Shown here in pieces: positions 1 to 49,585 of a stretch of DNA of 49,585 bases. The notes under the pieces are model-generated. The model saw only the letters and a program-made list of their open reading frames with translations. It was not told the DNA's origin and ran no database searches. Positions within the stretch are counted from its first letter, which is position 1. Each line of letters starts with the position of its first letter. This DNA is from Betaproteobacteria bacterium (GTDB taxonomy: Bacteria; Pseudomonadota; Gammaproteobacteria; Burkholderiales; SG8-39), in assembly GCA_012274205.1 (NCBI GenBank), contig JAAOZY010000044.1, positions 1-49,585 of the forward strand. The letters are read 5' to 3'. A program made the position numbers and the translations under genes.

Positions 1-247
1 CGGGCGTTGTCGGGGTAGACAGTTGGCGCGTCGCGTCCGCGCCCGAATTCGTCAGCTACTGCATTGGGAAGGGCCATGATGAGTCCAGAGAGTTGAGTCG
101 GGAAAAATTATGGAGCGAGGCACCGGTACGAGGCTGTACGCCAGCGCACATAGCGGTGCCTAAATTGCCGCGCCAGGCGGCGATCTGCGCTGGCAGCACT
201 CGACGGCAGATGGGTACCGATCGGTCGATTTCCCCATTGCGTCTGTA

Positions 248-262
248 CGCTTTCTGGCACGG
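248..262 (+). repeat. 15-bp direct repeat, copy 1 (CGCTTTCTGGCACGG), upstream of the integrase gene
   Basis: The identical 15-mer recurs at 1028..1042. A degenerate related copy (CGCTTCTGGCCGG) lies at about 274..286. Confidence 0.8.
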
Positions 263-373
263 GCCGCAACTTCCGCTTCTGGCCGGTTGTACGCAGTCAG
301 CACGTCGTCCGAAAGCCGCCCTTCGCCCAGAAGGAGAACAATCAGACTCCGATCAACAACGAAGGAGTCTGTC

Positions 374-988
374 ATGGAATTCACCGAACATCGGGAACCC
401 TGGAACAAAGGCAAACTGATCGGTCAGAAGCCGCCCCTCAAACCCAAAGACATCTGGGCCATCCGCATTCAACTCCAAAATGGGGGCCGGGCTCGAGACC
501 TGGCGATGTTCAATCTTGCAATCGACAGCAAGCTACGCGGCTGCGATCTGGTCAACCTGCGCGCTCGCGATATCACGCATGCCAATCAGATTCTTGCCCG
601 GGCGATGGTCGTGCAACGAAAAACCCAACGGCCGGTGCAGTTTGAAATAACAGAGCCTACGCGGACCGCTGTCGCGGCATGGATCGACAAGGCCAAACTG
701 AAGCCGGAGCAATGCTTGTTTCCAAGCCGTCTCGCCGACTCGCCCCATGTCTCAACGCGACAGTACGCCCGCATCGTGCATCAATGGGTTTCAGCAATTG
801 GTCTCGATTCAACGATCTATGGCACGCATGCAATGCGGCTGACCAAGGCGACGCTTATCTACAAACGGACGAAAAATCTGCGGGCTGTTCAGCTTCTGCT
901 TGGGCACACGAAGCTGGAAAGCACCGTGAGGTACCTTGGGATAGAGGTAGATGACGCTTTGGAGATCTCCGAACAGACCGAAATCTAG
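374..988 (+). CDS. Short tyrosine-type site-specific recombinase/integrase (~204 aa)
   Basis: Lies in ORF 287..988. ATG at 374 is preceded by AAGGAG (362-367). Motifs: KLRGCDL (Arg I), THAMRLTK (HxxR), LLGHTKLESTVRYLG (His and catalytic Tyr). Confidence 0.85.
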   Translation: MEFTEHREPWNKGKLIGQKPPLKPKDIWAIRIQLQNGGRARDLAMFNLAIDSKLRGCDLVNLRARDITHANQILARAMVVQRKTQRPVQFEITEPTRTAVAAWIDKAKLKPEQCLFPSRLADSPHVSTRQYARIVHQWVSAIGLDSTIYGTHAMRLTKATLIYKRTKNLRAVQLLLGHTKLESTVRYLGIEVDDALEISEQTEI

Positions 989-1027
989 CAATCACTCGCC
1001 CGGCGGTCGCATAGCTACACCTGCGAC

Positions 1028-1042
1028 CGCTTTCTGGCACGG
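1028..1042 (+). repeat. 15-bp direct repeat, copy 2 (CGCTTTCTGGCACGG), downstream of the integrase gene
   Basis: Exact match to 248..262, 40 bp after the integrase stop codon. Confidence 0.8.
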
Positions 1043-1238
1043 ATTTCAATACGTGCTCCCGGCCAATACCTGCCATTCGCGCACTTGGTCCAAAGCCGAT
1101 GCCGACCAGATGTCCTAGTCAAGACCGATCATTCAATCACCCGGTCGGCGCAACCTCAAGCGGTCCTGTATATTCGGTCGGTTGGTGTCACCGACAAGCC
1201 GGTGTGTGCCGTTCATGTCCAACATTAGGCGAAATCCC

Positions 1239-1436
1239 ATGTCCATTGGCCACTGCGGCATCGGATTCGGTGCAAAATCAGCCGCTCCAAAGATCTCGCT
1301 CGACTCGCTTTTTCTGGCTGCGCAGTTTATCGATCTGTTGTGGCCCACACTCTTGTTGCTCGGAATCGAACGCGTTCGAATCGTCCCCGACACGTATGAT
1401 TCCGACTATTTCGTGGCGTACATAGAATTTCAATAA
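1239..1436 (+). pseudogene. Probable truncated membrane-protein gene fragment
   Basis: Lies in ORF 1182..1436. From the Met at 1239 the peptide MSIGHCGIGFGAKSAAPKISLDSLFLAAQFIDLLWPTLLLLGIERVRI looks like the N-terminal TM helices of a small integral membrane protein. It stops after ~65 aa, 6 nt before the next gene. Family not recognised with certainty. Confidence 0.3.
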
Positions 1437-1442
1437 GAATCC

Positions 1443-2654
1443 ATGCAAACCATGCTGAGCACTACGGAGATATTCCTGATCGCGATGGCGATCATCTTCA
1501 CCGTTCCGTATCTGATCTGGCGCGTGGGTAAGACTGACTATTACGCTCCCCTCGTGGTCGTGCAAATCATCACCGGAATTTTGCTAGGGCCCGGCATTTT
1601 AGGAAGAAGTTTTCCGGACTACTACGCCTTCGTCTTCACTCAGCCGGTCGTCCAATCGTTGAACGGCATCGCCTGGTGGGCAGTGATTATTTTCGTGTGG
1701 ATCGCCGGCATCGAACTGGACCTGAAGAAGGCCTGGGCGCATCGCCGGGAGAGTGCAATCACAGCCGGGCTCGCGCTCGCCACGCCGCTGCTGTTGGGCA
1801 GCATCGTGGCCGCGGGCATGCTGATGTACGACGGCTGGGTCGGTCCCGCGGCGATGACTTGGCAATTCGTCCTCGGAGTGGGCATGGCCTGTGCCGTTAC
1901 CGCGCTTCCCATCCTGATTCTGCTCATGGAGAAGCTGGAGATCCTGCGGCAGCCCATTGGGCAGCGAATCCTGCGCTATGCGAGCCTGGATGACATCGCC
2001 ATCTGGGGCGTGCTGGCCCTAATCCTGATGGACTGGCAGCGCGTAAGCATGCAGGGCGCGTTTCTATTTGCCTTTGCGGTTTGCAGTTACGGATTCCGCA
2101 AACTGATGGTGCGGCTGCCTGAGAAGGACCGCTGGTACGTAGGTTTGATCTGGCTCGCCGTGTGCGCCTTCGGCGCAGATTGGTCCGGGCTACATTTCAT
2201 GGTCGGGGCGTTCCTCTCGGGGGCCGTCATGGATAGCGATTGGTTCGACCAGAAGCAGATGGACCTGCTGCGACACCATGTGCTATTGGTCGTGATGCCG
2301 GTTTTTTTCCTGAGCACGGGTTTGAGAACCAATTGGAGCGTAGGTGGCGAGGCGGTGTTCATTGCCGCGGCCGCGTTGCTCTTCGCTTCGGTAGGGGGCA
2401 AGTTGCTCGGCGTTCAGATCGCGGGCAAGGTCCTCAAATGGCAGCCGGGCGAGGCTTCTATCATCGGTTGGCTGCTGCAGACGAAGGCGCTGATTATGAT
2501 CATCTTCGCCAATATCCTCATGGACAAGGGCGTCATTACCAGCGAGTCGTTCACGGCACTACTGCTGATGGCCATTGCGAGCACCATGCTTACGGTGCCC
2601 GTGGTATCACCGAAACTGGAACGCATGAAGAGCATCGTTACCCAGGCTGCCTGA
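1443..2654 (+). CDS. Cation:proton antiporter (CPA2 / Kef-type Na+/H+ exchanger family), membrane domain only
   Basis: 403-aa polytopic ORF. N-terminus PLVVVQIITGILLGPGILGR and the overall hydrophobic pattern are typical of the sodium/hydrogen exchanger family. No TrkA-N domain. Confidence 0.85.
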   Translation: MQTMLSTTEIFLIAMAIIFTVPYLIWRVGKTDYYAPLVVVQIITGILLGPGILGRSFPDYYAFVFTQPVVQSLNGIAWWAVIIFVWIAGIELDLKKAWAHRRESAITAGLALATPLLLGSIVAAGMLMYDGWVGPAAMTWQFVLGVGMACAVTALPILILLMEKLEILRQPIGQRILRYASLDDIAIWGVLALILMDWQRVSMQGAFLFAFAVCSYGFRKLMVRLPEKDRWYVGLIWLAVCAFGADWSGLHFMVGAFLSGAVMDSDWFDQKQMDLLRHHVLLVVMPVFFLSTGLRTNWSVGGEAVFIAAAALLFASVGGKLLGVQIAGKVLKWQPGEASIIGWLLQTKALIMIIFANILMDKGVITSESFTALLLMAIASTMLTVPVVSPKLERMKSIVTQAA

Positions 2655-2938
2655 TGGCACGGCTTCCGAACGTCGGGCGTCGCCTCGGCAACGAACGTGG
2701 AGTTCGACCGGAACGGGTCCTTCGCGGAAGACCGTGAATATCTGCTTCGGGTCGATAGTGTGAGTAGCGATTTTCGATAAGCAGCCGCTCGAATTTTCCG
2801 CCCCCGCTTTATTTTGTCTGGCCTCGTCGAGCGGCAGCAATGCACAGTGTAGCCGTCGTCCACGCCGCATAACGTCAATGGCAGTTCAGGCCGAATTGCA
2901 GTTATTCCGTTTCGGGGCGTATCTCCATAGCCGGTAGA

Positions 2939-5900
2939 ATGCGCGGGGTGAAACCCGAGCAAACTGACCGCAGGCGTCCGATCCCGCAGCACCCCCGCTA
3001 CTCCGCAGCCGAGCTCGAACTGCGCCGCGCCGCCTGCCCCAAGCCCGAATACCCGGAGGAGCTGCCGGTCAGCGCGCGCCGGGCGGACATCGCGCAGGCG
3101 ATCGAAAAGCATCAGGTGGTGATCGTCTGCGGCGAGACCGGCTCGGGCAAGACCACGCAGCTGCCCAAGATCCTGCTCGAACTCGGGCGCGGCATCGCCG
3201 GCCTGATCGGCCATACGCAGCCGCGGCGCATCGCCGCGCGCGCCACCGCGGCGCGCATCGCGCAGGAGCTGAAGGCCGAGCTCGGCGGCGCGGTCGGCTA
3301 CAAGATCCGCTTTTCCGACAAGATCAGCCCGCGCTCCTACATCAAGCTCATGACCGACGGCATCCTGCTGGCCGAAACCCAGGGCGACCGCGAGCTGCGC
3401 CAGTACGACGCGATCATCATCGACGAAGCGCACGAGCGCAGCCTCAATATCGATTTCCTGCTCGGTTACCTCAAACAGTTATTACCGCGCCGGCCCGAGC
3501 TGAAACTGGTGGTGACCTCCGCAACCATAGACGCAGAGCGCTTCTCCCGGCATTTCGGCAATGCGCCGGTGATCGAGGTGTCGGGCCGGCTGTATCCGGT
3601 GGAACAGCGCTACCGGCCGCCGGCGCAGGCGAAGACCGTGGGCGCCGCCGCGCTGCGCGCGGGTGTAACAGAGGCGCCGCGCGAGGCGCAGGATCCGGTC
3701 GAGGCCATCGTCGACGCGGTGGACGAAGCGGCGCGCTGCGGGCCGGGCGACGTGCTGGTGTTCCTGCCGGGCGAGCGCGAGATCCGCGAGGCGGCCGAGG
3801 GACTGCGCAAGCACCATCCGCCGCACACCGAAATCCTGCCGCTGTACGCGCGCCTGTCGGCGGCGGAGCAGGAGCGCGTGTTCAAGCCGCACGCGGGCCG
3901 GCGCATCGTGCTCGCGACGAATGTCGCCGAGACCTCGCTCACCGTGCCGGGCATACGCTACGTCGTCGACCCGGGCGAGGCGCGCATCAAGCGCTACAGC
4001 TACCGCAGCAAGGTGGAGCAGCTGCAGGTGGAAAAGATTTCCCAGGCGAGCGCCAACCAGCGCGCCGGGCGCTGCGGCCGCGTAGCGAGCGGCGTGTGCA
4101 TCCGCCTGTACGCCGAGGACGACTACAAGGCGCGTCCGGCCTACACCGAGCCCGAGCTGCTGCGCTCCTCGCTCGCCGGCGTGATCCTGAGGATGAAGTC
4201 GCTGCAGCTCGGGGAGGTGGAGGATTTTCCCTTTCTCGATGCGCCGCTGCCAAAGGCGGTGAGCGACGGCTACGGCCTGCTGGCCGAACTCGGCGCAGTG
4301 GACGAAGACCGGGAACTGACCGACATCGGCCGGCAGCTGGCGCGCCTGCCGCTCGACCCCTGCATCGCGCGCATGATCCTCGCGGCGAAAGCGGAGGGGA
4401 GCCTGGCCGAGGTGCTGATCATCGCCGCGGCGCTGTCGCTGCAGGATCCGCGCGAGCGGCCGCTGGAGCGGCAGGGCGCGGCCGATGCGGCGCAGGCCAA
4501 GTTCGACGACGAGAAATCCGACTTCCTCGCCTATCTGAAGCTGTGGAAGTTCTATCAGGACGCGCTCGAACACAAGAAATCGAACCGCAAGCTGATGGAT
4601 CTGTGCCGCGACCACTTCCTCTCGTACCGGCGCATGCGCGAATGGCGCGACGTGCACAGCCAGCTGCATACCTTCGTCGCCGAGCTCGGCTGGAAGCTGT
4701 CGGAGAAGGAGGCGAGCTACGCGCAGATCCACCGCGCCCTGCTCGCGGGGCTGCTCGGCAACATTGGCTGCAAGTCCGAGGACAGCGAACACTACCTCGG
4801 CGCGCGCGGCATCAAATTCCTGATCCACCCGGGCTCGGGCGTGGGCAAGAAAGCCGGGCGCTGGCTCATGGCGGCCGAAATCACCGAGACCACGCGGCTT
4901 TATGCGCGCTGCATCGCGCGCATCGAGCCGGAGTGGCTGGAGAGCATAGGCGCGCACCTGGTGCGGCGCCACCAGTACGAGCAGCACTGGGAGAAAAAGC
5001 CCGCGCACGTCGCCGCGTTCGAGCGCGCGACCCTTTACGGCATCCTGCTCTACGCCAACCGGCGCATCCACTACGGGCCGCTGGACCCGGCCGAATCGCG
5101 CCGCATATTCATCCGCCAGGCGCTGGTCGAGGGCGAGTACGACACGCGCGCGCCGTTCTTTGCGCACAACCGCAAGCTCATCCGCGACATCGAGACCCTC
5201 GAACACAAGTCGCGCCGCCCCGACGTGTTGGTGGACGAGGAGCTGATCTACGCCTTCTACGACAGCCTGATCCCGACGGGTATCCACAACGGCGCCGCGT
5301 TCGAGCACTGGCGCCGCGAAGCCGAGGCCGGCAATCCGAAGCTGCTCTACCTGAAGCGCGAAGATCTGATGCGGCACGAGGCCGCCGGCATCACCACCGA
5401 GCTGTTTCCGCACCAGCTAACCATCGGCGGGCGCAATTACGCGCTCGAATACCTGCACGATCCGGGCAATGCGCGCGACGGCCTCACGCTCACCGTGCCG
5501 CTGATCGCGCTCAATCAGCTTTCCGCCGCGCGCTGCGACTGGCTGGTGCCGGGCCTGCTCAAGGAAAAGGTCGCGCTTCTGGTGAAGACGCTGCCGCAGA
5601 AGCTGCGCCACAAGCTCGGGCCACTGCCCGAATTCGCCGAGGGCTTCGTCGAGGCGATGCAGGCGGCGGGGCAGCCGAAGGACGAGCTGGCGCTCACCGA
5701 AGCGATCGCGCGCCGGGCGCGCGAGGAATTGGGGCTGGTCGTGCCGCTCGACGCCTTCCGTCCCGAGCTGCTGTCCAGGCACCTGGCGATGAATTTCCGC
5801 GTGGTGGACGAGCACGGCCGGCAACTGGCCATGGGCCGGAACCTGGCGCAGTTGCGCGCCGAGCTGGGCGAGCAGGCCGGCGAGCAGTTCAGCGCCATCG

Positions 5901-6772
5901 CCCAGCCCAAGGCGGCGCTGTCCGGCATCAGGAGCTGGGACTTCGGCGAGCTGCAGGACATCATGGAAATCCGCCAGGGCGGGCAGACCCTCATCGGCTA
6001 CCCGGCGCTTATCGATCGCGGCGACAGCGTCGACCTGGAAGTGCTGGATGCGCCGCAGAAGGCGCGCGCGGCGCATCGCGACGGCCTGCGGCGCCTGTTC
6101 ATGCTGCAGCTGAAGGAACAGACGAAATACCTGGAGAAGAACCTGCCCGGGCTGCGCGACATGGCGATGCAGTTCCTGCCCTTCGGCGACGCGGCTTCGC
6201 TCAGGGACCAGTTGCTGCGCGTGACCTACGATCGCGCCTGCATGGCCGAGCCGCTGCCGACCATGCAGGCGGAGTTCCTGCGCCGCTGCGACGAAGGCAA
6301 AACGCGGCTGTCGCTGCTTGCCCAGGAAATCTGCCGCCTGGTCGGCAACATCCTGGCCGAACACCAGGCGCTGCAGAAGAAGCTGCAGGGGCTGAAGGCT
6401 CTGCCGCAGGTGCAGCGCGACATCGGCGAGCAACTGGCGCAGCTGCTGCCGAAGCACTTCATCGCCGCGACCGCCTGGGAGCGGCTGCAGCATTTCCCGC
6501 GCTATCTCAAGGCGGCGGCGCTGCGCCTCGAGAAGCTGCGCGTGGATCCGGCGCGCGACGCGCGCTGCAGCGCCGAATTCAATCCGCTGTGGCAGGCCTG
6601 GCTGCGCGAGGACCTGAAGCAGAGAAAGCAGGGTGTGGCCGATGCGCAGCTCGACCAGTTCCGCTGGCTGCTGGAGGAGCTGCGCGTGTCGCTGTACGCG
6701 CAGGAACTGCGCACGCCGGTGCCGGTGTCGGCGAAACGTCTGCTGAAAATGTGGCAGAGTATGCAGCGATGA
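2939..6772 (+). CDS. hrpA: ATP-dependent RNA helicase HrpA (DEAH-box)
   Basis: 1277 aa. Motifs GETGSGKTTQLPK (Walker A), IIDEAHERSLNIDFLLGYLK (DEAH), TNVAETSLTVPGIRYVVD, QRAGRCGR, plus a long HrpA-type C-terminal region. Exact start uncertain (ATG 2939, or GTG 2948). Confidence 0.95.
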   Translation: MRGVKPEQTDRRRPIPQHPRYSAAELELRRAACPKPEYPEELPVSARRADIAQAIEKHQVVIVCGETGSGKTTQLPKILLELGRGIAGLIGHTQPRRIAARATAARIAQELKAELGGAVGYKIRFSDKISPRSYIKLMTDGILLAETQGDRELRQYDAIIIDEAHERSLNIDFLLGYLKQLLPRRPELKLVVTSATIDAERFSRHFGNAPVIEVSGRLYPVEQRYRPPAQAKTVGAAALRAGVTEAPREAQDPVEAIVDAVDEAARCGPGDVLVFLPGEREIREAAEGLRKHHPPHTEILPLYARLSAAEQERVFKPHAGRRIVLATNVAETSLTVPGIRYVVDPGEARIKRYSYRSKVEQLQVEKISQASANQRAGRCGRVASGVCIRLYAEDDYKARPAYTEPELLRSSLAGVILRMKSLQLGEVEDFPFLDAPLPKAVSDGYGLLAELGAVDEDRELTDIGRQLARLPLDPCIARMILAAKAEGSLAEVLIIAAALSLQDPRERPLERQGAADAAQAKFDDEKSDFLAYLKLWKFYQDALEHKKSNRKLMDLCRDHFLSYRRMREWRDVHSQLHTFVAELGWKLSEKEASYAQIHRALLAGLLGNIGCKSEDSEHYLGARGIKFLIHPGSGVGKKAGRWLMAAEITETTRLYARCIARIEPEWLESIGAHLVRRHQYEQHWEKKPAHVAAFERATLYGILLYANRRIHYGPLDPAESRRIFIRQALVEGEYDTRAPFFAHNRKLIRDIETLEHKSRRPDVLVDEELIYAFYDSLIPTGIHNGAAFEHWRREAEAGNPKLLYLKREDLMRHEAAGITTELFPHQLTIGGRNYALEYLHDPGNARDGLTLTVPLIALNQLSAARCDWLVPGLLKEKVALLVKTLPQKLRHKLGPLPEFAEGFVEAMQAAGQPKDELALTEAIARRAREELGLVVPLDAFRPELLSRHLAMNFRVVDEHGRQLAMGRNLAQLRAELGEQAGEQFSAIAQPKAALSGIRSWDFGELQDIMEIRQGGQTLIGYPALIDRGDSVDLEVLDAPQKARAAHRDGLRRLFMLQLKEQTKYLEKNLPGLRDMAMQFLPFGDAASLRDQLLRVTYDRACMAEPLPTMQAEFLRRCDEGKTRLSLLAQEICRLVGNILAEHQALQKKLQGLKALPQVQRDIGEQLAQLLPKHFIAATAWERLQHFPRYLKAAALRLEKLRVDPARDARCSAEFNPLWQAWLREDLKQRKQGVADAQLDQFRWLLEELRVSLYAQELRTPVPVSAKRLLKMWQSMQR

Positions 6773-6789
6773 AGGAGCGTAACCGGGCG

Positions 6790-6878
6790 TAACCGGGGAC
6801 AGACCACGTTTTTCCGTTGCAGAAACCGGGAGTCTACTTAACAAACGTTGTTGAAAAAACGTGGTCTGTCCCCGGTTA
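6790..6878. repeat. Perfect 24-bp inverted repeat (TAACCGGGGACAGACCACGTTTTT / AAAAACGTGGTCTGTCCCCGGTTA) with a 41-nt spacer
   Basis: Arms at 6790..6813 and 6855..6878, in the hrpA / EI24-like intergenic region. The left arm is preceded by a tandem 10-bp duplication CGTAACCGGG (6778-6787, 6788-6797). Confidence 0.85.
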
Positions 6879-6895
6879 TTCTTGGAGATGCCCGC

Positions 6896-7630
6896 ATGAG
6901 TGAAATCACCAAGGCCTTGATCAAAGCGTTCGCGAGCCTGCTGCATCCGCGCATGCTGCTGCTGATGCTGTGGCCGCTCGCCATTGCGCTGGTTTTGTGG
7001 CTCGGCCTCGCGTTCGCGTTCTGGTCGCAGGCGGCGGCCTGGCTGCAACTGCAGTTCCAGCAGTCGGCCCTGATCGACTGGGCCATCACGGTGTGGCCGC
7101 TGATGTACATTGCCACGCATCTCGCCTGGATCCTGCTCGCACTGCTGTTCGTGCCGCCGGTGCTGGTCACGGCGGTGCTGATCATCGGCGTCTTTTCGAT
7201 GCCCGCAATGGTCGGGCACGTGTCCGAGCGCGCCTATCCGCGGCTCGAGCGCCGGCGGGGCGGCACGTTTGCCGGGAGCGCGTGGAACAGCGTGGCTGCG
7301 CTGCTCTGGCTCATCGTGCTGACGCTACTGTCGCTGCCGCTGTGGTTTATCCCGCTGCTGTGGCCGGTGTTGCCGATCGTGCTGTTCGGCTACCTCAATC
7401 AGCGGGTATTTCGCTATGACGCGCTGGCCGAGCACGCCAGCGCCTTGGAGATGGATACGCTGATCCGGCGACACCGCCGCGAATTGTTTCTGCTCGGCGC
7501 AGCGCTCGCGCTGTGCGGCCTGATCCCGCTGCTCGGGTTTTTCATTCCGGTGTACGGCGGGCTCGCGTTCATCCACTACTGTCTGGCCCGACTCGCGCAG
7601 CTGCGCGACGAGCCGGTCGCGACGCAATAG
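6896..7630 (+). CDS. EI24 / CysZ-like integral membrane protein
   Basis: Lies in ORF 6848..7630. ATG at 6896 is preceded by GGAG (6884-6887). Multi-TM protein with the conserved NQRVFRYDALAEH segment typical of bacterial EI24-domain proteins. Confidence 0.7.
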   Translation: MSEITKALIKAFASLLHPRMLLLMLWPLAIALVLWLGLAFAFWSQAAAWLQLQFQQSALIDWAITVWPLMYIATHLAWILLALLFVPPVLVTAVLIIGVFSMPAMVGHVSERAYPRLERRRGGTFAGSAWNSVAALLWLIVLTLLSLPLWFIPLLWPVLPIVLFGYLNQRVFRYDALAEHASALEMDTLIRRHRRELFLLGAALALCGLIPLLGFFIPVYGGLAFIHYCLARLAQLRDEPVATQ

Positions 7631-7651
7631 CAGACTCGAAGGAGAGCACCG

Positions 7652-8413
7652 ATGCATTTCGGCGCAATCATCATCGGCGATGAAATCATGCGCGGCAAGC
7701 GCCAGGACAAGCACATGGCGCAGCTGATCGCGATCCTGCGCAGCCGCGGCCTCGCGCTCGCCTGGTGCCAGTACCTGGGCGACGACCCGGCGCTGATCAC
7801 GGCCACGCTCAGGCGCACGCTAGCGGGACCGGACATCGTGTTCAGCTTCGGTGGCATCGGCGCGACCCCGGACGACCACACGCGCGCCTGCGCCGCCGCC
7901 GCGGCCGGCGTGGAACTCGAGTTGCATCCGGAGGCCGAGGCCGAGATCCGCGCCCGCTTCGGCGCCGACACCACGCCCAACCGGCTCAAGATGGGCGAAT
8001 TCCCGCGCGGCTCCGCAACGATACCGAACGACTACAACCGCATCCGCGGTTTCTCGCTGGGCGAGCATCACTTCGTGCCGGGCTTCCCCATCATGGCCTG
8101 GCCCATGGTCGAGTGGGTGCTCGACCATCGCTATTCACACCTGTTCCACACGCGTGCCGAAACCGAGGCCTCGATCATCGTGTACGAGTCGGCCGAGAGC
8201 ACGCTCACGCCGCTGATGGAGGCGGTCGAGGCGAAATACCGCGGCCTCAAGGTGTTCAGCCTGCCGAGCGTGGGCGAGGGCGGCCGGCGCCGCCATATCG
8301 AACTCGGCGTGCGCGGCGCGCCCGGGGAAGTGCCGGCCGCGCTGGATGAACTCAAACGCGGCGTGAACGAGACCGGCGGGACCTGGGAGGCGCTCGGCGC
8401 ACCGCCAGCGTAG
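7652..8413 (+). CDS. CinA-like / MoCF-biosynthesis (molybdopterin-binding) domain protein
   Basis: SD GAAGGAGAG lies upstream. Motifs IIIGDEIMRGKRQDKH and FSFGGIGATPDDHT are typical of MoaB/MogA/CinA N-terminal domains. Confidence 0.75.
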   Translation: MHFGAIIIGDEIMRGKRQDKHMAQLIAILRSRGLALAWCQYLGDDPALITATLRRTLAGPDIVFSFGGIGATPDDHTRACAAAAAGVELELHPEAEAEIRARFGADTTPNRLKMGEFPRGSATIPNDYNRIRGFSLGEHHFVPGFPIMAWPMVEWVLDHRYSHLFHTRAETEASIIVYESAESTLTPLMEAVEAKYRGLKVFSLPSVGEGGRRRHIELGVRGAPGEVPAALDELKRGVNETGGTWEALGAPPA

Positions 8414-8471
8414 CTCGAGCCGTCGCCATGACTAAGGGTCCCGCGTTCGAACCACGACTGCAGTGCGCGGA

Positions 8472-11090
8472 TTATTTCAGCGTATTGGTCGGGTTGGAAA
8501 TGCCGATCGTGTAGTTCAGGTAATTGCTGCCGTTGCCGGCCACGCCTTTTTCGCAGGTGAAAGTCGAGGACATGTCGTCGAACGGGAAGGTGTAGCAGGT
8601 CGGGCAGGCGTTTTTCAACCAGGTGATGGTCGGCAGTACATACTGGACCCACGCCGGCCCTTTGGTCGTATAGTCGACCGCCGGTTTCGCAATGCTGGTC
8701 CAGTTCGTGCCCCCGCAAGCCATTACCGCGGGCTGGCCGGTGGGAGCCGGGTTCGTATACGGGCTGAAGCTGTTGTTGGCGCACAGCTGCAAGTCGCCCA
8801 CCGAAATGCTCGTCTGCGAATTGAACGCGGGGCTGATCGCATTCGATGTTGCAAAATCGAAGGGCGCGGCGTTGAGGAAACTGCTGTCCGTATTCTGATT
8901 CCAGCCCCAGATCTGGTTCGCGGTCGCCCAGGACACAAAGTTGCCGCAGACGCGCTTGCTCGCATCGAAGGTGAATTTGCCTTTCAGAACCTCGCTCTGA
9001 TTCCAGCCGCAAACATTTCCGCCGGCGCCGGCGCCGGTGCAGGTATCCTGCGCCGAGCAGCTCGTCACTGTCGTGGTGCTGGGGGCGACCACGGCGAAAT
9101 ACGATGCCGGACTGTCTGTGATCTTCTGATCGGACGGAAAACTCGACGCCGCGTCAGGCGCAAAATTCCATGTGCTGTTCGGAAGATAGCCTCCCGGAAA
9201 CGGATTCGAGCCGGCGACGCCGCAGGAATACGCCTCCTTGTCGGAAGGCGGCGACTTGCCTTCGCTGCTGGTCGGCCCAAACGCAAAGGCGTAATTCGCG
9301 CCGTTGATGATCGAAACGTCGTAATAGTCGACCGTATTGTGCTGATAGGTGACTTCGGCGAGGGTGTTCGCGGCGTAAGTGGGGCCAGTGCCCGGCGTGG
9401 CCGGAACGCCCGGGCAGGCAGCGCCGGGGCATTGCAGCGCGTAATAATTGCCCGACCATTGAATCTGCTGGCCGCCGGAGGTGATCCCCGACCAGTGCGG
9501 AATGAACTGGGTCGTCGAGGCCTTGGGCGCCAGGATGCCGGTTCCGTTGGCGAAGCCCGGGTTATCCCAGAAGCACATGAAAGGCGTTTTTCCCTTCGCC
9601 ACGCCGGCGCCGCCCTGGACGCAGGTCGAACCGATCGGGCATGCATTCTTCCCCAGCGACGTGGGGCCGCAGTAGGACTGCGCTCCGGCCTCGGTCCTGG
9701 CCGGATTGGTGGGATCGCCGCCCGAGGCCACCGATGCCGGCGAGGTATACGCGCTCGCCGTGCCGGCGTTAACGCCGACGATGACCGTGTCGGAGGCGTT
9801 GTTGGTGAAGGTGATCGTCCTGCCGTCGGTCGACGCGCTGTTATCCACCGACGCCAGCGTGACCTGGCTCTGGTAGGAAGGCGTGTAGCCCGATGGCGTC
9901 GGAGCCTTCGCCGCCACCGTCACGTCAAGCGCGACCTCGAGCCCGTTCCCCGCGGCCCCTTTCAACGGCAGCAGGCCGAAACCGCAGGACGTCGTCGAAG
10001 CCGCAAGCGAGGCGGAGCTGCTGTTATCGAGCGACAATTCGCATGTTGCGGAACTGGCGTTCTGTCTGCTGGCGTCGCTGTTCGATCCATCCGGATACGA
10101 ATAGAACGCCAGAGCGCCCGGGTCGGTGCTGGTAACGGTCACCGTGTAGGCCGACTGCAGCAGGGTGTCGTCGGTCAGGTACACGAACAGCGGCGCCTTC
10201 ATCCCGAGGTAGATCTGGCCGGACGAGTTCTGCGAAGCTACGTTGATGACGCCCGCGGACTGTTGCGCGGTGCCTTTCCAGGTGATCGTGACATTGTCCT
10301 GCGGGCCGAAAGGAGCATTGTTGCCCGCGACCCAGGCGCCGGTCGGACTGATGGTGTTCGTGAAGGATGTCTTCGAGGCTACCTTGGTCGCGTCTATGGT
10401 TCCGGCAATCGCGCAGCTCGGCGACAACGTTGTCAGGGCACACTGTCCGCCGCCTGACAGCGTGATTCCGGCGGCTTCGTCCATCAACACCCACAGCGGG
10501 TTGTCGGCCGGGATCTGCTGGCTCGTCGTTCCGGTTGCAGGATCCAGCTTGACCGTGATCGAAAATGGGTAGGGAACGTTGGCTCCCGAAAAAAACGTCC
10601 GGGTTTCCGCGGCGACCGAAATCGTACCGTAGGGACTTGCGCTGCCCGCTACGGTCACGTCGGAGCTCGCATCGGCGTAGCCCTCGGCGCGCGCAAGCAG
10701 ACTGAACGCCCCCGCCTTTTTGCCGGTGACCGTCACCGTGCAGCTTGACGCGCTGGAAGACAGGACGCAGCTCGAGGGGGAGACCTGGCCGACCGAGGTA
10801 TCGGAAACGCTCAGGTCGATGCGCGTTCTTGTCGCGCTGCCGCTCCCGGCCGACGCATCCGCAGCCAAGCTCACGCTGGCGAGCGTGACCGGCGCGACCT
10901 GGGTCCCGATTTGAAGCTGGCCGGCGCCATTCATGCTGACCACAACCGACTTTGCGCTGCCGGGCCTTACTTGCAGACTCTGCGTCGCGGTTTGAACCTG
11001 GCTGGCGCTATTCGAGTTTCCGCCTCCGCATCCGGCAATCGCAATCGTCGCCAGGCCCAGGACCAGCATTTTCAGTGTCGCGGTCGTCAT
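8472..11090 (-). CDS. Large surface lipoprotein: N-terminal beta-rich/Ig-like region plus an expanded C-terminal thaumatin-like (PR-5 family) domain
   Basis: ATG at 11088-11090 with AAGGGGA SD. Lipobox LATIAIAGC. C-terminal half (about 8475..9821) carries ITFTNNASDTVIVGV, TLAEVTYQHNTVDYYDVSIINGANYAF, CTGAGAGGNVC and LKNACPTCYTFPFDDMSSTFTC. All resemble thaumatin-family motifs. Confidence 0.8.
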   Translation of the reverse strand: MTTATLKMLVLGLATIAIAGCGGGNSNSASQVQTATQSLQVRPGSAKSVVVSMNGAGQLQIGTQVAPVTLASVSLAADASAGSGSATRTRIDLSVSDTSVGQVSPSSCVLSSSASSCTVTVTGKKAGAFSLLARAEGYADASSDVTVAGSASPYGTISVAAETRTFFSGANVPYPFSITVKLDPATGTTSQQIPADNPLWVLMDEAAGITLSGGGQCALTTLSPSCAIAGTIDATKVASKTSFTNTISPTGAWVAGNNAPFGPQDNVTITWKGTAQQSAGVINVASQNSSGQIYLGMKAPLFVYLTDDTLLQSAYTVTVTSTDPGALAFYSYPDGSNSDASRQNASSATCELSLDNSSSASLAASTTSCGFGLLPLKGAAGNGLEVALDVTVAAKAPTPSGYTPSYQSQVTLASVDNSASTDGRTITFTNNASDTVIVGVNAGTASAYTSPASVASGGDPTNPARTEAGAQSYCGPTSLGKNACPIGSTCVQGGAGVAKGKTPFMCFWDNPGFANGTGILAPKASTTQFIPHWSGITSGGQQIQWSGNYYALQCPGAACPGVPATPGTGPTYAANTLAEVTYQHNTVDYYDVSIINGANYAFAFGPTSSEGKSPPSDKEAYSCGVAGSNPFPGGYLPNSTWNFAPDAASSFPSDQKITDSPASYFAVVAPSTTTVTSCSAQDTCTGAGAGGNVCGWNQSEVLKGKFTFDASKRVCGNFVSWATANQIWGWNQNTDSSFLNAAPFDFATSNAISPAFNSQTSISVGDLQLCANNSFSPYTNPAPTGQPAVMACGGTNWTSIAKPAVDYTTKGPAWVQYVLPTITWLKNACPTCYTFPFDDMSSTFTCEKGVAGNGSNYLNYTIGISNPTNTLK

Positions 11091-11375
11091 CGTTTCCCCT
11101 TTTCAAAGGTGTGCGGTATTGAGCGCAATTCTGCGCCTGCATCATATGCAGAAGGCGACGGCCTTGCAATGTTCTTTCCGCGATCAGGCGATGGCGTCGA
11201 GGGTTCGCGTCAGCGGGATGCAATCCATGCCGCGAAACGGCTGCGGGGGCGTGTCGACCGGTCGCGGTCTGCATCAACAGCCGCCTGCTGCGCGTAGAAT
11301 TGCTCCGCCAGCATGCCGAATCCGGCGTGCGCGCCGGCCCAGGCCCGCGCAAGGCTCGATACCGGAGAAGGGCGC

Positions 11376-12143
11376 ATGAAAGCCAATCGCATGAAAGAGA
11401 AGCTGCGCGCGGGCGAGCCCGTATTCGGCGTCTCGGTGATGATTCCCTCGCCGCAGATCGTGGAGATGATAGGCGCGGCCGGCTTCGACTGGGTGCTGCT
11501 CGATTGCGAACACGGCACGCTCACGCTGGAGAGTGTGGAATTGATGGCGATGGCGGCGGAGGCCTGCGGCATCACCGCGATCGCGCGTCCGATGACGCGC
11601 AGCGCCGAGCACATCCTGCAGGTGCTCGATCGCGGCGTGATGGGCGTGCAGGTGCCGCACGTGAATACAGCGCAGGAGGCGCGCGAGGCGATCGCCGCGG
11701 TGAAATACCATCCGACCGGACGCCGCGGGCTCGCCGCCGGCACGCGCGCGGCGAATTACGATGCGCACGGCACGCTCGCCGATTACGTCCGGGCCGCCAA
11801 TGAGGCCACGCTGATCGCGATCCAGCTCGAAGACCGGGCGGCGATCGACAATATCGACGATCTGCTGCTGGTCGAGGGCATAGACGTGTTTTTCATCGGG
11901 CCGTCCGACCTGTCGCAGTCCATGGGCCATCCGGGCAATCCCAGGGCGCCCGCGGTGGCGCAGGCGATCGAGGCGAGCCTGCGCAAAATGGCGGCGGCTG
12001 GCCGCACGCCCGGCATGCCCGCAACCGCCGAGAACGTGCGCGAGGCCGTGGGCAAGGGCGTGCGCTACATCTACACCCACCTGCCGCGCCTGCTGGCGGG
12101 CAGCGCGAAGGCCTATCTGGCGCATGCGCGAGGGCAGGGCTGA
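11376..12143 (+). CDS. HpcH/HpaI-family aldolase (2-keto-3-deoxy-acid aldolase type)
   Basis: ATG at 11376 after GGAGAAGG. Motifs FDWVLLDCEHG, VQVPHVNTAQEA and FFIGPSDLSQSMG are characteristic of HpcH/HpaI aldolases. Confidence 0.85.
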   Translation: MKANRMKEKLRAGEPVFGVSVMIPSPQIVEMIGAAGFDWVLLDCEHGTLTLESVELMAMAAEACGITAIARPMTRSAEHILQVLDRGVMGVQVPHVNTAQEAREAIAAVKYHPTGRRGLAAGTRAANYDAHGTLADYVRAANEATLIAIQLEDRAAIDNIDDLLLVEGIDVFFIGPSDLSQSMGHPGNPRAPAVAQAIEASLRKMAAAGRTPGMPATAENVREAVGKGVRYIYTHLPRLLAGSAKAYLAHARGQG

Positions 12144-12548
12144 GACGCTGCTACGCGAGCAGCCTGCCCGCTTCCGCATGCGATCCGGCGCGGGCCTGCG
12201 CCGGCCGGCCGGAAAAAGCACAAGACCTGCATGCCCGCAGCGCACGGCATAGGTACTTTCCCTTATGCGAAATGGCGCCTGTCAGACTCGATGAAATACT
12301 TTCTTACACAATTTTCGTTGAATCAACACGACTCAGACAGCATCATATAAATGCGCATTTGCAGAGGGGCGCAGGACGCGCCCGTTCAATTGCAGCAATG
12401 TCCGGCGCTGCTATTCAAGGCAACACGAGATTGATCGCATGACGCAAGAGGTACTGCACAAATTTTTCTCTGACTCGATCGCGTACCTGGGTCAGTTCCA
12501 GCCACCGGCGGCCAGCCCACGTTCTCCCTTTCTAAAGCTGGTTCGCCC

Positions 12549-12584
12549 GGAAGACTCCCGCTCCCTCCCTGGCGGGAGTCTTCC
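12549..12584. repeat. Perfect 13-bp-stem hairpin (GGAAGACTCCCGC / GCGGGAGTCTTCC, 10-nt C/T-rich loop)
   Basis: Seen directly inside the ~530-bp non-coding gap 12144..12673. No flanking U-tract on either strand. Confidence 0.8.
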
Positions 12585-12673
12585 ACCCCTATCCACTGAC
12601 GGCTCGACCGAGAATAGCCGGCAGTTGCCGGCCTCCTAGAGTCTCTTCACCGCACTTTATTTCCGGTAGCCCG

Positions 12674-13075
12674 ATGCCATTTTCTCCGCGCAAGGCAATT
12701 CCGCTATTGCTGCTGGCCGTTTTGAGCAACAGCGCGATGGCGGACTGGGTCAAGGTCGGCAGCAGCAGGACCGAGACCCTTTACGTAGACCCGTCCACCA
12801 TCCGTGCCACGGACAATGTGGCGAGAATGTGGGCTTTGAATGACTTCGTCGCGCTGCAACGAGTCGACAAGCGCCAGCCATTCAAGTCGGAAAAGATGGA
12901 ATATGAATACGACTGCAAGAGCGAAAAGTCGCGCCTGCTCTACTTCTCTTCCCACCCCGAGAGCATGGCGGAAGGCGCAGCACTCGACTTCAATGTTGCG
13001 CCTGGCGCGTGGACAGCCCATTTGCCCGGCAGCGGATTGGAAATCCTGTGGAAAATCGCCTGCGGGAAAGCATAA
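12674..13075 (+). CDS. Secreted surface-adhesin protein-E-like domain protein
   Basis: Signal peptide ends in AMA-DW. ADWVKVGSS...LYVDPSTIR...YEYDCKSEKSRLL...LWKIACGK matches the protein-E-like small secreted proteins common in betaproteobacteria. Confidence 0.7.
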   Translation: MPFSPRKAIPLLLLAVLSNSAMADWVKVGSSRTETLYVDPSTIRATDNVARMWALNDFVALQRVDKRQPFKSEKMEYEYDCKSEKSRLLYFSSHPESMAEGAALDFNVAPGAWTAHLPGSGLEILWKIACGKA

Positions 13076-13260
13076 GCCCCGCTTCGTGCTGAGGCTGCCG
13101 GGTTCGCGACACCCTGCCGCATACCTGCGCCCTTTCCTGGTTCCGTCAGGAGCGGAAGTCTTGCCTGACTGCGCCGCCTGTCGATGAAGGGCGACGCGAT
13201 GGCCACCGGCCGTTCAGGCATGATCCTGATTTTATGCACCACCAACCGGAGAGTCTTGTT

Positions 13261-13575
13261 ATGAAACAACTGAAACGAAGTGCTTCCGCCGCATTTCTTG
13301 CCCTCACGCTGGCAAGCATGGTGGGATGCGCGGCAACCGCCACCAGAGAAAGCACGGGTCAGTTTGTCGATGATGCCGCCATAACCACGAAGGTCAAGGC
13401 GGCGATATTGGACCAGCCAACGCTCAAATTATTCGATATCCATGTGGCCACATTCAATGGGACGGTCGAGCTCAGCGGCATCGTCGCGTCGCAGTCGACC
13501 ATCGACAAGGCGGTCGAAGTTGCGCGCAAGGTCAGCGGTGTGAAGGCGGTCAAGAACGGCATGCGAGTCATGTAG
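13261..13575 (+). CDS. BON-domain lipoprotein (OsmY-like)
   Basis: ATG at 13261 after GGAGAG. Lipobox LASMVGC. DDAAITTKVKAAI...VELSGIVAS...KVSGVKAVKN is a BON domain. Confidence 0.85.
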   Translation: MKQLKRSASAAFLALTLASMVGCAATATRESTGQFVDDAAITTKVKAAILDQPTLKLFDIHVATFNGTVELSGIVASQSTIDKAVEVARKVSGVKAVKNGMRVM

Positions 13576-13607
13576 TACCCGAGCTCAGGCAGGCATGAGC
13601 ACGCGCT

Positions 13608-14162
13608 CTATTTGGCGAGCTGGTCGGCAGCTTTGATTCCCTGGCAGTCGGGGCCGAGATATTTCATTTGAGACTCGCTTTGGATCGTGTGGCGACCGCG
13701 AGCGTCGGTCACGGTCATATCCACGCGAGTAGTCACCGTGTCCCCCTCGGCGACGCTAGTGCCACTGCCGACGTTGGTCGCGCCATTGGCCGTGCAGTTG
13801 AACTCAAACTGGATTGAGTTGCCGCTGTGCACGAGCTTGGCCGGCTCGCAGCGACCTTGGGGATCTACCATCGGCCGATTGCGTGCCGCCATGGCCGGGC
13901 TGATGCAGATGCGCGTGCTGCCGCCCGAGCCCACACCTTGACTACCCATCCTGGACTCGATTTGCTTGCGCTGAGCCGGGGACATGTTGGCCAATGCCTG
14001 CTGCATCTGGCCCCGGAGTGCCGCCATCTGCGCAGCCGTGTCCTGGCCGTCCAGAACCTGCCGGATCTGTTTCATTTCCCACAAGCCGGGCTTGAGCTGG
14101 TGGTTTTCCGCGAATGCGCTGCCGCTCAACATAAGGAGCATCACGAGGGCGAGTTTCTTCAT
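13608..14162 (-). CDS. DUF3617-family secreted protein
   Basis: Real start is MKKLALVMLLMLSGSAFA (ATG at 14160-14162). LKPGLWE and two conserved Cys pairs match my recollection of DUF3617. Confidence 0.7.
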   Translation of the reverse strand: MKKLALVMLLMLSGSAFAENHQLKPGLWEMKQIRQVLDGQDTAAQMAALRGQMQQALANMSPAQRKQIESRMGSQGVGSGGSTRICISPAMAARNRPMVDPQGRCEPAKLVHSGNSIQFEFNCTANGATNVGSGTSVAEGDTVTTRVDMTVTDARGRHTIQSESQMKYLGPDCQGIKAADQLAK

Positions 14163-14254
14163 GGCCTGCTTCCGTTTTATTCTCGAACTGCACATTAGCA
14201 GCTTCGCCGGGCAGGGACAAATCCATTCCATGAAACGGCTACGCGCGTATCGGC

Positions 14255-14590
14255 TCAACTGAATTTCAGCGAGTCCAGCGCTTTTGCGAACCGCGGCAGG
14301 CGCGCCAGAGCATCACGAAGGCGCTTGATCCCGCTGCTCCGGCGGATCGCACGGGAACTTGCGCCGAGCAGCCGGATGGCGCCGGCGGGGTTGCCTTCGA
14401 CCAGCGCCAGGCCGCCGCGCTCGATGCGCTTGCGTTCGCCCGCGGCGAGCAGGTAGTCCTCGGGCTCGCCTTCGAGCGTGAGCCACACCACGCCTTCGGT
14501 ACATTCGAGCTCGACATTGCGCGCGCCGCGCAGAGCGAGCGGCGTGCCCGCGGCAAGCTGGATGACCCCGTTTCCCAATGACATGCGCAT
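14255..14590 (-). CDS. DUF2917-family small protein
   Basis: 111-aa ORF (VWLTLEGEPEDYLL...G). This family is typically divergent from MocR-type regulators, as it is here. Confidence 0.65.
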   Translation of the reverse strand: MRMSLGNGVIQLAAGTPLALRGARNVELECTEGVVWLTLEGEPEDYLLAAGERKRIERGGLALVEGNPAGAIRLLGASSRAIRRSSGIKRLRDALARLPRFAKALDSLKFS

Positions 14591-14647
14591 GCTGGAATTC
14601 CCCTGGCATCGAATGAGAATGCAGTGCCAGTCTAGGGATCCGGCCGC

Positions 14648-14703
14648 TTGCAGTACAGATACAGAAAAACAGAATTGTCACCGATACAATTGCAGTTCGG
14701 ATA
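14648..14703. promoter_or_regulatory. Candidate MocR operator: direct repeat TTGCAGTaCaGATA / TTGCAGTtCgGATA (42-bp register) enclosing AATTGT-N7-ACAATT
   Basis: Repeat copies at 14648..14661 and 14690..14703. The inverted repeat is at 14673..14691. All lie in the divergent DUF2917 / MocR intergenic region. Confidence 0.35.
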
Positions 14704-14800
14704 AACTGTGCTGCTCGAGTTTGCGGCCAACTGTGCCTGTCGGCCAGCGCGCGATCAGGTGAAAATCCGCGTCAGACTGCGGGCGTAGGGAAGGACGCGC

Positions 14801-16249
14801 ATGGACCAGCGGGCACTGCGTTACGAACAACTGGCGGACGAACTCGCGGGCATGATCGCGGCGCGCGTGCTGCGCCCCGGGGAGCGCCTGCCCTCGGTGC
14901 GCCGCCTGGCGAGCGAAAAGAAACTGTCCGTCTCCACCGTGCTGCAGGCGCTGCGCCAGCTGGAGGAGCGCGGCCAGGTCGAAGCGCGGCCGCAGTCGGG
15001 CTTCTTTGTGCGGCCGACCGTCCCGCACCAGCGCGCGCAACTCGAAGCGCACACGCCCCAGCGCGCGGCGCGCCCGGTGGCGGTCGACATCAACGGCCGG
15101 CTGATGCGCGTGCTGGCGCTGAACAATCGCAGCGACATGGTGCCGCTGGGCGCGGCGTTGCCCTCGGCCGAACTGCTGCCGCTGGCGCAGCTGCAGCGCC
15201 TTTACGGCCAGGTCGGGCGGCGCTCGGCGCCGCTGCTCGAGGGCAACAGCCACACTGCAATGAATCAGCCGGACCTGGTGCGCCAATTCGCGCGCCATTC
15301 GCTCGGCTGGGGCCGGCCCCTGGAGCCGGAGGAGATCGTGATCACCAACTCCTGCACCGAGGCCATGGCGCTGTGCCTGCGCGCGGTGACGCAGCCGGGG
15401 GATACCGTGGCGGTCGAATCGCCGTCCTACTATCTGATGCTGCAATTGCTGGAACAGCTGGGTCTCAAGGCGCTGGAGATTCCGACCCATCCGCGCCACG
15501 GCATATCGGTGGATGCGCTCGACATCGCGACGCGCGAGCGGCGCATCGCCGCCTGCCTGCTGGTGAGCAATTTCAACAATCCGCTGGGCAGCCTCATGCC
15601 CGACGAGGAAAAGAAGCGCCTGGCGAAGCTGATGGCGGGGCGCGCGATACCGGTGATCGAGGACGACATCTACGGCGATCTGCATTTCGGCCCGGATCGG
15701 CCCTGGCCGCTGAAGTCCTTCGACCGCGCCGGCAACGTGATGCTGTGCTCGTCGCTGTCGAAAACACTGAGCCCCTCGCTGCGCCTGGGCTACGTCGCCG
15801 CGGGGCGCTTCCATGCGCAGGTTCTGATGCAAAAGACGATGACCTCGGGCGCCACCAACCCGGTGACGCAGCTGGTGGCGGCGCGCTTTCTGGAATCGAC
15901 GGCCTACCCGCGCCACCTGCTGCGCCTGCGCCGCGCCTACGAGCGGCAGGTAATGCAGATGTCGGAGGCGGTGCTGCGCCATTTTCCGCCGGGGACGCGG
16001 CTGTCGCAGCCGCAGGGCGGCGTCGTGCTCTGGGTCGAGCTTGCGCCGGGGACCGACGCCGAAGCGCTGTTCGAGCTCGCGCTGGGTGCCGGGATCGCCT
16101 TTGTTCCCGGCGATCTGTTCTCCGCCGGCGGCCAATACCGCAATTGCCTGCGCCTGAACTGCGGCCATCCCTGGTCGGAGCGTTTCGAGCAGGCGGTGAA
16201 ACGCCTGGGTGCGCTGGCGCTGACGCTGGCAAAGGCGGCCCGGTCCTGA
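14801..16249 (+). CDS. MocR/GabR/PdxR-type regulator (GntR wHTH fused to a fold-type-I aminotransferase-like domain)
   Basis: N-terminus LPSVRRLASEKKLSVSTVLQALRQLEERG is a GntR HTH. The long C-terminal domain has SLSKTLSPSLRLGY (PLP-lysine region). Confidence 0.9.
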   Translation: MDQRALRYEQLADELAGMIAARVLRPGERLPSVRRLASEKKLSVSTVLQALRQLEERGQVEARPQSGFFVRPTVPHQRAQLEAHTPQRAARPVAVDINGRLMRVLALNNRSDMVPLGAALPSAELLPLAQLQRLYGQVGRRSAPLLEGNSHTAMNQPDLVRQFARHSLGWGRPLEPEEIVITNSCTEAMALCLRAVTQPGDTVAVESPSYYLMLQLLEQLGLKALEIPTHPRHGISVDALDIATRERRIAACLLVSNFNNPLGSLMPDEEKKRLAKLMAGRAIPVIEDDIYGDLHFGPDRPWPLKSFDRAGNVMLCSSLSKTLSPSLRLGYVAAGRFHAQVLMQKTMTSGATNPVTQLVAARFLESTAYPRHLLRLRRAYERQVMQMSEAVLRHFPPGTRLSQPQGGVVLWVELAPGTDAEALFELALGAGIAFVPGDLFSAGGQYRNCLRLNCGHPWSERFEQAVKRLGALALTLAKAARS

Positions 16250-16265
16250 GCCGGGGCCGCCAGGT

Positions 16266-17417
16266 TCAGCTGCCGATGAGTTTGCGCAGGACCGCGAGGC
16301 GCGCGCCCAGCTGCACCGCGGGGGCGAACAGGGCGAGGCTGCGCGCGCGGCCCTGCTCGCCCAGACGCGCCAGCGCCTGCGGATCGGCGCGATAGCGCAG
16401 CACGCGCTCGACGATCGCATCCGCGTCGGGCGCGACGATGCAGATCTCGCTGCCGTCGGCGTAGTAGATGTTCTGGCGCATGGTGTCGGAGCAGATCAGG
16501 CCCACGCCCGAGAGCGAGGCCTCCATGCAGGCCGCGGTGGGAAAGCCGTCGGTCTTGCCGCCGCCGAGCAGGTGCGCGATATTGGGCGAGATGACGAGGT
16601 CCATGCCGGCGTAGAACGCGGGGAATGCCGGCGTCTGCTTGATGCCGTGGAAGCGGATCGAGCCGGCTATGGCGGACACGTCGATGTCCTCCGGGCCGTA
16701 GTTTCCGACCACGTGTAAGCGCGCTTCCGGAATCTCTTGCGCCAACAGGTGCGCCGCCGCGATAAAGCTGTCGTAGCCCTTGTCCCGGCCCAGCGGCATG
16801 TACTTGTAGGCGACGAAGCACAGGTCGAGCGTCGGTTTGTCCACGCCATAGCGCTGCCGCTTCGGCGTGGCGCCGAAATACTCCCCCGGGATCACCGCGC
16901 CGTAGATCAGCTCGACGCGCTCCGCGTCGTAGTGGCCCTTCGCCTTGAGATACTCCAGCGTCGCCACCTGGGTCACGATGACTTTGCGCAGATTCGGGTA
17001 GGCGAACAGCTGCGCCAGCCGCGCATCGCTGGCGGCATCGTCGATGCCGAAGTCCCCGCCCGGATACAGGGTCAGCGCGAGCGGCAGGCCCTGCCGCGCG
17101 ATGTACGGAAGGAATGCGATGGCGGAGTTGAGAAACACGCAGTAGGCGAGCTTGCTCGCCGGCAGCGGCACATCGGGCGCGAAAGGGCGCACCCGCGGCG
17201 CGAGTTCCGGGTGATGCGCGGCGAACAGGACATGGTGCTGCGCGAACCCGGGCAGGGTGCTCAGCACCACCGAATCCGGCAACTGCGTCAGGTAGTGTTT
17301 GAATTCGGCGTAGCGGTACGCCGACAGCGGGCTGGGAAAAGCCTGGTCCAGCACCAGCAGCGGCAAAGGTCGCGGGCGTACGAGGATTTGCTTCAGTAGC
17401 CCGCTGAGAATCGCCAT
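16266..17417 (-). CDS. Putative glycosyltransferase (GT-B fold, GT1/GT4-like C-terminal domain)
   Basis: 383 aa. KGYDSFIAAA...LHVVG...DGFPTAACMEASLSGVGLICSD resembles the Glycos_transf_1 sugar-nucleotide-binding half. Confidence 0.55.
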   Translation of the reverse strand: MAILSGLLKQILVRPRPLPLLVLDQAFPSPLSAYRYAEFKHYLTQLPDSVVLSTLPGFAQHHVLFAAHHPELAPRVRPFAPDVPLPASKLAYCVFLNSAIAFLPYIARQGLPLALTLYPGGDFGIDDAASDARLAQLFAYPNLRKVIVTQVATLEYLKAKGHYDAERVELIYGAVIPGEYFGATPKRQRYGVDKPTLDLCFVAYKYMPLGRDKGYDSFIAAAHLLAQEIPEARLHVVGNYGPEDIDVSAIAGSIRFHGIKQTPAFPAFYAGMDLVISPNIAHLLGGGKTDGFPTAACMEASLSGVGLICSDTMRQNIYYADGSEICIVAPDADAIVERVLRYRADPQALARLGEQGRARSLALFAPAVQLGARLAVLRKLIGS

Positions 17418-17466
17418 GGCAGCCGATTATTCGGCCGCCATGGCGCGGTGTCAATCGCGACCGGAG

Positions 17467-17913
17467 TTACTTGATCGCGAGCTTCTTCGTCTCTGCGCCG
17501 GCCTTTTTTGGCAGCGTCAGCTTGAGCACGCCGTCAGCGTACTCGGCTTCCGACTTCGCCTCGTCGATGTCGTGGGCGAGGGTGAAGCTGCGGAACTGCT
17601 TGCCGTAGTAGCGTTCGCTGCGCACCAGCTTCTTGCCTTCCTTCTCTTCTTTCTCATGCTTGACTTCGGCGCTGATGGACACCTGCTTGCCCTCGATCGA
17701 CACCTGGATGTCTTCTTTCTTCACGCCAGGGACGTCCGCCTTGACCGTGTAAGCCTTGTCGGCTTCCGCTATCTCGAGTTTGATCTCGGGCTCGGCTTCC
17801 AGGCCGTGGAACACGGGCCGCAGCATGAAGCCCTTGAAATAATCGTTCATGTCGAGGAAGGGATCGAAACGCGCCATTTCGCCGAATGGATCCCAACGAG
17901 TCAGGTTTGCCAT
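17467..17913 (-). CDS. Small heat-shock protein, Hsp20/alpha-crystallin family
   Basis: ATG at 17911-17913 after AAAGGAG. Peptide: MANLTRWDPFGEM...YTVKADVPGVKKEDIQVSIEG...ERYYGKFRSFTL...GVLKLTLPK. Confidence 0.9.
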   Translation of the reverse strand: MANLTRWDPFGEMARFDPFLDMNDYFKGFMLRPVFHGLEAEPEIKLEIAEADKAYTVKADVPGVKKEDIQVSIEGKQVSISAEVKHEKEEKEGKKLVRSERYYGKQFRSFTLAHDIDEAKSEAEYADGVLKLTLPKKAGAETKKLAIK

Positions 17914-18092
17914 ATCGATGCTCCTTTCATGTTGACAAGCGTGGGTCGCGCTCACTCCCACATTGCCCGATTCCGGCAGCCTTGCGCGCGATTGCCTGCC
18001 GCCGCCCGGCCGGAGCCGAACTTCGGGTCGGTGCAATCAGGCTACCCGTTCCCCAATGTCCCATCGTGACGATCGTCAATATTGCGGCTGCG

Positions 18093-20516
<2,424 letters not shown>

Positions 20517-20527
20517 AGTGTTTTCCT

Positions 20528-20932
20528 TTAGCTTGCGCGGCGCAGTTCCAGCACCAGACAGCCTTGCTCGAGGCGCTGGTCGACCGGTTCGAATTCGCCC
20601 GCGGGCAGCGGGATGCGGCGTTCGAAGCGCCCATACGGGATTTCCAGGCGATGGATCGCGGCGCGCCTGGAGTTCGTCGGCAGGGAGCGCTCGCCGCGCA
20701 CGACGATCAGCCCCGGCGCAAGCACGACTTCGACCTGCTGCGCCTTGACGCCGGGCAGGGCGACCAGCAGGCGCAGCCCGTCGCCGTTCTCGAACAGGTC
20801 CACCGGCGGCTCCCAGCACGGCGTGCCCTCGAGCACGCCGATGCGAAAAAACTGCCGCTGCAGGCGCTCTGCATCCTGCAGCATCTGCAGCGCCTCCGCC
20901 CACATCCACGTTCCCGGATCGCGCGATCGCAT
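20528..20932 (-). CDS. Atypical Hsp20/alpha-crystallin-domain protein immediately upstream of lon
   Basis: PVDLFENGDGLRLLVALPGVKAQQVEVVL...VVRGER...EIPYGRFERRIPLP is an alpha-crystallin domain. Its stop lies 11 nt before the lon start codon. Confidence 0.8.
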   Translation of the reverse strand: MRSRDPGTWMWAEALQMLQDAERLQRQFFRIGVLEGTPCWEPPVDLFENGDGLRLLVALPGVKAQQVEVVLAPGLIVVRGERSLPTNSRRAAIHRLEIPYGRFERRIPLPAGEFEPVDQRLEQGCLVLELRRAS

Positions 20933-21004
20933 GTATGAATTCCCTCGGTGTTAAGGACAGCATGGACCGGCCCCGGCCAGTCCGCTTGATCCCCGTCACA
21001 CCTG

Positions 21005-21033
21005 ATATGCGGGCGGGCAGCGCACAATGCAAG
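21005..21033 (-). promoter_or_regulatory. Candidate sigma32 (RpoH) heat-shock promoter for hsp20-lon
   Basis: The minus strand reads CTTGCAT-N14-CCGCATAT, against the recalled consensus CTTGAAA-N13-15-CCCCATNT. It lies ~70 nt upstream of the hsp20-like ATG. Confidence 0.45.
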
Positions 21034-21048
21034 CGCCGGGCAGGGGCG

Positions 21049-21105
21049 AAAAAAAACCCCGGGTTGGAGCCCGGGGTTCAGGGTGCCCCGGGTCTGGCCC
21101 GGGGC
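21049..21105 (-). terminator. Twin-hairpin Rho-independent terminator of the phasin gene
   Basis: Minus-strand transcript order: GCCCCGGG-loop-CCCGGGGC (21085..21105), then CCCCGGG-loop-CCCGGGG (21057..21076), followed by T8 (21049..21056). Confidence 0.75.
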
Positions 21106-21161
21106 CGCCGACAGTCTAGGAGGAGGAGGAGAGCAGTCGGCGTTTTCTTTGAAAAGAAAGC

Positions 21162-21710
21162 TTAAGCCGCTTTCTTTTTCGAGGCTTGCTTCACCACGTT
21201 CGCGGTGGCGGCGGTCACATTGGCTTCGGCCATGTCGGTCGCTTGCTTGACCACTTTGGTGAAGCTGTCGTAAGCGGAGTTGGCGGCTGCCATGGCGGAC
21301 TTGACCGCGGCCACTGCAACGTCCGAACCGGCGGGCGCGTTCTTGGTCAGCTTGTCCATCAGTGTCACGACGGTCTTGTTCATTTCCGCAGCTTGCGCTT
21401 CAGCCAGCTTGGTGACTTCGGCCTGGGTCTGGGTCGCGACTTCGTACACATTGCGCGAGTAGCTGATCGCTTTTTCCAGGGCCGGCTGGGCCGAGGTGGC
21501 GCTCAGGTTGACAAATTCTTGCGCGTCCTTGACCGACAGCAGCGCTTTGGCTTGGCTGACGCTGTCTTCAAACGCGGCCTTGGTGGTGTTGAAGTTCAGC
21601 GCCGACAGGCGTTCGAATGCGGCAAACTGGGCTTGGGCGATGCTGAACAGCGCGTCTACGCTGGCTTTGTTGGCGGCAGCAAATTGCTCGGGGGTGGCGT
21701 ACATGGTCAA
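21162..21710 (-). CDS. phaP: Phasin (PHA-granule-associated protein, PhaP family)
   Basis: 182-aa Ala-rich helical protein. MYATPEQFAAANKASVDALFSIAQAQFAAFERLSALNFNTTKAAFEDS is the typical phasin N-terminus. Confidence 0.9.
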   Translation of the reverse strand: MTMYATPEQFAAANKASVDALFSIAQAQFAAFERLSALNFNTTKAAFEDSVSQAKALLSVKDAQEFVNLSATSAQPALEKAISYSRNVYEVATQTQAEVTKLAEAQAAEMNKTVVTLMDKLTKNAPAGSDVAVAAVKSAMAAANSAYDSFTKVVKQATDMAEANVTAATANVVKQASKKKAA

Positions 21711-21765
21711 TCTCCAATTAGGTTACGAAAGGGTCCAGCAAACTTGGGGTGCAATCGCTTTCGGA

Positions 21766-21824
21766 AATTCAAAAATATTGCACTGCAACAATTTGAATTC
21801 TACACCCAACTACCTGCCTGTCAA
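21766..21824 (-). promoter_or_regulatory. Near-consensus sigma70 promoter of phaP with overlapping palindromic operator
   Basis: Minus strand: TTGACA (21819-21824) -N16- TAGAAT (21797-21802). Just downstream is palindrome TTGCAnTGCAA (21778-21788), nested in inverted repeat AATTCAAA/TTTGAATT (21766-21773 / 21792-21799). Confidence 0.6.
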
Positions 21825-22124
21825 GTATTTTTTAAGAAAGACTGCTAAGTTAATGATGTGTTGCACAAATACTAGTAAAATCATCACCTTAGCCAGTTGC
21901 AACGCGTGCCCGCGCCGCCATGTTAATAAATAATCAATATAGAACATATGGTTATATAGAAGCAGCGGTAATGGGCCGGACGGAAGGTTAGCAGGGGCTC
22001 ACTTCTGCTGCGACATACGGACTGCCAAAACGACCGACGCGTGCCCGGCTTGCTATACTGCGCAGCTTTTCCGCCGCACACATGGCTGCAACCACCCTTC
22101 CCCTGCCGCGCACCAGTCTCAGCC

Positions 22125-23015
22125 ATGCCCGCAGTTGAGAGCAATGCGGCGCGGCTGTGGCTGCGCTCCATGCCCGGGCTGTTCGTGCTGCTGTGGAGCA
22201 CCGGCTTCGTCAGCGCCAAGTACGGCCTGCCCTACGCCGAGCCTTTGACTTTTCTGCTGCTGCGTTTCGCCCTGCTGCTGGCCTTGATGCTGCCGCTGGC
22301 GCTGGCGATGCGCGCATCCTGGCCGCGCAGCCCGGCGCAGATCGGCCATGTCGCGCTGGTCGGCGTGCTGATGCAGGGTGGTTATCTGGGCGGCGTGTTC
22401 TGCTCCATTCATCTGGGCATGTCTGCGGGCGTGAGCGCGCTGATCGTCGGCGTGCAGCCGATCCTGACCGCCTTTGCCAGCGCGCCCCTGTTCGGAGAAA
22501 AGTTGCGCGCCCGGCAATGGTCAGGCCTGGTGCTCGGCTTCGCCGGCGTGCTGCTGGTGGTGACCGGGCGTTCGGCGCTGTCGGGGATCACGCCGGCGAC
22601 GCTCGCCTTGTCGCTGCTCGCGCTGCTGTCGATTACCGCCGGCACGCTGTACCAGAAACGCTATTGCGGCGCGGTGGATCTGCGCACCGGTTCGGTGATT
22701 CAATTCGCCGCCGCCGCCGTAGTGGTGTTGCCGCTCGCGCTGACATTCGAGACCATGCGCGTGCACTGGAGCCTCGAATTCATCTGCACCCTGCTGTGGC
22801 TGGTGATGGTGCTGTCGATAGGGGCGATTTCCCTGCTGTATGTGCTCATACGCAAGGGCGCCGCAACCAGGGTGGCGAGCCTGTTCTACCTGGTCCCGCC
22901 CGCCACGGCGCTGATGGCCTATGCCATGTTCGGCGAAACGCTCAGTCCGGTGGCGATGGCCGGGATGCTGATGGCTGCCGCCGGTGTGGCGCTGGTGGTC
23001 TACCGGCGCCAGTAG
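22125..23015 (+). CDS. EamA/DMT-family transporter
   Basis: ATG at 22125. Ten-TM pattern with two EamA repeats (LLWSTGFVSAKYGL..., LSIGAISLLYVLIRKG). Confidence 0.85.
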   Translation: MPAVESNAARLWLRSMPGLFVLLWSTGFVSAKYGLPYAEPLTFLLLRFALLLALMLPLALAMRASWPRSPAQIGHVALVGVLMQGGYLGGVFCSIHLGMSAGVSALIVGVQPILTAFASAPLFGEKLRARQWSGLVLGFAGVLLVVTGRSALSGITPATLALSLLALLSITAGTLYQKRYCGAVDLRTGSVIQFAAAAVVVLPLALTFETMRVHWSLEFICTLLWLVMVLSIGAISLLYVLIRKGAATRVASLFYLVPPATALMAYAMFGETLSPVAMAGMLMAAAGVALVVYRRQ

Positions 23016-23527
23016 AAGCCGCCGTAGGGACGGAACGGATAGGGCCAGCCGTACCCCGGGTAGCCCGGCCACCAGGGGTCGTAGTTGTAGCTGCGCTGCT
23101 GTTCCTGCTCGCGCTGCTGCTTTAGTTCTTCGGCATGGCGCTGTTCGCGCTGATTGATTTCGTCCACCAGCGAAGCGCGCAATTCCTGTTCGCGCGCGCT
23201 CTGGATGTAATCGAGCACTTGCGTGCTGACGCCCTGGTCGTGCAGCTCGATGAGTTGCGCCGCGCTGAGTGCGTAGCTCGAACCGGTTTGCCTGATTTTC
23301 GCGATGATGTCCTGCGGCGCCGCGCCCTCCTGCGACAGGCGCGCGAGCTCCGCCGGCGGCAACTTGGGCTCGGGCTTGGGTAGCAGGCGCGCGAGCGCCT
23401 CCGGCGTCAGCCGCGCAATGGCAGCGCCGCCCGGCGGCGCGGATGTGGTGGCGCAAGCGCTCAGGGCCAGGGCCAGGGCCAGGAACAGGAACAGGATGGG
23501 GGTGCGGCGCAACATGATCATTTTCAT
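23000..23527 (-). CDS. Lipoprotein of unknown function with an aromatic/Gly/Pro-rich C-terminal tail
   Basis: Lipobox LALALSAC. Charged coiled segment QREQRHAEELKQQREQEQQR. Tail NYDPWWPGYPGYGWPYPFRPYGGFYWRR. The 3' end overlaps the convergent EamA gene by 16 bp. Confidence 0.65.
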   Translation of the reverse strand: MKMIMLRRTPILFLFLALALALSACATTSAPPGGAAIARLTPEALARLLPKPEPKLPPAELARLSQEGAAPQDIIAKIRQTGSSYALSAAQLIELHDQGVSTQVLDYIQSAREQELRASLVDEINQREQRHAEELKQQREQEQQRSYNYDPWWPGYPGYGWPYPFRPYGGFYWRR

Positions 23528-23607
23528 TTTAGACCATCACGCCGCTATTTAAGTGCGCCGCGGCGCGCCGCGGGCGCGCGTGCATCGCATCAGGCTTTTC
23601 ACAATCG

Positions 23608-25422
23608 TTAGCCGTTTCCCGCCTGCTTGGCGTTGTACATGGCGGCGTCGGCCGAATTGACCAGCATGTCGGCATCGCAGCCGTCCGCCGGATAGATCGC
23701 AATGCCGATGCTGGACCCGATCTGGACGTTGCGTCCATGCGGGCCGATGAGGAACGGCGCGGCAATCGCGGTAACGATCTTCTTCGCGACGATTTCCGCT
23801 TCGTCGCCCCTGGCGATGTGGGGCAGGATTACCGTGAATTCATCGCCGCCGACGCGCGCCACCGTGTCGGATTCGCGCACCTGGCCCCGGATTCGCGCAG
23901 CCACCGCGCGCAGCATCTCGTCGCCCGCGGCGTGCCCCAGGCTGTCATTCACCGGCTTGAATTTATCCAGATCCAGGTACAGCAGGGCGAACTGGCGCGA
24001 GTCGCGTTTGGCCAGGCTGAGCGCCTGCTGCAACCGGTCGTTGAACAACAGGCGGTTGGGCAGTCCGGTGAGGCTGTCGTGGTGCGCGACGCGCTGGATG
24101 CGCTCCTCCGCCAGCTTGTGTTCGGTGATGTCGGTGATCACCGCGAACAGACCCAGCACCTCGCCCCGGTCGCCGACATGGGGCAACAGCTTGACCTCGA
24201 GATGGCGCGCTTCGCCGTTCGGGAGCGTGCGCGTTCTCCGGTAGGTGACCGGATGTCCCTGCATGGCGCGCATGAAATTGCCTTCGACCTCGCGGTGGGC
24301 TTCTTCCCCGATCACTTCGCGCAGGTGCTTGCCGATGATGTTCTCGACGCTAAAGCCGAAGAATTCCACGAATTGCTTGTTGACCGAGCGGTAGCGCAGG
24401 TTCTCGTCGAAAGCGGCCGTCATGACCGGAACGTTGTCGGCAAAAACGCGCAGTCTTTCCGCGGTATCGCGCAGATCCTGCTCGGCGCGCTTGCGCGCGG
24501 TGATGTCGGTGCCGATGCCGCGATAGCCCTTGAACGCGCCGGATTCGTCGAACACGGGGTCGCCGCTGATCGACAGATGGCGCGCGGGAGCGTCGCTGCC
24601 GACGCGCGAAAATTCGAAGCTGCGGAAGGACCGGTGCGCTTCGAGCGCCTCGCGGTGGGCCTGCCAGCCCGCATCGTCCGGCGAAAGATACGGTACCTCC
24701 CAGCGGCGCTGGCCGATCTGCGGCGTTTGCGCGAGGTCCGGCACGCCGCTCGCCGTGCCGCCCGAGCCGATCAGCGTGAGCCGGTGTTCGGCGTCGCTCT
24801 CCCAGTAGAAGTCGGAGGACATCTCGGTCAGGCTGCGAAACCGCGCCTCGCTGTTGCGCAGCCTGCGTCGCAGCGTATTGATCTGGCCGCCGATGATGGC
24901 GAAGCCGGGCAGCAATCCGGCAAGCATCAGCCAGCTCAGCCATTCGAGGGGCACCTCCTGAATGGCCTGCGGCCGCCGGTACATCAGCAGGTCGATAACC
25001 AGTGCGTAGGCCGCCAGCGTGTACAGCGTGACCAGCGTGAATTCGCGCGTGTCCAGGCGAAATACGCCAAAAAGGAAAATGATGAAACAGCCGAACAGCG
25101 CGATGTTGCGGCCGAATTCCATGTGGTAAATGGTGAACATCAGCAGCGTGACTGCCGCAAGCATTTGCAGCTTCGTAAGGCTGGGGTCGCTGAAGCGCAG
25201 ATTGAAGCCGGAACGGAATGTCGCGTACAGCGCGACATTGATCGCGACAAAGGCGGCCGTGGTAAGGAGCACGGCCGCCGCCGGCAGCGCGCCGAACGCC
25301 CAAGCGATCGCCACCAGCGTTGCGCCGAGCAGATAGTTCAGCGCGGCGAGGCCGAACCGGCGCAGGCGCAGCGCCTGTTTCGGGTCGAGTGAGGGGGGGA
25401 TCAGAAAGGCGGCCAGTTTCAT
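23608..25422 (-). CDS. Membrane-anchored PAS-PAS-GGDEF diguanylate cyclase
   Basis: N-terminal TM block and two PAS-like regions. The GGDEF domain has RESD-x5-GGDEF (I-site plus active site). Start at ATG 25422 (MKLAAF), or 25440. Confidence 0.9.
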   Translation of the reverse strand: MKLAAFLIPPSLDPKQALRLRRFGLAALNYLLGATLVAIAWAFGALPAAAVLLTTAAFVAINVALYATFRSGFNLRFSDPSLTKLQMLAAVTLLMFTIYHMEFGRNIALFGCFIIFLFGVFRLDTREFTLVTLYTLAAYALVIDLLMYRRPQAIQEVPLEWLSWLMLAGLLPGFAIIGGQINTLRRRLRNSEARFRSLTEMSSDFYWESDAEHRLTLIGSGGTASGVPDLAQTPQIGQRRWEVPYLSPDDAGWQAHREALEAHRSFRSFEFSRVGSDAPARHLSISGDPVFDESGAFKGYRGIGTDITARKRAEQDLRDTAERLRVFADNVPVMTAAFDENLRYRSVNKQFVEFFGFSVENIIGKHLREVIGEEAHREVEGNFMRAMQGHPVTYRRTRTLPNGEARHLEVKLLPHVGDRGEVLGLFAVITDITEHKLAEERIQRVAHHDSLTGLPNRLLFNDRLQQALSLAKRDSRQFALLYLDLDKFKPVNDSLGHAAGDEMLRAVAARIRGQVRESDTVARVGGDEFTVILPHIARGDEAEIVAKKIVTAIAAPFLIGPHGRNVQIGSSIGIAIYPADGCDADMLVNSADAAMYNAKQAGNG

Positions 25423-25669
25423 GCTCTCGTCTTGTGGCATTGGTGCGGATTGGGAAGCACAGGCAATTCGCGACGAAAGATCCGTGGCCGCTTGCGATTC
25501 GCCGGCCGCTCGTCTGCCGCACGTCGAATGTAAGTCCAAGAAATTATTACATAATCATGACCGTCGCAAAGCGAAGCCAAACGGATTTCACAATATTTAA
25601 AGATTGGCCTGCCCATGGTTTCGGCGGTGCCCTGCGCCGGACCTGAATGCCGAAGCTGCGTCCAGGACA

Positions 25670-25713
25670 TTGACCGGCGCGTGAAAAGCCGCTATAAAGC
25701 AAACAGTCGTTTG
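25670..25713 (+). promoter_or_regulatory. Near-consensus sigma70 promoter plus candidate TetR operator upstream of the TetR-mutase operon
   Basis: TTGACC (25670-25675) -N17- TATAAA (25693-25698). It is immediately followed by the inverted repeat CAAAC-agtc-GTTTG (25700-25713). Confidence 0.55.
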
Positions 25714-25735
25714 TTTTTCTTACGGTCCGGAAACG

Positions 25736-26320
25736 ATGTCCCAAACCCTACGCGCGCCGCGCAGCGACAACCGCCTGCCGCAGGTCCTGGACGAGGCGGC
25801 ACGGCTGTTTCGCGAGAAAGGCTATGCCGCAACTTCGATGCGCGACATCGCGGCCGCGGTCGACATGCTGCCCGGCTCGCTCTACTACCACTTTGCCGCC
25901 AAGGAAGATCTGCTGGTGGCGGTGTACGAACAGGGCGTGCGCCTGATCACGGAAAAAGTGCGTGCCGCCGTCGCCCGGCACGAGGAGCCCTGGCAGCGGC
26001 TCGAGGCCGCCGCCGTCGCGCACCTGGAGGCGCTGCTCAAGACCGGCGATTACGCGCTGGTGGTGATCCGGGTGCTGCCGCAGGACGTGCCCAAGGCGGC
26101 GGCGCGCCTGGTGAAGCTGCGCGACGGTTACGACACCCTGTTCGCGGAGCTGGTGGCGGCGCTGCCGCTGCCGCCGGAGACCGACCGCCAGAGTTTGCGC
26201 CTGCTGCTGCTGGGCGCGCTCAACTGGAGCCAGCACTGGTTTCGCGACAGCGGCAGACATTCCCCGCGCGCGATTGCGCGCAGTTTTCTCAGATTGTTGC
26301 GCGAGGCGCAGAAACCCTGA
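25736..26320 (+). CDS. TetR/AcrR-family transcriptional regulator
   Basis: The N-terminal HTH LDEAARLFREKGYAATSMRDIAAAVDMLPGSLYYHF is typical of TetR. Confidence 0.9.
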   Translation: MSQTLRAPRSDNRLPQVLDEAARLFREKGYAATSMRDIAAAVDMLPGSLYYHFAAKEDLLVAVYEQGVRLITEKVRAAVARHEEPWQRLEAAAVAHLEALLKTGDYALVVIRVLPQDVPKAAARLVKLRDGYDTLFAELVAALPLPPETDRQSLRLLLLGALNWSQHWFRDSGRHSPRAIARSFLRLLREAQKP

Positions 26321-26351
26321 ATATCCGCCAACGTTGCAGAGGCAATTCGTC

Positions 26352-26765
26352 ATGACTAAGCACGCACCCAAGGTACTGGTCACCAAAATCGGACTCGATG
26401 GACACGATCGCGGCAGCCGCGTGGTCGCGTCCTTCCTGCGCGACGCCGGCATGGAGGTGGTGTATACGCCGCCGTGGCAGGACATCCCCACGGTGGTCAA
26501 GCTGGCGATGGAGGAAGACGTCGACGTGATCGGCGTGTCCTCGCTCGCGACCGACCACCTGATCGTACCCAAGCTGATGCAGGCGCTGCGCGCCGCCGGG
26601 CTCGAGGACATCGCCGTCGTCGTCGGTGGCATCGTGCCCGACGCGGACGAAGCGGTGCTGCTCGAAGCCGGCGTGGCCCGGGTATTCCACCCGGGCAGCG
26701 CGCTCGAAGACATCGCGGCCGAGATCGGGCGGCTTACGCAACAACGGCGCGAAGTCCGTATTTGA
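26352..26765 (+). CDS. Acyl-CoA mutase small subunit (cobalamin-binding domain)
   Basis: ATG at 26352. [19 protein letters not shown] contains the DxHxxG cobalamin His-ligand motif. VIGVSSL and VVVGGIVP match the B12-binding Rossmann domain. 137 aa. Confidence 0.9.
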
Positions 26766-26784
26766 TCGACAGGGAGGAATACGC

Positions 26785-28464
26785 ATGAACAAACCACTGG
26801 ATGCGGCGAAACTCGCCGAGCGCGAGACCGGAGCGGAGCAATGGCAGCGCGAATACGCGGACGGCGCGGCGGGCGACAAGACCCTGCGCAACCGTTCCGG
26901 CGTCGAGGTGAAGCCTCTTTACACGCCGCAGGACTGGAACGGCGACCATGCCGACGCGCTCGGCTACCCGGGCCAGCCGCCCTATACGCGCGGCATCTAT
27001 GCCAGCATGCACCGCGGCCGCAGCTGGAGCCAGCGCCAGCTGATCGGTTTGGGCACGCCGGCGGACTACAACGCGCGCCTGCTCGAAATGATCGCCCAAG
27101 GCACCAGCGCGGTATCGCTGATACCGTGCAACTCGGTGTTCCGCGGCTACGACATGGACGAAGTGCATGCGGAGCTGCTGGGCACCTGCGGCGTGGTCGC
27201 GAATACGGCGCAGCACATGGATCAGTGCCTCGCCGGCGTCGATCTTGCGCGCACCTCCTGCGCCATGAACGACCCGTCGCCGTTCACCCTGCTCGCATTC
27301 ATGCTGGCGACGGCGAAACGGCGCGGCGTCGACTGGCGCTCGATCAGCGGCACCTCGAACCAGAGCGACTACCTCAGCCACTATGTCGCCAACCACATGT
27401 TTTTTCGCATCGCGCTGCCCGGCGCGCGCCGCATCCTCACCGATCACATCGAGTTCTGCGGCCAGCACCTGCCGCGCTGGAATCCGCTGTCGGTGGTGGG
27501 GCAGCACATGCAGCAGGCCGGCGCCACGCCGGCCGAGGCCATGGCGTTCACGCTGTCCTCGGCGATCCAGTATGCCGATGACTGCAGCGCGCGCGGCATG
27601 GACCCCGATGCGTTCCTGCCGCGCTTCACTTTTTTCTTCGACATCTCGGTCAGCCTGTTCGAGGAGATCGCCAAGTTTCGCGCCGGCCGGCGCATCTGGG
27701 CGCGCCTTGCGCGCGAGCGCCTGGGTGCGCGCGATCCGCGCTCCTGGCGCTTCAAGTTCCACGGCCAGACTTCGGGCGCGGACCTCACGCGGGCGCAGCC
27801 GCTCAACAACATCGCGCGCGTCACGGTGCAGGCGATCGCCGGCATCCTCGGCGGGCTGCAGTCGCTGCATACCGACGCCTACGACGAGGCGCTGTCCTGC
27901 CCGACCGAATTCGGTGCGCGCATCGCGGTGAACACGCAGAACATCCTGCGCGAGGAGGCGCGCCTCACCGACGTGATCGATCCACTCGGCGGCAGCTACT
28001 ACATCGAGTCGCTCACCGACGAAATGGAGCGCAGGATTCTCGCCGTCATGGCCGAGGTCGAGGCGGCGGGCGGCATGTACGCCGCGGTGGAGCAGGGGCT
28101 GGTGCAGAAGAAAATCGGCGCCTCGGCGCGCGCGTTCCAGGAGAAGGTCGAGTCGGGCGAGCAGACCGTGGTCGGGGTCAATGCCTACCGGGTGGAGGAG
28201 GGCCGCGGCGAGCGCCAGGCGCTGGCCACGCCGGATCCGGCGAACATGCAGGCGCACATCGCCGCGTTCAGGGCGTACAAGGAGGCGCGCTCGCAGGCGG
28301 CGGTGCAGCGCGCACTCGACCGCCTCGCCGCTTCCTGCGGCGACCCGCAGCAGAATATTTTCGCGCGCGTGGTCGAGGCGGCCGAAGCCGGCTGCACCCA
28401 CGGCGAAATCTGCGCCACGCTGCGGCGCGAACTGGGCTTCGGCCAGCCGCTGGTGATGGTCTGA
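26785..28464 (+). CDS. Acyl-CoA mutase large (substrate-binding TIM-barrel) subunit, divergent active site
   Basis: ATG at 26785 after AGGGAGG. 559 aa, collinear by eye with methylmalonyl-CoA mutase alpha ([51 protein letters not shown]). Specificity positions are non-canonical (see findings). Confidence 0.9.
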
Positions 28465-28486
28465 GCGCAGGCCGGGGCGAACCGGC

Positions 28487-29440
28487 ATGAACGCCGAGTC
28501 CAGTGCGAGCCCCTGCGCCGCAATCCTCGCCGGTGACCGGCGCGCGCTGGCGCGCGCGATGTCGGCGGTGGAGAATGAGACCGATGCGGGCAAGGCGCTG
28601 CTGCGCGAGCTGCAGCCGCAGCTTGGGCGCGCGCGCGTGCTCGGCATCACCGGCCCGCCCGGCGCCGGCAAGTCGACGCTGGTCAATGCGCTGATCGGCG
28701 CCTGGCTCGCGCGCGGCGCCAGCGTGGGCGTGGTCGCGGTCGATCCGTCCAGTCCTTTTTCCGGCGGCGCCATTCTCGGCGACCGCATTCGCATGGGCGA
28801 GCACCAGGCGCATGAGCGCGTGTTCATCCGCTCGCTCGCCTCGCGCGGGCACGGCGGCGGCCTGTCGCGCACCGCCGCGCGGATAGTGGACCTGCTCGAT
28901 GCCGCCGGCTACCAGCAGATCATCGTCGAGACCGTGGGCGCGGGCCAGTCCGAGGTCGAAGTGGCCGAGGTCGCGGACACGCGCATCGTGGTGTGCCCGC
29001 CCGGCCTCGGCGACGAAGTGCAGGCACTCAAGGCCGGCATACTCGAGATCGCCGACATCCTGGTGGTGAACAAGGCCGACCTGCCGCAGGCCGAGCGCAC
29101 CGAGCGCGAATTGCTCGCCATGCTGTCGCTGCATCGCTACGCGGACTGGACGCCGCAGGTGCTGCGCACCGTCGCCACCAGCGGCGCGGGCGTGTCCGAA
29201 CTGGCCGATGTCATCGAGCGCCACGCGGCGGCCTGCGCCGGCGCGCGCCGTTCGCATGGCGGGCGCGTGCGCCGCCTGATCGCCGCCAGCGCCGCCGACT
29301 GGGTGAAGCGGCGCATCGAGAACCTGGCCAGCGCCGAATTCGATCAGCTGTGCATGCTGGTGCGCAGCGGCGAGCTCGATTACGCCAGCGCCGACCGGCG
29401 TGCGCTGCAGCTTGCGCTGCATCCCGAGAACAAGGCTTGA
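28487..29440 (+). CDS. meaB: MeaB/ArgK-type G-protein chaperone for B12 mutases
   Basis: P-loop GITGPPGAGKSTL, VAVDPSSPFSGGAILGDRIRM, ETVGAGQSE, and NKAD (NKxD). Confidence 0.9.
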   Translation: MNAESSASPCAAILAGDRRALARAMSAVENETDAGKALLRELQPQLGRARVLGITGPPGAGKSTLVNALIGAWLARGASVGVVAVDPSSPFSGGAILGDRIRMGEHQAHERVFIRSLASRGHGGGLSRTAARIVDLLDAAGYQQIIVETVGAGQSEVEVAEVADTRIVVCPPGLGDEVQALKAGILEIADILVVNKADLPQAERTERELLAMLSLHRYADWTPQVLRTVATSGAGVSELADVIERHAAACAGARRSHGGRVRRLIAASAADWVKRRIENLASAEFDQLCMLVRSGELDYASADRRALQLALHPENKA

Positions 29441-30351
29441 AACCGCCGCAGCGCCGCGGTTTTCCCGCGGGCATCCTGTGGGTGCTGGCCGCGCTCACGC
29501 TGGGCTGGGGCTTCAACTGGCCGATGATCAAGCTCGCGCTGAGCGAGCTGCCGGTGCTGAGTTTCCGCAGCGTGTGCCTGCTCGGCGGCGCCGCCGGCCT
29601 GTTCGCCATCGCCGCCTGGAAGCGCCTGCCGCTGCGCGTGCCGCGCGGGCAGTGGCGCCGGCTGCTGCCGATCACGCTGTTCAACATCACCGTGTGGAAC
29701 CTGTGCGTCACCTACGGCATCCGCCACATGCCCTCGGGCCGCGCCGCCATCCTCGCCTACACCATGCCGCTGTGGAGCGTGCCCCTGTCGGCGTGGCTGC
29801 TGGGCGAGCGCATCAGCGCGCGCCGCATCGTCGGCGTCGGCCTCGGCATGCTCGCCATGCTGCTGCTGCTTTCGAGCGAACTGCGCGCGGTGCAGGCGGC
29901 GCCCGTAGGCACCCTGCTGATACTGGGCGGCGCACTCAGCTGGGCGCTGGGCACGGTGCTGATGAAACGCTACCCGGTCGACCTGCCGGTCACCGCGCTC
30001 ACCGCCTGGCAGCTGCTGCTCGGCGGCATTCCGCTCTATGCCGGCGCGCTGGCGTTCGACCTGGACCGTCTGCATCCGCTGACGCTGTGGCCGGCGGTCG
30101 CATTCGCCTACAACGTCATCGTCGCGTTCGTCTTCTGCTACTGGGCCTGGTTCAAAATCGTTGCGTCGGTGCCGGTGGGCGTGTCTTCGCTTGCGGTCCT
30201 GATGATCCCGGTGGTGGGCGTGTTCAGCGGCATGCTGGTGCTGTCCGAAACGCCGCACTGGCAGGACTATGTGGCGCTGGCGCTGGTGCTGGCGGCGCTG
30301 GCCACGGTGATGCTGCCGCCGGGTTCGGTGCGCGCGCTCATCAAAAGATAG
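29437..30351 (+). CDS. EamA/DMT-family transporter, translationally coupled to meaB
   Basis: There is no in-frame ATG before TM1 (ILWVLAALTLGWGFNW). TTG at 29437 overlaps the meaB TGA (cTTGA). GTG 29482 would remove part of the first hydrophobic segment (ILWVLAALTLGWGFNW), so it is unlikely. Confidence 0.8.
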   Translation: MKPPQRRGFPAGILWVLAALTLGWGFNWPMIKLALSELPVLSFRSVCLLGGAAGLFAIAAWKRLPLRVPRGQWRRLLPITLFNITVWNLCVTYGIRHMPSGRAAILAYTMPLWSVPLSAWLLGERISARRIVGVGLGMLAMLLLLSSELRAVQAAPVGTLLILGGALSWALGTVLMKRYPVDLPVTALTAWQLLLGGIPLYAGALAFDLDRLHPLTLWPAVAFAYNVIVAFVFCYWAWFKIVASVPVGVSSLAVLMIPVVGVFSGMLVLSETPHWQDYVALALVLAALATVMLPPGSVRALIKR

Positions 30352-30489
30352 CCGGCGGCGATTGCGCTGCTAGCAAGTGTTTTCGTCCAGTACGGCGACC
30401 ACATCGTTTTGCGCTGCATCAGCGTGCGAGTCCGAGCCCGAGTCAGTCGAGCGACGGACGCTACGCCGGGTCTGAGCGCCCCCTCACAT

Positions 30490-30680
30490 CGCTCCAATCG
30501 CCTGCTTGCTTGAGGCCAGAGTATTTGAGCAAGATCAACAGTCTTGTAGAAGCCTTCTGGTAGAAACGTATGGCCGGTGCGTTCGCGAAGGCATGCGATG
30601 CGAATCCCTTGGCAGGCGGATCCCGTGTTGCCCGCCGGATTGATCTTCCCATCGCGCTGGAGGCTTTCCAGGCGAGGATC
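30490..30680 (-). pseudogene. Possible remnant of a GNAT acetyltransferase gene
   Basis: The minus-strand frame reads ...AKGFASHAFANAPAIRFYQKAS..., resembling the GNAT motif-B end (N-x-x-A-I-x-F-Y-x-K-x-G-F). There is no start codon and no intact N-terminal half. Confidence 0.25.
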
Positions 30681-30704
30681 TCGATACGCAAAAGGAGCAG
30701 GAAA

Positions 30705-32171
30705 ATGGCGCTAATGACCCCCGAACAATTCGAACAGAGCCTGAAGGCGCGCAAGCCCCGCGTATTCATGAACGGAAAGCTGGTGGAGAACATCCTTGAA
30801 AACAGAAACACGCGGACGGTGGTCGAGGCGAACAAGGCCAGTTATGAATGGGCCCTGGACCCGCGCTACAAGGACATCATGAGCTGCCATTCCCCGCTCA
30901 TCGACGACGTGGTCAACCGCTATACGCATGTCAGCGCCAGCACCGACGATCTGATGAAAAAGGCGGAGGCCGGGACCTTTACCGCCGAAACGCTCGGTAC
31001 CTGTATTTACCGCTGCGTGGGCTACGATACCTTTCATGCGCTCGCCGGCACGACCTGGGAAATGGACAAGGACCTGGGCACCGCGTATCACCCCAGGTTC
31101 CTTGAGTATCTCAAGATGGTGCAACGCGAGGATCTCTCCGTGGCCGGCGCGCTCACCGAGCCGCGCGGCAAACGCAGCCAGAAAACCCTGGACTGGCCGG
31201 ACCCGTTCCTGTCCTTGAAAGTCGTGGACAAAAACGACGACGGCATCTTCGTGCGCGGGGCCAAGATCAACATCAGCGGCGCCTATGCCAGCCATGAATT
31301 GGTGGTCCTGCCACAGTCTTCGCATGTGCAGGGCGAAGAAGACTACGCGGTTGCCTTCGCCACCCCGACGGATGCGCCGGGGATTACCTATGTCTGCCAG
31401 TATTCCGCCTATTCCGCGGAAAGAGATGGGGCCGATGATCTGGAGGAATTGGGCAATCCGCGCTTCGGCCAGAGAGAAACCTCCCTGGTCATCTTCGACA
31501 AGGTGTTCGTTCCCTGGAACCGCGTGTTCCACTGCGGCGAAGTCAAATACTCGGCGAAATTCGTGACCCGGTTCGCCAAGACGCACAGGATGACCTGCGG
31601 CGGTACCTGCAAGGTAGGCTTCATGAATCAGATCATCGGCGCATGCAGCCTGATCCAGGAGTACAAAGGCCTGGAAAAAGTTAGCCACATCAATGACCAG
31701 CTGACTGAAATGGTTGTTTTGAGAGAGACCGGCCGGGCCTGCGGCATGGCAGCCGCCATCAAGGGCAAAGAGGATCCGCCGGGTTCAGGCGTCTATTTGC
31801 CTGACGAGGTGATGGGCAATGTGGCGAAGCTGAACATCTGCAATTCGTTCTGGCGGGTCATGGCTCTGGCGGGCGACATCGGCGGCGGTCTGGTCGTGAC
31901 CATGCCCTCCCTGAAGGAACTGAAGAATCCCGAGGTCAAGGACTATGTAAACGAGTTCTACAGCTTCGGCTCGGATGAGCCCACGGAAAACATCATGAAA
32001 GTGCACAAGCTCCTGCAGAACTGGACCGCGGGCCAGCATGGTGTAGGCACCTGGCACGGCGCCGGACCGGTCATGGCCCAGAAGATCGCGCTGCAGCGCG
32101 TCGTGAAATTCGATCGCGAGAAAGACATCGTCAAGCACACCCTCAAGCTGAAGGAAAAAGTCCACAGCTGA
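30705..32171 (+). CDS. 4-hydroxybutyryl-CoA dehydratase (AbfD)-like enzyme, HpaB superfamily
   Basis: ATG at 30705 after AAAGGAG. 488 aa. CxxxC at C100/C104 (GTCIYRCVG) and HRMTCGGTCKVG (H294, C298, C302) parallel the recalled AbfD [4Fe-4S] ligands Cys99, Cys103, His292, Cys299. Confidence 0.8.
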   Translation: MALMTPEQFEQSLKARKPRVFMNGKLVENILENRNTRTVVEANKASYEWALDPRYKDIMSCHSPLIDDVVNRYTHVSASTDDLMKKAEAGTFTAETLGTCIYRCVGYDTFHALAGTTWEMDKDLGTAYHPRFLEYLKMVQREDLSVAGALTEPRGKRSQKTLDWPDPFLSLKVVDKNDDGIFVRGAKINISGAYASHELVVLPQSSHVQGEEDYAVAFATPTDAPGITYVCQYSAYSAERDGADDLEELGNPRFGQRETSLVIFDKVFVPWNRVFHCGEVKYSAKFVTRFAKTHRMTCGGTCKVGFMNQIIGACSLIQEYKGLEKVSHINDQLTEMVVLRETGRACGMAAAIKGKEDPPGSGVYLPDEVMGNVAKLNICNSFWRVMALAGDIGGGLVVTMPSLKELKNPEVKDYVNEFYSFGSDEPTENIMKVHKLLQNWTAGQHGVGTWHGAGPVMAQKIALQRVVKFDREKDIVKHTLKLKEKVHS

Positions 32172-32218
32172 GCCTGGGACCCGGCTTGGAATAGCCGGGC
32201 CAGGGGTAGAGACCAAGT

Positions 32219-33181
32219 TTAGAGCGCGGGCAGACCAGGTCGGCGCGCGATGCGCTCCGTTTTCCAATTTGCGAGTGCCCATTTCCAGAATTCGGCGACC
32301 GTCGCCCGGCGCAATTGCTGCGGCGGCGCCTGCCCTAGGAATTCCATGACTTGCACCAGCGCCGGCAGCGGATCGCGCGCGTCCACCGGCGGCGCCAGCG
32401 TCTGTTTCGACAGCTTTTCGCCGTCGGCGTTGACCGCCGCGGGCAGGTGCAGGTAGCGCGGCGTCGGCAGGCCGAGCAGGTGCTGCAGATAGATCTGCCG
32501 CGGCGTCGAATTGAGCAGGTCGGCGCCGCGCACGACATCGCTGATGCCCTGTTCCGCATCGTCGACCACCACCGCGAGCTGGTAGGCATACAGGCCGTCG
32601 GCGCGCAGCAGCACGAAGTCGCCGACTTCCGCGGCGAGGTCCTGGCCCTGCTTTCCCTGCAGTGCGTCCTGGAAGCTGACTGGCGTGTCGTCGACGCGCA
32701 GGCGCCAGGCGCGCGGCGTTTTTCCCGGCGCGATGCCATTGCGGCAAGTGCCGGGGTAGACGCGCGCAGCGTCACCAGGACCCTCACCCCCGCCCCCTCT
32801 CCCGCTGGCGTGGGCGAAGGGAGTGTCGTGCGCGCTGCGCGCGAAGTTGAGGTGGGAATCGGCGATCTCGCGCCGCGTGCAGGCACAGGGATACACCAGG
32901 CCCTGCGCCTGCAGGCGCGCCAGCGCCGCTGCATAGGCTGCGCCGCGCCGGCTCTGGTACATGACGGCGCCGTCCCAGTGCAGGCCGCAGGCTTCGAGCG
33001 TGCGCAGGATCGCGTCGGCCGCGCCGGCTTGCTCGCGCGGCGGGTCCAGATCTTCCATGCGCAGCAGCCATTCGCCGCCGCGGCTCTTCGCCGCGAGGTA
33101 GCTGCCCGCGGCGGCGACCAGCGAACCGAAGTGCAGGGGCCCGGTGGGCGAGGGGGCGAAGCGGCCGCGGTAGGGACTCAT
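32219..33181 (-). CDS. gluQ: tRNA glutamyl-Q(34) synthetase (GluQRS)
   Basis: MSPYRGRFAPSPTGPLHFGS (HIGH-type), LRMEDLD, YPCAC...YPGTC zinc knuckle, DFVLLRADGLYAYQLAVVVDD, and KLSKQ. The anticodon-binding domain is absent, as expected. Confidence 0.9.
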   Translation of the reverse strand: MSPYRGRFAPSPTGPLHFGSLVAAAGSYLAAKSRGGEWLLRMEDLDPPREQAGAADAILRTLEACGLHWDGAVMYQSRRGAAYAAALARLQAQGLVYPCACTRREIADSHLNFARSAHDTPFAHASGRGGGGEGPGDAARVYPGTCRNGIAPGKTPRAWRLRVDDTPVSFQDALQGKQGQDLAAEVGDFVLLRADGLYAYQLAVVVDDAEQGISDVVRGADLLNSTPRQIYLQHLLGLPTPRYLHLPAAVNADGEKLSKQTLAPPVDARDPLPALVQVMEFLGQAPPQQLRRATVAEFWKWALANWKTERIARRPGLPAL

Positions 33182-33390
33182 GCTTCGATTCTAATGGTCC
33201 GGCGCAAGATTCGGGTGGCGCCGCGCTGCGCGCGGCCGATAGAATGATTGCGTCATCAGTGAGAACCCGTTGCAAAATTCACCTGCACGATTTTCTCGGG
33301 AACGCTTTGCCAGCCTCTACCGGCTTCACTATGATGCCCGCATGAGCTGGCTCCGCTGCTTACCGGCGCGGCGCCGGCGTTCGGAGCGCA

Positions 33391-34215
33391 ATGAAAGCCG
33401 AATTCAAATCCAAGCTGCTCGACTGGCTCAAGCTCGCTGCCTGCGTCGCGCTGGGTTTTCCGCTGTTGATCTATTTCCTGCAGGAGCGGCTGCTTTTTTT
33501 TCCGCAGCCGCTGGTCGAAGATCCCCTGAAAGCCAATACTGGCGCGGCGATCGATGGGGTGAGCTTGGTCACGGCGGACCAGCTGCGCCTGCGCGGCTGG
33601 CTCGCGCACGCGACGAATACGCGGGCGCCGGCGCCGATACTGATTTATTTCGGCGGCAATGCGGAAGAGGTGTCCTGGCTCGCCGCCAGCGCCGGCCGCT
33701 ACGCCGGCTGGTCGCTGCTGCTCATCAACTACCGCGGCTACGGCGGCAGCGAAGGCAAGCCGGGCGAGGCTGCCTTGTTCGCCGACGCGCTGCAGATTTA
33801 TGACTATGCGGCGGGCCGCGCCCAGGGCGGGCGCGTAGCCGTGATGGGGCGCAGCCTGGGCAGCGGCGTCGCCGTCTACCTTGCCTCGCAGCGTCCGGTG
33901 GCGGGGGTGATCCTGGTGTCGCCTTACGACAGCATCGAGAGCGTGGCCAAAGGCATCTATCCGTATTTGCCTATAAGCCTGATGCTCAAGCACCGCTTCG
34001 ATTCGATTGCGCGCGCGCCGGGTATCAAGCTGCCGCTGCTGTGCCTGGTCGCGAGCGCCGACCGCGTGATTCCGCGGCCGCATTCCGAGCGGCTCTACGC
34101 TGCATGGGGCGGGCCGAAACAATGGCGCGAGATCGCGCCGGCGGAGCATGACAGCATCGCCGAGGCGGCGGATTACTGGCGTGCGATCGCGGCGTTTATG
34201 GCTGGGCTGGCCTGA
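33391..34215 (+). CDS. Alpha/beta-hydrolase (BEM46/YcfP-like), N-terminal membrane anchor
   Basis: Nucleophile elbow GRSLGSG. IYFGGNAEE (oxyanion region). The C-terminal Asp/His region reads ADRVIP...EHDS. Confidence 0.85.
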   Translation: MKAEFKSKLLDWLKLAACVALGFPLLIYFLQERLLFFPQPLVEDPLKANTGAAIDGVSLVTADQLRLRGWLAHATNTRAPAPILIYFGGNAEEVSWLAASAGRYAGWSLLLINYRGYGGSEGKPGEAALFADALQIYDYAAGRAQGGRVAVMGRSLGSGVAVYLASQRPVAGVILVSPYDSIESVAKGIYPYLPISLMLKHRFDSIARAPGIKLPLLCLVASADRVIPRPHSERLYAAWGGPKQWREIAPAEHDSIAEAADYWRAIAAFMAGLA

Positions 34216-34276
34216 GCGGCGTTCAGCTTTTGTCCTGCTACAATTGCGCCTGCAGCAAACCTATCCGGAGACGCGC

Positions 34277-34645
34277 ATGGCAACCGTGGAACTCACCAAG
34301 GACAATTTCGAGCAGGTCGTGACCGGCAATGACGTGGTCATCGTCGATTTCTGGGCGCCCTGGTGCGCGCCCTGCCGCGCGTTCGCGCCGACCTTCGAGC
34401 AGGCGTCCGAGCAGCACGCCGACGTGGTGTTCGCCAAGGTCAACACCGAGGAGGAACAGGAGGTCGCGGGCGCGTTCAACATCCGCTCGATCCCGACGCT
34501 GATGGTGTTTCGCGAGAAAGTCATCCTGTATTCCGAGGCCGGATCGCTGCCGGCGCCGGCGCTGGAGCAGGTGATTGCCCAGGCCAAGGGCGTCGACATG
34601 GCCGCCGTGCACCGCGAAATCGCGGAGCGCGGCAACGACAGCTGA
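34277..34645 (+). CDS. Thioredoxin-family protein with WCAPC active site
   Basis: ATG at 34277. VIVDFWAPWCAPCRAFAP and IRSIPTLMVF (cis-Pro) are present. It has a short C-terminal extension relative to canonical TrxA. Confidence 0.9.
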   Translation: MATVELTKDNFEQVVTGNDVVIVDFWAPWCAPCRAFAPTFEQASEQHADVVFAKVNTEEEQEVAGAFNIRSIPTLMVFREKVILYSEAGSLPAPALEQVIAQAKGVDMAAVHREIAERGNDS

Positions 34646-34685
34646 TACATCGCGCTTCCACCCGATTCCGCACAGGGGGCCCCGC

Positions 34686-35672
34686 ATGGCTGCTCCGAGC
34701 ACTGAATGGCGCGAGACGGCAGCCCCTGACGAAGCCGCGCGCTTTGCCGGCTATGCCGGGCAGTTCGTGGACATGCAAAAGCGCAAATCGGCGAAGTACG
34801 GCAAGGGCCGCGCGCTGCACCGCAAGCAACTGCTTGCGCTGCGCGCTACTTTCAATGTCCTGCCCGATCTGCCCGCGTACGCGCGCCATGGCCTGTTCGC
34901 TCGCCCGGGCGCCTACGAGGCCTGGGTACGCCTGTCCAACGGCGGCACCGATCGCGCGCGCGATGCTACGCCCGATATCCGCGGCTTCGCGATCAAGGTT
35001 CGCGGCGTGCGCGGGCCGGGCGCGCTCGGCAAACCCACCGAAGCCCAGGATTTTGTGCTGATCAACCAGGAAAAATTCGCCTTCCCCAAGAGCGAGGAGT
35101 TTGTCGGCCTGGTGATGGCGGCATCCAATGGCAAGAGCGCGCTGTTCAAATATCTGCTGCGGCGCTACGGGCTGCTCGGCGCGCTGAAATTCATGGCCAG
35201 GTTCGCCGCGACCCTGGGACGGAAATTCAGCGGTTTCGCCTCCGAGCGCATGCATTCCGCGGCGCCCATAGCGTGCGGCCCGTATGCGGCGCGCGTGCGC
35301 CTGCTGCCCGCGCGCGACCAGCCCCTTGCCGATGCCTCGAACGATTGGGCGGCCGATTTCGGCAGGCAGCTTGCAAGCGGGCCGCTGGTGCACGAACTGC
35401 AGCTGCAGTTCTTCGTCGATGAGCAGCGCACGCCGATCGAGGACGCCTCGGTCGACTGGCGCGAGGACGTGTCACCCTATGTCACGGTCGCGCGCCTGAG
35501 CATTGCGCAGCAGCCGCTGGACGACGCGGCCGCGGCCGCGCTGACGAAAGAAGTCGAGCAGGCGGTGTTCGACCCCTGGGATGCGCTCGCCGAGCACCGC
35601 CCGCTCGGGGACGTGATGCGCGCGCGCAAGGCCGTGTACTTCGCCAGCCAGCAAACGCGCGGGGCGGCTTGA
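34686..35672 (+). CDS. Small catalase-related haem protein (catalase-core-only family)
   Basis: ATG at 34686. Motifs: GRALHRKQ (distal His context), VRLSNGG, DIRGFAIKV, and RARKAVYFASQQTR (proximal Tyr context). ~328 aa, much shorter than true catalases. Confidence 0.75.
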   Translation: MAAPSTEWRETAAPDEAARFAGYAGQFVDMQKRKSAKYGKGRALHRKQLLALRATFNVLPDLPAYARHGLFARPGAYEAWVRLSNGGTDRARDATPDIRGFAIKVRGVRGPGALGKPTEAQDFVLINQEKFAFPKSEEFVGLVMAASNGKSALFKYLLRRYGLLGALKFMARFAATLGRKFSGFASERMHSAAPIACGPYAARVRLLPARDQPLADASNDWAADFGRQLASGPLVHELQLQFFVDEQRTPIEDASVDWREDVSPYVTVARLSIAQQPLDDAAAAALTKEVEQAVFDPWDALAEHRPLGDVMRARKAVYFASQQTRGAA

Positions 35673-36175
35673 CGCGCAAGCCCGGCCTGTTCGGAACGCT
35701 GCTGCGCGTCGCGGCCGCGATCACCGCCTTGATCGCGCTTATCATCGTCATCGGAGCGCCCATGGGACTATTCAGCGGAACCCGGCCGGACAATCTGGGC
35801 GTGCATGAGGGACGCCTCGCGCCACCCAAGCCCACGCCCAACAACGTCAACAGCCAGACCGACAGGATCGCGGATGCGCGGCATTACATCGAGCCGCTGC
35901 GCTATTCCGGCGATGCGCAGCGGGCCTGGGCGGCATTGCGCCGCGTGGTGGACGGCATGCCGCGGGTGCGGGTGGTGAAGTCGGAGCCGGACTATCTGTA
36001 CGCCGAATTCACCAGCAAGCTGATGGGCTTTGTCGACGACACCGAGTTCTACCTCGACCGGAACAAGGGCGTGATTCAGGTGCGTTCGGCGTCGCGGCTC
36101 GGACGTGGCGATCACAATGTAAACCGCGACCGGATCGAAACCATCCGCGCGCAGCTGGCGCAAGCCACAAAGTAG
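35669..36175 (+). CDS. DUF1499-family membrane-anchored protein
   Basis: A TTG start at 35669 overlaps the upstream TGA (cTTGA). N-terminal TM helix. YLYAEFTSKLMGFVDDTEFYLD...IQVRSASRLGRGDHNVNRDRIE is typical of DUF1499. Confidence 0.75.
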   Translation: MTRKPGLFGTLLRVAAAITALIALIIVIGAPMGLFSGTRPDNLGVHEGRLAPPKPTPNNVNSQTDRIADARHYIEPLRYSGDAQRAWAALRRVVDGMPRVRVVKSEPDYLYAEFTSKLMGFVDDTEFYLDRNKGVIQVRSASRLGRGDHNVNRDRIETIRAQLAQATK

Positions 36176-36400
36176 ATTTGCCCCGCTGGCCGGGCGCCGG
36201 CGCGGGAAGTCCGCTCCCCCGATAGCCGCTGCGCCGTACTCCGGCTTTGTCTGAACCCGTCGGAGCGAGGCGGCCATGTGCGTTGCCGCACATATCTTGT
36301 CGCCGCGGAACTGTAGGCTGGTAGCCCAGTCTCATTTGTATTCGACTCCATTTCGTCCGGCGCAGCTTACTGCCCTATCTGCCTGAAAAGGAGAATCACA

Positions 36401-37420
36401 ATGCAGCTCGGCATGATCGGATTGGGACGCATGGGCGCCAGCCTGGCGCGGCGCCTGGCGAAAGACGGCCACCAGTGCGTCGTCTACGATGTCAGCGCGG
36501 CTGCGGTGAAACGCACCGCCGGCCGCGGCATACGCGCTTCGGCGTCGATCGATGAACTGGTGGCGAAGCTGGCGAGGCCGCGCGCAATCTGGGTGATGGT
36601 ACCAGCCGGCGTAACCGGCGGAACAGTCGAGCAGTTGGCCGCGCACCTGGACACGGGCGACATCATCATCGACGGCGGCAACAGCTACTATCGCGACGAT
36701 ATCGCGCGGGCGCAGGCGCTCGCGACCAAGGGCATCCACTATGTCGATTGCGGCACCAGCGGCGGGGTGTTCGGCCTCGAGCGCGGCTACTGCCTGATGA
36801 TAGGCGGCGAGGGCGAAGCCGTTCGCCAGCTGGCCCCGATCTTCAGAAGCATCGCGCCCGGGATCGTGGCCGCGCCGCGTACGCCGGGCAGGAAGGGCGC
36901 TGCAGGCACCGCCGAGCACGGGTATCTGCACTGCGGCCCGGCCGGTGCCGGCCACTTCGTCAAGATGGTCCACAACGGCATCGAGTACGGCCTGATGGCG
37001 GCGTATGCCGAAGGCTTGAACATTCTGCAGCAAGCCGATGCCGGCACGCGTGCGCGCACGGCGGATGCGGAAACCGCACCGCTGCGCGATGCGGAGTTCT
37101 ACCAGTACCAATTCGACCTGGCGCAGATCGCGGAGCTATGGCGCCGCGGCAGCGTGATCAGCTCCTGGCTGCTGGACCTGACCGCGGCCGCGCTGCTCGA
37201 GAGCCCCGGCCTGAAGGACTACTCCGGCCGCGTGTCGGATTCGGGCGAAGGACGCTGGACCGTCGCCGCGGCGATCGACGAATCGGTGCCGGCGCCGGTG
37301 CTGAGCGCTGCGCTGTTCGGGCGCTTCGGTTCGCGCGGCAACGCCGATTTCGCCGACCGCGTGCTGTCGGCGATGCGCAAGCAGTTCGGCGGGCATGTGG
37401 AAAAGAAGACAGGGAACTGA
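36401..37420 (+). CDS. gnd: 6-phosphogluconate dehydrogenase, decarboxylating (short Gnd/YqeC-like form)
   Basis: SD AAAGGAGAA. Motifs [19 protein letters not shown] (Rossmann), [30 protein letters not shown], and [16 protein letters not shown]. Confidence 0.9.
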
Positions 37421-37421
37421 G

Positions 37422-38837
37422 ATGGATACGACCAAACCCGATACGCCGCGCTCCGACGCGCTGGTGCTGTTCGGCGCGACCGGCGACCTGGTACACAAGA
37501 AAATATTTCCGGCGCTGTACGCGATGGCGAAACACCGTACGCTCAATTTTCCGGTGATCGGCGTGGCCTCGTCGCAATGGAGCGTGGCGCAGCTGCGCAA
37601 ACGCGCAAGCGAAAGCATCAGGCACGCAGGCAGGATCGACGACCGGGAGGCGCTGGGGCGCCTTGTTTCCCGGCTTCAGTACGTGAGCGGCAATTACAAG
37701 GACCCGGCTACGTTCAAGGCATTGAAGAACGCCCTGGGCGAAGCCGCGCGCCCGGCGCACTACCTCGCCATCCCGCCGGCCTTGTTCGGCACGGTGATCA
37801 GCGGGCTCGGCAGCGCGGGCCTGGCCGAGCAGGCGCGCGTCATAGTCGAGAAGCCGTTCGGGCGCGACCTCGCGTCGGCGCGCAAGCTCAACCGGATCGC
37901 CCACTCGGTATTCGCGGAGGATTCGATCTTTCGCATCGATCACTTCCTCGGCAAGGAGGCGATCATGAACATCCTGTATTTCCGCTTTGCCAATTCCTTC
38001 CTCGAGCCGATCTGGAACCGCAACTACGTCGCCAGCGTGCAGATCACGCTGGCCGAGGATTTCGGCATCGAAGGCCGCGGCGCGTTCTATGAAAGCGCCG
38101 GTTGCATGCGCGACGTGGTACAGAACCATCTGCTGCAGATCGTCGCGCTGCTGGCGATGGAGCCGCCGGCCTACCGGGGCTTCGCGGCGGTGCATGGCGA
38201 GACCGCAGAGGTGCTCCAGGCGATGCGCGCGCTGCAGCCCGGGGACCTGGTGCGCGGCCAGTACGCCGGCTATCGCAAGGAGGCCGGGGTGGCCAGGGAT
38301 TCCGACGTCGAGACCTACTGCGCGCTGCGCCTGTACATCGATTCCTGGCGCTGGGCGGGCGTGCCCTGGTATCTGCGTTCGGGCAAGTGCCTGGCGCGCT
38401 CGGTGGGCGAGGTGATCGTGCAGCTCAAGCCGCCGCCGCAGCGCCTGTTCGAGGATTCGGCGCCGCTCACGCAAAGGGCCAACTATCTGCGCTTCCGGCT
38501 GTCCCCCAACCATGCCGTTGCGCTTGCCGCGCGCGTCAAGCGCGCGGGCAAGGATTTTCTCGGCGACCAGCGTGAATTGTATCTGACCGACCAACAGCCG
38601 GAAGCAGCGACGCCCTACGAGCGGCTGCTGGGAGACGCCATGGCCGGCAACGGCGCGCTGTTCGCCACCGAGGTCGCGGTGGAGGCCGCCTGGCGGGCGG
38701 TCGACCCGGTGCTGGTGAGGCATCGCCGATCCGTGCCGTACCGCCGCGGCAGCTGGGGGCCGAAGGAAGCGGATGCGCTGATCGCCGCGGACGGTTTCTG
38801 GTGCAACCCGGAGAAGGACGATGCCGCTGCCGATTGA
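37422..38837 (+). CDS. zwf: Glucose-6-phosphate 1-dehydrogenase
   Basis: ATG at 37422, 1 nt after the gnd stop. Motifs [36 protein letters not shown], and [11 protein letters not shown]. Confidence 0.95.
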
Positions 38838-38876
38838 ACACCATGCGCCGCCTGGCGCTGGACCAAAGGAGACAAG

Positions 38877-39968
38877 ATGAACGCTACACGAAAGTTGCAC
38901 GAACTGGGACAGAGCCTCTGGCTCGACAATATCACGCGCGGATTGCTAGCCAGCGGCACGCTCGAGCGCTACATTCGCGAGCTGGCGGTGAGCGGCCTGA
39001 CTTCCAACCCGACGATTTTCGACCACGCGATCGCGGCAGGCGATGCCTACAACGAGGCAATCTGCAAGCTGGCGCGCGAAGGCAGCTCGGGCGAAGAGCT
39101 GTTTTTCGAACTCGCGCTGCAGGACTTGCGCCGGGCCGCGGACCTGTTCCGGCCGGTGCACGTCGCCACCGGCGGCGTGGATGGCTGGGTGTCGCTGGAG
39201 GTTTCGCCCCTGCTCGCAGACGACGCTAGGGGCAGCATCAGCGCCGCGGCGCGGCTGCACGCGCGCGCGCAGCGCCCGAATCTGTTTATCAAGATTCCGG
39301 GGACCGCGGCCGGCGTGGCGGCGATCGAAGAGACGATCTTCGCCGGGGTGCCGGTCAATGTCACGCTGCTGTTCTCGCGCGAGCACTACGTCGCCGCGGC
39401 CGAAGCGTACATGCGTGCGCTGGAGCGCCGCCTTGCCGCCGGCCTGGATATGAAGGTGGCTTCGGTGGCCTCGATCTTCATCAGCCGCTGGGACGTGGCG
39501 GTCGCGGACAAGGTGTCGGCGCAGTATCGCAACCGCCTCGGCATCGCCGTCGCGATGCAGACTTACAAGGCCTACCGCGATCTGCTCGCATCAGCGCGCT
39601 GGCGCAAACTGGCCGCTGCAGGCGCGCGGCCGCAGCGCCTGCTCTGGGCCAGTACCGGGACCAAGGATCCGGCGGCCGCGGACACGCTCTATGTCGAAGC
39701 GCTCGCAGCGCCCGATACCGTCAACACCATCCCCGAGAAAACGCTGCTCGCGTTTGCCGAGCATGGCAAGGTCGATAGCGTGCTTCCGGCCGACGAAGGC
39801 TACGCCGAGGCGGTGCTGGCCGAATTCGAACGCGAGGGCATCGATGTTCAGGCACTTGCCGCCACGCTCCAGCTCGAAGGTGCCGCGGCCTTCACCAAGT
39901 CCTGGAACGAACTGATGTACCGCATAGCGCAAAAGTCGGAGGCGCTGACGAAGGCCGTGCGGACATGA
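38877..39968 (+). CDS. tal: Transaldolase (long form)
   Basis: SD AAGGAG. Motifs GQSLWLDNITR, GLTSNPTIF, IKIPGT, and VNVTLLFS (active-site Lys region). Confidence 0.95.
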   Translation: MNATRKLHELGQSLWLDNITRGLLASGTLERYIRELAVSGLTSNPTIFDHAIAAGDAYNEAICKLAREGSSGEELFFELALQDLRRAADLFRPVHVATGGVDGWVSLEVSPLLADDARGSISAAARLHARAQRPNLFIKIPGTAAGVAAIEETIFAGVPVNVTLLFSREHYVAAAEAYMRALERRLAAGLDMKVASVASIFISRWDVAVADKVSAQYRNRLGIAVAMQTYKAYRDLLASARWRKLAAAGARPQRLLWASTGTKDPAAADTLYVEALAAPDTVNTIPEKTLLAFAEHGKVDSVLPADEGYAEAVLAEFEREGIDVQALAATLQLEGAAAFTKSWNELMYRIAQKSEALTKAVRT

Positions 39969-40004
39969 GCCGGGTGGCGCGCGGCTTGGCCGGTCTTAGA
40001 GTTT

Positions 40005-40123
40005 GTAACAAAACGAGGGGAGACGCCCCGAAGCTCTCGACCCGCTTGACGGGAAAGTCCCCCTGGGGGACCTCCCCTCGTGCTCCCCTGATTCGGGCCG
40101 TAACAAAAGGACTTTTGTTACGG
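40005..40123. repeat. Densely nested inverted-repeat element between the convergent tal and LysR genes
   Basis: GTAACAAAA (40005-13; direct copy at 40100-08) pairs with TTTTGTTAC (40113-21). CGAGGGGAG (40014-22) pairs with CTCCCCTCG (40072-80). Inner palindrome GTCCCCC-t-GGGGGAC (40057-71). Local hairpin CCGTAACAAAAG/CTTTTGTTACGG (40098-40123). Confidence 0.8.
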
Positions 40124-40127
40124 GTTC

Positions 40128-41033
40128 CTAGTAACGCAGCAGTGAGGCGCGCACGTCCTGATCGTCCAGGCGCTTGAGAAACCAGCGCAGCGCCTTGCCC
40201 TTCTCGCGCGCGCGCCAGGCGTAGTAGAGGTTGCCCGCCGGCTTGATTTCCTCCACTTCCTTCGCCACCAGGCGTTTCGCCTTGATCAATGGCGCTGCCG
40301 CATGCGCCGGCAGATAGCCGCAGCCCAGGCCGGCCACTTGCGCCGCCACCTTCGATTGCAGATCCGGGAGCGTGAGCACGTCCTGCCCGGTGAGCAGGCC
40401 GACCGAGCGCGGCGCCAGGCTGCGCGAGCTGTCGCCGATGGCGACGGCGCGGTGCGCGAGGATCTGCTCGTGCTGGAGCGGATCGGGCAGTTTCGCCAAG
40501 GGGTGCGCAGGCGCGACGGCGAACACGAAGTCCTTGTAGCCGAGCATGCGAATCGCGTAGCCGCCGCCGGCGGGCACCTCGCCCGATACCCCCAGGGCCA
40601 GATCGGCGCGTCCCGACACCAGCGCATCCCAGGTGCCGGCGAGCACTTCGTGGGACACGCGTATGCGCGTGCCCGATTCCTCGGCGTAGAAGTCCGCGAT
40701 CAGCGCAAACAGCTGCGGTGCCGGTATCATGATGTCGAGCGCGATGCGCAGCTCGGTTTCCCAGCCGGTAGCGACGCGCTTCACCCGGCATTCGAGTTCG
40801 TCCGCGGCGCGCAGCAGTTGCCGGCCCTCGCGCATCAGTTCCTCCCCGGCCGGCGTCAGCCGTGCGCGGCGGCGGCTGCGATCGAACAGCGCCACGCCCA
40901 GATCCTGTTCCAGCTTCTGCATCGTATAAGTGAGCGCGGAGGGCACGCGATGCAGCTCAGCCGCGGCGGCGGCGAAGCTGCCTTTGCGCTCGATCGCGTC
41001 CAGCGCCTGCAGCGCATCCAGGCTCAGTTTCAT
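40128..41033 (-). CDS. LysR-family transcriptional regulator
   Basis: The N-terminal wHTH reads LQALDAIERKGSFAAAAAELHRVPSALTYTMQKLEQDLGVALFDR. A LysR substrate-binding domain follows. Confidence 0.9.
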   Translation of the reverse strand: MKLSLDALQALDAIERKGSFAAAAAELHRVPSALTYTMQKLEQDLGVALFDRSRRRARLTPAGEELMREGRQLLRAADELECRVKRVATGWETELRIALDIMIPAPQLFALIADFYAEESGTRIRVSHEVLAGTWDALVSGRADLALGVSGEVPAGGGYAIRMLGYKDFVFAVAPAHPLAKLPDPLQHEQILAHRAVAIGDSSRSLAPRSVGLLTGQDVLTLPDLQSKVAAQVAGLGCGYLPAHAAAPLIKAKRLVAKEVEEIKPAGNLYYAWRAREKGKALRWFLKRLDDQDVRASLLRY

Positions 41034-41046
41034 GGGCAGGGAAGTT

Positions 41047-41063
41047 ATTCAGTAGTTTTGAAT
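41047..41063. promoter_or_regulatory. Candidate LysR box ATTCA-N7-TGAAT (T-N11-A type)
   Basis: An interrupted palindrome 14 bp from the LysR start codon, in the divergent LysR / pirin intergenic region. Confidence 0.5.
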
Positions 41064-41159
41064 ATAAATGTCAAAATTATTCGCTTTTTTTCCAAATGCG
41101 GCAAGCCTATCATCTGATCCATGGGTTCAAAACACCAGAACTAACCGTAGGAGACAAGC

Positions 41160-41858
<699 letters not shown>

Positions 41859-41895
41859 ACGGCGTAATTGCACCATTCACCAATGGAGGAATCGC

Positions 41896-42306
41896 ATGAA
41901 CACCAAAGTACAAGACTCCGCGGCCCTGGCCGGTCGCATCCTGCTCGCGCTGATTTTCATCATCTCGGGCTACGGCAAGATCAAGGGCTATGACGCTACC
42001 GCCGGCTACATGGCGAGCAAGGGCCTGCCCCTGGTCGGCGTATTGCTGCCGCTCACCATCCTGGTCGAACTCGGCGGCAGCCTGCTGATCGTGATCGGCT
42101 GGAAGGCGCGCTGGGCAGCCGCGGCGCTGTTCCTGTTCCTGATACCGGTCACGCTGGTGTTCCACAATCCGGCCGGACTGGACGCGGCACAAGCGCAGGG
42201 GCAGATGATCCACTTGCTGAAGAACATTTCCATCATGGGCGGCATGCTTGGCCTGTTCGCTTTCGGCCCCGGACGCTTTAGTATTGACGGCTGGAAGAGC
42301 GCATAA
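41896..42306 (+). CDS. DoxX-family membrane protein
   Basis: 136 aa with 4 TM helices. LAGRILLALIFIISGYGKI is the typical DoxX N-terminus. Confidence 0.85.
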   Translation: MNTKVQDSAALAGRILLALIFIISGYGKIKGYDATAGYMASKGLPLVGVLLPLTILVELGGSLLIVIGWKARWAAAALFLFLIPVTLVFHNPAGLDAAQAQGQMIHLLKNISIMGGMLGLFAFGPGRFSIDGWKSA

Positions 42307-42448
42307 GAGTCTATTTGGAAATGAGGGGAAAACTCCTCCTCATACTCCCCTATATTGGGCGTTGCAAAATGAAATTTCGCAACGGATTCTGATTGCAAAT
42401 CCCGGACCGGTGAAGCCGGTCCGCCGCGCCAAGGGAAGAGGTTCGACC

Positions 42449-42940
42449 GTGATCAAAAAGCTCTATCACAATGCCTACCGCTGCCGCGACTCGGAGCAGA
42501 CGCGGCAGTTTTACGAAGACTTTCTCGGGCTGCGCCTGGCAGGCACGCTCGAAATCAAGGAAACGAAGAGCGGCCGCAACACCGATACGCTGCATACGTT
42601 CTACCAGCTCGACGACGGCTCCTACCTCGCCTTCTTCGAGGCGCCGGACATGGCTTTCGAGTTCAAGCGCCAGCACGACTACGATCTGCACATCGCGCTC
42701 GAGGTGGATGCGCCCGAGCTGGAGCCGATGATGGCAAAGGGCAGGGCGCAGGGAATCGAAACGCGCGGCATTTCCGATCATGGCTTCATCCACTCGATCT
42801 ACTTCCGCGATCCGAATGGCTATGTCATCGAGCTGACTGCGAAGATGCCCGATCATGCGCTGGCGATGGATCCGGCGACCAACGGCGCCCGCGCCAAGCT
42901 CGACCGGTGGAGCGCGAACCGGGCGCACCCGGCAGCCTGA
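42449..42940 (+). CDS. VOC-family (glyoxalase/bleomycin-resistance/dioxygenase fold) protein
   Basis: GTG at 42449 after GGGAAGAGG. (V)IKKLYHNAYRCRDSEQTRQFYEDFLGL and HIALEV...IHSIYFRDPNGYVIEL are VOC beta-alpha-beta-beta-beta modules. Confidence 0.8.
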   Translation: MIKKLYHNAYRCRDSEQTRQFYEDFLGLRLAGTLEIKETKSGRNTDTLHTFYQLDDGSYLAFFEAPDMAFEFKRQHDYDLHIALEVDAPELEPMMAKGRAQGIETRGISDHGFIHSIYFRDPNGYVIELTAKMPDHALAMDPATNGARAKLDRWSANRAHPAA

Positions 42941-43017
42941 CAGCCAATACAATCCGGGTTCGGAAATCCAGTCCGGCATAGTGCCGGCCTGCGTATGCGT
43001 CATCGTGAGGGGCTGCC

Positions 43018-44835
43018 ATGCATCTGCTCGAACAGGCTGCAATTTTTCTGCTGGCCGCGGTGCTGCTGGTGCCGCTGTTCCGGCGGCTCAAACTCGGCTC
43101 GGTGCTGGGCTACCTCGCTTCGGGCATGGCCATCGGACCCTGGGGGCTGGGCCTGGTCGGCGAAGTGCAGGCGACCATGAATTTCGCCGAATTCGGCGTG
43201 GTGCTGCTCTTGTTTCTGATCGGCCTCGAACTGCAGCCGAGCCGGCTGTGGGTGCTGCGCCGGCCGGTATTCGGCCTGGGCGGCGCACAGGTGGCGGCGA
43301 CCACGCTGGCGCTGATGCTCGCGAGCCTGGCATTCGGCCTGAACTGGCGCGAGGCGCTGGTGGTCGGCTTCGGCCTGGCAATGTCCTCCACGGCGCTGGT
43401 GATCTCCTCGCTCGCCGAGCGCGGCCAGCTGGCCGAGCGCCATGGCCGCAACGCCTTTGCCGTGCTGCTGTTCCAGGATCTGTCGGTGATTCCGATGCTG
43501 GCGCTGCTGCCGCTGCTGGCGTCCAACACGGCGCAGGGCGGCGGCAACTGGATCGCGGCGCTCAAGGGCGTGGCGGTGATCGTGGCGGTGATCGCGGGCA
43601 GCCGGCTGGTGGTGCGCCCGCTGCTGAAGCGCGCGGCCAGCTACGGCGGGCGCGAGGTGTTCACCGCGGCGGCCTTGCTGCTGGTGATCGGCGCCGCGCT
43701 GATCATGGAGCGCATCGGCCTGTCGGCCTCGCTCGGCGCCTTTCTCGCCGGCGTGCTGCTCGCCGACTCGGAGTTCCGCCACGAACTCGAGGCCGACATC
43801 GAGCCGTTCAAAGGCCTGCTGCTCGGATTGTTCTTCATCGCCGTGGGCATGAGCGCGAATCTGGACCTCGCCTGGCAGCGGCCGCTCGCGGTATTCGGGC
43901 TGGCGCTGGGCCTGATGGCCGGCAAGTTTGCGCTCATGTATGCAATCGCACGCGCCGGCGGCGCGCCGGACGAAACCTCGCAGCGGCTGGCCGCAGCGCT
44001 GGCGCAGGGCGGGGAGTTTGCCTTCGTGCTGTTCGCGGCGGCTGCGGGCCTGGGCATGTTCGCCGCGGACACGGCGCAGCTGCTGGTGCTGGTGGTAACG
44101 CTGTCGATGCTGCTCGCGCCGCCGTTTTTCGCGCTGCACGAGCGCGCGCTCGCGCTCTGGCTGGCGCGCAGCGCCGCGCCCGAGTACGACAGCATCGACG
44201 GGCCCGGCAATCCGGTCATCATCGCCGGCTACGGCCGCTTCGGTCAGATCGTGTCGCGCGTACTGCGCATGTGCGGTTTGCCGTTCACGGCGCTGGAGGC
44301 GAGCTACCAGCAGGTGGATTTCGTGCGCCGCTTCGGCAGCAACAAGGTCTATTACGGCGATGCGTCGCGGCTCGAATTGCTGCAGGCCGCGAAGGCGGGC
44401 GAAGCCAGGCTGTTCGTGCTCGCAATCGACGATGTCGAGGCCTCGGTCAAGACCGCGGAGGTGGTGCGCAGGCATTTCCCCGATCTGCCGATCCTCGCGC
44501 GCGCGCGCAACCGCGTGCACTACTTCCGGCTGCGCGACCTGGGCGTCAAGGCGATCTATCGCGAAACGTTCCCGGCGAGCCTCGACGTCGCGCGCCAGGC
44601 GCTGCTGCGCCTGGGCTTTGGCGCCGCTGCGGCCGAGCATGCGATCGGGCTGTTTCGCCAGCACGACGAGTCCCAGCTCGAAGCGCAGTACGCGGTGAAA
44701 CACGACGAGGCGAAGCTGATCCAGACCGCAAAGCAGGCGGCCGAACAGTTGCGCGAATTGTTCGAGGCCGACAGCGCGGGGACGGTCGCGGATTTCCCGC
44801 GCGTCGCGGCCGAGGGCGCGCCGCGCCGGTCTTGA
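43018..44835 (+). CDS. KefB/KefC-type glutathione-regulated K+ efflux / CPA2 antiporter with C-terminal TrkA-N (RCK) domain
   Basis: LGSVLGYLASGMAIGPWGLGLV and EFGVVLLLFLIGLEL match KefC. The Rossmann motif is VIIAGYGRFGQIVSRVL. Confidence 0.9.
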   Translation: MHLLEQAAIFLLAAVLLVPLFRRLKLGSVLGYLASGMAIGPWGLGLVGEVQATMNFAEFGVVLLLFLIGLELQPSRLWVLRRPVFGLGGAQVAATTLALMLASLAFGLNWREALVVGFGLAMSSTALVISSLAERGQLAERHGRNAFAVLLFQDLSVIPMLALLPLLASNTAQGGGNWIAALKGVAVIVAVIAGSRLVVRPLLKRAASYGGREVFTAAALLLVIGAALIMERIGLSASLGAFLAGVLLADSEFRHELEADIEPFKGLLLGLFFIAVGMSANLDLAWQRPLAVFGLALGLMAGKFALMYAIARAGGAPDETSQRLAAALAQGGEFAFVLFAAAAGLGMFAADTAQLLVLVVTLSMLLAPPFFALHERALALWLARSAAPEYDSIDGPGNPVIIAGYGRFGQIVSRVLRMCGLPFTALEASYQQVDFVRRFGSNKVYYGDASRLELLQAAKAGEARLFVLAIDDVEASVKTAEVVRRHFPDLPILARARNRVHYFRLRDLGVKAIYRETFPASLDVARQALLRLGFGAAAAEHAIGLFRQHDESQLEAQYAVKHDEAKLIQTAKQAAEQLRELFEADSAGTVADFPRVAAEGAPRRS

Positions 44836-44890
44836 GGCGCGCCGACTGCGAACCGTCGGGCTGGCGCCCGAATAGCTTTAGAATGCCGGT

Positions 44891-45505
44891 ATGAACACCA
44901 TGGTTGTATTGATTTCCGGCCGCGGCAGCAATCTGCGGGCGCTGGTCGAGGCCGGTTTGCCAGTGGCGGCGGTGATCAGCAACCGCGCCGATGCGGCGGG
45001 GCTCGCGTACGCTGCCGGTCGCGGCATCGCGACCGCGGTAGTGCCCCACCGCGACTATGCCACGCGCGAGGAATTCGACGCGGCGCTGGGGCAGGCGATC
45101 GACGCGTTCCGCCCCGGGCTGGTCGCGCTCGCCGGCTTCATGCGCATCCTCACCGCGGGATTCGTGCAGCGCTATCACGGCCGCATGCTCAACATCCATC
45201 CCTCGCTGCTGCCCGCATTTGCAGGACTGGACACCCATGCGCGCGCGCTTGCGGCCGGAGTGAAGCTGCACGGCTGCAGCGTCCACTTCGTTACCGCCGA
45301 ACTCGACCATGGCCCGATAGTCATGCAGGCGGCGGTGCCGGTGCTTGCCAGCGACGACGCAACCGCGCTCGCCGCGCGCGTGCTGGCGCAGGAGCATCGC
45401 ATCTACCCGCAGGCGGCGCGCTGGTACCTCGAACAAAAACTGGTCATCGAGCGCGGGGTGGTGCGCGTTAAGGGAGATCCTCCCCAGCAGTCGTACGCGC
45501 CGTGA
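44891..45505 (+). CDS. purN: Phosphoribosylglycinamide formyltransferase
   Basis: Motifs VVLISGRGSNLRAL, LAGFMRIL, NIHPSLLPAF, GCSVHFVTAELDHGPI. Confidence 0.95.
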   Translation: MNTMVVLISGRGSNLRALVEAGLPVAAVISNRADAAGLAYAAGRGIATAVVPHRDYATREEFDAALGQAIDAFRPGLVALAGFMRILTAGFVQRYHGRMLNIHPSLLPAFAGLDTHARALAAGVKLHGCSVHFVTAELDHGPIVMQAAVPVLASDDATALAARVLAQEHRIYPQAARWYLEQKLVIERGVVRVKGDPPQQSYAP

Positions 45506-46203
45506 TCAAATCCATTGCCTTTATCGCAGCCTGCGCCTATGCCGGCGCCTGCGCGGCGCAGCCGCCGCACCGGGTCGGCCTGAGCTACGAACTCAGCTAC
45601 AACGGCATCGTCGCGGCCGAGCTGACCGAGGTGTTGAAGCACGACGGCAAGACTTTTTCGCTGAGCTCAGAAGGCCGGGGCAAGGGCATAGGCGCGCTGC
45701 TGTACCGGGGCGCGGCCAGGCGTTCCTGCCGCGGCGAAATCACCAGCGCCGGCCTGCGTCCGCTCGAGTTCCGCGAGCAGCGCGGCGACCGGCCGGCCGC
45801 AGTGGCCAGCTTCGATTGGGCGAAAAAGACGCTGACGCAGGAATACGACGGCAAGACCGAGACCACGCGCATGGTGCCGCAGTTGCAGGACCGGCTGAGC
45901 TTCCTCTACGATTTTGCATTCCAGTCCGCGCCCGATCTCAAACCGGGCAAGGTGCTCAGGGCGGTGCTGACCGACGGCAGGGGCCTGAGCCGCTTCGAGT
46001 ACAAGGTCGAGGGGACGGAACTGCTGAAGACGCCGGCGGGCGAGTTGCAGACGGTGCATCTGGTGAAGCAGCGCGAGAACCAGGACGACAAGGGCACGGA
46101 GCTGTGGTTTGCGCTGGATCGCGACTACCTGCCGGTGCGCATTCTGGTGCTCGAAAAGGACGGCGCGCGCATCGACCAGGTGCTGACGCGGATCGAAAAC
46201 TGA
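45502..46203 (+). CDS. DUF3108-family periplasmic protein
   Basis: GTG at 45502 overlaps the purN TGA (GTGA). It has a signal peptide. The family assignment is recalled from the common purN-DUF3108-rsmB-like synteny. Confidence 0.7.
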   Translation: MIKSIAFIAACAYAGACAAQPPHRVGLSYELSYNGIVAAELTEVLKHDGKTFSLSSEGRGKGIGALLYRGAARRSCRGEITSAGLRPLEFREQRGDRPAAVASFDWAKKTLTQEYDGKTETTRMVPQLQDRLSFLYDFAFQSAPDLKPGKVLRAVLTDGRGLSRFEYKVEGTELLKTPAGELQTVHLVKQRENQDDKGTELWFALDRDYLPVRILVLEKDGARIDQVLTRIEN

Positions 46204-47459
46204 TGCCCGCCCTGCACCGACCGCTGCTCGAACACACTGCGGCCGCGCTGGCGGCGGTGCTGGAATTCAAATATCCGGCCGATGCGGTGCTGTCGCGCTA
46301 CCTGCGCGCCCACCGCGCCATCGGCCAGCAGGACCGCGCTTTCGTCGCCGACAACGTGTTCGCGATCCTGCGCCGCCTGCGGCTGCTGGAATCGCTGGCG
46401 CAGGGCCGCGACCCGCGCCGGCTGGTGCTGGCGGGGCTTATGCGCCTGCACGGCCTGAGTCTGCGCGAACTCGACGCGGTGCTGAACAGCGGGGAGCGCG
46501 ACTGGCTGGCGCAACTCAAGGGGCGCGCCGAGGACGACTCGCTCGCGCTGCGCTGCGATTTTCCCGACTGGCTGCTCGCCCGGCTGCAGCGGCAGTACGG
46601 CGAACAGGAACTGCTTGCGCTCGCGCACAGCCTGCACGAGAGCGCGCCGCTCGACTTGCGCGTGAACCTGCTGAAAGCCGAGCGCGAGGCGGTGCTTGCG
46701 CGCCTTGCCGCGGACGGCATCGGCGCGCGCGCGACGCCCTATTCGCCGCTGGGCGTGCGCCTCGAAGGCAAGCCGCAGATCAACCGGCACGCGCTGTTTC
46801 TCGAGGGCGCGATCGAGATCCAGGACGAGGGCAGCCAGCTCCTGTGCCAGCTGCTCGCGCCGCGGCGCGGCGAGATGGTCGCGGATTTCTGCGCCGGAGC
46901 CGGCGGCAAGACGCTGGCGCTGGGCGCGCTGATGCGCTCGAGCGGCCGGCTGTACGCGTTCGACGTGTCGGAGAAGCGGCTCGCCGGCCTCAAGCCGCGC
47001 CTTGCGCGCTCGGGACTCTCCAACGTGCATCCGCAGTGGATTGCGAGCGAGAGTGACGCGCGCCTGAAGCGCCTCGCCGGCAAGCTCGACCGTGTGCTGG
47101 TGGACGCGCCCTGCACCGGCCTGGGCACGCTGCGGCGCAACCCCGATCTCAAATGGCGCCAGGACGAGAACGCGCTCGCGGCATACCGCGCGCAGCAGGA
47201 CCGCATACTCGCCGCGGCAGCGAAGCTGGTGAAACCGGGCGGAAGCCTGCTCTATGCGACCTGCAGCCTGCTCGAGGAAGAGAATGCCGGCGTGGTCGAG
47301 TCCTTTCTCGGCGCCAACGCGCAGTTCTCGCTGCAGCCGGCCAACGCGGTGCTGGCGCAGCAGCGCATTGCACTGGATACCGGCGCGTACCTGCAGCTTG
47401 CGCCGCATGTGCATGGCACTGACGGTTTTTTTGCGGCGCTGCTGACAAGAAGTCGATGA
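46203..47459 (+). CDS. RsmB/NOP-family SAM-dependent RNA (cytosine-C5) methyltransferase
   Basis: The ATG overlaps the upstream stop (TGATG). Motifs EIQDEGSQL, DFCAGAGGKT (SAM), VLVDAPCTGLGTLRRNPDLKW, and LLYATCSL (the two catalytic Cys). Confidence 0.9.
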   Translation: MPALHRPLLEHTAAALAAVLEFKYPADAVLSRYLRAHRAIGQQDRAFVADNVFAILRRLRLLESLAQGRDPRRLVLAGLMRLHGLSLRELDAVLNSGERDWLAQLKGRAEDDSLALRCDFPDWLLARLQRQYGEQELLALAHSLHESAPLDLRVNLLKAEREAVLARLAADGIGARATPYSPLGVRLEGKPQINRHALFLEGAIEIQDEGSQLLCQLLAPRRGEMVADFCAGAGGKTLALGALMRSSGRLYAFDVSEKRLAGLKPRLARSGLSNVHPQWIASESDARLKRLAGKLDRVLVDAPCTGLGTLRRNPDLKWRQDENALAAYRAQQDRILAAAAKLVKPGGSLLYATCSLLEEENAGVVESFLGANAQFSLQPANAVLAQQRIALDTGAYLQLAPHVHGTDGFFAALLTRSR

Positions 47460-48004
47460 AACGGGTCGCTCTATTGCTTGCGCTGCTGCTCGCCGGCGCG
47501 GCCGGGGCGCAAGTGCCGCCGCAATTCCCGGCGCAGGGAACGGTGCAGGTGGCATTCACGCCCTGGGACAAGGCCGAGGCGCTGATCGTGGACAGCCTGC
47601 GCCGGGCCAGGCGGCAGATTCTGGTGCAGGCGTTCAGCTTCACCAGCCGCCCCCTGGCGAACGCGCTGATCGCCGCCAAACGGCGCGGAGTAGAGGTGCA
47701 GGTGCTGGCCGACCGGGAGCAGACCTTCGGCGGCGAGGCGAGCCGCATACCAGATCTGGCCCGGGCCGGCATCCCGGTGATGCTGGAGGTGCGCTACCAA
47801 AGCGCGCACAATAAGATCATGGTGATCGACGACAGCACTGCCGATGCTACGGTGATCACGGGGAGCTACAATTGGACCTACGCCGCGCAGTACAAGAATG
47901 CTGAAAACGTGCTGATCCTGCGGCAAAATCCCGATGTCGCGCATGCCTACGCCGCCAACTGGCGGCGGCACCGCGCCGACGCCTTGCCCTACGCCGAACA
48001 ATGA
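47456..48004 (+). CDS. Secreted single-HKD phospholipase-D-family protein (Nuc-like endonuclease)
   Basis: ATGA overlap with the upstream stop. Signal peptide LLLAGAAGAQ. HKD motif HNKIMVIDD...VITGSYNWT...NAENVLIL. Confidence 0.85.
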   Translation: MKRVALLLALLLAGAAGAQVPPQFPAQGTVQVAFTPWDKAEALIVDSLRRARRQILVQAFSFTSRPLANALIAAKRRGVEVQVLADREQTFGGEASRIPDLARAGIPVMLEVRYQSAHNKIMVIDDSTADATVITGSYNWTYAAQYKNAENVLILRQNPDVAHAYAANWRRHRADALPYAEQ

Positions 48005-49281
48005 AAAAAGAGACCTACAGCAACCTGCTGCAAAACGCCTGGATCGACCTTCACGATCCGCAGGTTGCGTGGCAAATCGCCATCCTGCTTGGCTGCTTCG
48101 CCCTCGCCTGGGGCGCGGGCCGGGCGCTGCGCCTGTCGCGCGTCGAGGCCGACGGCATATGGAAATTAGGTGTTGGCGGCCTGCGGCGCATCCTGTTTCC
48201 GATCGTCGCGCTGCTCCCGCTGACGCTAAGCATCAGCCTGGCCAAGCGCTGGATCGAGGTCGACCTGTTGCGGCTGTTCGTGCCGCTGCTCATATCGCTG
48301 CTGCTGGTGCGCCTGTTCTTCTATCTGCTGCGCCACGTGTTCGCGCGCGGCAGCATCGTGCGCAGTTTCGAGCGCGCCATCGCGGTCCTGGTATGGGGCG
48401 GATTGGTGCTGCATGTTTCCGGCCTGCTGCCGGACGTGATCGACATTCTCGACGATATCAAGTTCCATCTTGGTACGCAGAAGCTCTCGCTGTGGCTGGT
48501 GCTGCAGGGCCTGTTCTGGGTGGTGATCACGCTGCTCGCGGCGATGTGGCTCTCCGGCACCATCGAGGCGCGGCTGATGCGCGCCGAATCGCTGCATTCC
48601 AGCCTGCGCGTGGTGTTCTCGCGCATCGCCAGGGCGCTGTTGGTGGTGCTTGCGGTAATTATCGTGCTGCCGCTGCTGGGCATAAACCTCACGGTCCTGT
48701 CGCTGTTCGGAGGCGCCATCGGCGTGGGCGTGGGCTTTGGCCTGCAGAAGATCGCGAGCAATTACATCAGCGGCTTCATTGTCCTGCTCGACCGTTCCAT
48801 CCGCATCGGTGACCTGATCACGGTCGACAATTTTTACGGGGAGGTGAAGAACATCACCACGCGCTATGCAGTGGTGCGCGCGCTCGACGGGCGCGAGGCC
48901 ATCATTCCGAACGAACTGCTGATCGCAACCACGGTCCTGAACCATTCCTATTCCAACCGCCAAGTCCGCCTTGCCCTGCCGATTCAGGTCGCGTATCGAA
49001 GCGACCTGGAGCAGGCGATGAAGTTGATGGTGGAGGCCGCGCGCCGGCATGCGCGCGTGCTCGCCGACCCGCCGCCGAAGGCGTTTCTGCTGCGCTTTGC
49101 CGACAGCGGCATCGACCTCGAACTCGGGGTCTGGATCGACGATCCCGAAAGCGGCGTGCTCAGCATCCGCTCCGAGCTGTTTCTCGACACCTGGCGCGCC
49201 TTTCAGGAGGCCGGCATCGAGATTCCCTACCCGCAGCGCGAAGTGCGCATCCTGCCTGGCGCGGACGCCGCCCCTGTCTGA
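48001..49281 (+). CDS. Mechanosensitive ion channel, MscS family
   Basis: ATGA overlap with the upstream stop. N-terminal TM helices, then NYISGFIVLLDRSIRIGDLITVDNFYGEVKNITTRYAVVRALDGREAIIPN (MscS beta-domain). Confidence 0.9.
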   Translation: MKKETYSNLLQNAWIDLHDPQVAWQIAILLGCFALAWGAGRALRLSRVEADGIWKLGVGGLRRILFPIVALLPLTLSISLAKRWIEVDLLRLFVPLLISLLLVRLFFYLLRHVFARGSIVRSFERAIAVLVWGGLVLHVSGLLPDVIDILDDIKFHLGTQKLSLWLVLQGLFWVVITLLAAMWLSGTIEARLMRAESLHSSLRVVFSRIARALLVVLAVIIVLPLLGINLTVLSLFGGAIGVGVGFGLQKIASNYISGFIVLLDRSIRIGDLITVDNFYGEVKNITTRYAVVRALDGREAIIPNELLIATTVLNHSYSNRQVRLALPIQVAYRSDLEQAMKLMVEAARRHARVLADPPPKAFLLRFADSGIDLELGVWIDDPESGVLSIRSELFLDTWRAFQEAGIEIPYPQREVRILPGADAAPV

Positions 49282-49326
49282 GCCGCCGCGGCGCGCATGC
49301 GCCCGCCGGGCCTGACAGTCCGCCAT

Positions 49327-49354
49327 TGCGCAATAGCCCAGATGACGTAGAATC
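49327..49354 (+). promoter_or_regulatory. Candidate sigma70 promoter for the desaturase gene
   Basis: TTGCGC (49327-49332) -N16- TAGAAT (49349-49354), about 40 nt upstream of the ATG at 49393. Confidence 0.4.
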
Positions 49355-49392
49355 CCTGCCTGTTTTCTGATATCGGCGGGGATCGAATTTCA

Positions 49393-49585
49393 ATGTTTTT
49401 TTCCGGGCTGTTGGATCTGCCTTGGTGGGGCCTGGTCATCGTGACCCTGGTCCTGACCCATATCAGCATTGCTGCTGTCACCATATTCCTGCATCGGCAC
49501 CAGGCCCACCGCGCGCTGGACCTGCATCCGCTGGCGAGCCATTTCTTCCGCCTCTGGCTGTGCCTGACCACCGGCATGGTGACCA
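49393..49585 (+). CDS. Acyl-CoA / membrane fatty-acid desaturase, N-terminal fragment (runs off the window)
   Basis: My translation is MFFSGLLDLPWWGLVIVTLVLTHISIAAVTIFLHRHQAHRALDLHPLASHFFRLWLCLTTGMVT. It contains the first His box (HRxxAHR) in a TM context. It is absent from the ORF track because it has no stop codon. Confidence 0.8.
   Translation, partial: MFFSGLLDLPWWGLVIVTLVLTHISIAAVTIFLHRHQAHRALDLHPLASHFFRLWLCLTTGMVT

Follow-up and report, generated by a model that had tools for sequence, protein, structure and literature searches.

Thaumatin-like proteins are textbook defence proteins of plants, fungi and animals, and to our knowledge none of their bacterial members has been assigned a function. 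Canonical PR-5 proteins contain 16 cysteines in eight disulfides (PMC13106811), and in antifungal thaumatin-like proteins Glu84, Asp97, Asp102 and Asp185 form an acidic cleft (PMC4360817). Beta-1,3-glucanase activity has been reported for thaumatin-like proteins, the cleft being thought to underlie antifungal action (PMC13106811), and GH64 beta-1,3-glucanases and thaumatin-like proteins make up one GH64-TLP superfamily (PMC13106811, PMC4960229).

Bacterial members already known include LegT of Legionella pneumophila (lpg1328; NCBIfam NF045527), a Dot/Icm substrate that is listed in the literature merely as 'thaumatin domain / protein of unknown function', and a short thaumatin-like protein of Amycolatopsis rifamycinica with a solved structure (7p22), which has ~220 aa and lacks insertions, stalk and lipid anchor. 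A literature search on the function of LegT or the Amycolatopsis protein returned nothing beyond effector and motif tables. In addition, NCBI names close relatives of the protein described here 'thaumatin family protein', and calls a Halothiobacillus orthologue 'glycoside hydrolase 64/thaumatin family protein', a name that cites the same superfamily as the GH64 laminaripentaose-producing beta-1,3-glucanases (5h4e, 3gd9). In view of LegT, 7p22 and these named relatives, the statement in the original prediction that the thaumatin family is overwhelmingly eukaryotic overstates the rarity of bacterial members.

Here we describe a gene within a 49,585-nucleotide stretch of DNA from a Betaproteobacteria bacterium (GCA_012274205.1, JAAOZY010000044.1; the window). 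The gene and its parts, with the evidence for each, are as follows:

8472..11090 (-), whole gene, encoding an 872-aa lipoprotein with an Ig-like stalk and a long-form thaumatin-like domain (ORF list)
11141..11169 (-), promoter-like site TTGCAA-17-TATGAT, weak evidence (consensus scan, 9/12 matches)
11095..11099 (-), ribosome-binding site GGGGA, 5 nt upstream of the ATG (direct sequence reading)
11028..11090 (-), lipoprotein signal peptide, aa 1-21, with lipobox I-A-G-C, Cys21 as the predicted lipidated residue and Gly at +2 (sequence)
10983..11027 (-), flexible Gly/Ser/Asn-rich tether, aa 22-36 (pLDDT <50 for residues 1-36; low-complexity sequence)
9822..10982 (-), all-beta stalk, aa 37-423, of approximately three Ig-like beta-sandwich modules (AF2 and Foldseek)
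8475..9821 (-), long-form thaumatin-like domain, aa 424-872, 449 aa with 16 Cys (Pfam PF00314, PDB sequence matches, AF2)
9771..9821 (-), first strand RTITFTNNASDTVIVGV, aa 424-440, corresponding to the thaumatin N-terminal strand (conservation in alignment A2)
9516..9764 (-), expansion 1, approximately aa 443-525, with ~70 extra residues before the first HMMER anchor and Cys 474, 484, 490 and 506 (alignment, Cys conservation)
9414..9458 (-), WSGNYYALQCPGAAC, aa 545-559, matching the WSGRFWGRT...CxTGDC block of thaumatins (aligned by HMMER with Mal d 2, NP24 and zeamatin)
9285..9365 (-), TLAEVTYQHNTVDYYDVSIINGANYAF, aa 576-602, with cleft residues E579 (Glu84) and D591 (Asp97), and N596 at the Asp102 position (alignments)
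8622..9221 (-), expansion 2, domain-II region, aa 624-823, with ~158 extra residues (alignment and model secondary structure)
8553..8621 (-), WLKNACPTCYTFPFDDMSSTFTC, aa 824-846, corresponding to thaumatin CPxAYSYxxDDxTSTFTC, the Asp185 region (alignments)

The open reading frame starts with ATG and ends with a stop codon at 8472-8474. The consensus scan for promoters gave two such sites in the region, compared with 0.8 expected. Rfam searches of the gene's flanks returned no match at E<=1, and thus no RNA element or riboswitch, while a search for T-tract hairpins 3′ of the gene found no intrinsic terminator and the 3′ hairpin that can form there is no better than those of shuffled sequences (z -0.79). 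As originally predicted, the gene stands alone amid unrelated housekeeping-type genes, which encode HrpA, CysZ/EI24, a CinA-like MoCF domain protein and an HpcH aldolase.

The signal peptide reads MTTATLKMLVLGLATIAIAG-C21, and its end (IAGC, aa 18-21) fits the lipobox pattern [LVI][ASTVI][GAS]C expected of a predicted Lgt/LspA substrate. Cys21 is invariant in the alignment of full-length homologues (A1), and a lipobox-like signal is found in 123 of the 150 family members of at least 700 aa, in agreement with the lipobox signal peptide proposed earlier. By these sequence features, the 872-aa product is a predicted Sec/Lsp-exported lipoprotein that is N-terminally acylated at Cys21, and it is probably anchored in a cell-envelope membrane. 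In E. coli, Asp at the +2 position leads to inner-membrane retention of lipoproteins, and Gly at +2 fits outer-membrane sorting. Since the residue after the lipid-modified cysteine is Gly or Ser in most family members, the outer membrane is the most likely anchor site. However, several close orthologues have Asp at this position (Asn and Gln also occur), which by the E. coli rule would be a point against outer-membrane placement. No surface-export partner for the lipoprotein was identified, and of the surface tethering proposed earlier the sequence supports the lipoprotein anchor only.

The stalk consists solely of strands in the AF2 model (pLDDT mostly 70-90), and its Foldseek matches are tandem Ig-like arrays only, such as those of SbsC (5ftx), invasin (1cwv) and filamin (4m9p). 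Each module has a conserved cysteine pair (C108/C117, C217/C226 and C350/C369). No Pfam family was assigned to the stalk in the window protein or in the 21 homologues searched, and hhalign comparisons between the modules detected no internal sequence repeat. As the N-terminal 402 aa contain 15.7% Ser, 13.9% Ala and 10.9% Thr, both composition and fold matches fit the earlier description of this part as ~400 aa of Ser/Thr/Ala-rich beta/Ig-like sequence.

The expanded thaumatin (PR-5)-like domain that had been proposed for the C terminus is supported by three independent tests. First, the Pfam search suggested with that proposal matched Thaumatin (PF00314) with 41.8 bits, above the gathering score of 27.4 (E=1.3e-10), and all 21 full-length homologues also exceed the gathering score (best E 1.4e-19), a resemblance that chance would not produce. 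Second, a phmmer search of the PDB identified 11 thaumatin-like proteins (E 4e-8 to 1e-3), with the matches (zeamatin, PR-5d, osmotin, Mal d 2) falling on two hallmark blocks. Third, an AF2 model of the domain, made from an alignment of 118 diverse sequences, had a pLDDT of 92.7 and a pTM of 0.92, and each of its best 28 Foldseek matches in the PDB is a thaumatin or thaumatin-like protein (probability 1.00, TM 0.53-0.67 per target). The domain model was used in place of a full-length AF2 model (21-sequence alignment), in which the C-terminal half was poor and the overall pLDDT was 58.6. Plant and fungal PR-5 proteins (osmotin 1pcv, zeamatin 1du5, PR-5d 1aun, Mal d 2 3zs3 and the Puccinia protein 7p23) share the fold at probability 1.00. 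The thaumatin fold pairs a beta-sandwich domain I with a disulfide-rich domain II, and at this level the predicted structure gives the domain a solid thaumatin identity.

The hallmark blocks align with those of solved thaumatin-like proteins in canonical order, namely the N-terminal strand, WSG, C..C, TLAE..DYYDVS and CPxxY..DD..STFTC, and the blocks TLAE...D(F/Y)(F/Y)D(I/V)S and CPxxYxxxxDDxxSTFTC are shared with PR-5 proteins. Within the first strand, R424 and N430 are each conserved in at least 90% of A2. At 449 aa, compared with ~205 for PR-5 proteins, the domain is about twice the usual length and carries insertions, as had been noted; these form the two expansions. Expansion 1 is deduced from the alignment of zeamatin residue 61 with domain residue 131, and expansion 2 from the finding that zeamatin residues 119 to 172 span domain residues 190 to 401. 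The latter carries Cys 678, 684, 694, 715, 770 and 792 and, in the model, several short helices.

Four strings within the domain had been matched to thaumatin motifs: ITFTNNASDTVIVGV (aa 426-440), TLAEVTYQHNTVDYYDVSIINGANYAF (aa 576-602), CTGAGAGGNVC (aa 684-694) and LKNACPTCYTFPFDDMSSTFTC (aa 825-846). All four are present and three are equivalent to their thaumatin counterparts, but the third was misassigned. CTGAGAGGNVC (nt 9009-9041), which had been compared with CxTGDCGGxxxC, falls inside expansion 2 and after TLAE, whereas the thaumatin block precedes TLAE. Since HMMER places the true equivalent at C554-C559 (QCPGAAC), the similarity is a chance Cys/Gly resemblance. A regular-expression search of the protein for the PROSITE-type thaumatin signature, which we take to be G-x-[GF]-x-C-x-T-[GA]-D-C-x(1,2)-[GQ]-x(2,3)-C, was empty, even for the core CxT[GA]DC; in this the window domain differs from PR-5 proteins.

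A comparison of structure and disulfides with known thaumatins, also suggested earlier, gave a divided outcome: the confident model has the thaumatin fold, but the canonical disulfide set is not reproduced. Although the domain contains 16 cysteines, Cys9 and Cys204 are replaced by Ala432 and Ser865, equivalents of Cys56 and Cys77 are absent, and six or more of the cysteines are new ones within the insertions. We deduced cysteine pairings from co-occurrence among relatives and not from geometry, and across the family this co-occurrence recovers thaumatin bonds 121-193 and 9-204. Of the PR-5 disulfides, the window domain retains at least 121-193 (C623-C846, phi 1.0) and lacks 9-204; in 56 relatives the column of Ala432 contains Cys, and co-variation links this column to that of Ser865 (phi 0.93). 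Within expansion 1, C474 and C490 co-occur (phi 0.89).

In the cleft, three of the five REDDD residues are kept (E579, D591 and D838, the last equivalent to Asp185), and Asn replaces Arg44 (N548) and Asp102 (N596). Asn is found at the first of these positions in 74 of 118 sequences and at the second in 95, with Asp in only 4. Eight residues, E579 (116/118), D588 (117/118), Y590, D591 (115/118), K826 (118/118), Y833, D838 (118/118) and D839 (117/118), each occur in at least 115 of the 118 relatives, at identities down to 28%. The domain further differs from PR-5 proteins, which are small, soluble and secreted, in that it follows a lipoprotein signal and Ig-like stalk on one polypeptide.

The long domain is common to 348 cluster representatives, and the distribution of the family is patchy rather than core. 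An exact-sequence look-up in public assemblies returned no record of the window protein itself. All 21 full-length homologues (31-88% identity) have the same architecture, with lipobox and stalk conserved down to ~30% identity, and as judged from sequence it is retained by family members throughout Pseudomonadota (Burkholderiales, Halothiobacillus) and Myxococcota; cultivable carriers include Halothiobacillus diazotrophicus and Ottowia pentelensis. A secreted long-form relative is present in the amoebozoan Cavostelium. Residues 480-866 of the window protein align to positions 372-761 of the 776-position LegT profile. Since two relatives (P0044 and P0052) align over almost the whole profile, a beta-rich N-terminal half followed by a long thaumatin-like domain is probably a common layout. 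LegT orthology was rejected, as the score of 66.2 bits against an equivalog cut-off of 1200 indicates a distant homologue only. The lipoprotein signal of the window protein is of the classical type, and its host is an uncultured, free-living-type member of the Burkholderiales; no Dot/Icm genes are found among the annotated ORFs of the window. The Amycolatopsis protein is the rank 4-5 fold match of the domain (E 2e-6, TM 0.61 per target), with 12-13% identity in structural alignment.

No operon partner is common to all 10 genomic contexts compared (the window and those of relatives). In two of the 10 (L007 and L008), the relative's gene adjoins a gene for a beta-helix lipoprotein of ~700 aa that is Pel9A-like/GH141-like, the two neighbours being homologous; tblastn found no such gene in the window.

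How might this protein function? We consider the best joint explanation, with a probability of about 0.5, to be that it is an envelope-anchored lipoprotein whose Ig-like stalk bears a thaumatin head that binds polysaccharide in its cleft. The lipid-modified Cys21 and short tether would hold the protein in an envelope membrane, most likely the outer membrane, and the ~390-aa stalk of approximately three modules would keep the head away from it. At the stalk tip, the disulfide-rich head, enlarged by its two insertions, would bind a polysaccharide, by precedent a beta-1,3-glucan-type chain, in the cleft that separates domains I and II of the thaumatin fold. The main role of the head may be to recognise glycans in the manner of a lectin or adhesin, with hydrolysis weak at most. 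The interaction with fungi, oomycetes or glucan matrices that had been suggested is speculative. Polysaccharide binding is suggested by the retention of the most conserved acidic and aromatic cleft residues, and since most family members carry Asn in place of Arg44 and Asp102, the ligand or chemistry is probably unlike that of plant PR-5 proteins. The polysaccharide-enzyme-like neighbour in two contexts would provide a carbohydrate link. Several observations may speak against glycan binding. Two REDDD positions are Asn and the PROSITE-type signature is absent, and the two large insertions of the model could reshape or cover the cleft. Around the gene, carbohydrate-active genes are lacking both in the window and in most contexts of relatives. 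In addition, thaumatin folds elsewhere can bind proteins, as does TLXI (3g7m), or membranes.

One alternative is that the head is genuinely enzymatic and works at the cell surface as an endo-beta-1,3-glucanase, with GH64-like or thaumatin-like glucanase chemistry that would serve in feeding on, or attacking, fungal, oomycete or algal glucans or bacterial curdlan. The name given to the Halothiobacillus orthologue, the near-invariant cleft Glu and Asp and the beta-helix neighbour at L007 and L008 all point in this direction. Nonetheless, we consider it unlikely, as the Asp102 position is Asn in most sequences and no sugar transporter, TonB receptor or downstream glycosidase adjoins the gene in any of the 10 contexts. 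GH64 membership itself was rejected: Pfam GH64 gave no match at E<=10, and the best GH64 structure, 5h4e, whose family combines a barrel with an alpha/beta domain and a catalytic groove, is a marginal fold match at rank 40 (E 0.28, probability 0.15). The known hosts, including the sulfur-oxidising Halothiobacillus, also do not appear to be obvious glucan degraders.

It is also conceivable, with still lower probability, that the head targets a protein or membrane, either as a glycosidase inhibitor like wheat TLXI or as an adhesin or effector directed against eukaryotic cells such as amoebae, a role suspected in the case of LegT. TLXI is among the fold matches of the domain, LegT aligns over ~390 aa of it, the Cavostelium relative is a secreted long form, and adhesins such as invasin typically have Ig-like stalks. 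However, conservation in the family is highest at the acidic and aromatic residues of the cleft, by which glycan-binding thaumatin-like proteins are defined, and the family is spread over free-living bacteria of the environment that are not known to associate with a host.

Another possibility, which we regard as improbable, is that the protein is a periplasm-facing housekeeping factor that acts on the cell's own envelope polymers, such as periplasmic or secreted glucans or exopolysaccharide in transit. Most proteobacterial lipoproteins face the periplasm, the gene lies alone among housekeeping genes in every context, and several orthologues carry the Asp at +2 described above; the many disulfides would also fit periplasmic folding by DsbA. 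Against this, a stalk of ~390 aa would be long for a periplasmic protein, the distribution of the family is that of a non-core gene, and no glucan-synthesis or export genes are linked to it at any locus examined.

Finally, although thaumatin is classed as a 'eukaryotic motif', with at least 85% of occurrences in eukaryotic proteins (PMC4256840), and the GC3 of the gene (0.80) is slightly below the 0.85-0.90 of its neighbours, a recent transfer of a PR-5 gene from a eukaryote is extremely improbable and was rejected on composition (overall GC 0.63 vs 0.65 for the window), on architecture (a bacterial-type lipobox and stalk conserved to low identity, rewired disulfides, and a distinct long form throughout the 348 cluster representatives, the long ones of which are mostly lipoproteins) and on divergence (only 11-15% identity to plant and fungal thaumatin-like proteins in structural alignments).

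A broader proposal, possible but doubtful, is that the long-form thaumatin domain marks a family of glycan-recognition proteins that is old and mainly bacterial, is anchored in the envelope by lipid and carries its oversized head on an Ig-like stalk, and of which LegT and the secreted amoebozoan proteins are offshoots. If so, the thaumatin fold would have a substantial prokaryotic lineage, with a ligand and chemistry of its own (Asn at two REDDD positions, rewired disulfides), rather than being a eukaryotic invention lent to a few bacteria, and the long-form domain may have been exchanged between bacteria and amoebae. Since automated annotation already names relatives thaumatin family proteins, the finding is not new as a database observation, and the window protein is a further member of this annotated bacterial family. 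The locus cleanly exemplifies an architecture conserved among bacteria, in which a lipid anchor and an Ig-like stalk carry a thaumatin head of double size whose cleft is conserved. The ligand of this head, once found, would provide the first function for the whole family, which comprises several hundred sequence clusters, and could also clarify the role of LegT and the extent to which the thaumatin cleft is adaptable.

The C-terminal part of the thaumatin lipoprotein (aa 424–872) is a thaumatin domain by three independent tests: profile, PDB sequence matches and fold concur with the original prediction, which had assigned it from motifs. The protein scored 41.8 bits (E = 1.3e-10) against Pfam Thaumatin (PF00314), above the gathering score of 27.4, and the same family was matched by 21/21 full-length homologues. 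When the C-terminal 449 aa were compared with PDB sequences using phmmer, 11 thaumatin-like proteins were matched (E = 4e-8 to 1e-3), including zeamatin, PR-5d, osmotin, NP24 and Mal d 2, with two blocks, TLAE...DYYDVSIINGAN and WLKNACPTCYTFPFDDMSSTFTC, aligned in each; a family profile improved the best match to E = 6e-14 and also aligned the WSGN...C...C block. The first AlphaFold model, of the full-length protein, was good for the N-terminal half only. A model of the domain alone, for which 118 diverse sequences were aligned, had pLDDT 92.7 and pTM 0.92; in a Foldseek search of the PDB, its top 28 matches were all thaumatins or thaumatin-like proteins (probability 1.00 each, TM 0.53–0.67 per target), among them the bacterial Amycolatopsis rifamycinica structure 7p22. 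A GH64 structure first appeared at rank 40, with probability 0.15. A PROSITE-type thaumatin signature is absent from the protein.

The gene and its signals, as read from the ORF listing and the sequence, are as follows.

8472–11090, minus strand: thaumatin lipoprotein ORF, 872 codons, ATG start
5 nt before this ATG, minus strand: ribosome-binding site GGGGA
11141–11169: weak sigma-70-like site ahead of the gene

No Rfam elements were matched and no convincing terminator was found flanking the gene. Its GC content is 0.63 versus 0.65 for the window, and its GC3 is 0.80 versus 0.85–0.90 in seven neighboring or housekeeping genes, a mild difference for which low expression or an older lateral acquisition could account. 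The product begins MTTATLKMLVLGLATIAIAG-C, which forms a lipoprotein signal (lipobox IAGC, Cys21), and its N-terminal 402 residues contain 15.7% Ser, 13.9% Ala and 10.9% Thr; both the lipobox and the Ser/Thr/Ala-rich sequence had been predicted. Residues 37–423 are confidently modeled by AlphaFold as beta strands only, and their fold matches are chains of Ig-like domains (e.g., S-layer SbsC, invasin, filamin and cadherins), with nothing more specific. Within this region we found no Pfam families and no detectable sequence repeat among modules, and conserved Cys pairs (108/117, 217/226, 350/369) occur about once per module. We read it as a spacer or stalk.

The domain was expected to be lengthened by insertions, and HMMER anchors to zeamatin (61–119 = domain residues 131–190; 172–198 = 401–427) place 243 extra residues in three places.

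Ahead of the C..C block: ~70 residues
Domain-II region, between the Cys121 and Cys177 equivalents: ~158 residues
C terminus: ~14 residues

All four motifs quoted in support of the assignment were found (aa 426–440, 576–602, 684–694 and 825–846), and the third was misread. CTGAGAGGNVC (aa 684–694), taken as the counterpart of CxTGDCGG, lies after TLAE, inside the second expansion; as the thaumatin CxTGDCGG block precedes TLAE and is paired by HMMER with C554–C559, this motif is a chance Cys/Gly resemblance.

Classical thaumatins also have 16 cysteines, but the 16 invariant ones of this domain are a different set. Disulfide pairs were assigned from Cys presence or absence over the 118 sequences, not from distances. 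C623 and C846 co-occur perfectly and would form the equivalent of the thaumatin 121–193 bond. Cys is present at column A432 in 56 relatives and at column S865 in 60 (phi = 0.93), and this covariation identifies the two columns as the putative 9–204 bond, lost from the clade of the window protein. Equivalents of Cys56 (80 relatives) and Cys77 (86 relatives) are both missing from the window protein, leaving C554 and C559.

In antifungal thaumatin-like proteins, Glu84, Asp97, Asp102 and Asp185 form an acidic cleft (PMC4360817), and together with Arg44 they make up the REDDD motif (PMC13106811). Conservation at the cleft was counted over the 118-sequence alignment, in which identities fall to 28%.

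E579 (Glu84): 116/118
D588: 117/118
D591 (Asp97): 115/118
D838 (Asp185 region): 118/118
D839 (Asp185 region): 117/118
K826: 118/118
Y590 and Y833: 117/118 each
N548 (Arg44 position): Asn in 74/118
N596 (Asp102 position): Asn in 95/118, Asp in 4

Judged by this alignment, the cleft is clearly under selection, with a chemistry that sets it apart from the cleft of plant PR-5 proteins. Both the Asn substitutions and the insertions speak for a modified specificity and against strong hydrolase activity, and we consider it unlikely that the protein is a true glucanase.

In the literature, LegT, a Legionella Dot/Icm effector, is listed only as carrying a thaumatin domain, with its function unknown (PMC2824747; PMC4256840). 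The NCBIfam LegT model matches aa 480–866 of the window protein with a score of 66 bits, which falls far short of the model's 1200-bit equivalog cut-off, and we rejected the protein as a LegT equivalog. Since the 776-position LegT profile spans nearly the whole length of two related lipoproteins, P0044 (profile 112–761) and P0052 (71–761), LegT probably has the same architecture of stalk plus long thaumatin domain. A protein- or host-directed binder, like the xylanase inhibitor TLXI or as suspected for LegT, is a somewhat less likely alternative than a glucanase, and a protein that faces the periplasm and acts on polymers of the cell itself is more doubtful still. It is intriguing beside the LegT link that the transcriptome of the amoebozoan Cavostelium apophysatum (EukProt) contains a putative secreted long-form relative of 442 aa (P0097), possibly a contaminant.

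A word-indexed search returned 23 full-length relatives, the sole named cellular one being from Halothiobacillus diazotrophicus (62% identity), which NCBI labels 'glycoside hydrolase 64/thaumatin family protein'; the gene is also present in two Halothiobacillus genomes. Exhaustive phmmer with the domain alone, covering 1.84 billion cluster representatives, gave 348 matches at E ≤ 1e-3, 142 at E ≤ 1e-10 and 38 at E ≤ 1e-30. Nearly all complete domains were 330–470 aa, so the long form is its own clade. A profile search added 'thaumatin family protein' relatives in Burkholderiales and Burkholderiaceae metagenome-assembled genomes (MAGs), a hypothetical protein of Ottowia pentelensis and an Ig-domain protein of Anaeromyxobacteraceae. 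Lipobox-like signals occur in 123/150 family members of at least 700 aa versus 11/82 shorter members.

The Lon protease of the window is 90–94% identical to that of 'Burkholderiales bacterium' MAGs, which marks the host as an uncultured betaproteobacterium. Among named relatives, those nearest to the lipoprotein come from gammaproteobacterial Halothiobacillus (62–67% identity), and the Ottowia (Burkholderiales) protein is much more distant. Because a Burkholderiales protein is thus closer to Halothiobacillus than to Ottowia, lateral spread among bacteria seems plausible. A fragment 81% identical to the lipoprotein is filed under an Acidobacteriota MAG; with the Halothiobacillus closeness, this suggests either such spread or mis-binning. 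We consider a recent eukaryotic origin by transfer very unlikely. The comparison of distribution took in loci L001 and L002 and relatives' proteins P0010, P0012 and P0028.

As predicted, the neighbors are unrelated and of housekeeping type. Downstream are genes for an HrpA helicase, a CysZ/EI24 membrane protein and a CinA-like MoCF domain protein; on the upstream side, an opposite-strand gene encodes an HpcH/HpaI aldolase. Elsewhere the window is ordinary chromosomal sequence (Lon, G6PD, transaldolase, methylmalonyl-CoA mutase with MeaB, RsmB, PAS-GGDEF and Na+/H+ exchangers). Genes noted in the window and in relatives' loci are as follows.

1443–2654, plus: Na+/H+ exchanger
12674–13075, plus: small secreted Adhesin_E-family (PF16747) protein, 1.6 kb upstream of the thaumatin gene
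13234–13575: BON-domain protein, lipobox-like signal
13608–14258, minus: DUF3617 protein
14801–16249, plus: GntR-aminotransferase (MocR-type) regulator
23608–25539, minus: PAS-GGDEF diguanylate cyclase
26626–29440, plus: methylmalonyl-CoA mutase and MeaB GTPase
43018–44835, plus: Na+/H+ exchanger with TrkA_N domain
Relative's locus L006, 5026–5487: Adhesin_E-family gene near the thaumatin gene
Relative's locus L009, 3979–4377: the same
Relative's locus L007, 10349–12463, plus: beta-helix lipoprotein, ~700 aa, Pel9A-like, faint GH141, directly adjoining the thaumatin gene
Relative's locus L008, 2998–5166, minus: the same

No operon partner is common to the ten loci examined, and housekeeping neighbors differ. 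The two beta-helix lipoproteins, from two distant relatives, are homologous (39% identity over ~720 aa) and in part of the family could act as a carbohydrate-active partner; the window contains no homologue. The Adhesin_E-like gene, first in a run of small envelope proteins (12674–14258), may recur because some synteny persists or because envelope-protein genes are loosely associated. In Ottowia, the thaumatin gene is followed directly by an exchanger gene (locus L005, 9796–11058), which is probably coincidental local synteny.

Bacterial thaumatin-domain proteins are already known as a category (LegT, 7p22), and automated annotation already places relatives of the window protein in the thaumatin family. 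In the literature we found neither an account of the conserved layout, in which a lipid anchor and stalk carry a double-sized head, nor one of rewired disulfides or an Asn-substituted cleft in the long-form family. The window protein, a member of a conserved bacterial family, is an exported lipoprotein in which an Ig-like stalk carries a head of long-form thaumatin fold. It would be held in the cell envelope, with the outer membrane as the probable site, and the conserved cleft of the head may bind polysaccharide, with beta-1,3-glucan as the precedent. To this joint reading, an envelope-anchored, polysaccharide-binding head of modified specificity that is not a strong hydrolase, we assign a probability of about 0.5.

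What the first reader, a model, noticed from the sequence alone, without database searches (positions are those of the whole stretch)
30352..32171. Lower-GC 4-hydroxybutyryl-CoA-dehydratase-like radical enzyme next to the divergent mutase: possible new CoA-ester rearrangement/dehydration route
Seen in sequence:
- The 488-aa protein keeps a CxxxC (C100, C104) and an H-x3-C-x3-C cluster (H294, C298, C302). These sit where I recall the AbfD [4Fe-4S] ligands Cys99/Cys103/His292/Cys299. That distinguishes it from flavin-only HpaB hydroxylases.
- Its codon third positions look clearly less GC-rich than the flanking genes.
- It is separated from the mutase operon by 353 bp containing what looks like a GNAT gene remnant on the opposite strand. 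This points to later acquisition.

Inference: a mutase lacking the carboxylate-binding Arg could interconvert 3-hydroxyisobutyryl-CoA and 4-hydroxybutyryl-CoA, the hydroxymethyl analogue of the methylmalonyl/succinyl pair. An AbfD-type enzyme would then dehydrate the product to crotonyl-CoA. This is purely a hypothesis suggested by adjacency and chemistry.
Basis: inference. Interest (0 to 1): 0.62.

Follow-up and report, generated by a model that had tools for sequence, protein, structure and literature searches.

The report
Acquired divergent AbfD-like iron-sulfur flavoenzyme gene
The gene is a real, intact relative of the radical enzyme 4-hydroxybutyryl-CoA dehydratase, but it is a horizontally acquired single-gene insert with no conserved link to the neighbouring B12 mutase, and it lacks two catalytic residues of the known enzyme, so its usual "abfD" label is probably wrong.

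Summary
Window 30705..32171 (+) encodes an intact 488-aa protein with the AbfD fold: E 7e-104 to PDB 1u8v, and an AlphaFold model at TM 0.95.

- **What is kept.** All four [4Fe-4S] ligand positions are present (C100, C104, H294, C302).
- **What is lost.** The protein belongs to a separate, very conserved clade (83-97% identity across Desulfobacterota, Dehalococcoidia, Acidobacteriota and a few Burkholderiales). It is only 36-39% identical to the two solved dehydratases. In all 81 clade sequences the catalytic Tyr296 is replaced by Cys298, and the YxTE loop carrying Glu455 is deleted.
- **How it got here.** The gene sits in a 1.87-kb insert (about 30349..32214). In syntenic relatives the EamA and GluQRS genes abut at this site.
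- **Same cassette elsewhere.** It occurs at 90-94% nucleotide identity in two other high-GC genomic contexts. dN/dS is 0.07-0.09, so it is under purifying selection.
- **No link to the mutase.** None of 80 AbfD-like loci carries a mutase, B12 small subunit or MeaB gene. None of 80 mutase loci carries an AbfD-like gene.
- **Other claims.** The proposed GNAT remnant has no support.

Verdict: the mutase-coupled pathway is not supported. What is present is an uncharacterised AbfD-family subfamily, probably not a 4-hydroxybutyryl-CoA dehydratase. Moderate interest.

The parts
30349..32214 (.). Insert relative to syntenic Burkholderiales relatives, lying between the convergent genes EamA and GluQRS
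   Evidence: blastn homology to L088, L089, L093 and L100 ends at 30343-30348 and resumes at 32215-32225. In those loci the EamA and GluQRS matches lie 9-15 bp apart. Per-run metagenome contigs span both junctions with 0 mismatches.
30352..30498 (.). Spacer unique to this window, with no detectable coding or RNA feature
   Evidence: No homology to L001, L081 or the syntenic relatives. No Pfam hit in any frame. No Rfam hit.
30499..30704 (+). Conserved leader travelling with the gene; AAGGAG ribosome-binding site at 30692-30697
   Evidence: Aligns with L001 from 30499 and with L081-L083 from 30609. No sigma-70-like promoter or terminator was predicted here.
30705..32171 (+). AbfD-like [4Fe-4S]/FAD enzyme gene, 488 aa, member of a divergent subfamily
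   Evidence: Pfam HpaB_N + HpaB. PDB 1u8v E 7e-104. AF2 pLDDT 96; Foldseek TM 0.95 to 1u8v and 0.96 to 6vjr. dN/dS 0.065-0.087 against L001 and L081.
31002..31016 (+). Codons for C100-x3-C104, equivalent to AbfD cluster ligands C99 and C103; Y102 replaces AbfD Q101
   Evidence: invariant in 81 clade sequences.
31584..31610 (+). Codons for H294-R-M-T-C298-G-G-T-C302. H294 and C302 match AbfD ligands H292 and C299; C298 replaces the catalytic Tyr296, with one inserted residue
   Evidence: the motif HRMTCGGTCK is invariant in the clade.
32031..32069 (+). Codons for residues 443-455 (GQHGVGTWHGAGP), the region where the AbfD YxTE loop with Glu455 is deleted; W450 replaces M457
   Evidence: the 4-residue deletion is present in all 81 clade sequences.
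32180..32199 (.). 7-bp GC-rich hairpin (CCCGGCT-tggaat-AGCCGGG) between the two convergent stop codons
   Evidence: Read directly from the sequence. It has no T-run and was not called by the terminator scan.
25736..30351 (+). Neighbouring, unrelated operon: TetR, B12-binding small subunit, divergent acyl-CoA mutase large subunit, MeaB, and an EamA transporter (TTG start at 29437 overlaps the MeaB stop)
   Evidence: The TetR, small subunit, large subunit and MeaB genes are each found in 72-80 of 80 Burkholderiales loci, never with an AbfD-like gene.
32219..33181 (-). GluQRS (tRNA glutamyl-Q34 synthetase), the conserved right-hand flank of the insertion site
   Evidence: NCBIfam NF004314, 413 bits; synteny.

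Best explanation
Window 30705..32171 is a horizontally acquired, solitary gene. It was inserted into a variable spot between the 3' ends of EamA and GluQRS.

It encodes a member of a distinct and very strongly conserved subfamily of the AbfD (4-hydroxybutyryl-CoA dehydratase) branch of the HpaB/acyl-CoA-dehydrogenase fold.

The protein most likely still binds FAD and a [4Fe-4S] cluster with three Cys and one His ligand, and carries out cluster- and flavin-assisted (radical or Lewis-acid) chemistry. This step is inferred.

Its substrate pocket is systematically rebuilt relative to AbfD:
- Tyr296 to Cys, with a one-residue insertion
- the Glu455 loop deleted
- Q101 to Y, H188 to N, Q189 to I, M457 to W

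Its substrate or reaction is therefore probably not the 4-hydroxybutyryl-CoA to crotonyl-CoA dehydration (inferred).

In other genomes the gene usually travels with its own regulator (TetR or a sigma-54 activator) and often with small Nitro_FeMo-Co-domain proteins. It does not travel with a fixed pathway, so it behaves as a self-contained, inducible enzyme. It is not functionally tied to the adjacent B12 mutase operon.
For: **Fold and ligands**
-.

**Distinct clade**
- AbfD and the Nitrosopumilus enzyme are 58% identical to each other. The query is 36-39% identical to either.
- Clade members are 83-97% identical across phyla.

**Active-site changes**
- They are invariant in 81 sequences and visible without alignment in motif extracts.
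- In a family-wide survey, the full canonical signature appears only in representatives at least 48% identical to AbfD.
- T190, E257, Y296 and E455 are reported as important for dehydratase activity (bioRxiv 10.1101/2020.02.05.935528).
- The S191/E258 pair, K303 and the HGAG motif are retained.

**Insertion**
-. The junctions are present in independent per-run contigs.
- The same cassette occurs in two other contexts.
- Purifying selection: dN/dS 0.065-0.087.

**No mutase link**
-.

**Neighbourhood of the clade**
- Sigma-54 activator in 27 of 80 loci, TetR in 21 of 80, Nitro_FeMo-Co small proteins in about 24 of 80, otherwise variable.
Against: - No biochemical data exist for any clade member. 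Cofactor content and substrate are inferred from sequence only.
- Another residue could take over the roles of Tyr296 and Glu455, so residual dehydratase or vinylacetyl-CoA isomerase activity is not excluded.
- Enoyl-CoA hydratase (9 of 80 loci) and acyl-CoA dehydrogenase (4 loci) neighbours fit ordinary CoA-ester chemistry, including crotonyl-CoA.
- In this window the gene lacks its usual regulator and its Nitro_FeMo-Co partner. It lies co-directionally 353 bp behind the mutase operon with no predicted terminator. Read-through co-expression with the mutase is therefore possible.
- No mobility genes or flanking repeats explain the insertion.
Confidence: 0.68

Rival explanations
1. One reading: the divergent mutase interconverts 3-hydroxyisobutyryl-CoA and 4-hydroxybutyryl-CoA, and this AbfD-like enzyme dehydrates the product to crotonyl-CoA. 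The two would form a new two-step route.
For: - The genes are adjacent, on the same strand, with no predicted terminator between them.
- The mutase lacks the carboxylate-binding Arg; Asn stands at that position.
- The proposed rearrangement is chemically analogous to known acyl-CoA mutase reactions (general knowledge).
Against: - 0 of 80 AbfD-like loci and 0 of 80 mutase loci show the pairing.
- The two families have nearly disjoint taxonomic ranges.
- The gene is an insert that is absent at the syntenic site of close relatives, which keep the whole mutase operon.
- The nearest copies of the cassette sit in unrelated contexts.
- The enzyme lacks Tyr296 and Glu455.
- Elsewhere the mutase operon is accompanied by acyl-CoA synthetase, acyl-CoA dehydrogenase, short-chain dehydrogenase (SDR), HMG-CoA-lyase-like and branched-chain transporter genes, not by a dehydratase of this type.
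Confidence: 0.03
2. It is a genuine, merely divergent, 4-hydroxybutyryl-CoA dehydratase / vinylacetyl-CoA isomerase. It would act on its own in 4-hydroxybutyrate, GABA or crotonate metabolism, as automatic annotation (KEGG abfD) states.
For: - Best PDB hits are the two solved dehydratases, aligned over the full length.
- All four cluster ligands, K303, E258, S191 and the HGAG motif are kept.
- JGI annotates many members this way.
- Enoyl-CoA hydratase neighbours occur in 9 of 80 loci.
Against: - Tyr296 and Glu455, reported as important for dehydratase activity, are absent in every clade member. Five further pocket residues differ.
- Identity is 36-39%, against 58% between bacterial and archaeal true enzymes.
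- Among the recurrent neighbour clusters that were annotated, none was a 4-hydroxybutyrate CoA-transferase, CoA-ligase or dehydrogenase.
- Neighbourhoods are dominated by regulators and Fe-S or corrinoid-related genes.
Confidence: 0.18
3. It is an HpaB-type two-component flavin monooxygenase (an aromatic ring hydroxylase, as NCBI names some members).
For: Pfam HpaB_N and HpaB domains. NCBI names such as 'aromatic ring hydroxylase'.
Against: - TIGR02309 and TIGR02310 scores (145 and 68 bits) are far below their cut-offs (480 and 885).
- HpaB structures match much less well (TM 0.82-0.87, 16-23% identity) than AbfD.
- The Cys/His cluster ligands are invariant here and absent from HpaB-like representatives.
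- No flavin reductase partner is adjacent.
- Most hosts are strict anaerobes.
Confidence: 0.02
4. It is an assembly chimera or a decaying passenger gene with no function in this host.
For: - The source is a low-coverage permafrost metagenome.
- The gene is a GC outlier.
- Its usual regulator and partner genes are missing here.
Against: - Contigs from separate runs span both junctions exactly.
- The reading frame is intact and dN/dS is 0.065-0.087 among the three high-GC copies.
- GC3 (0.79) is adapted to a high-GC host. Across the clade, GC3 tracks host GC (r = 0.87).
Confidence: 0.04

Closest known systems
AbfD, 4-hydroxybutyryl-CoA dehydratase / vinylacetyl-CoA delta-isomerase of Clostridium aminobutyricum (PDB 1u8v)
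   Same: - Same fold over the full length (TM 0.95, rmsd 1.7 A).
- Same four [4Fe-4S] ligand positions.
- The Lys after the last Cys, the Glu/Thr(Ser) pair near the flavin, and the HGAG motif are retained.
   Different: - Only 39% identity.
- Tyr296 to Cys with a one-residue insertion; the YxTE loop with Glu455 deleted.
- Q101 to Y, H188 to N, Q189 to I, M149 to L, M457 to W, all invariant in the clade.
- No 4-aminobutyrate or 4-hydroxybutyrate pathway genes nearby.
Nmar_0207, the oxygen-tolerant 4-hydroxybutyryl-CoA dehydratase of Nitrosopumilus maritimus (PDB 6vjr)
   Same: Same fold (TM 0.96, rmsd 1.4 A) and cluster ligands.
   Different: - 36% identity.
- The archaeal enzyme keeps the Tyr, the Glu and the whole AbfD pocket, and is 58% identical to AbfD.
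- The window protein does not.
HpaB-type flavin-dependent monooxygenases (for example Thermus HpaB, PDB 2yyg)
   Same: Same Pfam domains and overall fold.
   Different: - No Fe-S ligands in HpaB.
- 16-23% identity.
- Equivalog scores are far below cut-off.
Other uncharacterised Fe-S-ligand-bearing clades of the family (representatives P0121 at 50% identity, P0129 at 38%)
   Same: They share CxYRC, the H-R-x-x-C-G-G-x-C-K motif and the missing YxTE loop.
   Different: Much lower identity. Their genomic context is unrelated in the one case examined. None is characterised.

Membership tests
Canonical 4-hydroxybutyryl-CoA dehydratase (AbfD/4HBD, EC 4.2.1.120 / 5.3.3.3) | HpaB_N + HpaB (acyl-CoA-dehydrogenase-like) fold, full length | tested here: met
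   Pfam 262 and 186 bits. 1u8v E 7e-104. Foldseek TM 0.95-0.96.
Canonical 4-hydroxybutyryl-CoA dehydratase (AbfD/4HBD, EC 4.2.1.120 / 5.3.3.3) | [4Fe-4S] ligands Cys99, Cys103, His292, Cys299 | tested here: met
   C100, C104, H294 and C302 align to them and are invariant in 81 sequences.
Canonical 4-hydroxybutyryl-CoA dehydratase (AbfD/4HBD, EC 4.2.1.120 / 5.3.3.3) | Flavin-side pair Thr190 / Glu257 | tested here: met
   S191 (a conservative change) and E258 are invariant. The alignment around E258 shifts by one residue in a wider family alignment.
Canonical 4-hydroxybutyryl-CoA dehydratase (AbfD/4HBD, EC 4.2.1.120 / 5.3.3.3) | Catalytic Tyr296 | tested here: not met
   The motif HRMTCGGTCK contains no Tyr; Cys298 stands at this position in all 81 sequences.
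Canonical 4-hydroxybutyryl-CoA dehydratase (AbfD/4HBD, EC 4.2.1.120 / 5.3.3.3) | Catalytic Glu455 in the Y-x-T-E-S-M-H-G-A-G loop | tested here: not met
   A four-residue deletion is present in all 81 sequences. No acidic residue occurs in QNWTAGQHGVGTWHGAGP.
Canonical 4-hydroxybutyryl-CoA dehydratase (AbfD/4HBD, EC 4.2.1.120 / 5.3.3.3) | Clusters by sequence with the characterised enzymes | tested here: not met
   36-39% identity to both, which are 58% identical to each other. The full canonical signature appears only in representatives at least 48% identical to AbfD.
Canonical 4-hydroxybutyryl-CoA dehydratase (AbfD/4HBD, EC 4.2.1.120 / 5.3.3.3) | Dehydratase / isomerase activity; FAD and Fe-S content | not testable with these tools
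   Needs anaerobic purification, UV-vis/EPR and enzyme assays.
HpaB two-component flavin monooxygenase | Reaches the NCBIfam equivalog cut-off (TIGR02309 / TIGR02310) | tested here: not met
   144.6 bits against a cut-off of 480.2; 67.7 bits against 885.2.
HpaB two-component flavin monooxygenase | No Fe-S ligands; partner flavin reductase gene nearby | tested here: not met
   The ligands are present and invariant. The neighbouring genes are EamA and GluQRS.
   0 of 80 and 0 of 80 loci. No assembly is shared between the two top-80 lists. The lists are truncated, so rare co-occurrence is not excluded.
Horizontally acquired insert | Absent from the syntenic site in close relatives; compositional outlier; same segment in unrelated contexts | tested here: met
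Horizontally acquired insert | Mobility genes, tRNA target or flanking repeats | tested here: not met
   No tRNA in the window. Only short chance-level repeats. No integrase or transposase gene within or directly flanking the insert.

The most novel reading that the evidence does not exclude
The clade is a new enzyme type within the AbfD scaffold.
- It would be an Fe-S/flavin catalyst in which an invariant active-site cysteine (C298) and a more aromatic, hydrophobic pocket replace the Tyr/Glu acid-base pair.
- It would carry out a reaction other than 4-hydroxybutyryl-CoA dehydration on a still unknown substrate.
- It spreads between phyla as a regulator-plus-enzyme cassette.
- Because pipelines label it abfD, it would inflate inferences of 4-hydroxybutyrate CO2-fixation cycles from metagenomes of anoxic sediments and soils.
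Probability: 0.55. Interest if true: 0.55.

Novelty: new variant of a known kind. Interest (0 to 1): 0.35.

Why it matters
**Consequence for metagenome surveys**
- abfD is widely used as the marker gene for the dicarboxylate/4-hydroxybutyrate and 3-hydroxypropionate/4-hydroxybutyrate CO2-fixation cycles.
- One such survey assigned its AbfD hits to Dehalococcoidia and Syntrophobacter (PMC5507547). Those are the taxa where this clade lives.
- If the clade is not a 4-hydroxybutyryl-CoA dehydratase, such counts are misleading.

**Consequence for enzymology**
- A protein kept at about 85% identity across phyla, with a rebuilt pocket around an Fe-S cluster and a flavin, is a reasonable target for finding new radical or Lewis-acid chemistry.

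**Consequence for this window**
- The practical result is negative. The gene should not be used to infer the substrate of the neighbouring divergent mutase.

Tried and rejected
- **First structure prediction.** With a shallow alignment (20 sequences, 83-97% identical) it failed (pLDDT 35). It was repeated with 69 diverse sequences (pLDDT 96).
- **GNAT remnant.** ORFs and all six-frame peptides of 30340..30715 gave no acetyltransferase hit, nor any other credible Pfam hit.
- **Regulatory RNA in the leader.** No Rfam match at E <= 1.
- **Promoter, terminator and sigma-54 signals.** No sigma-70-like promoter was predicted and only one terminator-like site, inside the gene. By eye, the TGGCA...TTGC in the leader has the wrong spacing for a sigma-54 promoter.
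- **Mobile-element signatures.** Only short chance repeats and no tRNA.
- **Literature.** Searches for a characterised member of the clade, or for the AbfD mutagenesis data, found nothing usable. The primary mutagenesis paper (Zhang et al. 2015) is not held. The importance of Y296 and E455 therefore rests on a secondary citation.
- **Context of the nearest outgroup.** P0121 (50% identity) was uninformative.
- **B12-related neighbours of the clade.** URO-D-type methyltransferases, RACo, corrinoid adenosyltransferase, B12-radical-SAM and PocR were considered as a hidden link to the B12 mutase here. This was rejected as evidence. None is a mutase, such genes are common in these anaerobes, and no background control was possible.
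- **RNA-level expression.** Only DNA metagenome runs were found.
Full report
**1. What is at the coordinates**

The region 30352..32171 holds a 353-bp non-coding stretch followed by one gene, 30705..32171 on the + strand. The gene encodes 488 aa and starts at an ATG 7 nt after an AAGGAG site. The longer ORF from 30570 is not used by any homologue.

Pfam finds HpaB_N and HpaB. NCBIfam's HpaB equivalogs score far below their cut-offs.

Against the PDB, the best matches are:
- the Clostridium aminobutyricum 4-hydroxybutyryl-CoA dehydratase AbfD (1u8v, E 7e-104)
- the Nitrosopumilus enzyme (6vjr, E 1e-95)
- HpaB proteins, which follow only at E 2e-36 and worse

An AlphaFold model built on a diverse alignment has pLDDT 96. 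It superposes on 1u8v and 6vjr at TM 0.95-0.96, against 0.82-0.87 for HpaB structures.

**2.

*Cysteine and histidine motifs.* C100, C104, H294 and C302 align to the AbfD cluster ligands C99, C103, H292 and C299. They are invariant in 81 clade sequences. This part holds.

*Base composition.* The gene's GC is 0.584, the lowest of 37 genes in the window (z = -2.4). GC3 is 0.79, against 0.92 (EamA) and 0.84 (GluQRS). Within the window that is only z = -1.1, and a CAI-like index is normal. The dip is therefore mostly in codon positions 1 and 2. It reflects the conserved amino-acid composition of a protein family that lives mainly in lower-GC anaerobes. Across the clade, GC3 follows the GC of the host flanks (r = 0.87).

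*GNAT remnant.* No frame of 30340..30715 gives an acetyltransferase hit or any other credible Pfam hit. There is no Rfam hit either.

**3. It is an insert**

The mutase operon consists of TetR, a B12-binding small subunit, the large subunit and MeaB. EamA follows, and its TTG start overlaps the MeaB stop. The first four genes are each found in 72-80 of 80 Burkholderiales loci.

In the closest syntenic relatives (L088, L089, L093, L100) the 3' end of EamA abuts the 3' end of GluQRS, with 9-15 bp between the matches. Nucleotide homology to the window stops at 30343-30348 and resumes at 32215-32225. So about 30349..32214 (1.87 kb) is extra DNA in this genome.

Other relatives hold different, also lower-GC, cargo at the same place. 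The site is therefore variable.

Contigs assembled separately from three permafrost-metagenome runs cross both junctions without a mismatch. A co-assembly chimera is unlikely.

The same cassette occurs elsewhere:
- at 90% nucleotide identity in another Burkholderiales MAG (L001), shared from window 30499 to 32159
- at 94% in three further contigs (L081-L083), shared from 30609 to 32160
- in both cases among quite different neighbours

dN/dS among the three copies is 0.065-0.087, so the gene is maintained by selection. No integrase, transposase, tRNA or terminal repeats were found. The mechanism of insertion is unknown.

**4. No link to the mutase**

- None of 80 loci around clade members (up to 10 kb each side) contains a homologue of the window's mutase large subunit, small subunit or MeaB.
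- None of 80 loci around mutase homologues contains an AbfD-like gene.
- The AbfD-like clade is found mainly in Desulfobacterota (Syntrophobacteraceae, Desulfobacterales, Desulfatiglandales) and Dehalococcoidia, with a few Acidobacteriota. Only one Burkholderiales representative appears.
- The mutase clade is almost wholly Burkholderiales. The two lists share no assembly.
- Elsewhere the mutase operon lies near acyl-CoA synthetase, acyl-CoA dehydrogenase, short-chain dehydrogenase (SDR), HMG-CoA-lyase-like and branched-chain transporter genes.

What remains in favour of the model is co-directional adjacency with no predicted terminator. That could give accidental co-transcription in this one organism.

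**5. Not a canonical AbfD**

AbfD and the archaeal enzyme are 58% identical to each other. The window protein is 36-39% identical to each. Its own clade is 83-97% identical across phyla.

In all 81 clade sequences:
- the segment after the His ligand reads H-R-M-T-C-G-G-T-C-K, where AbfD has H-R-Q-S-Y-G-G-C-K, so Tyr296 is replaced by Cys298 with one inserted residue
- the loop Y-x-T-E that carries Glu455 is deleted (GVGTWHGAG against VGYRTESMHGAG)
- Q101 to Y, H188 to N, Q189 to I, T190 to S, M149 to L (Ile in one sequence), and M457 to W

A wider alignment moves the gap by one position. However, the motif has no Tyr and the loop region has no acidic residue, so the conclusion does not depend on the alignment.

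T190, E257, Y296 and E455 are cited as important for dehydratase activity in the Nitrosopumilus structure preprint, which refers to the AbfD mutagenesis study. I could not read the primary paper.

In a survey of 50%-identity representatives, the full canonical signature occurs only in sequences at least 48% identical to AbfD. Two other uncharacterised representatives (P0121, P0129) share the Cys motif and the deletion.

Retained features are the four ligands, Lys303, Glu258/Ser191 and the HGAG motif. From my own recollection of the AbfD literature, not checked here, that motif lies by the thioester carbonyl. These retained features argue that cluster, flavin and probably an acyl-thioester substrate are kept. 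The part of the pocket that handles the C2-C4 chemistry is changed.

**6. Genomic company of the clade**

The gene is usually preceded by its own regulator:
- a PAS-containing sigma-54 activator in about 27 of 80 loci
- a TetR in 21 of 80
- a PocR-domain protein in some

What follows varies:
- small Nitro_FeMo-Co-domain proteins in about 24 of 80 loci, also next to the Burkholderiales copies L001 and L081
- ParA/NUBPL-ferredoxin and NifU_N genes
- URO-D-type methyltransferases (13-14 loci), RACo and corrinoid adenosyltransferase
- B12-radical-SAM, metallo-beta-lactamase-fold and nitroreductase genes
- enoyl-CoA hydratase (9 loci) and acyl-CoA dehydrogenase (4 loci)

Among the recurrent neighbours that were annotated, no 4-hydroxybutyrate pathway genes appeared. 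This pattern suggests a self-contained, inducible enzyme rather than a step in one fixed pathway. I could not identify the substrate. In the window the gene has neither its regulator nor the Nitro_FeMo-Co partner.

**7. Most likely mechanism**

*Shown:* the AbfD fold, the four ligand positions, the remodelled pocket, acquisition as an insert, purifying selection, and no association with the mutase.

*Inferred:* the protein binds FAD and a His/Cys3 [4Fe-4S] cluster and uses them as AbfD does, for Lewis-acid and one-electron chemistry. It acts on a different, probably thioester, substrate. Cys298 takes a catalytic role or becomes a cluster ligand.

I put about 0.68 on this overall reading, 0.18 on a true but divergent 4-hydroxybutyryl-CoA dehydratase, 0.03 on the mutase-coupled route, and a few per cent on a monooxygenase or an artefact.

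**8. Novelty and value**

This is an uncharacterised variant within a known enzyme family, so 'new variant of a known kind'. The pathway idea that made the finding attractive is not supported.

What keeps some interest is the conserved active-site rebuild. In addition, pipelines call these genes abfD, which is used as a marker for 4-hydroxybutyrate CO2-fixation cycles in metagenomes. One such study assigned its hits to Dehalococcoidia and Syntrophobacter.

Noticed in passing
window 26274..28464 (B12 small subunit and mutase large subunit); loci L087-L166: The adjacent acyl-CoA mutase belongs to a Burkholderiales clade (81 sequences) whose best PDB match is the HcmA large subunit (4r3u). Its invariant active-site signature differs from MCM, ICM and HCM: RQ-L-[IV]-G-[LH]-G (Leu where MCM has Tyr89 and HCM has Ile90), S-L-I-P-C-N-S in place of HCM S-T-D117-F-D-M-P, and A-N-H-M-F where MCM has Arg207. 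The substrate is unknown. Neighbours elsewhere include acyl-CoA synthetase, acyl-CoA dehydrogenase, short-chain dehydrogenase (SDR), HMG-CoA-lyase-like and branched-chain transporter genes.
   Followed up: partly
window 30349..32214; L090, L095, L096, L098, L102, L103 at the same site: The interval between the mutase operon (MeaB/EamA) and GluQRS is a variable spot. Several relatives carry other inserts of 0.3-5.6 kb there, with lower GC (0.55-0.65) and unrelated ORFs. No mobility gene was seen in the window's own insert.
   Followed up: partly
L001 226..609 (-); L081 8849..9232 (+); about 24 of L001-L080: Small Nitro_FeMo-Co-domain (NifX/NafY-like) proteins are the most frequent non-regulatory neighbours of the AbfD-like clade. 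In L081 one lies with a C_GCAxxG_C_C protein inside the same low-GC island as the gene. In several Desulfobacterota loci they come with ParA/NUBPL-ferredoxin and NifU_N genes. This may point to dedicated cluster delivery. The window copy lacks them.
   Followed up: partly
L013, L024, L041, L050, L059, L062, L063 and other loci: Corrinoid-related genes recur beside the clade gene in anaerobes: URO-D-type methyltransferase, RACo reductive activator, CobA/BtuR adenosyltransferase, B12-binding radical SAM and the PocR sensor. There was no background control, so the significance is unknown.
   Followed up: no
window 32160..32171 versus L001 and L081: Nucleotide homology among the three high-GC copies of the cassette ends about 11 bp before the stop codon. 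The last residues differ (…KVHS, …KQPS, …KEPS). The right-hand boundary of the shared segment therefore lies inside the 3' end of the gene.
   Followed up: no
window 29437..29440: The EamA transporter gene appears to start at a TTG that overlaps the MeaB stop codon (TTGA). This suggests translational coupling, which would make the transporter the last gene of the mutase operon.
   Followed up: no
window 1443..2654, 12000..14000, 21000..22500, 41000..43000: There are other GC dips in the window (0.54-0.61). The Na+/H+ exchanger gene 1443..2654 has a GC (0.585) as low as the AbfD-like gene, so that gene is not the only compositional outlier.
   Followed up: no
window 8472..11090 (-): An 872-aa ORF has an unusual codon-position GC pattern (GC1 0.51, GC2 0.58, GC3 0.80). 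Its only Pfam match is thaumatin-like (E 1.3e-10), with no individually significant domain stretch.
   Followed up: no
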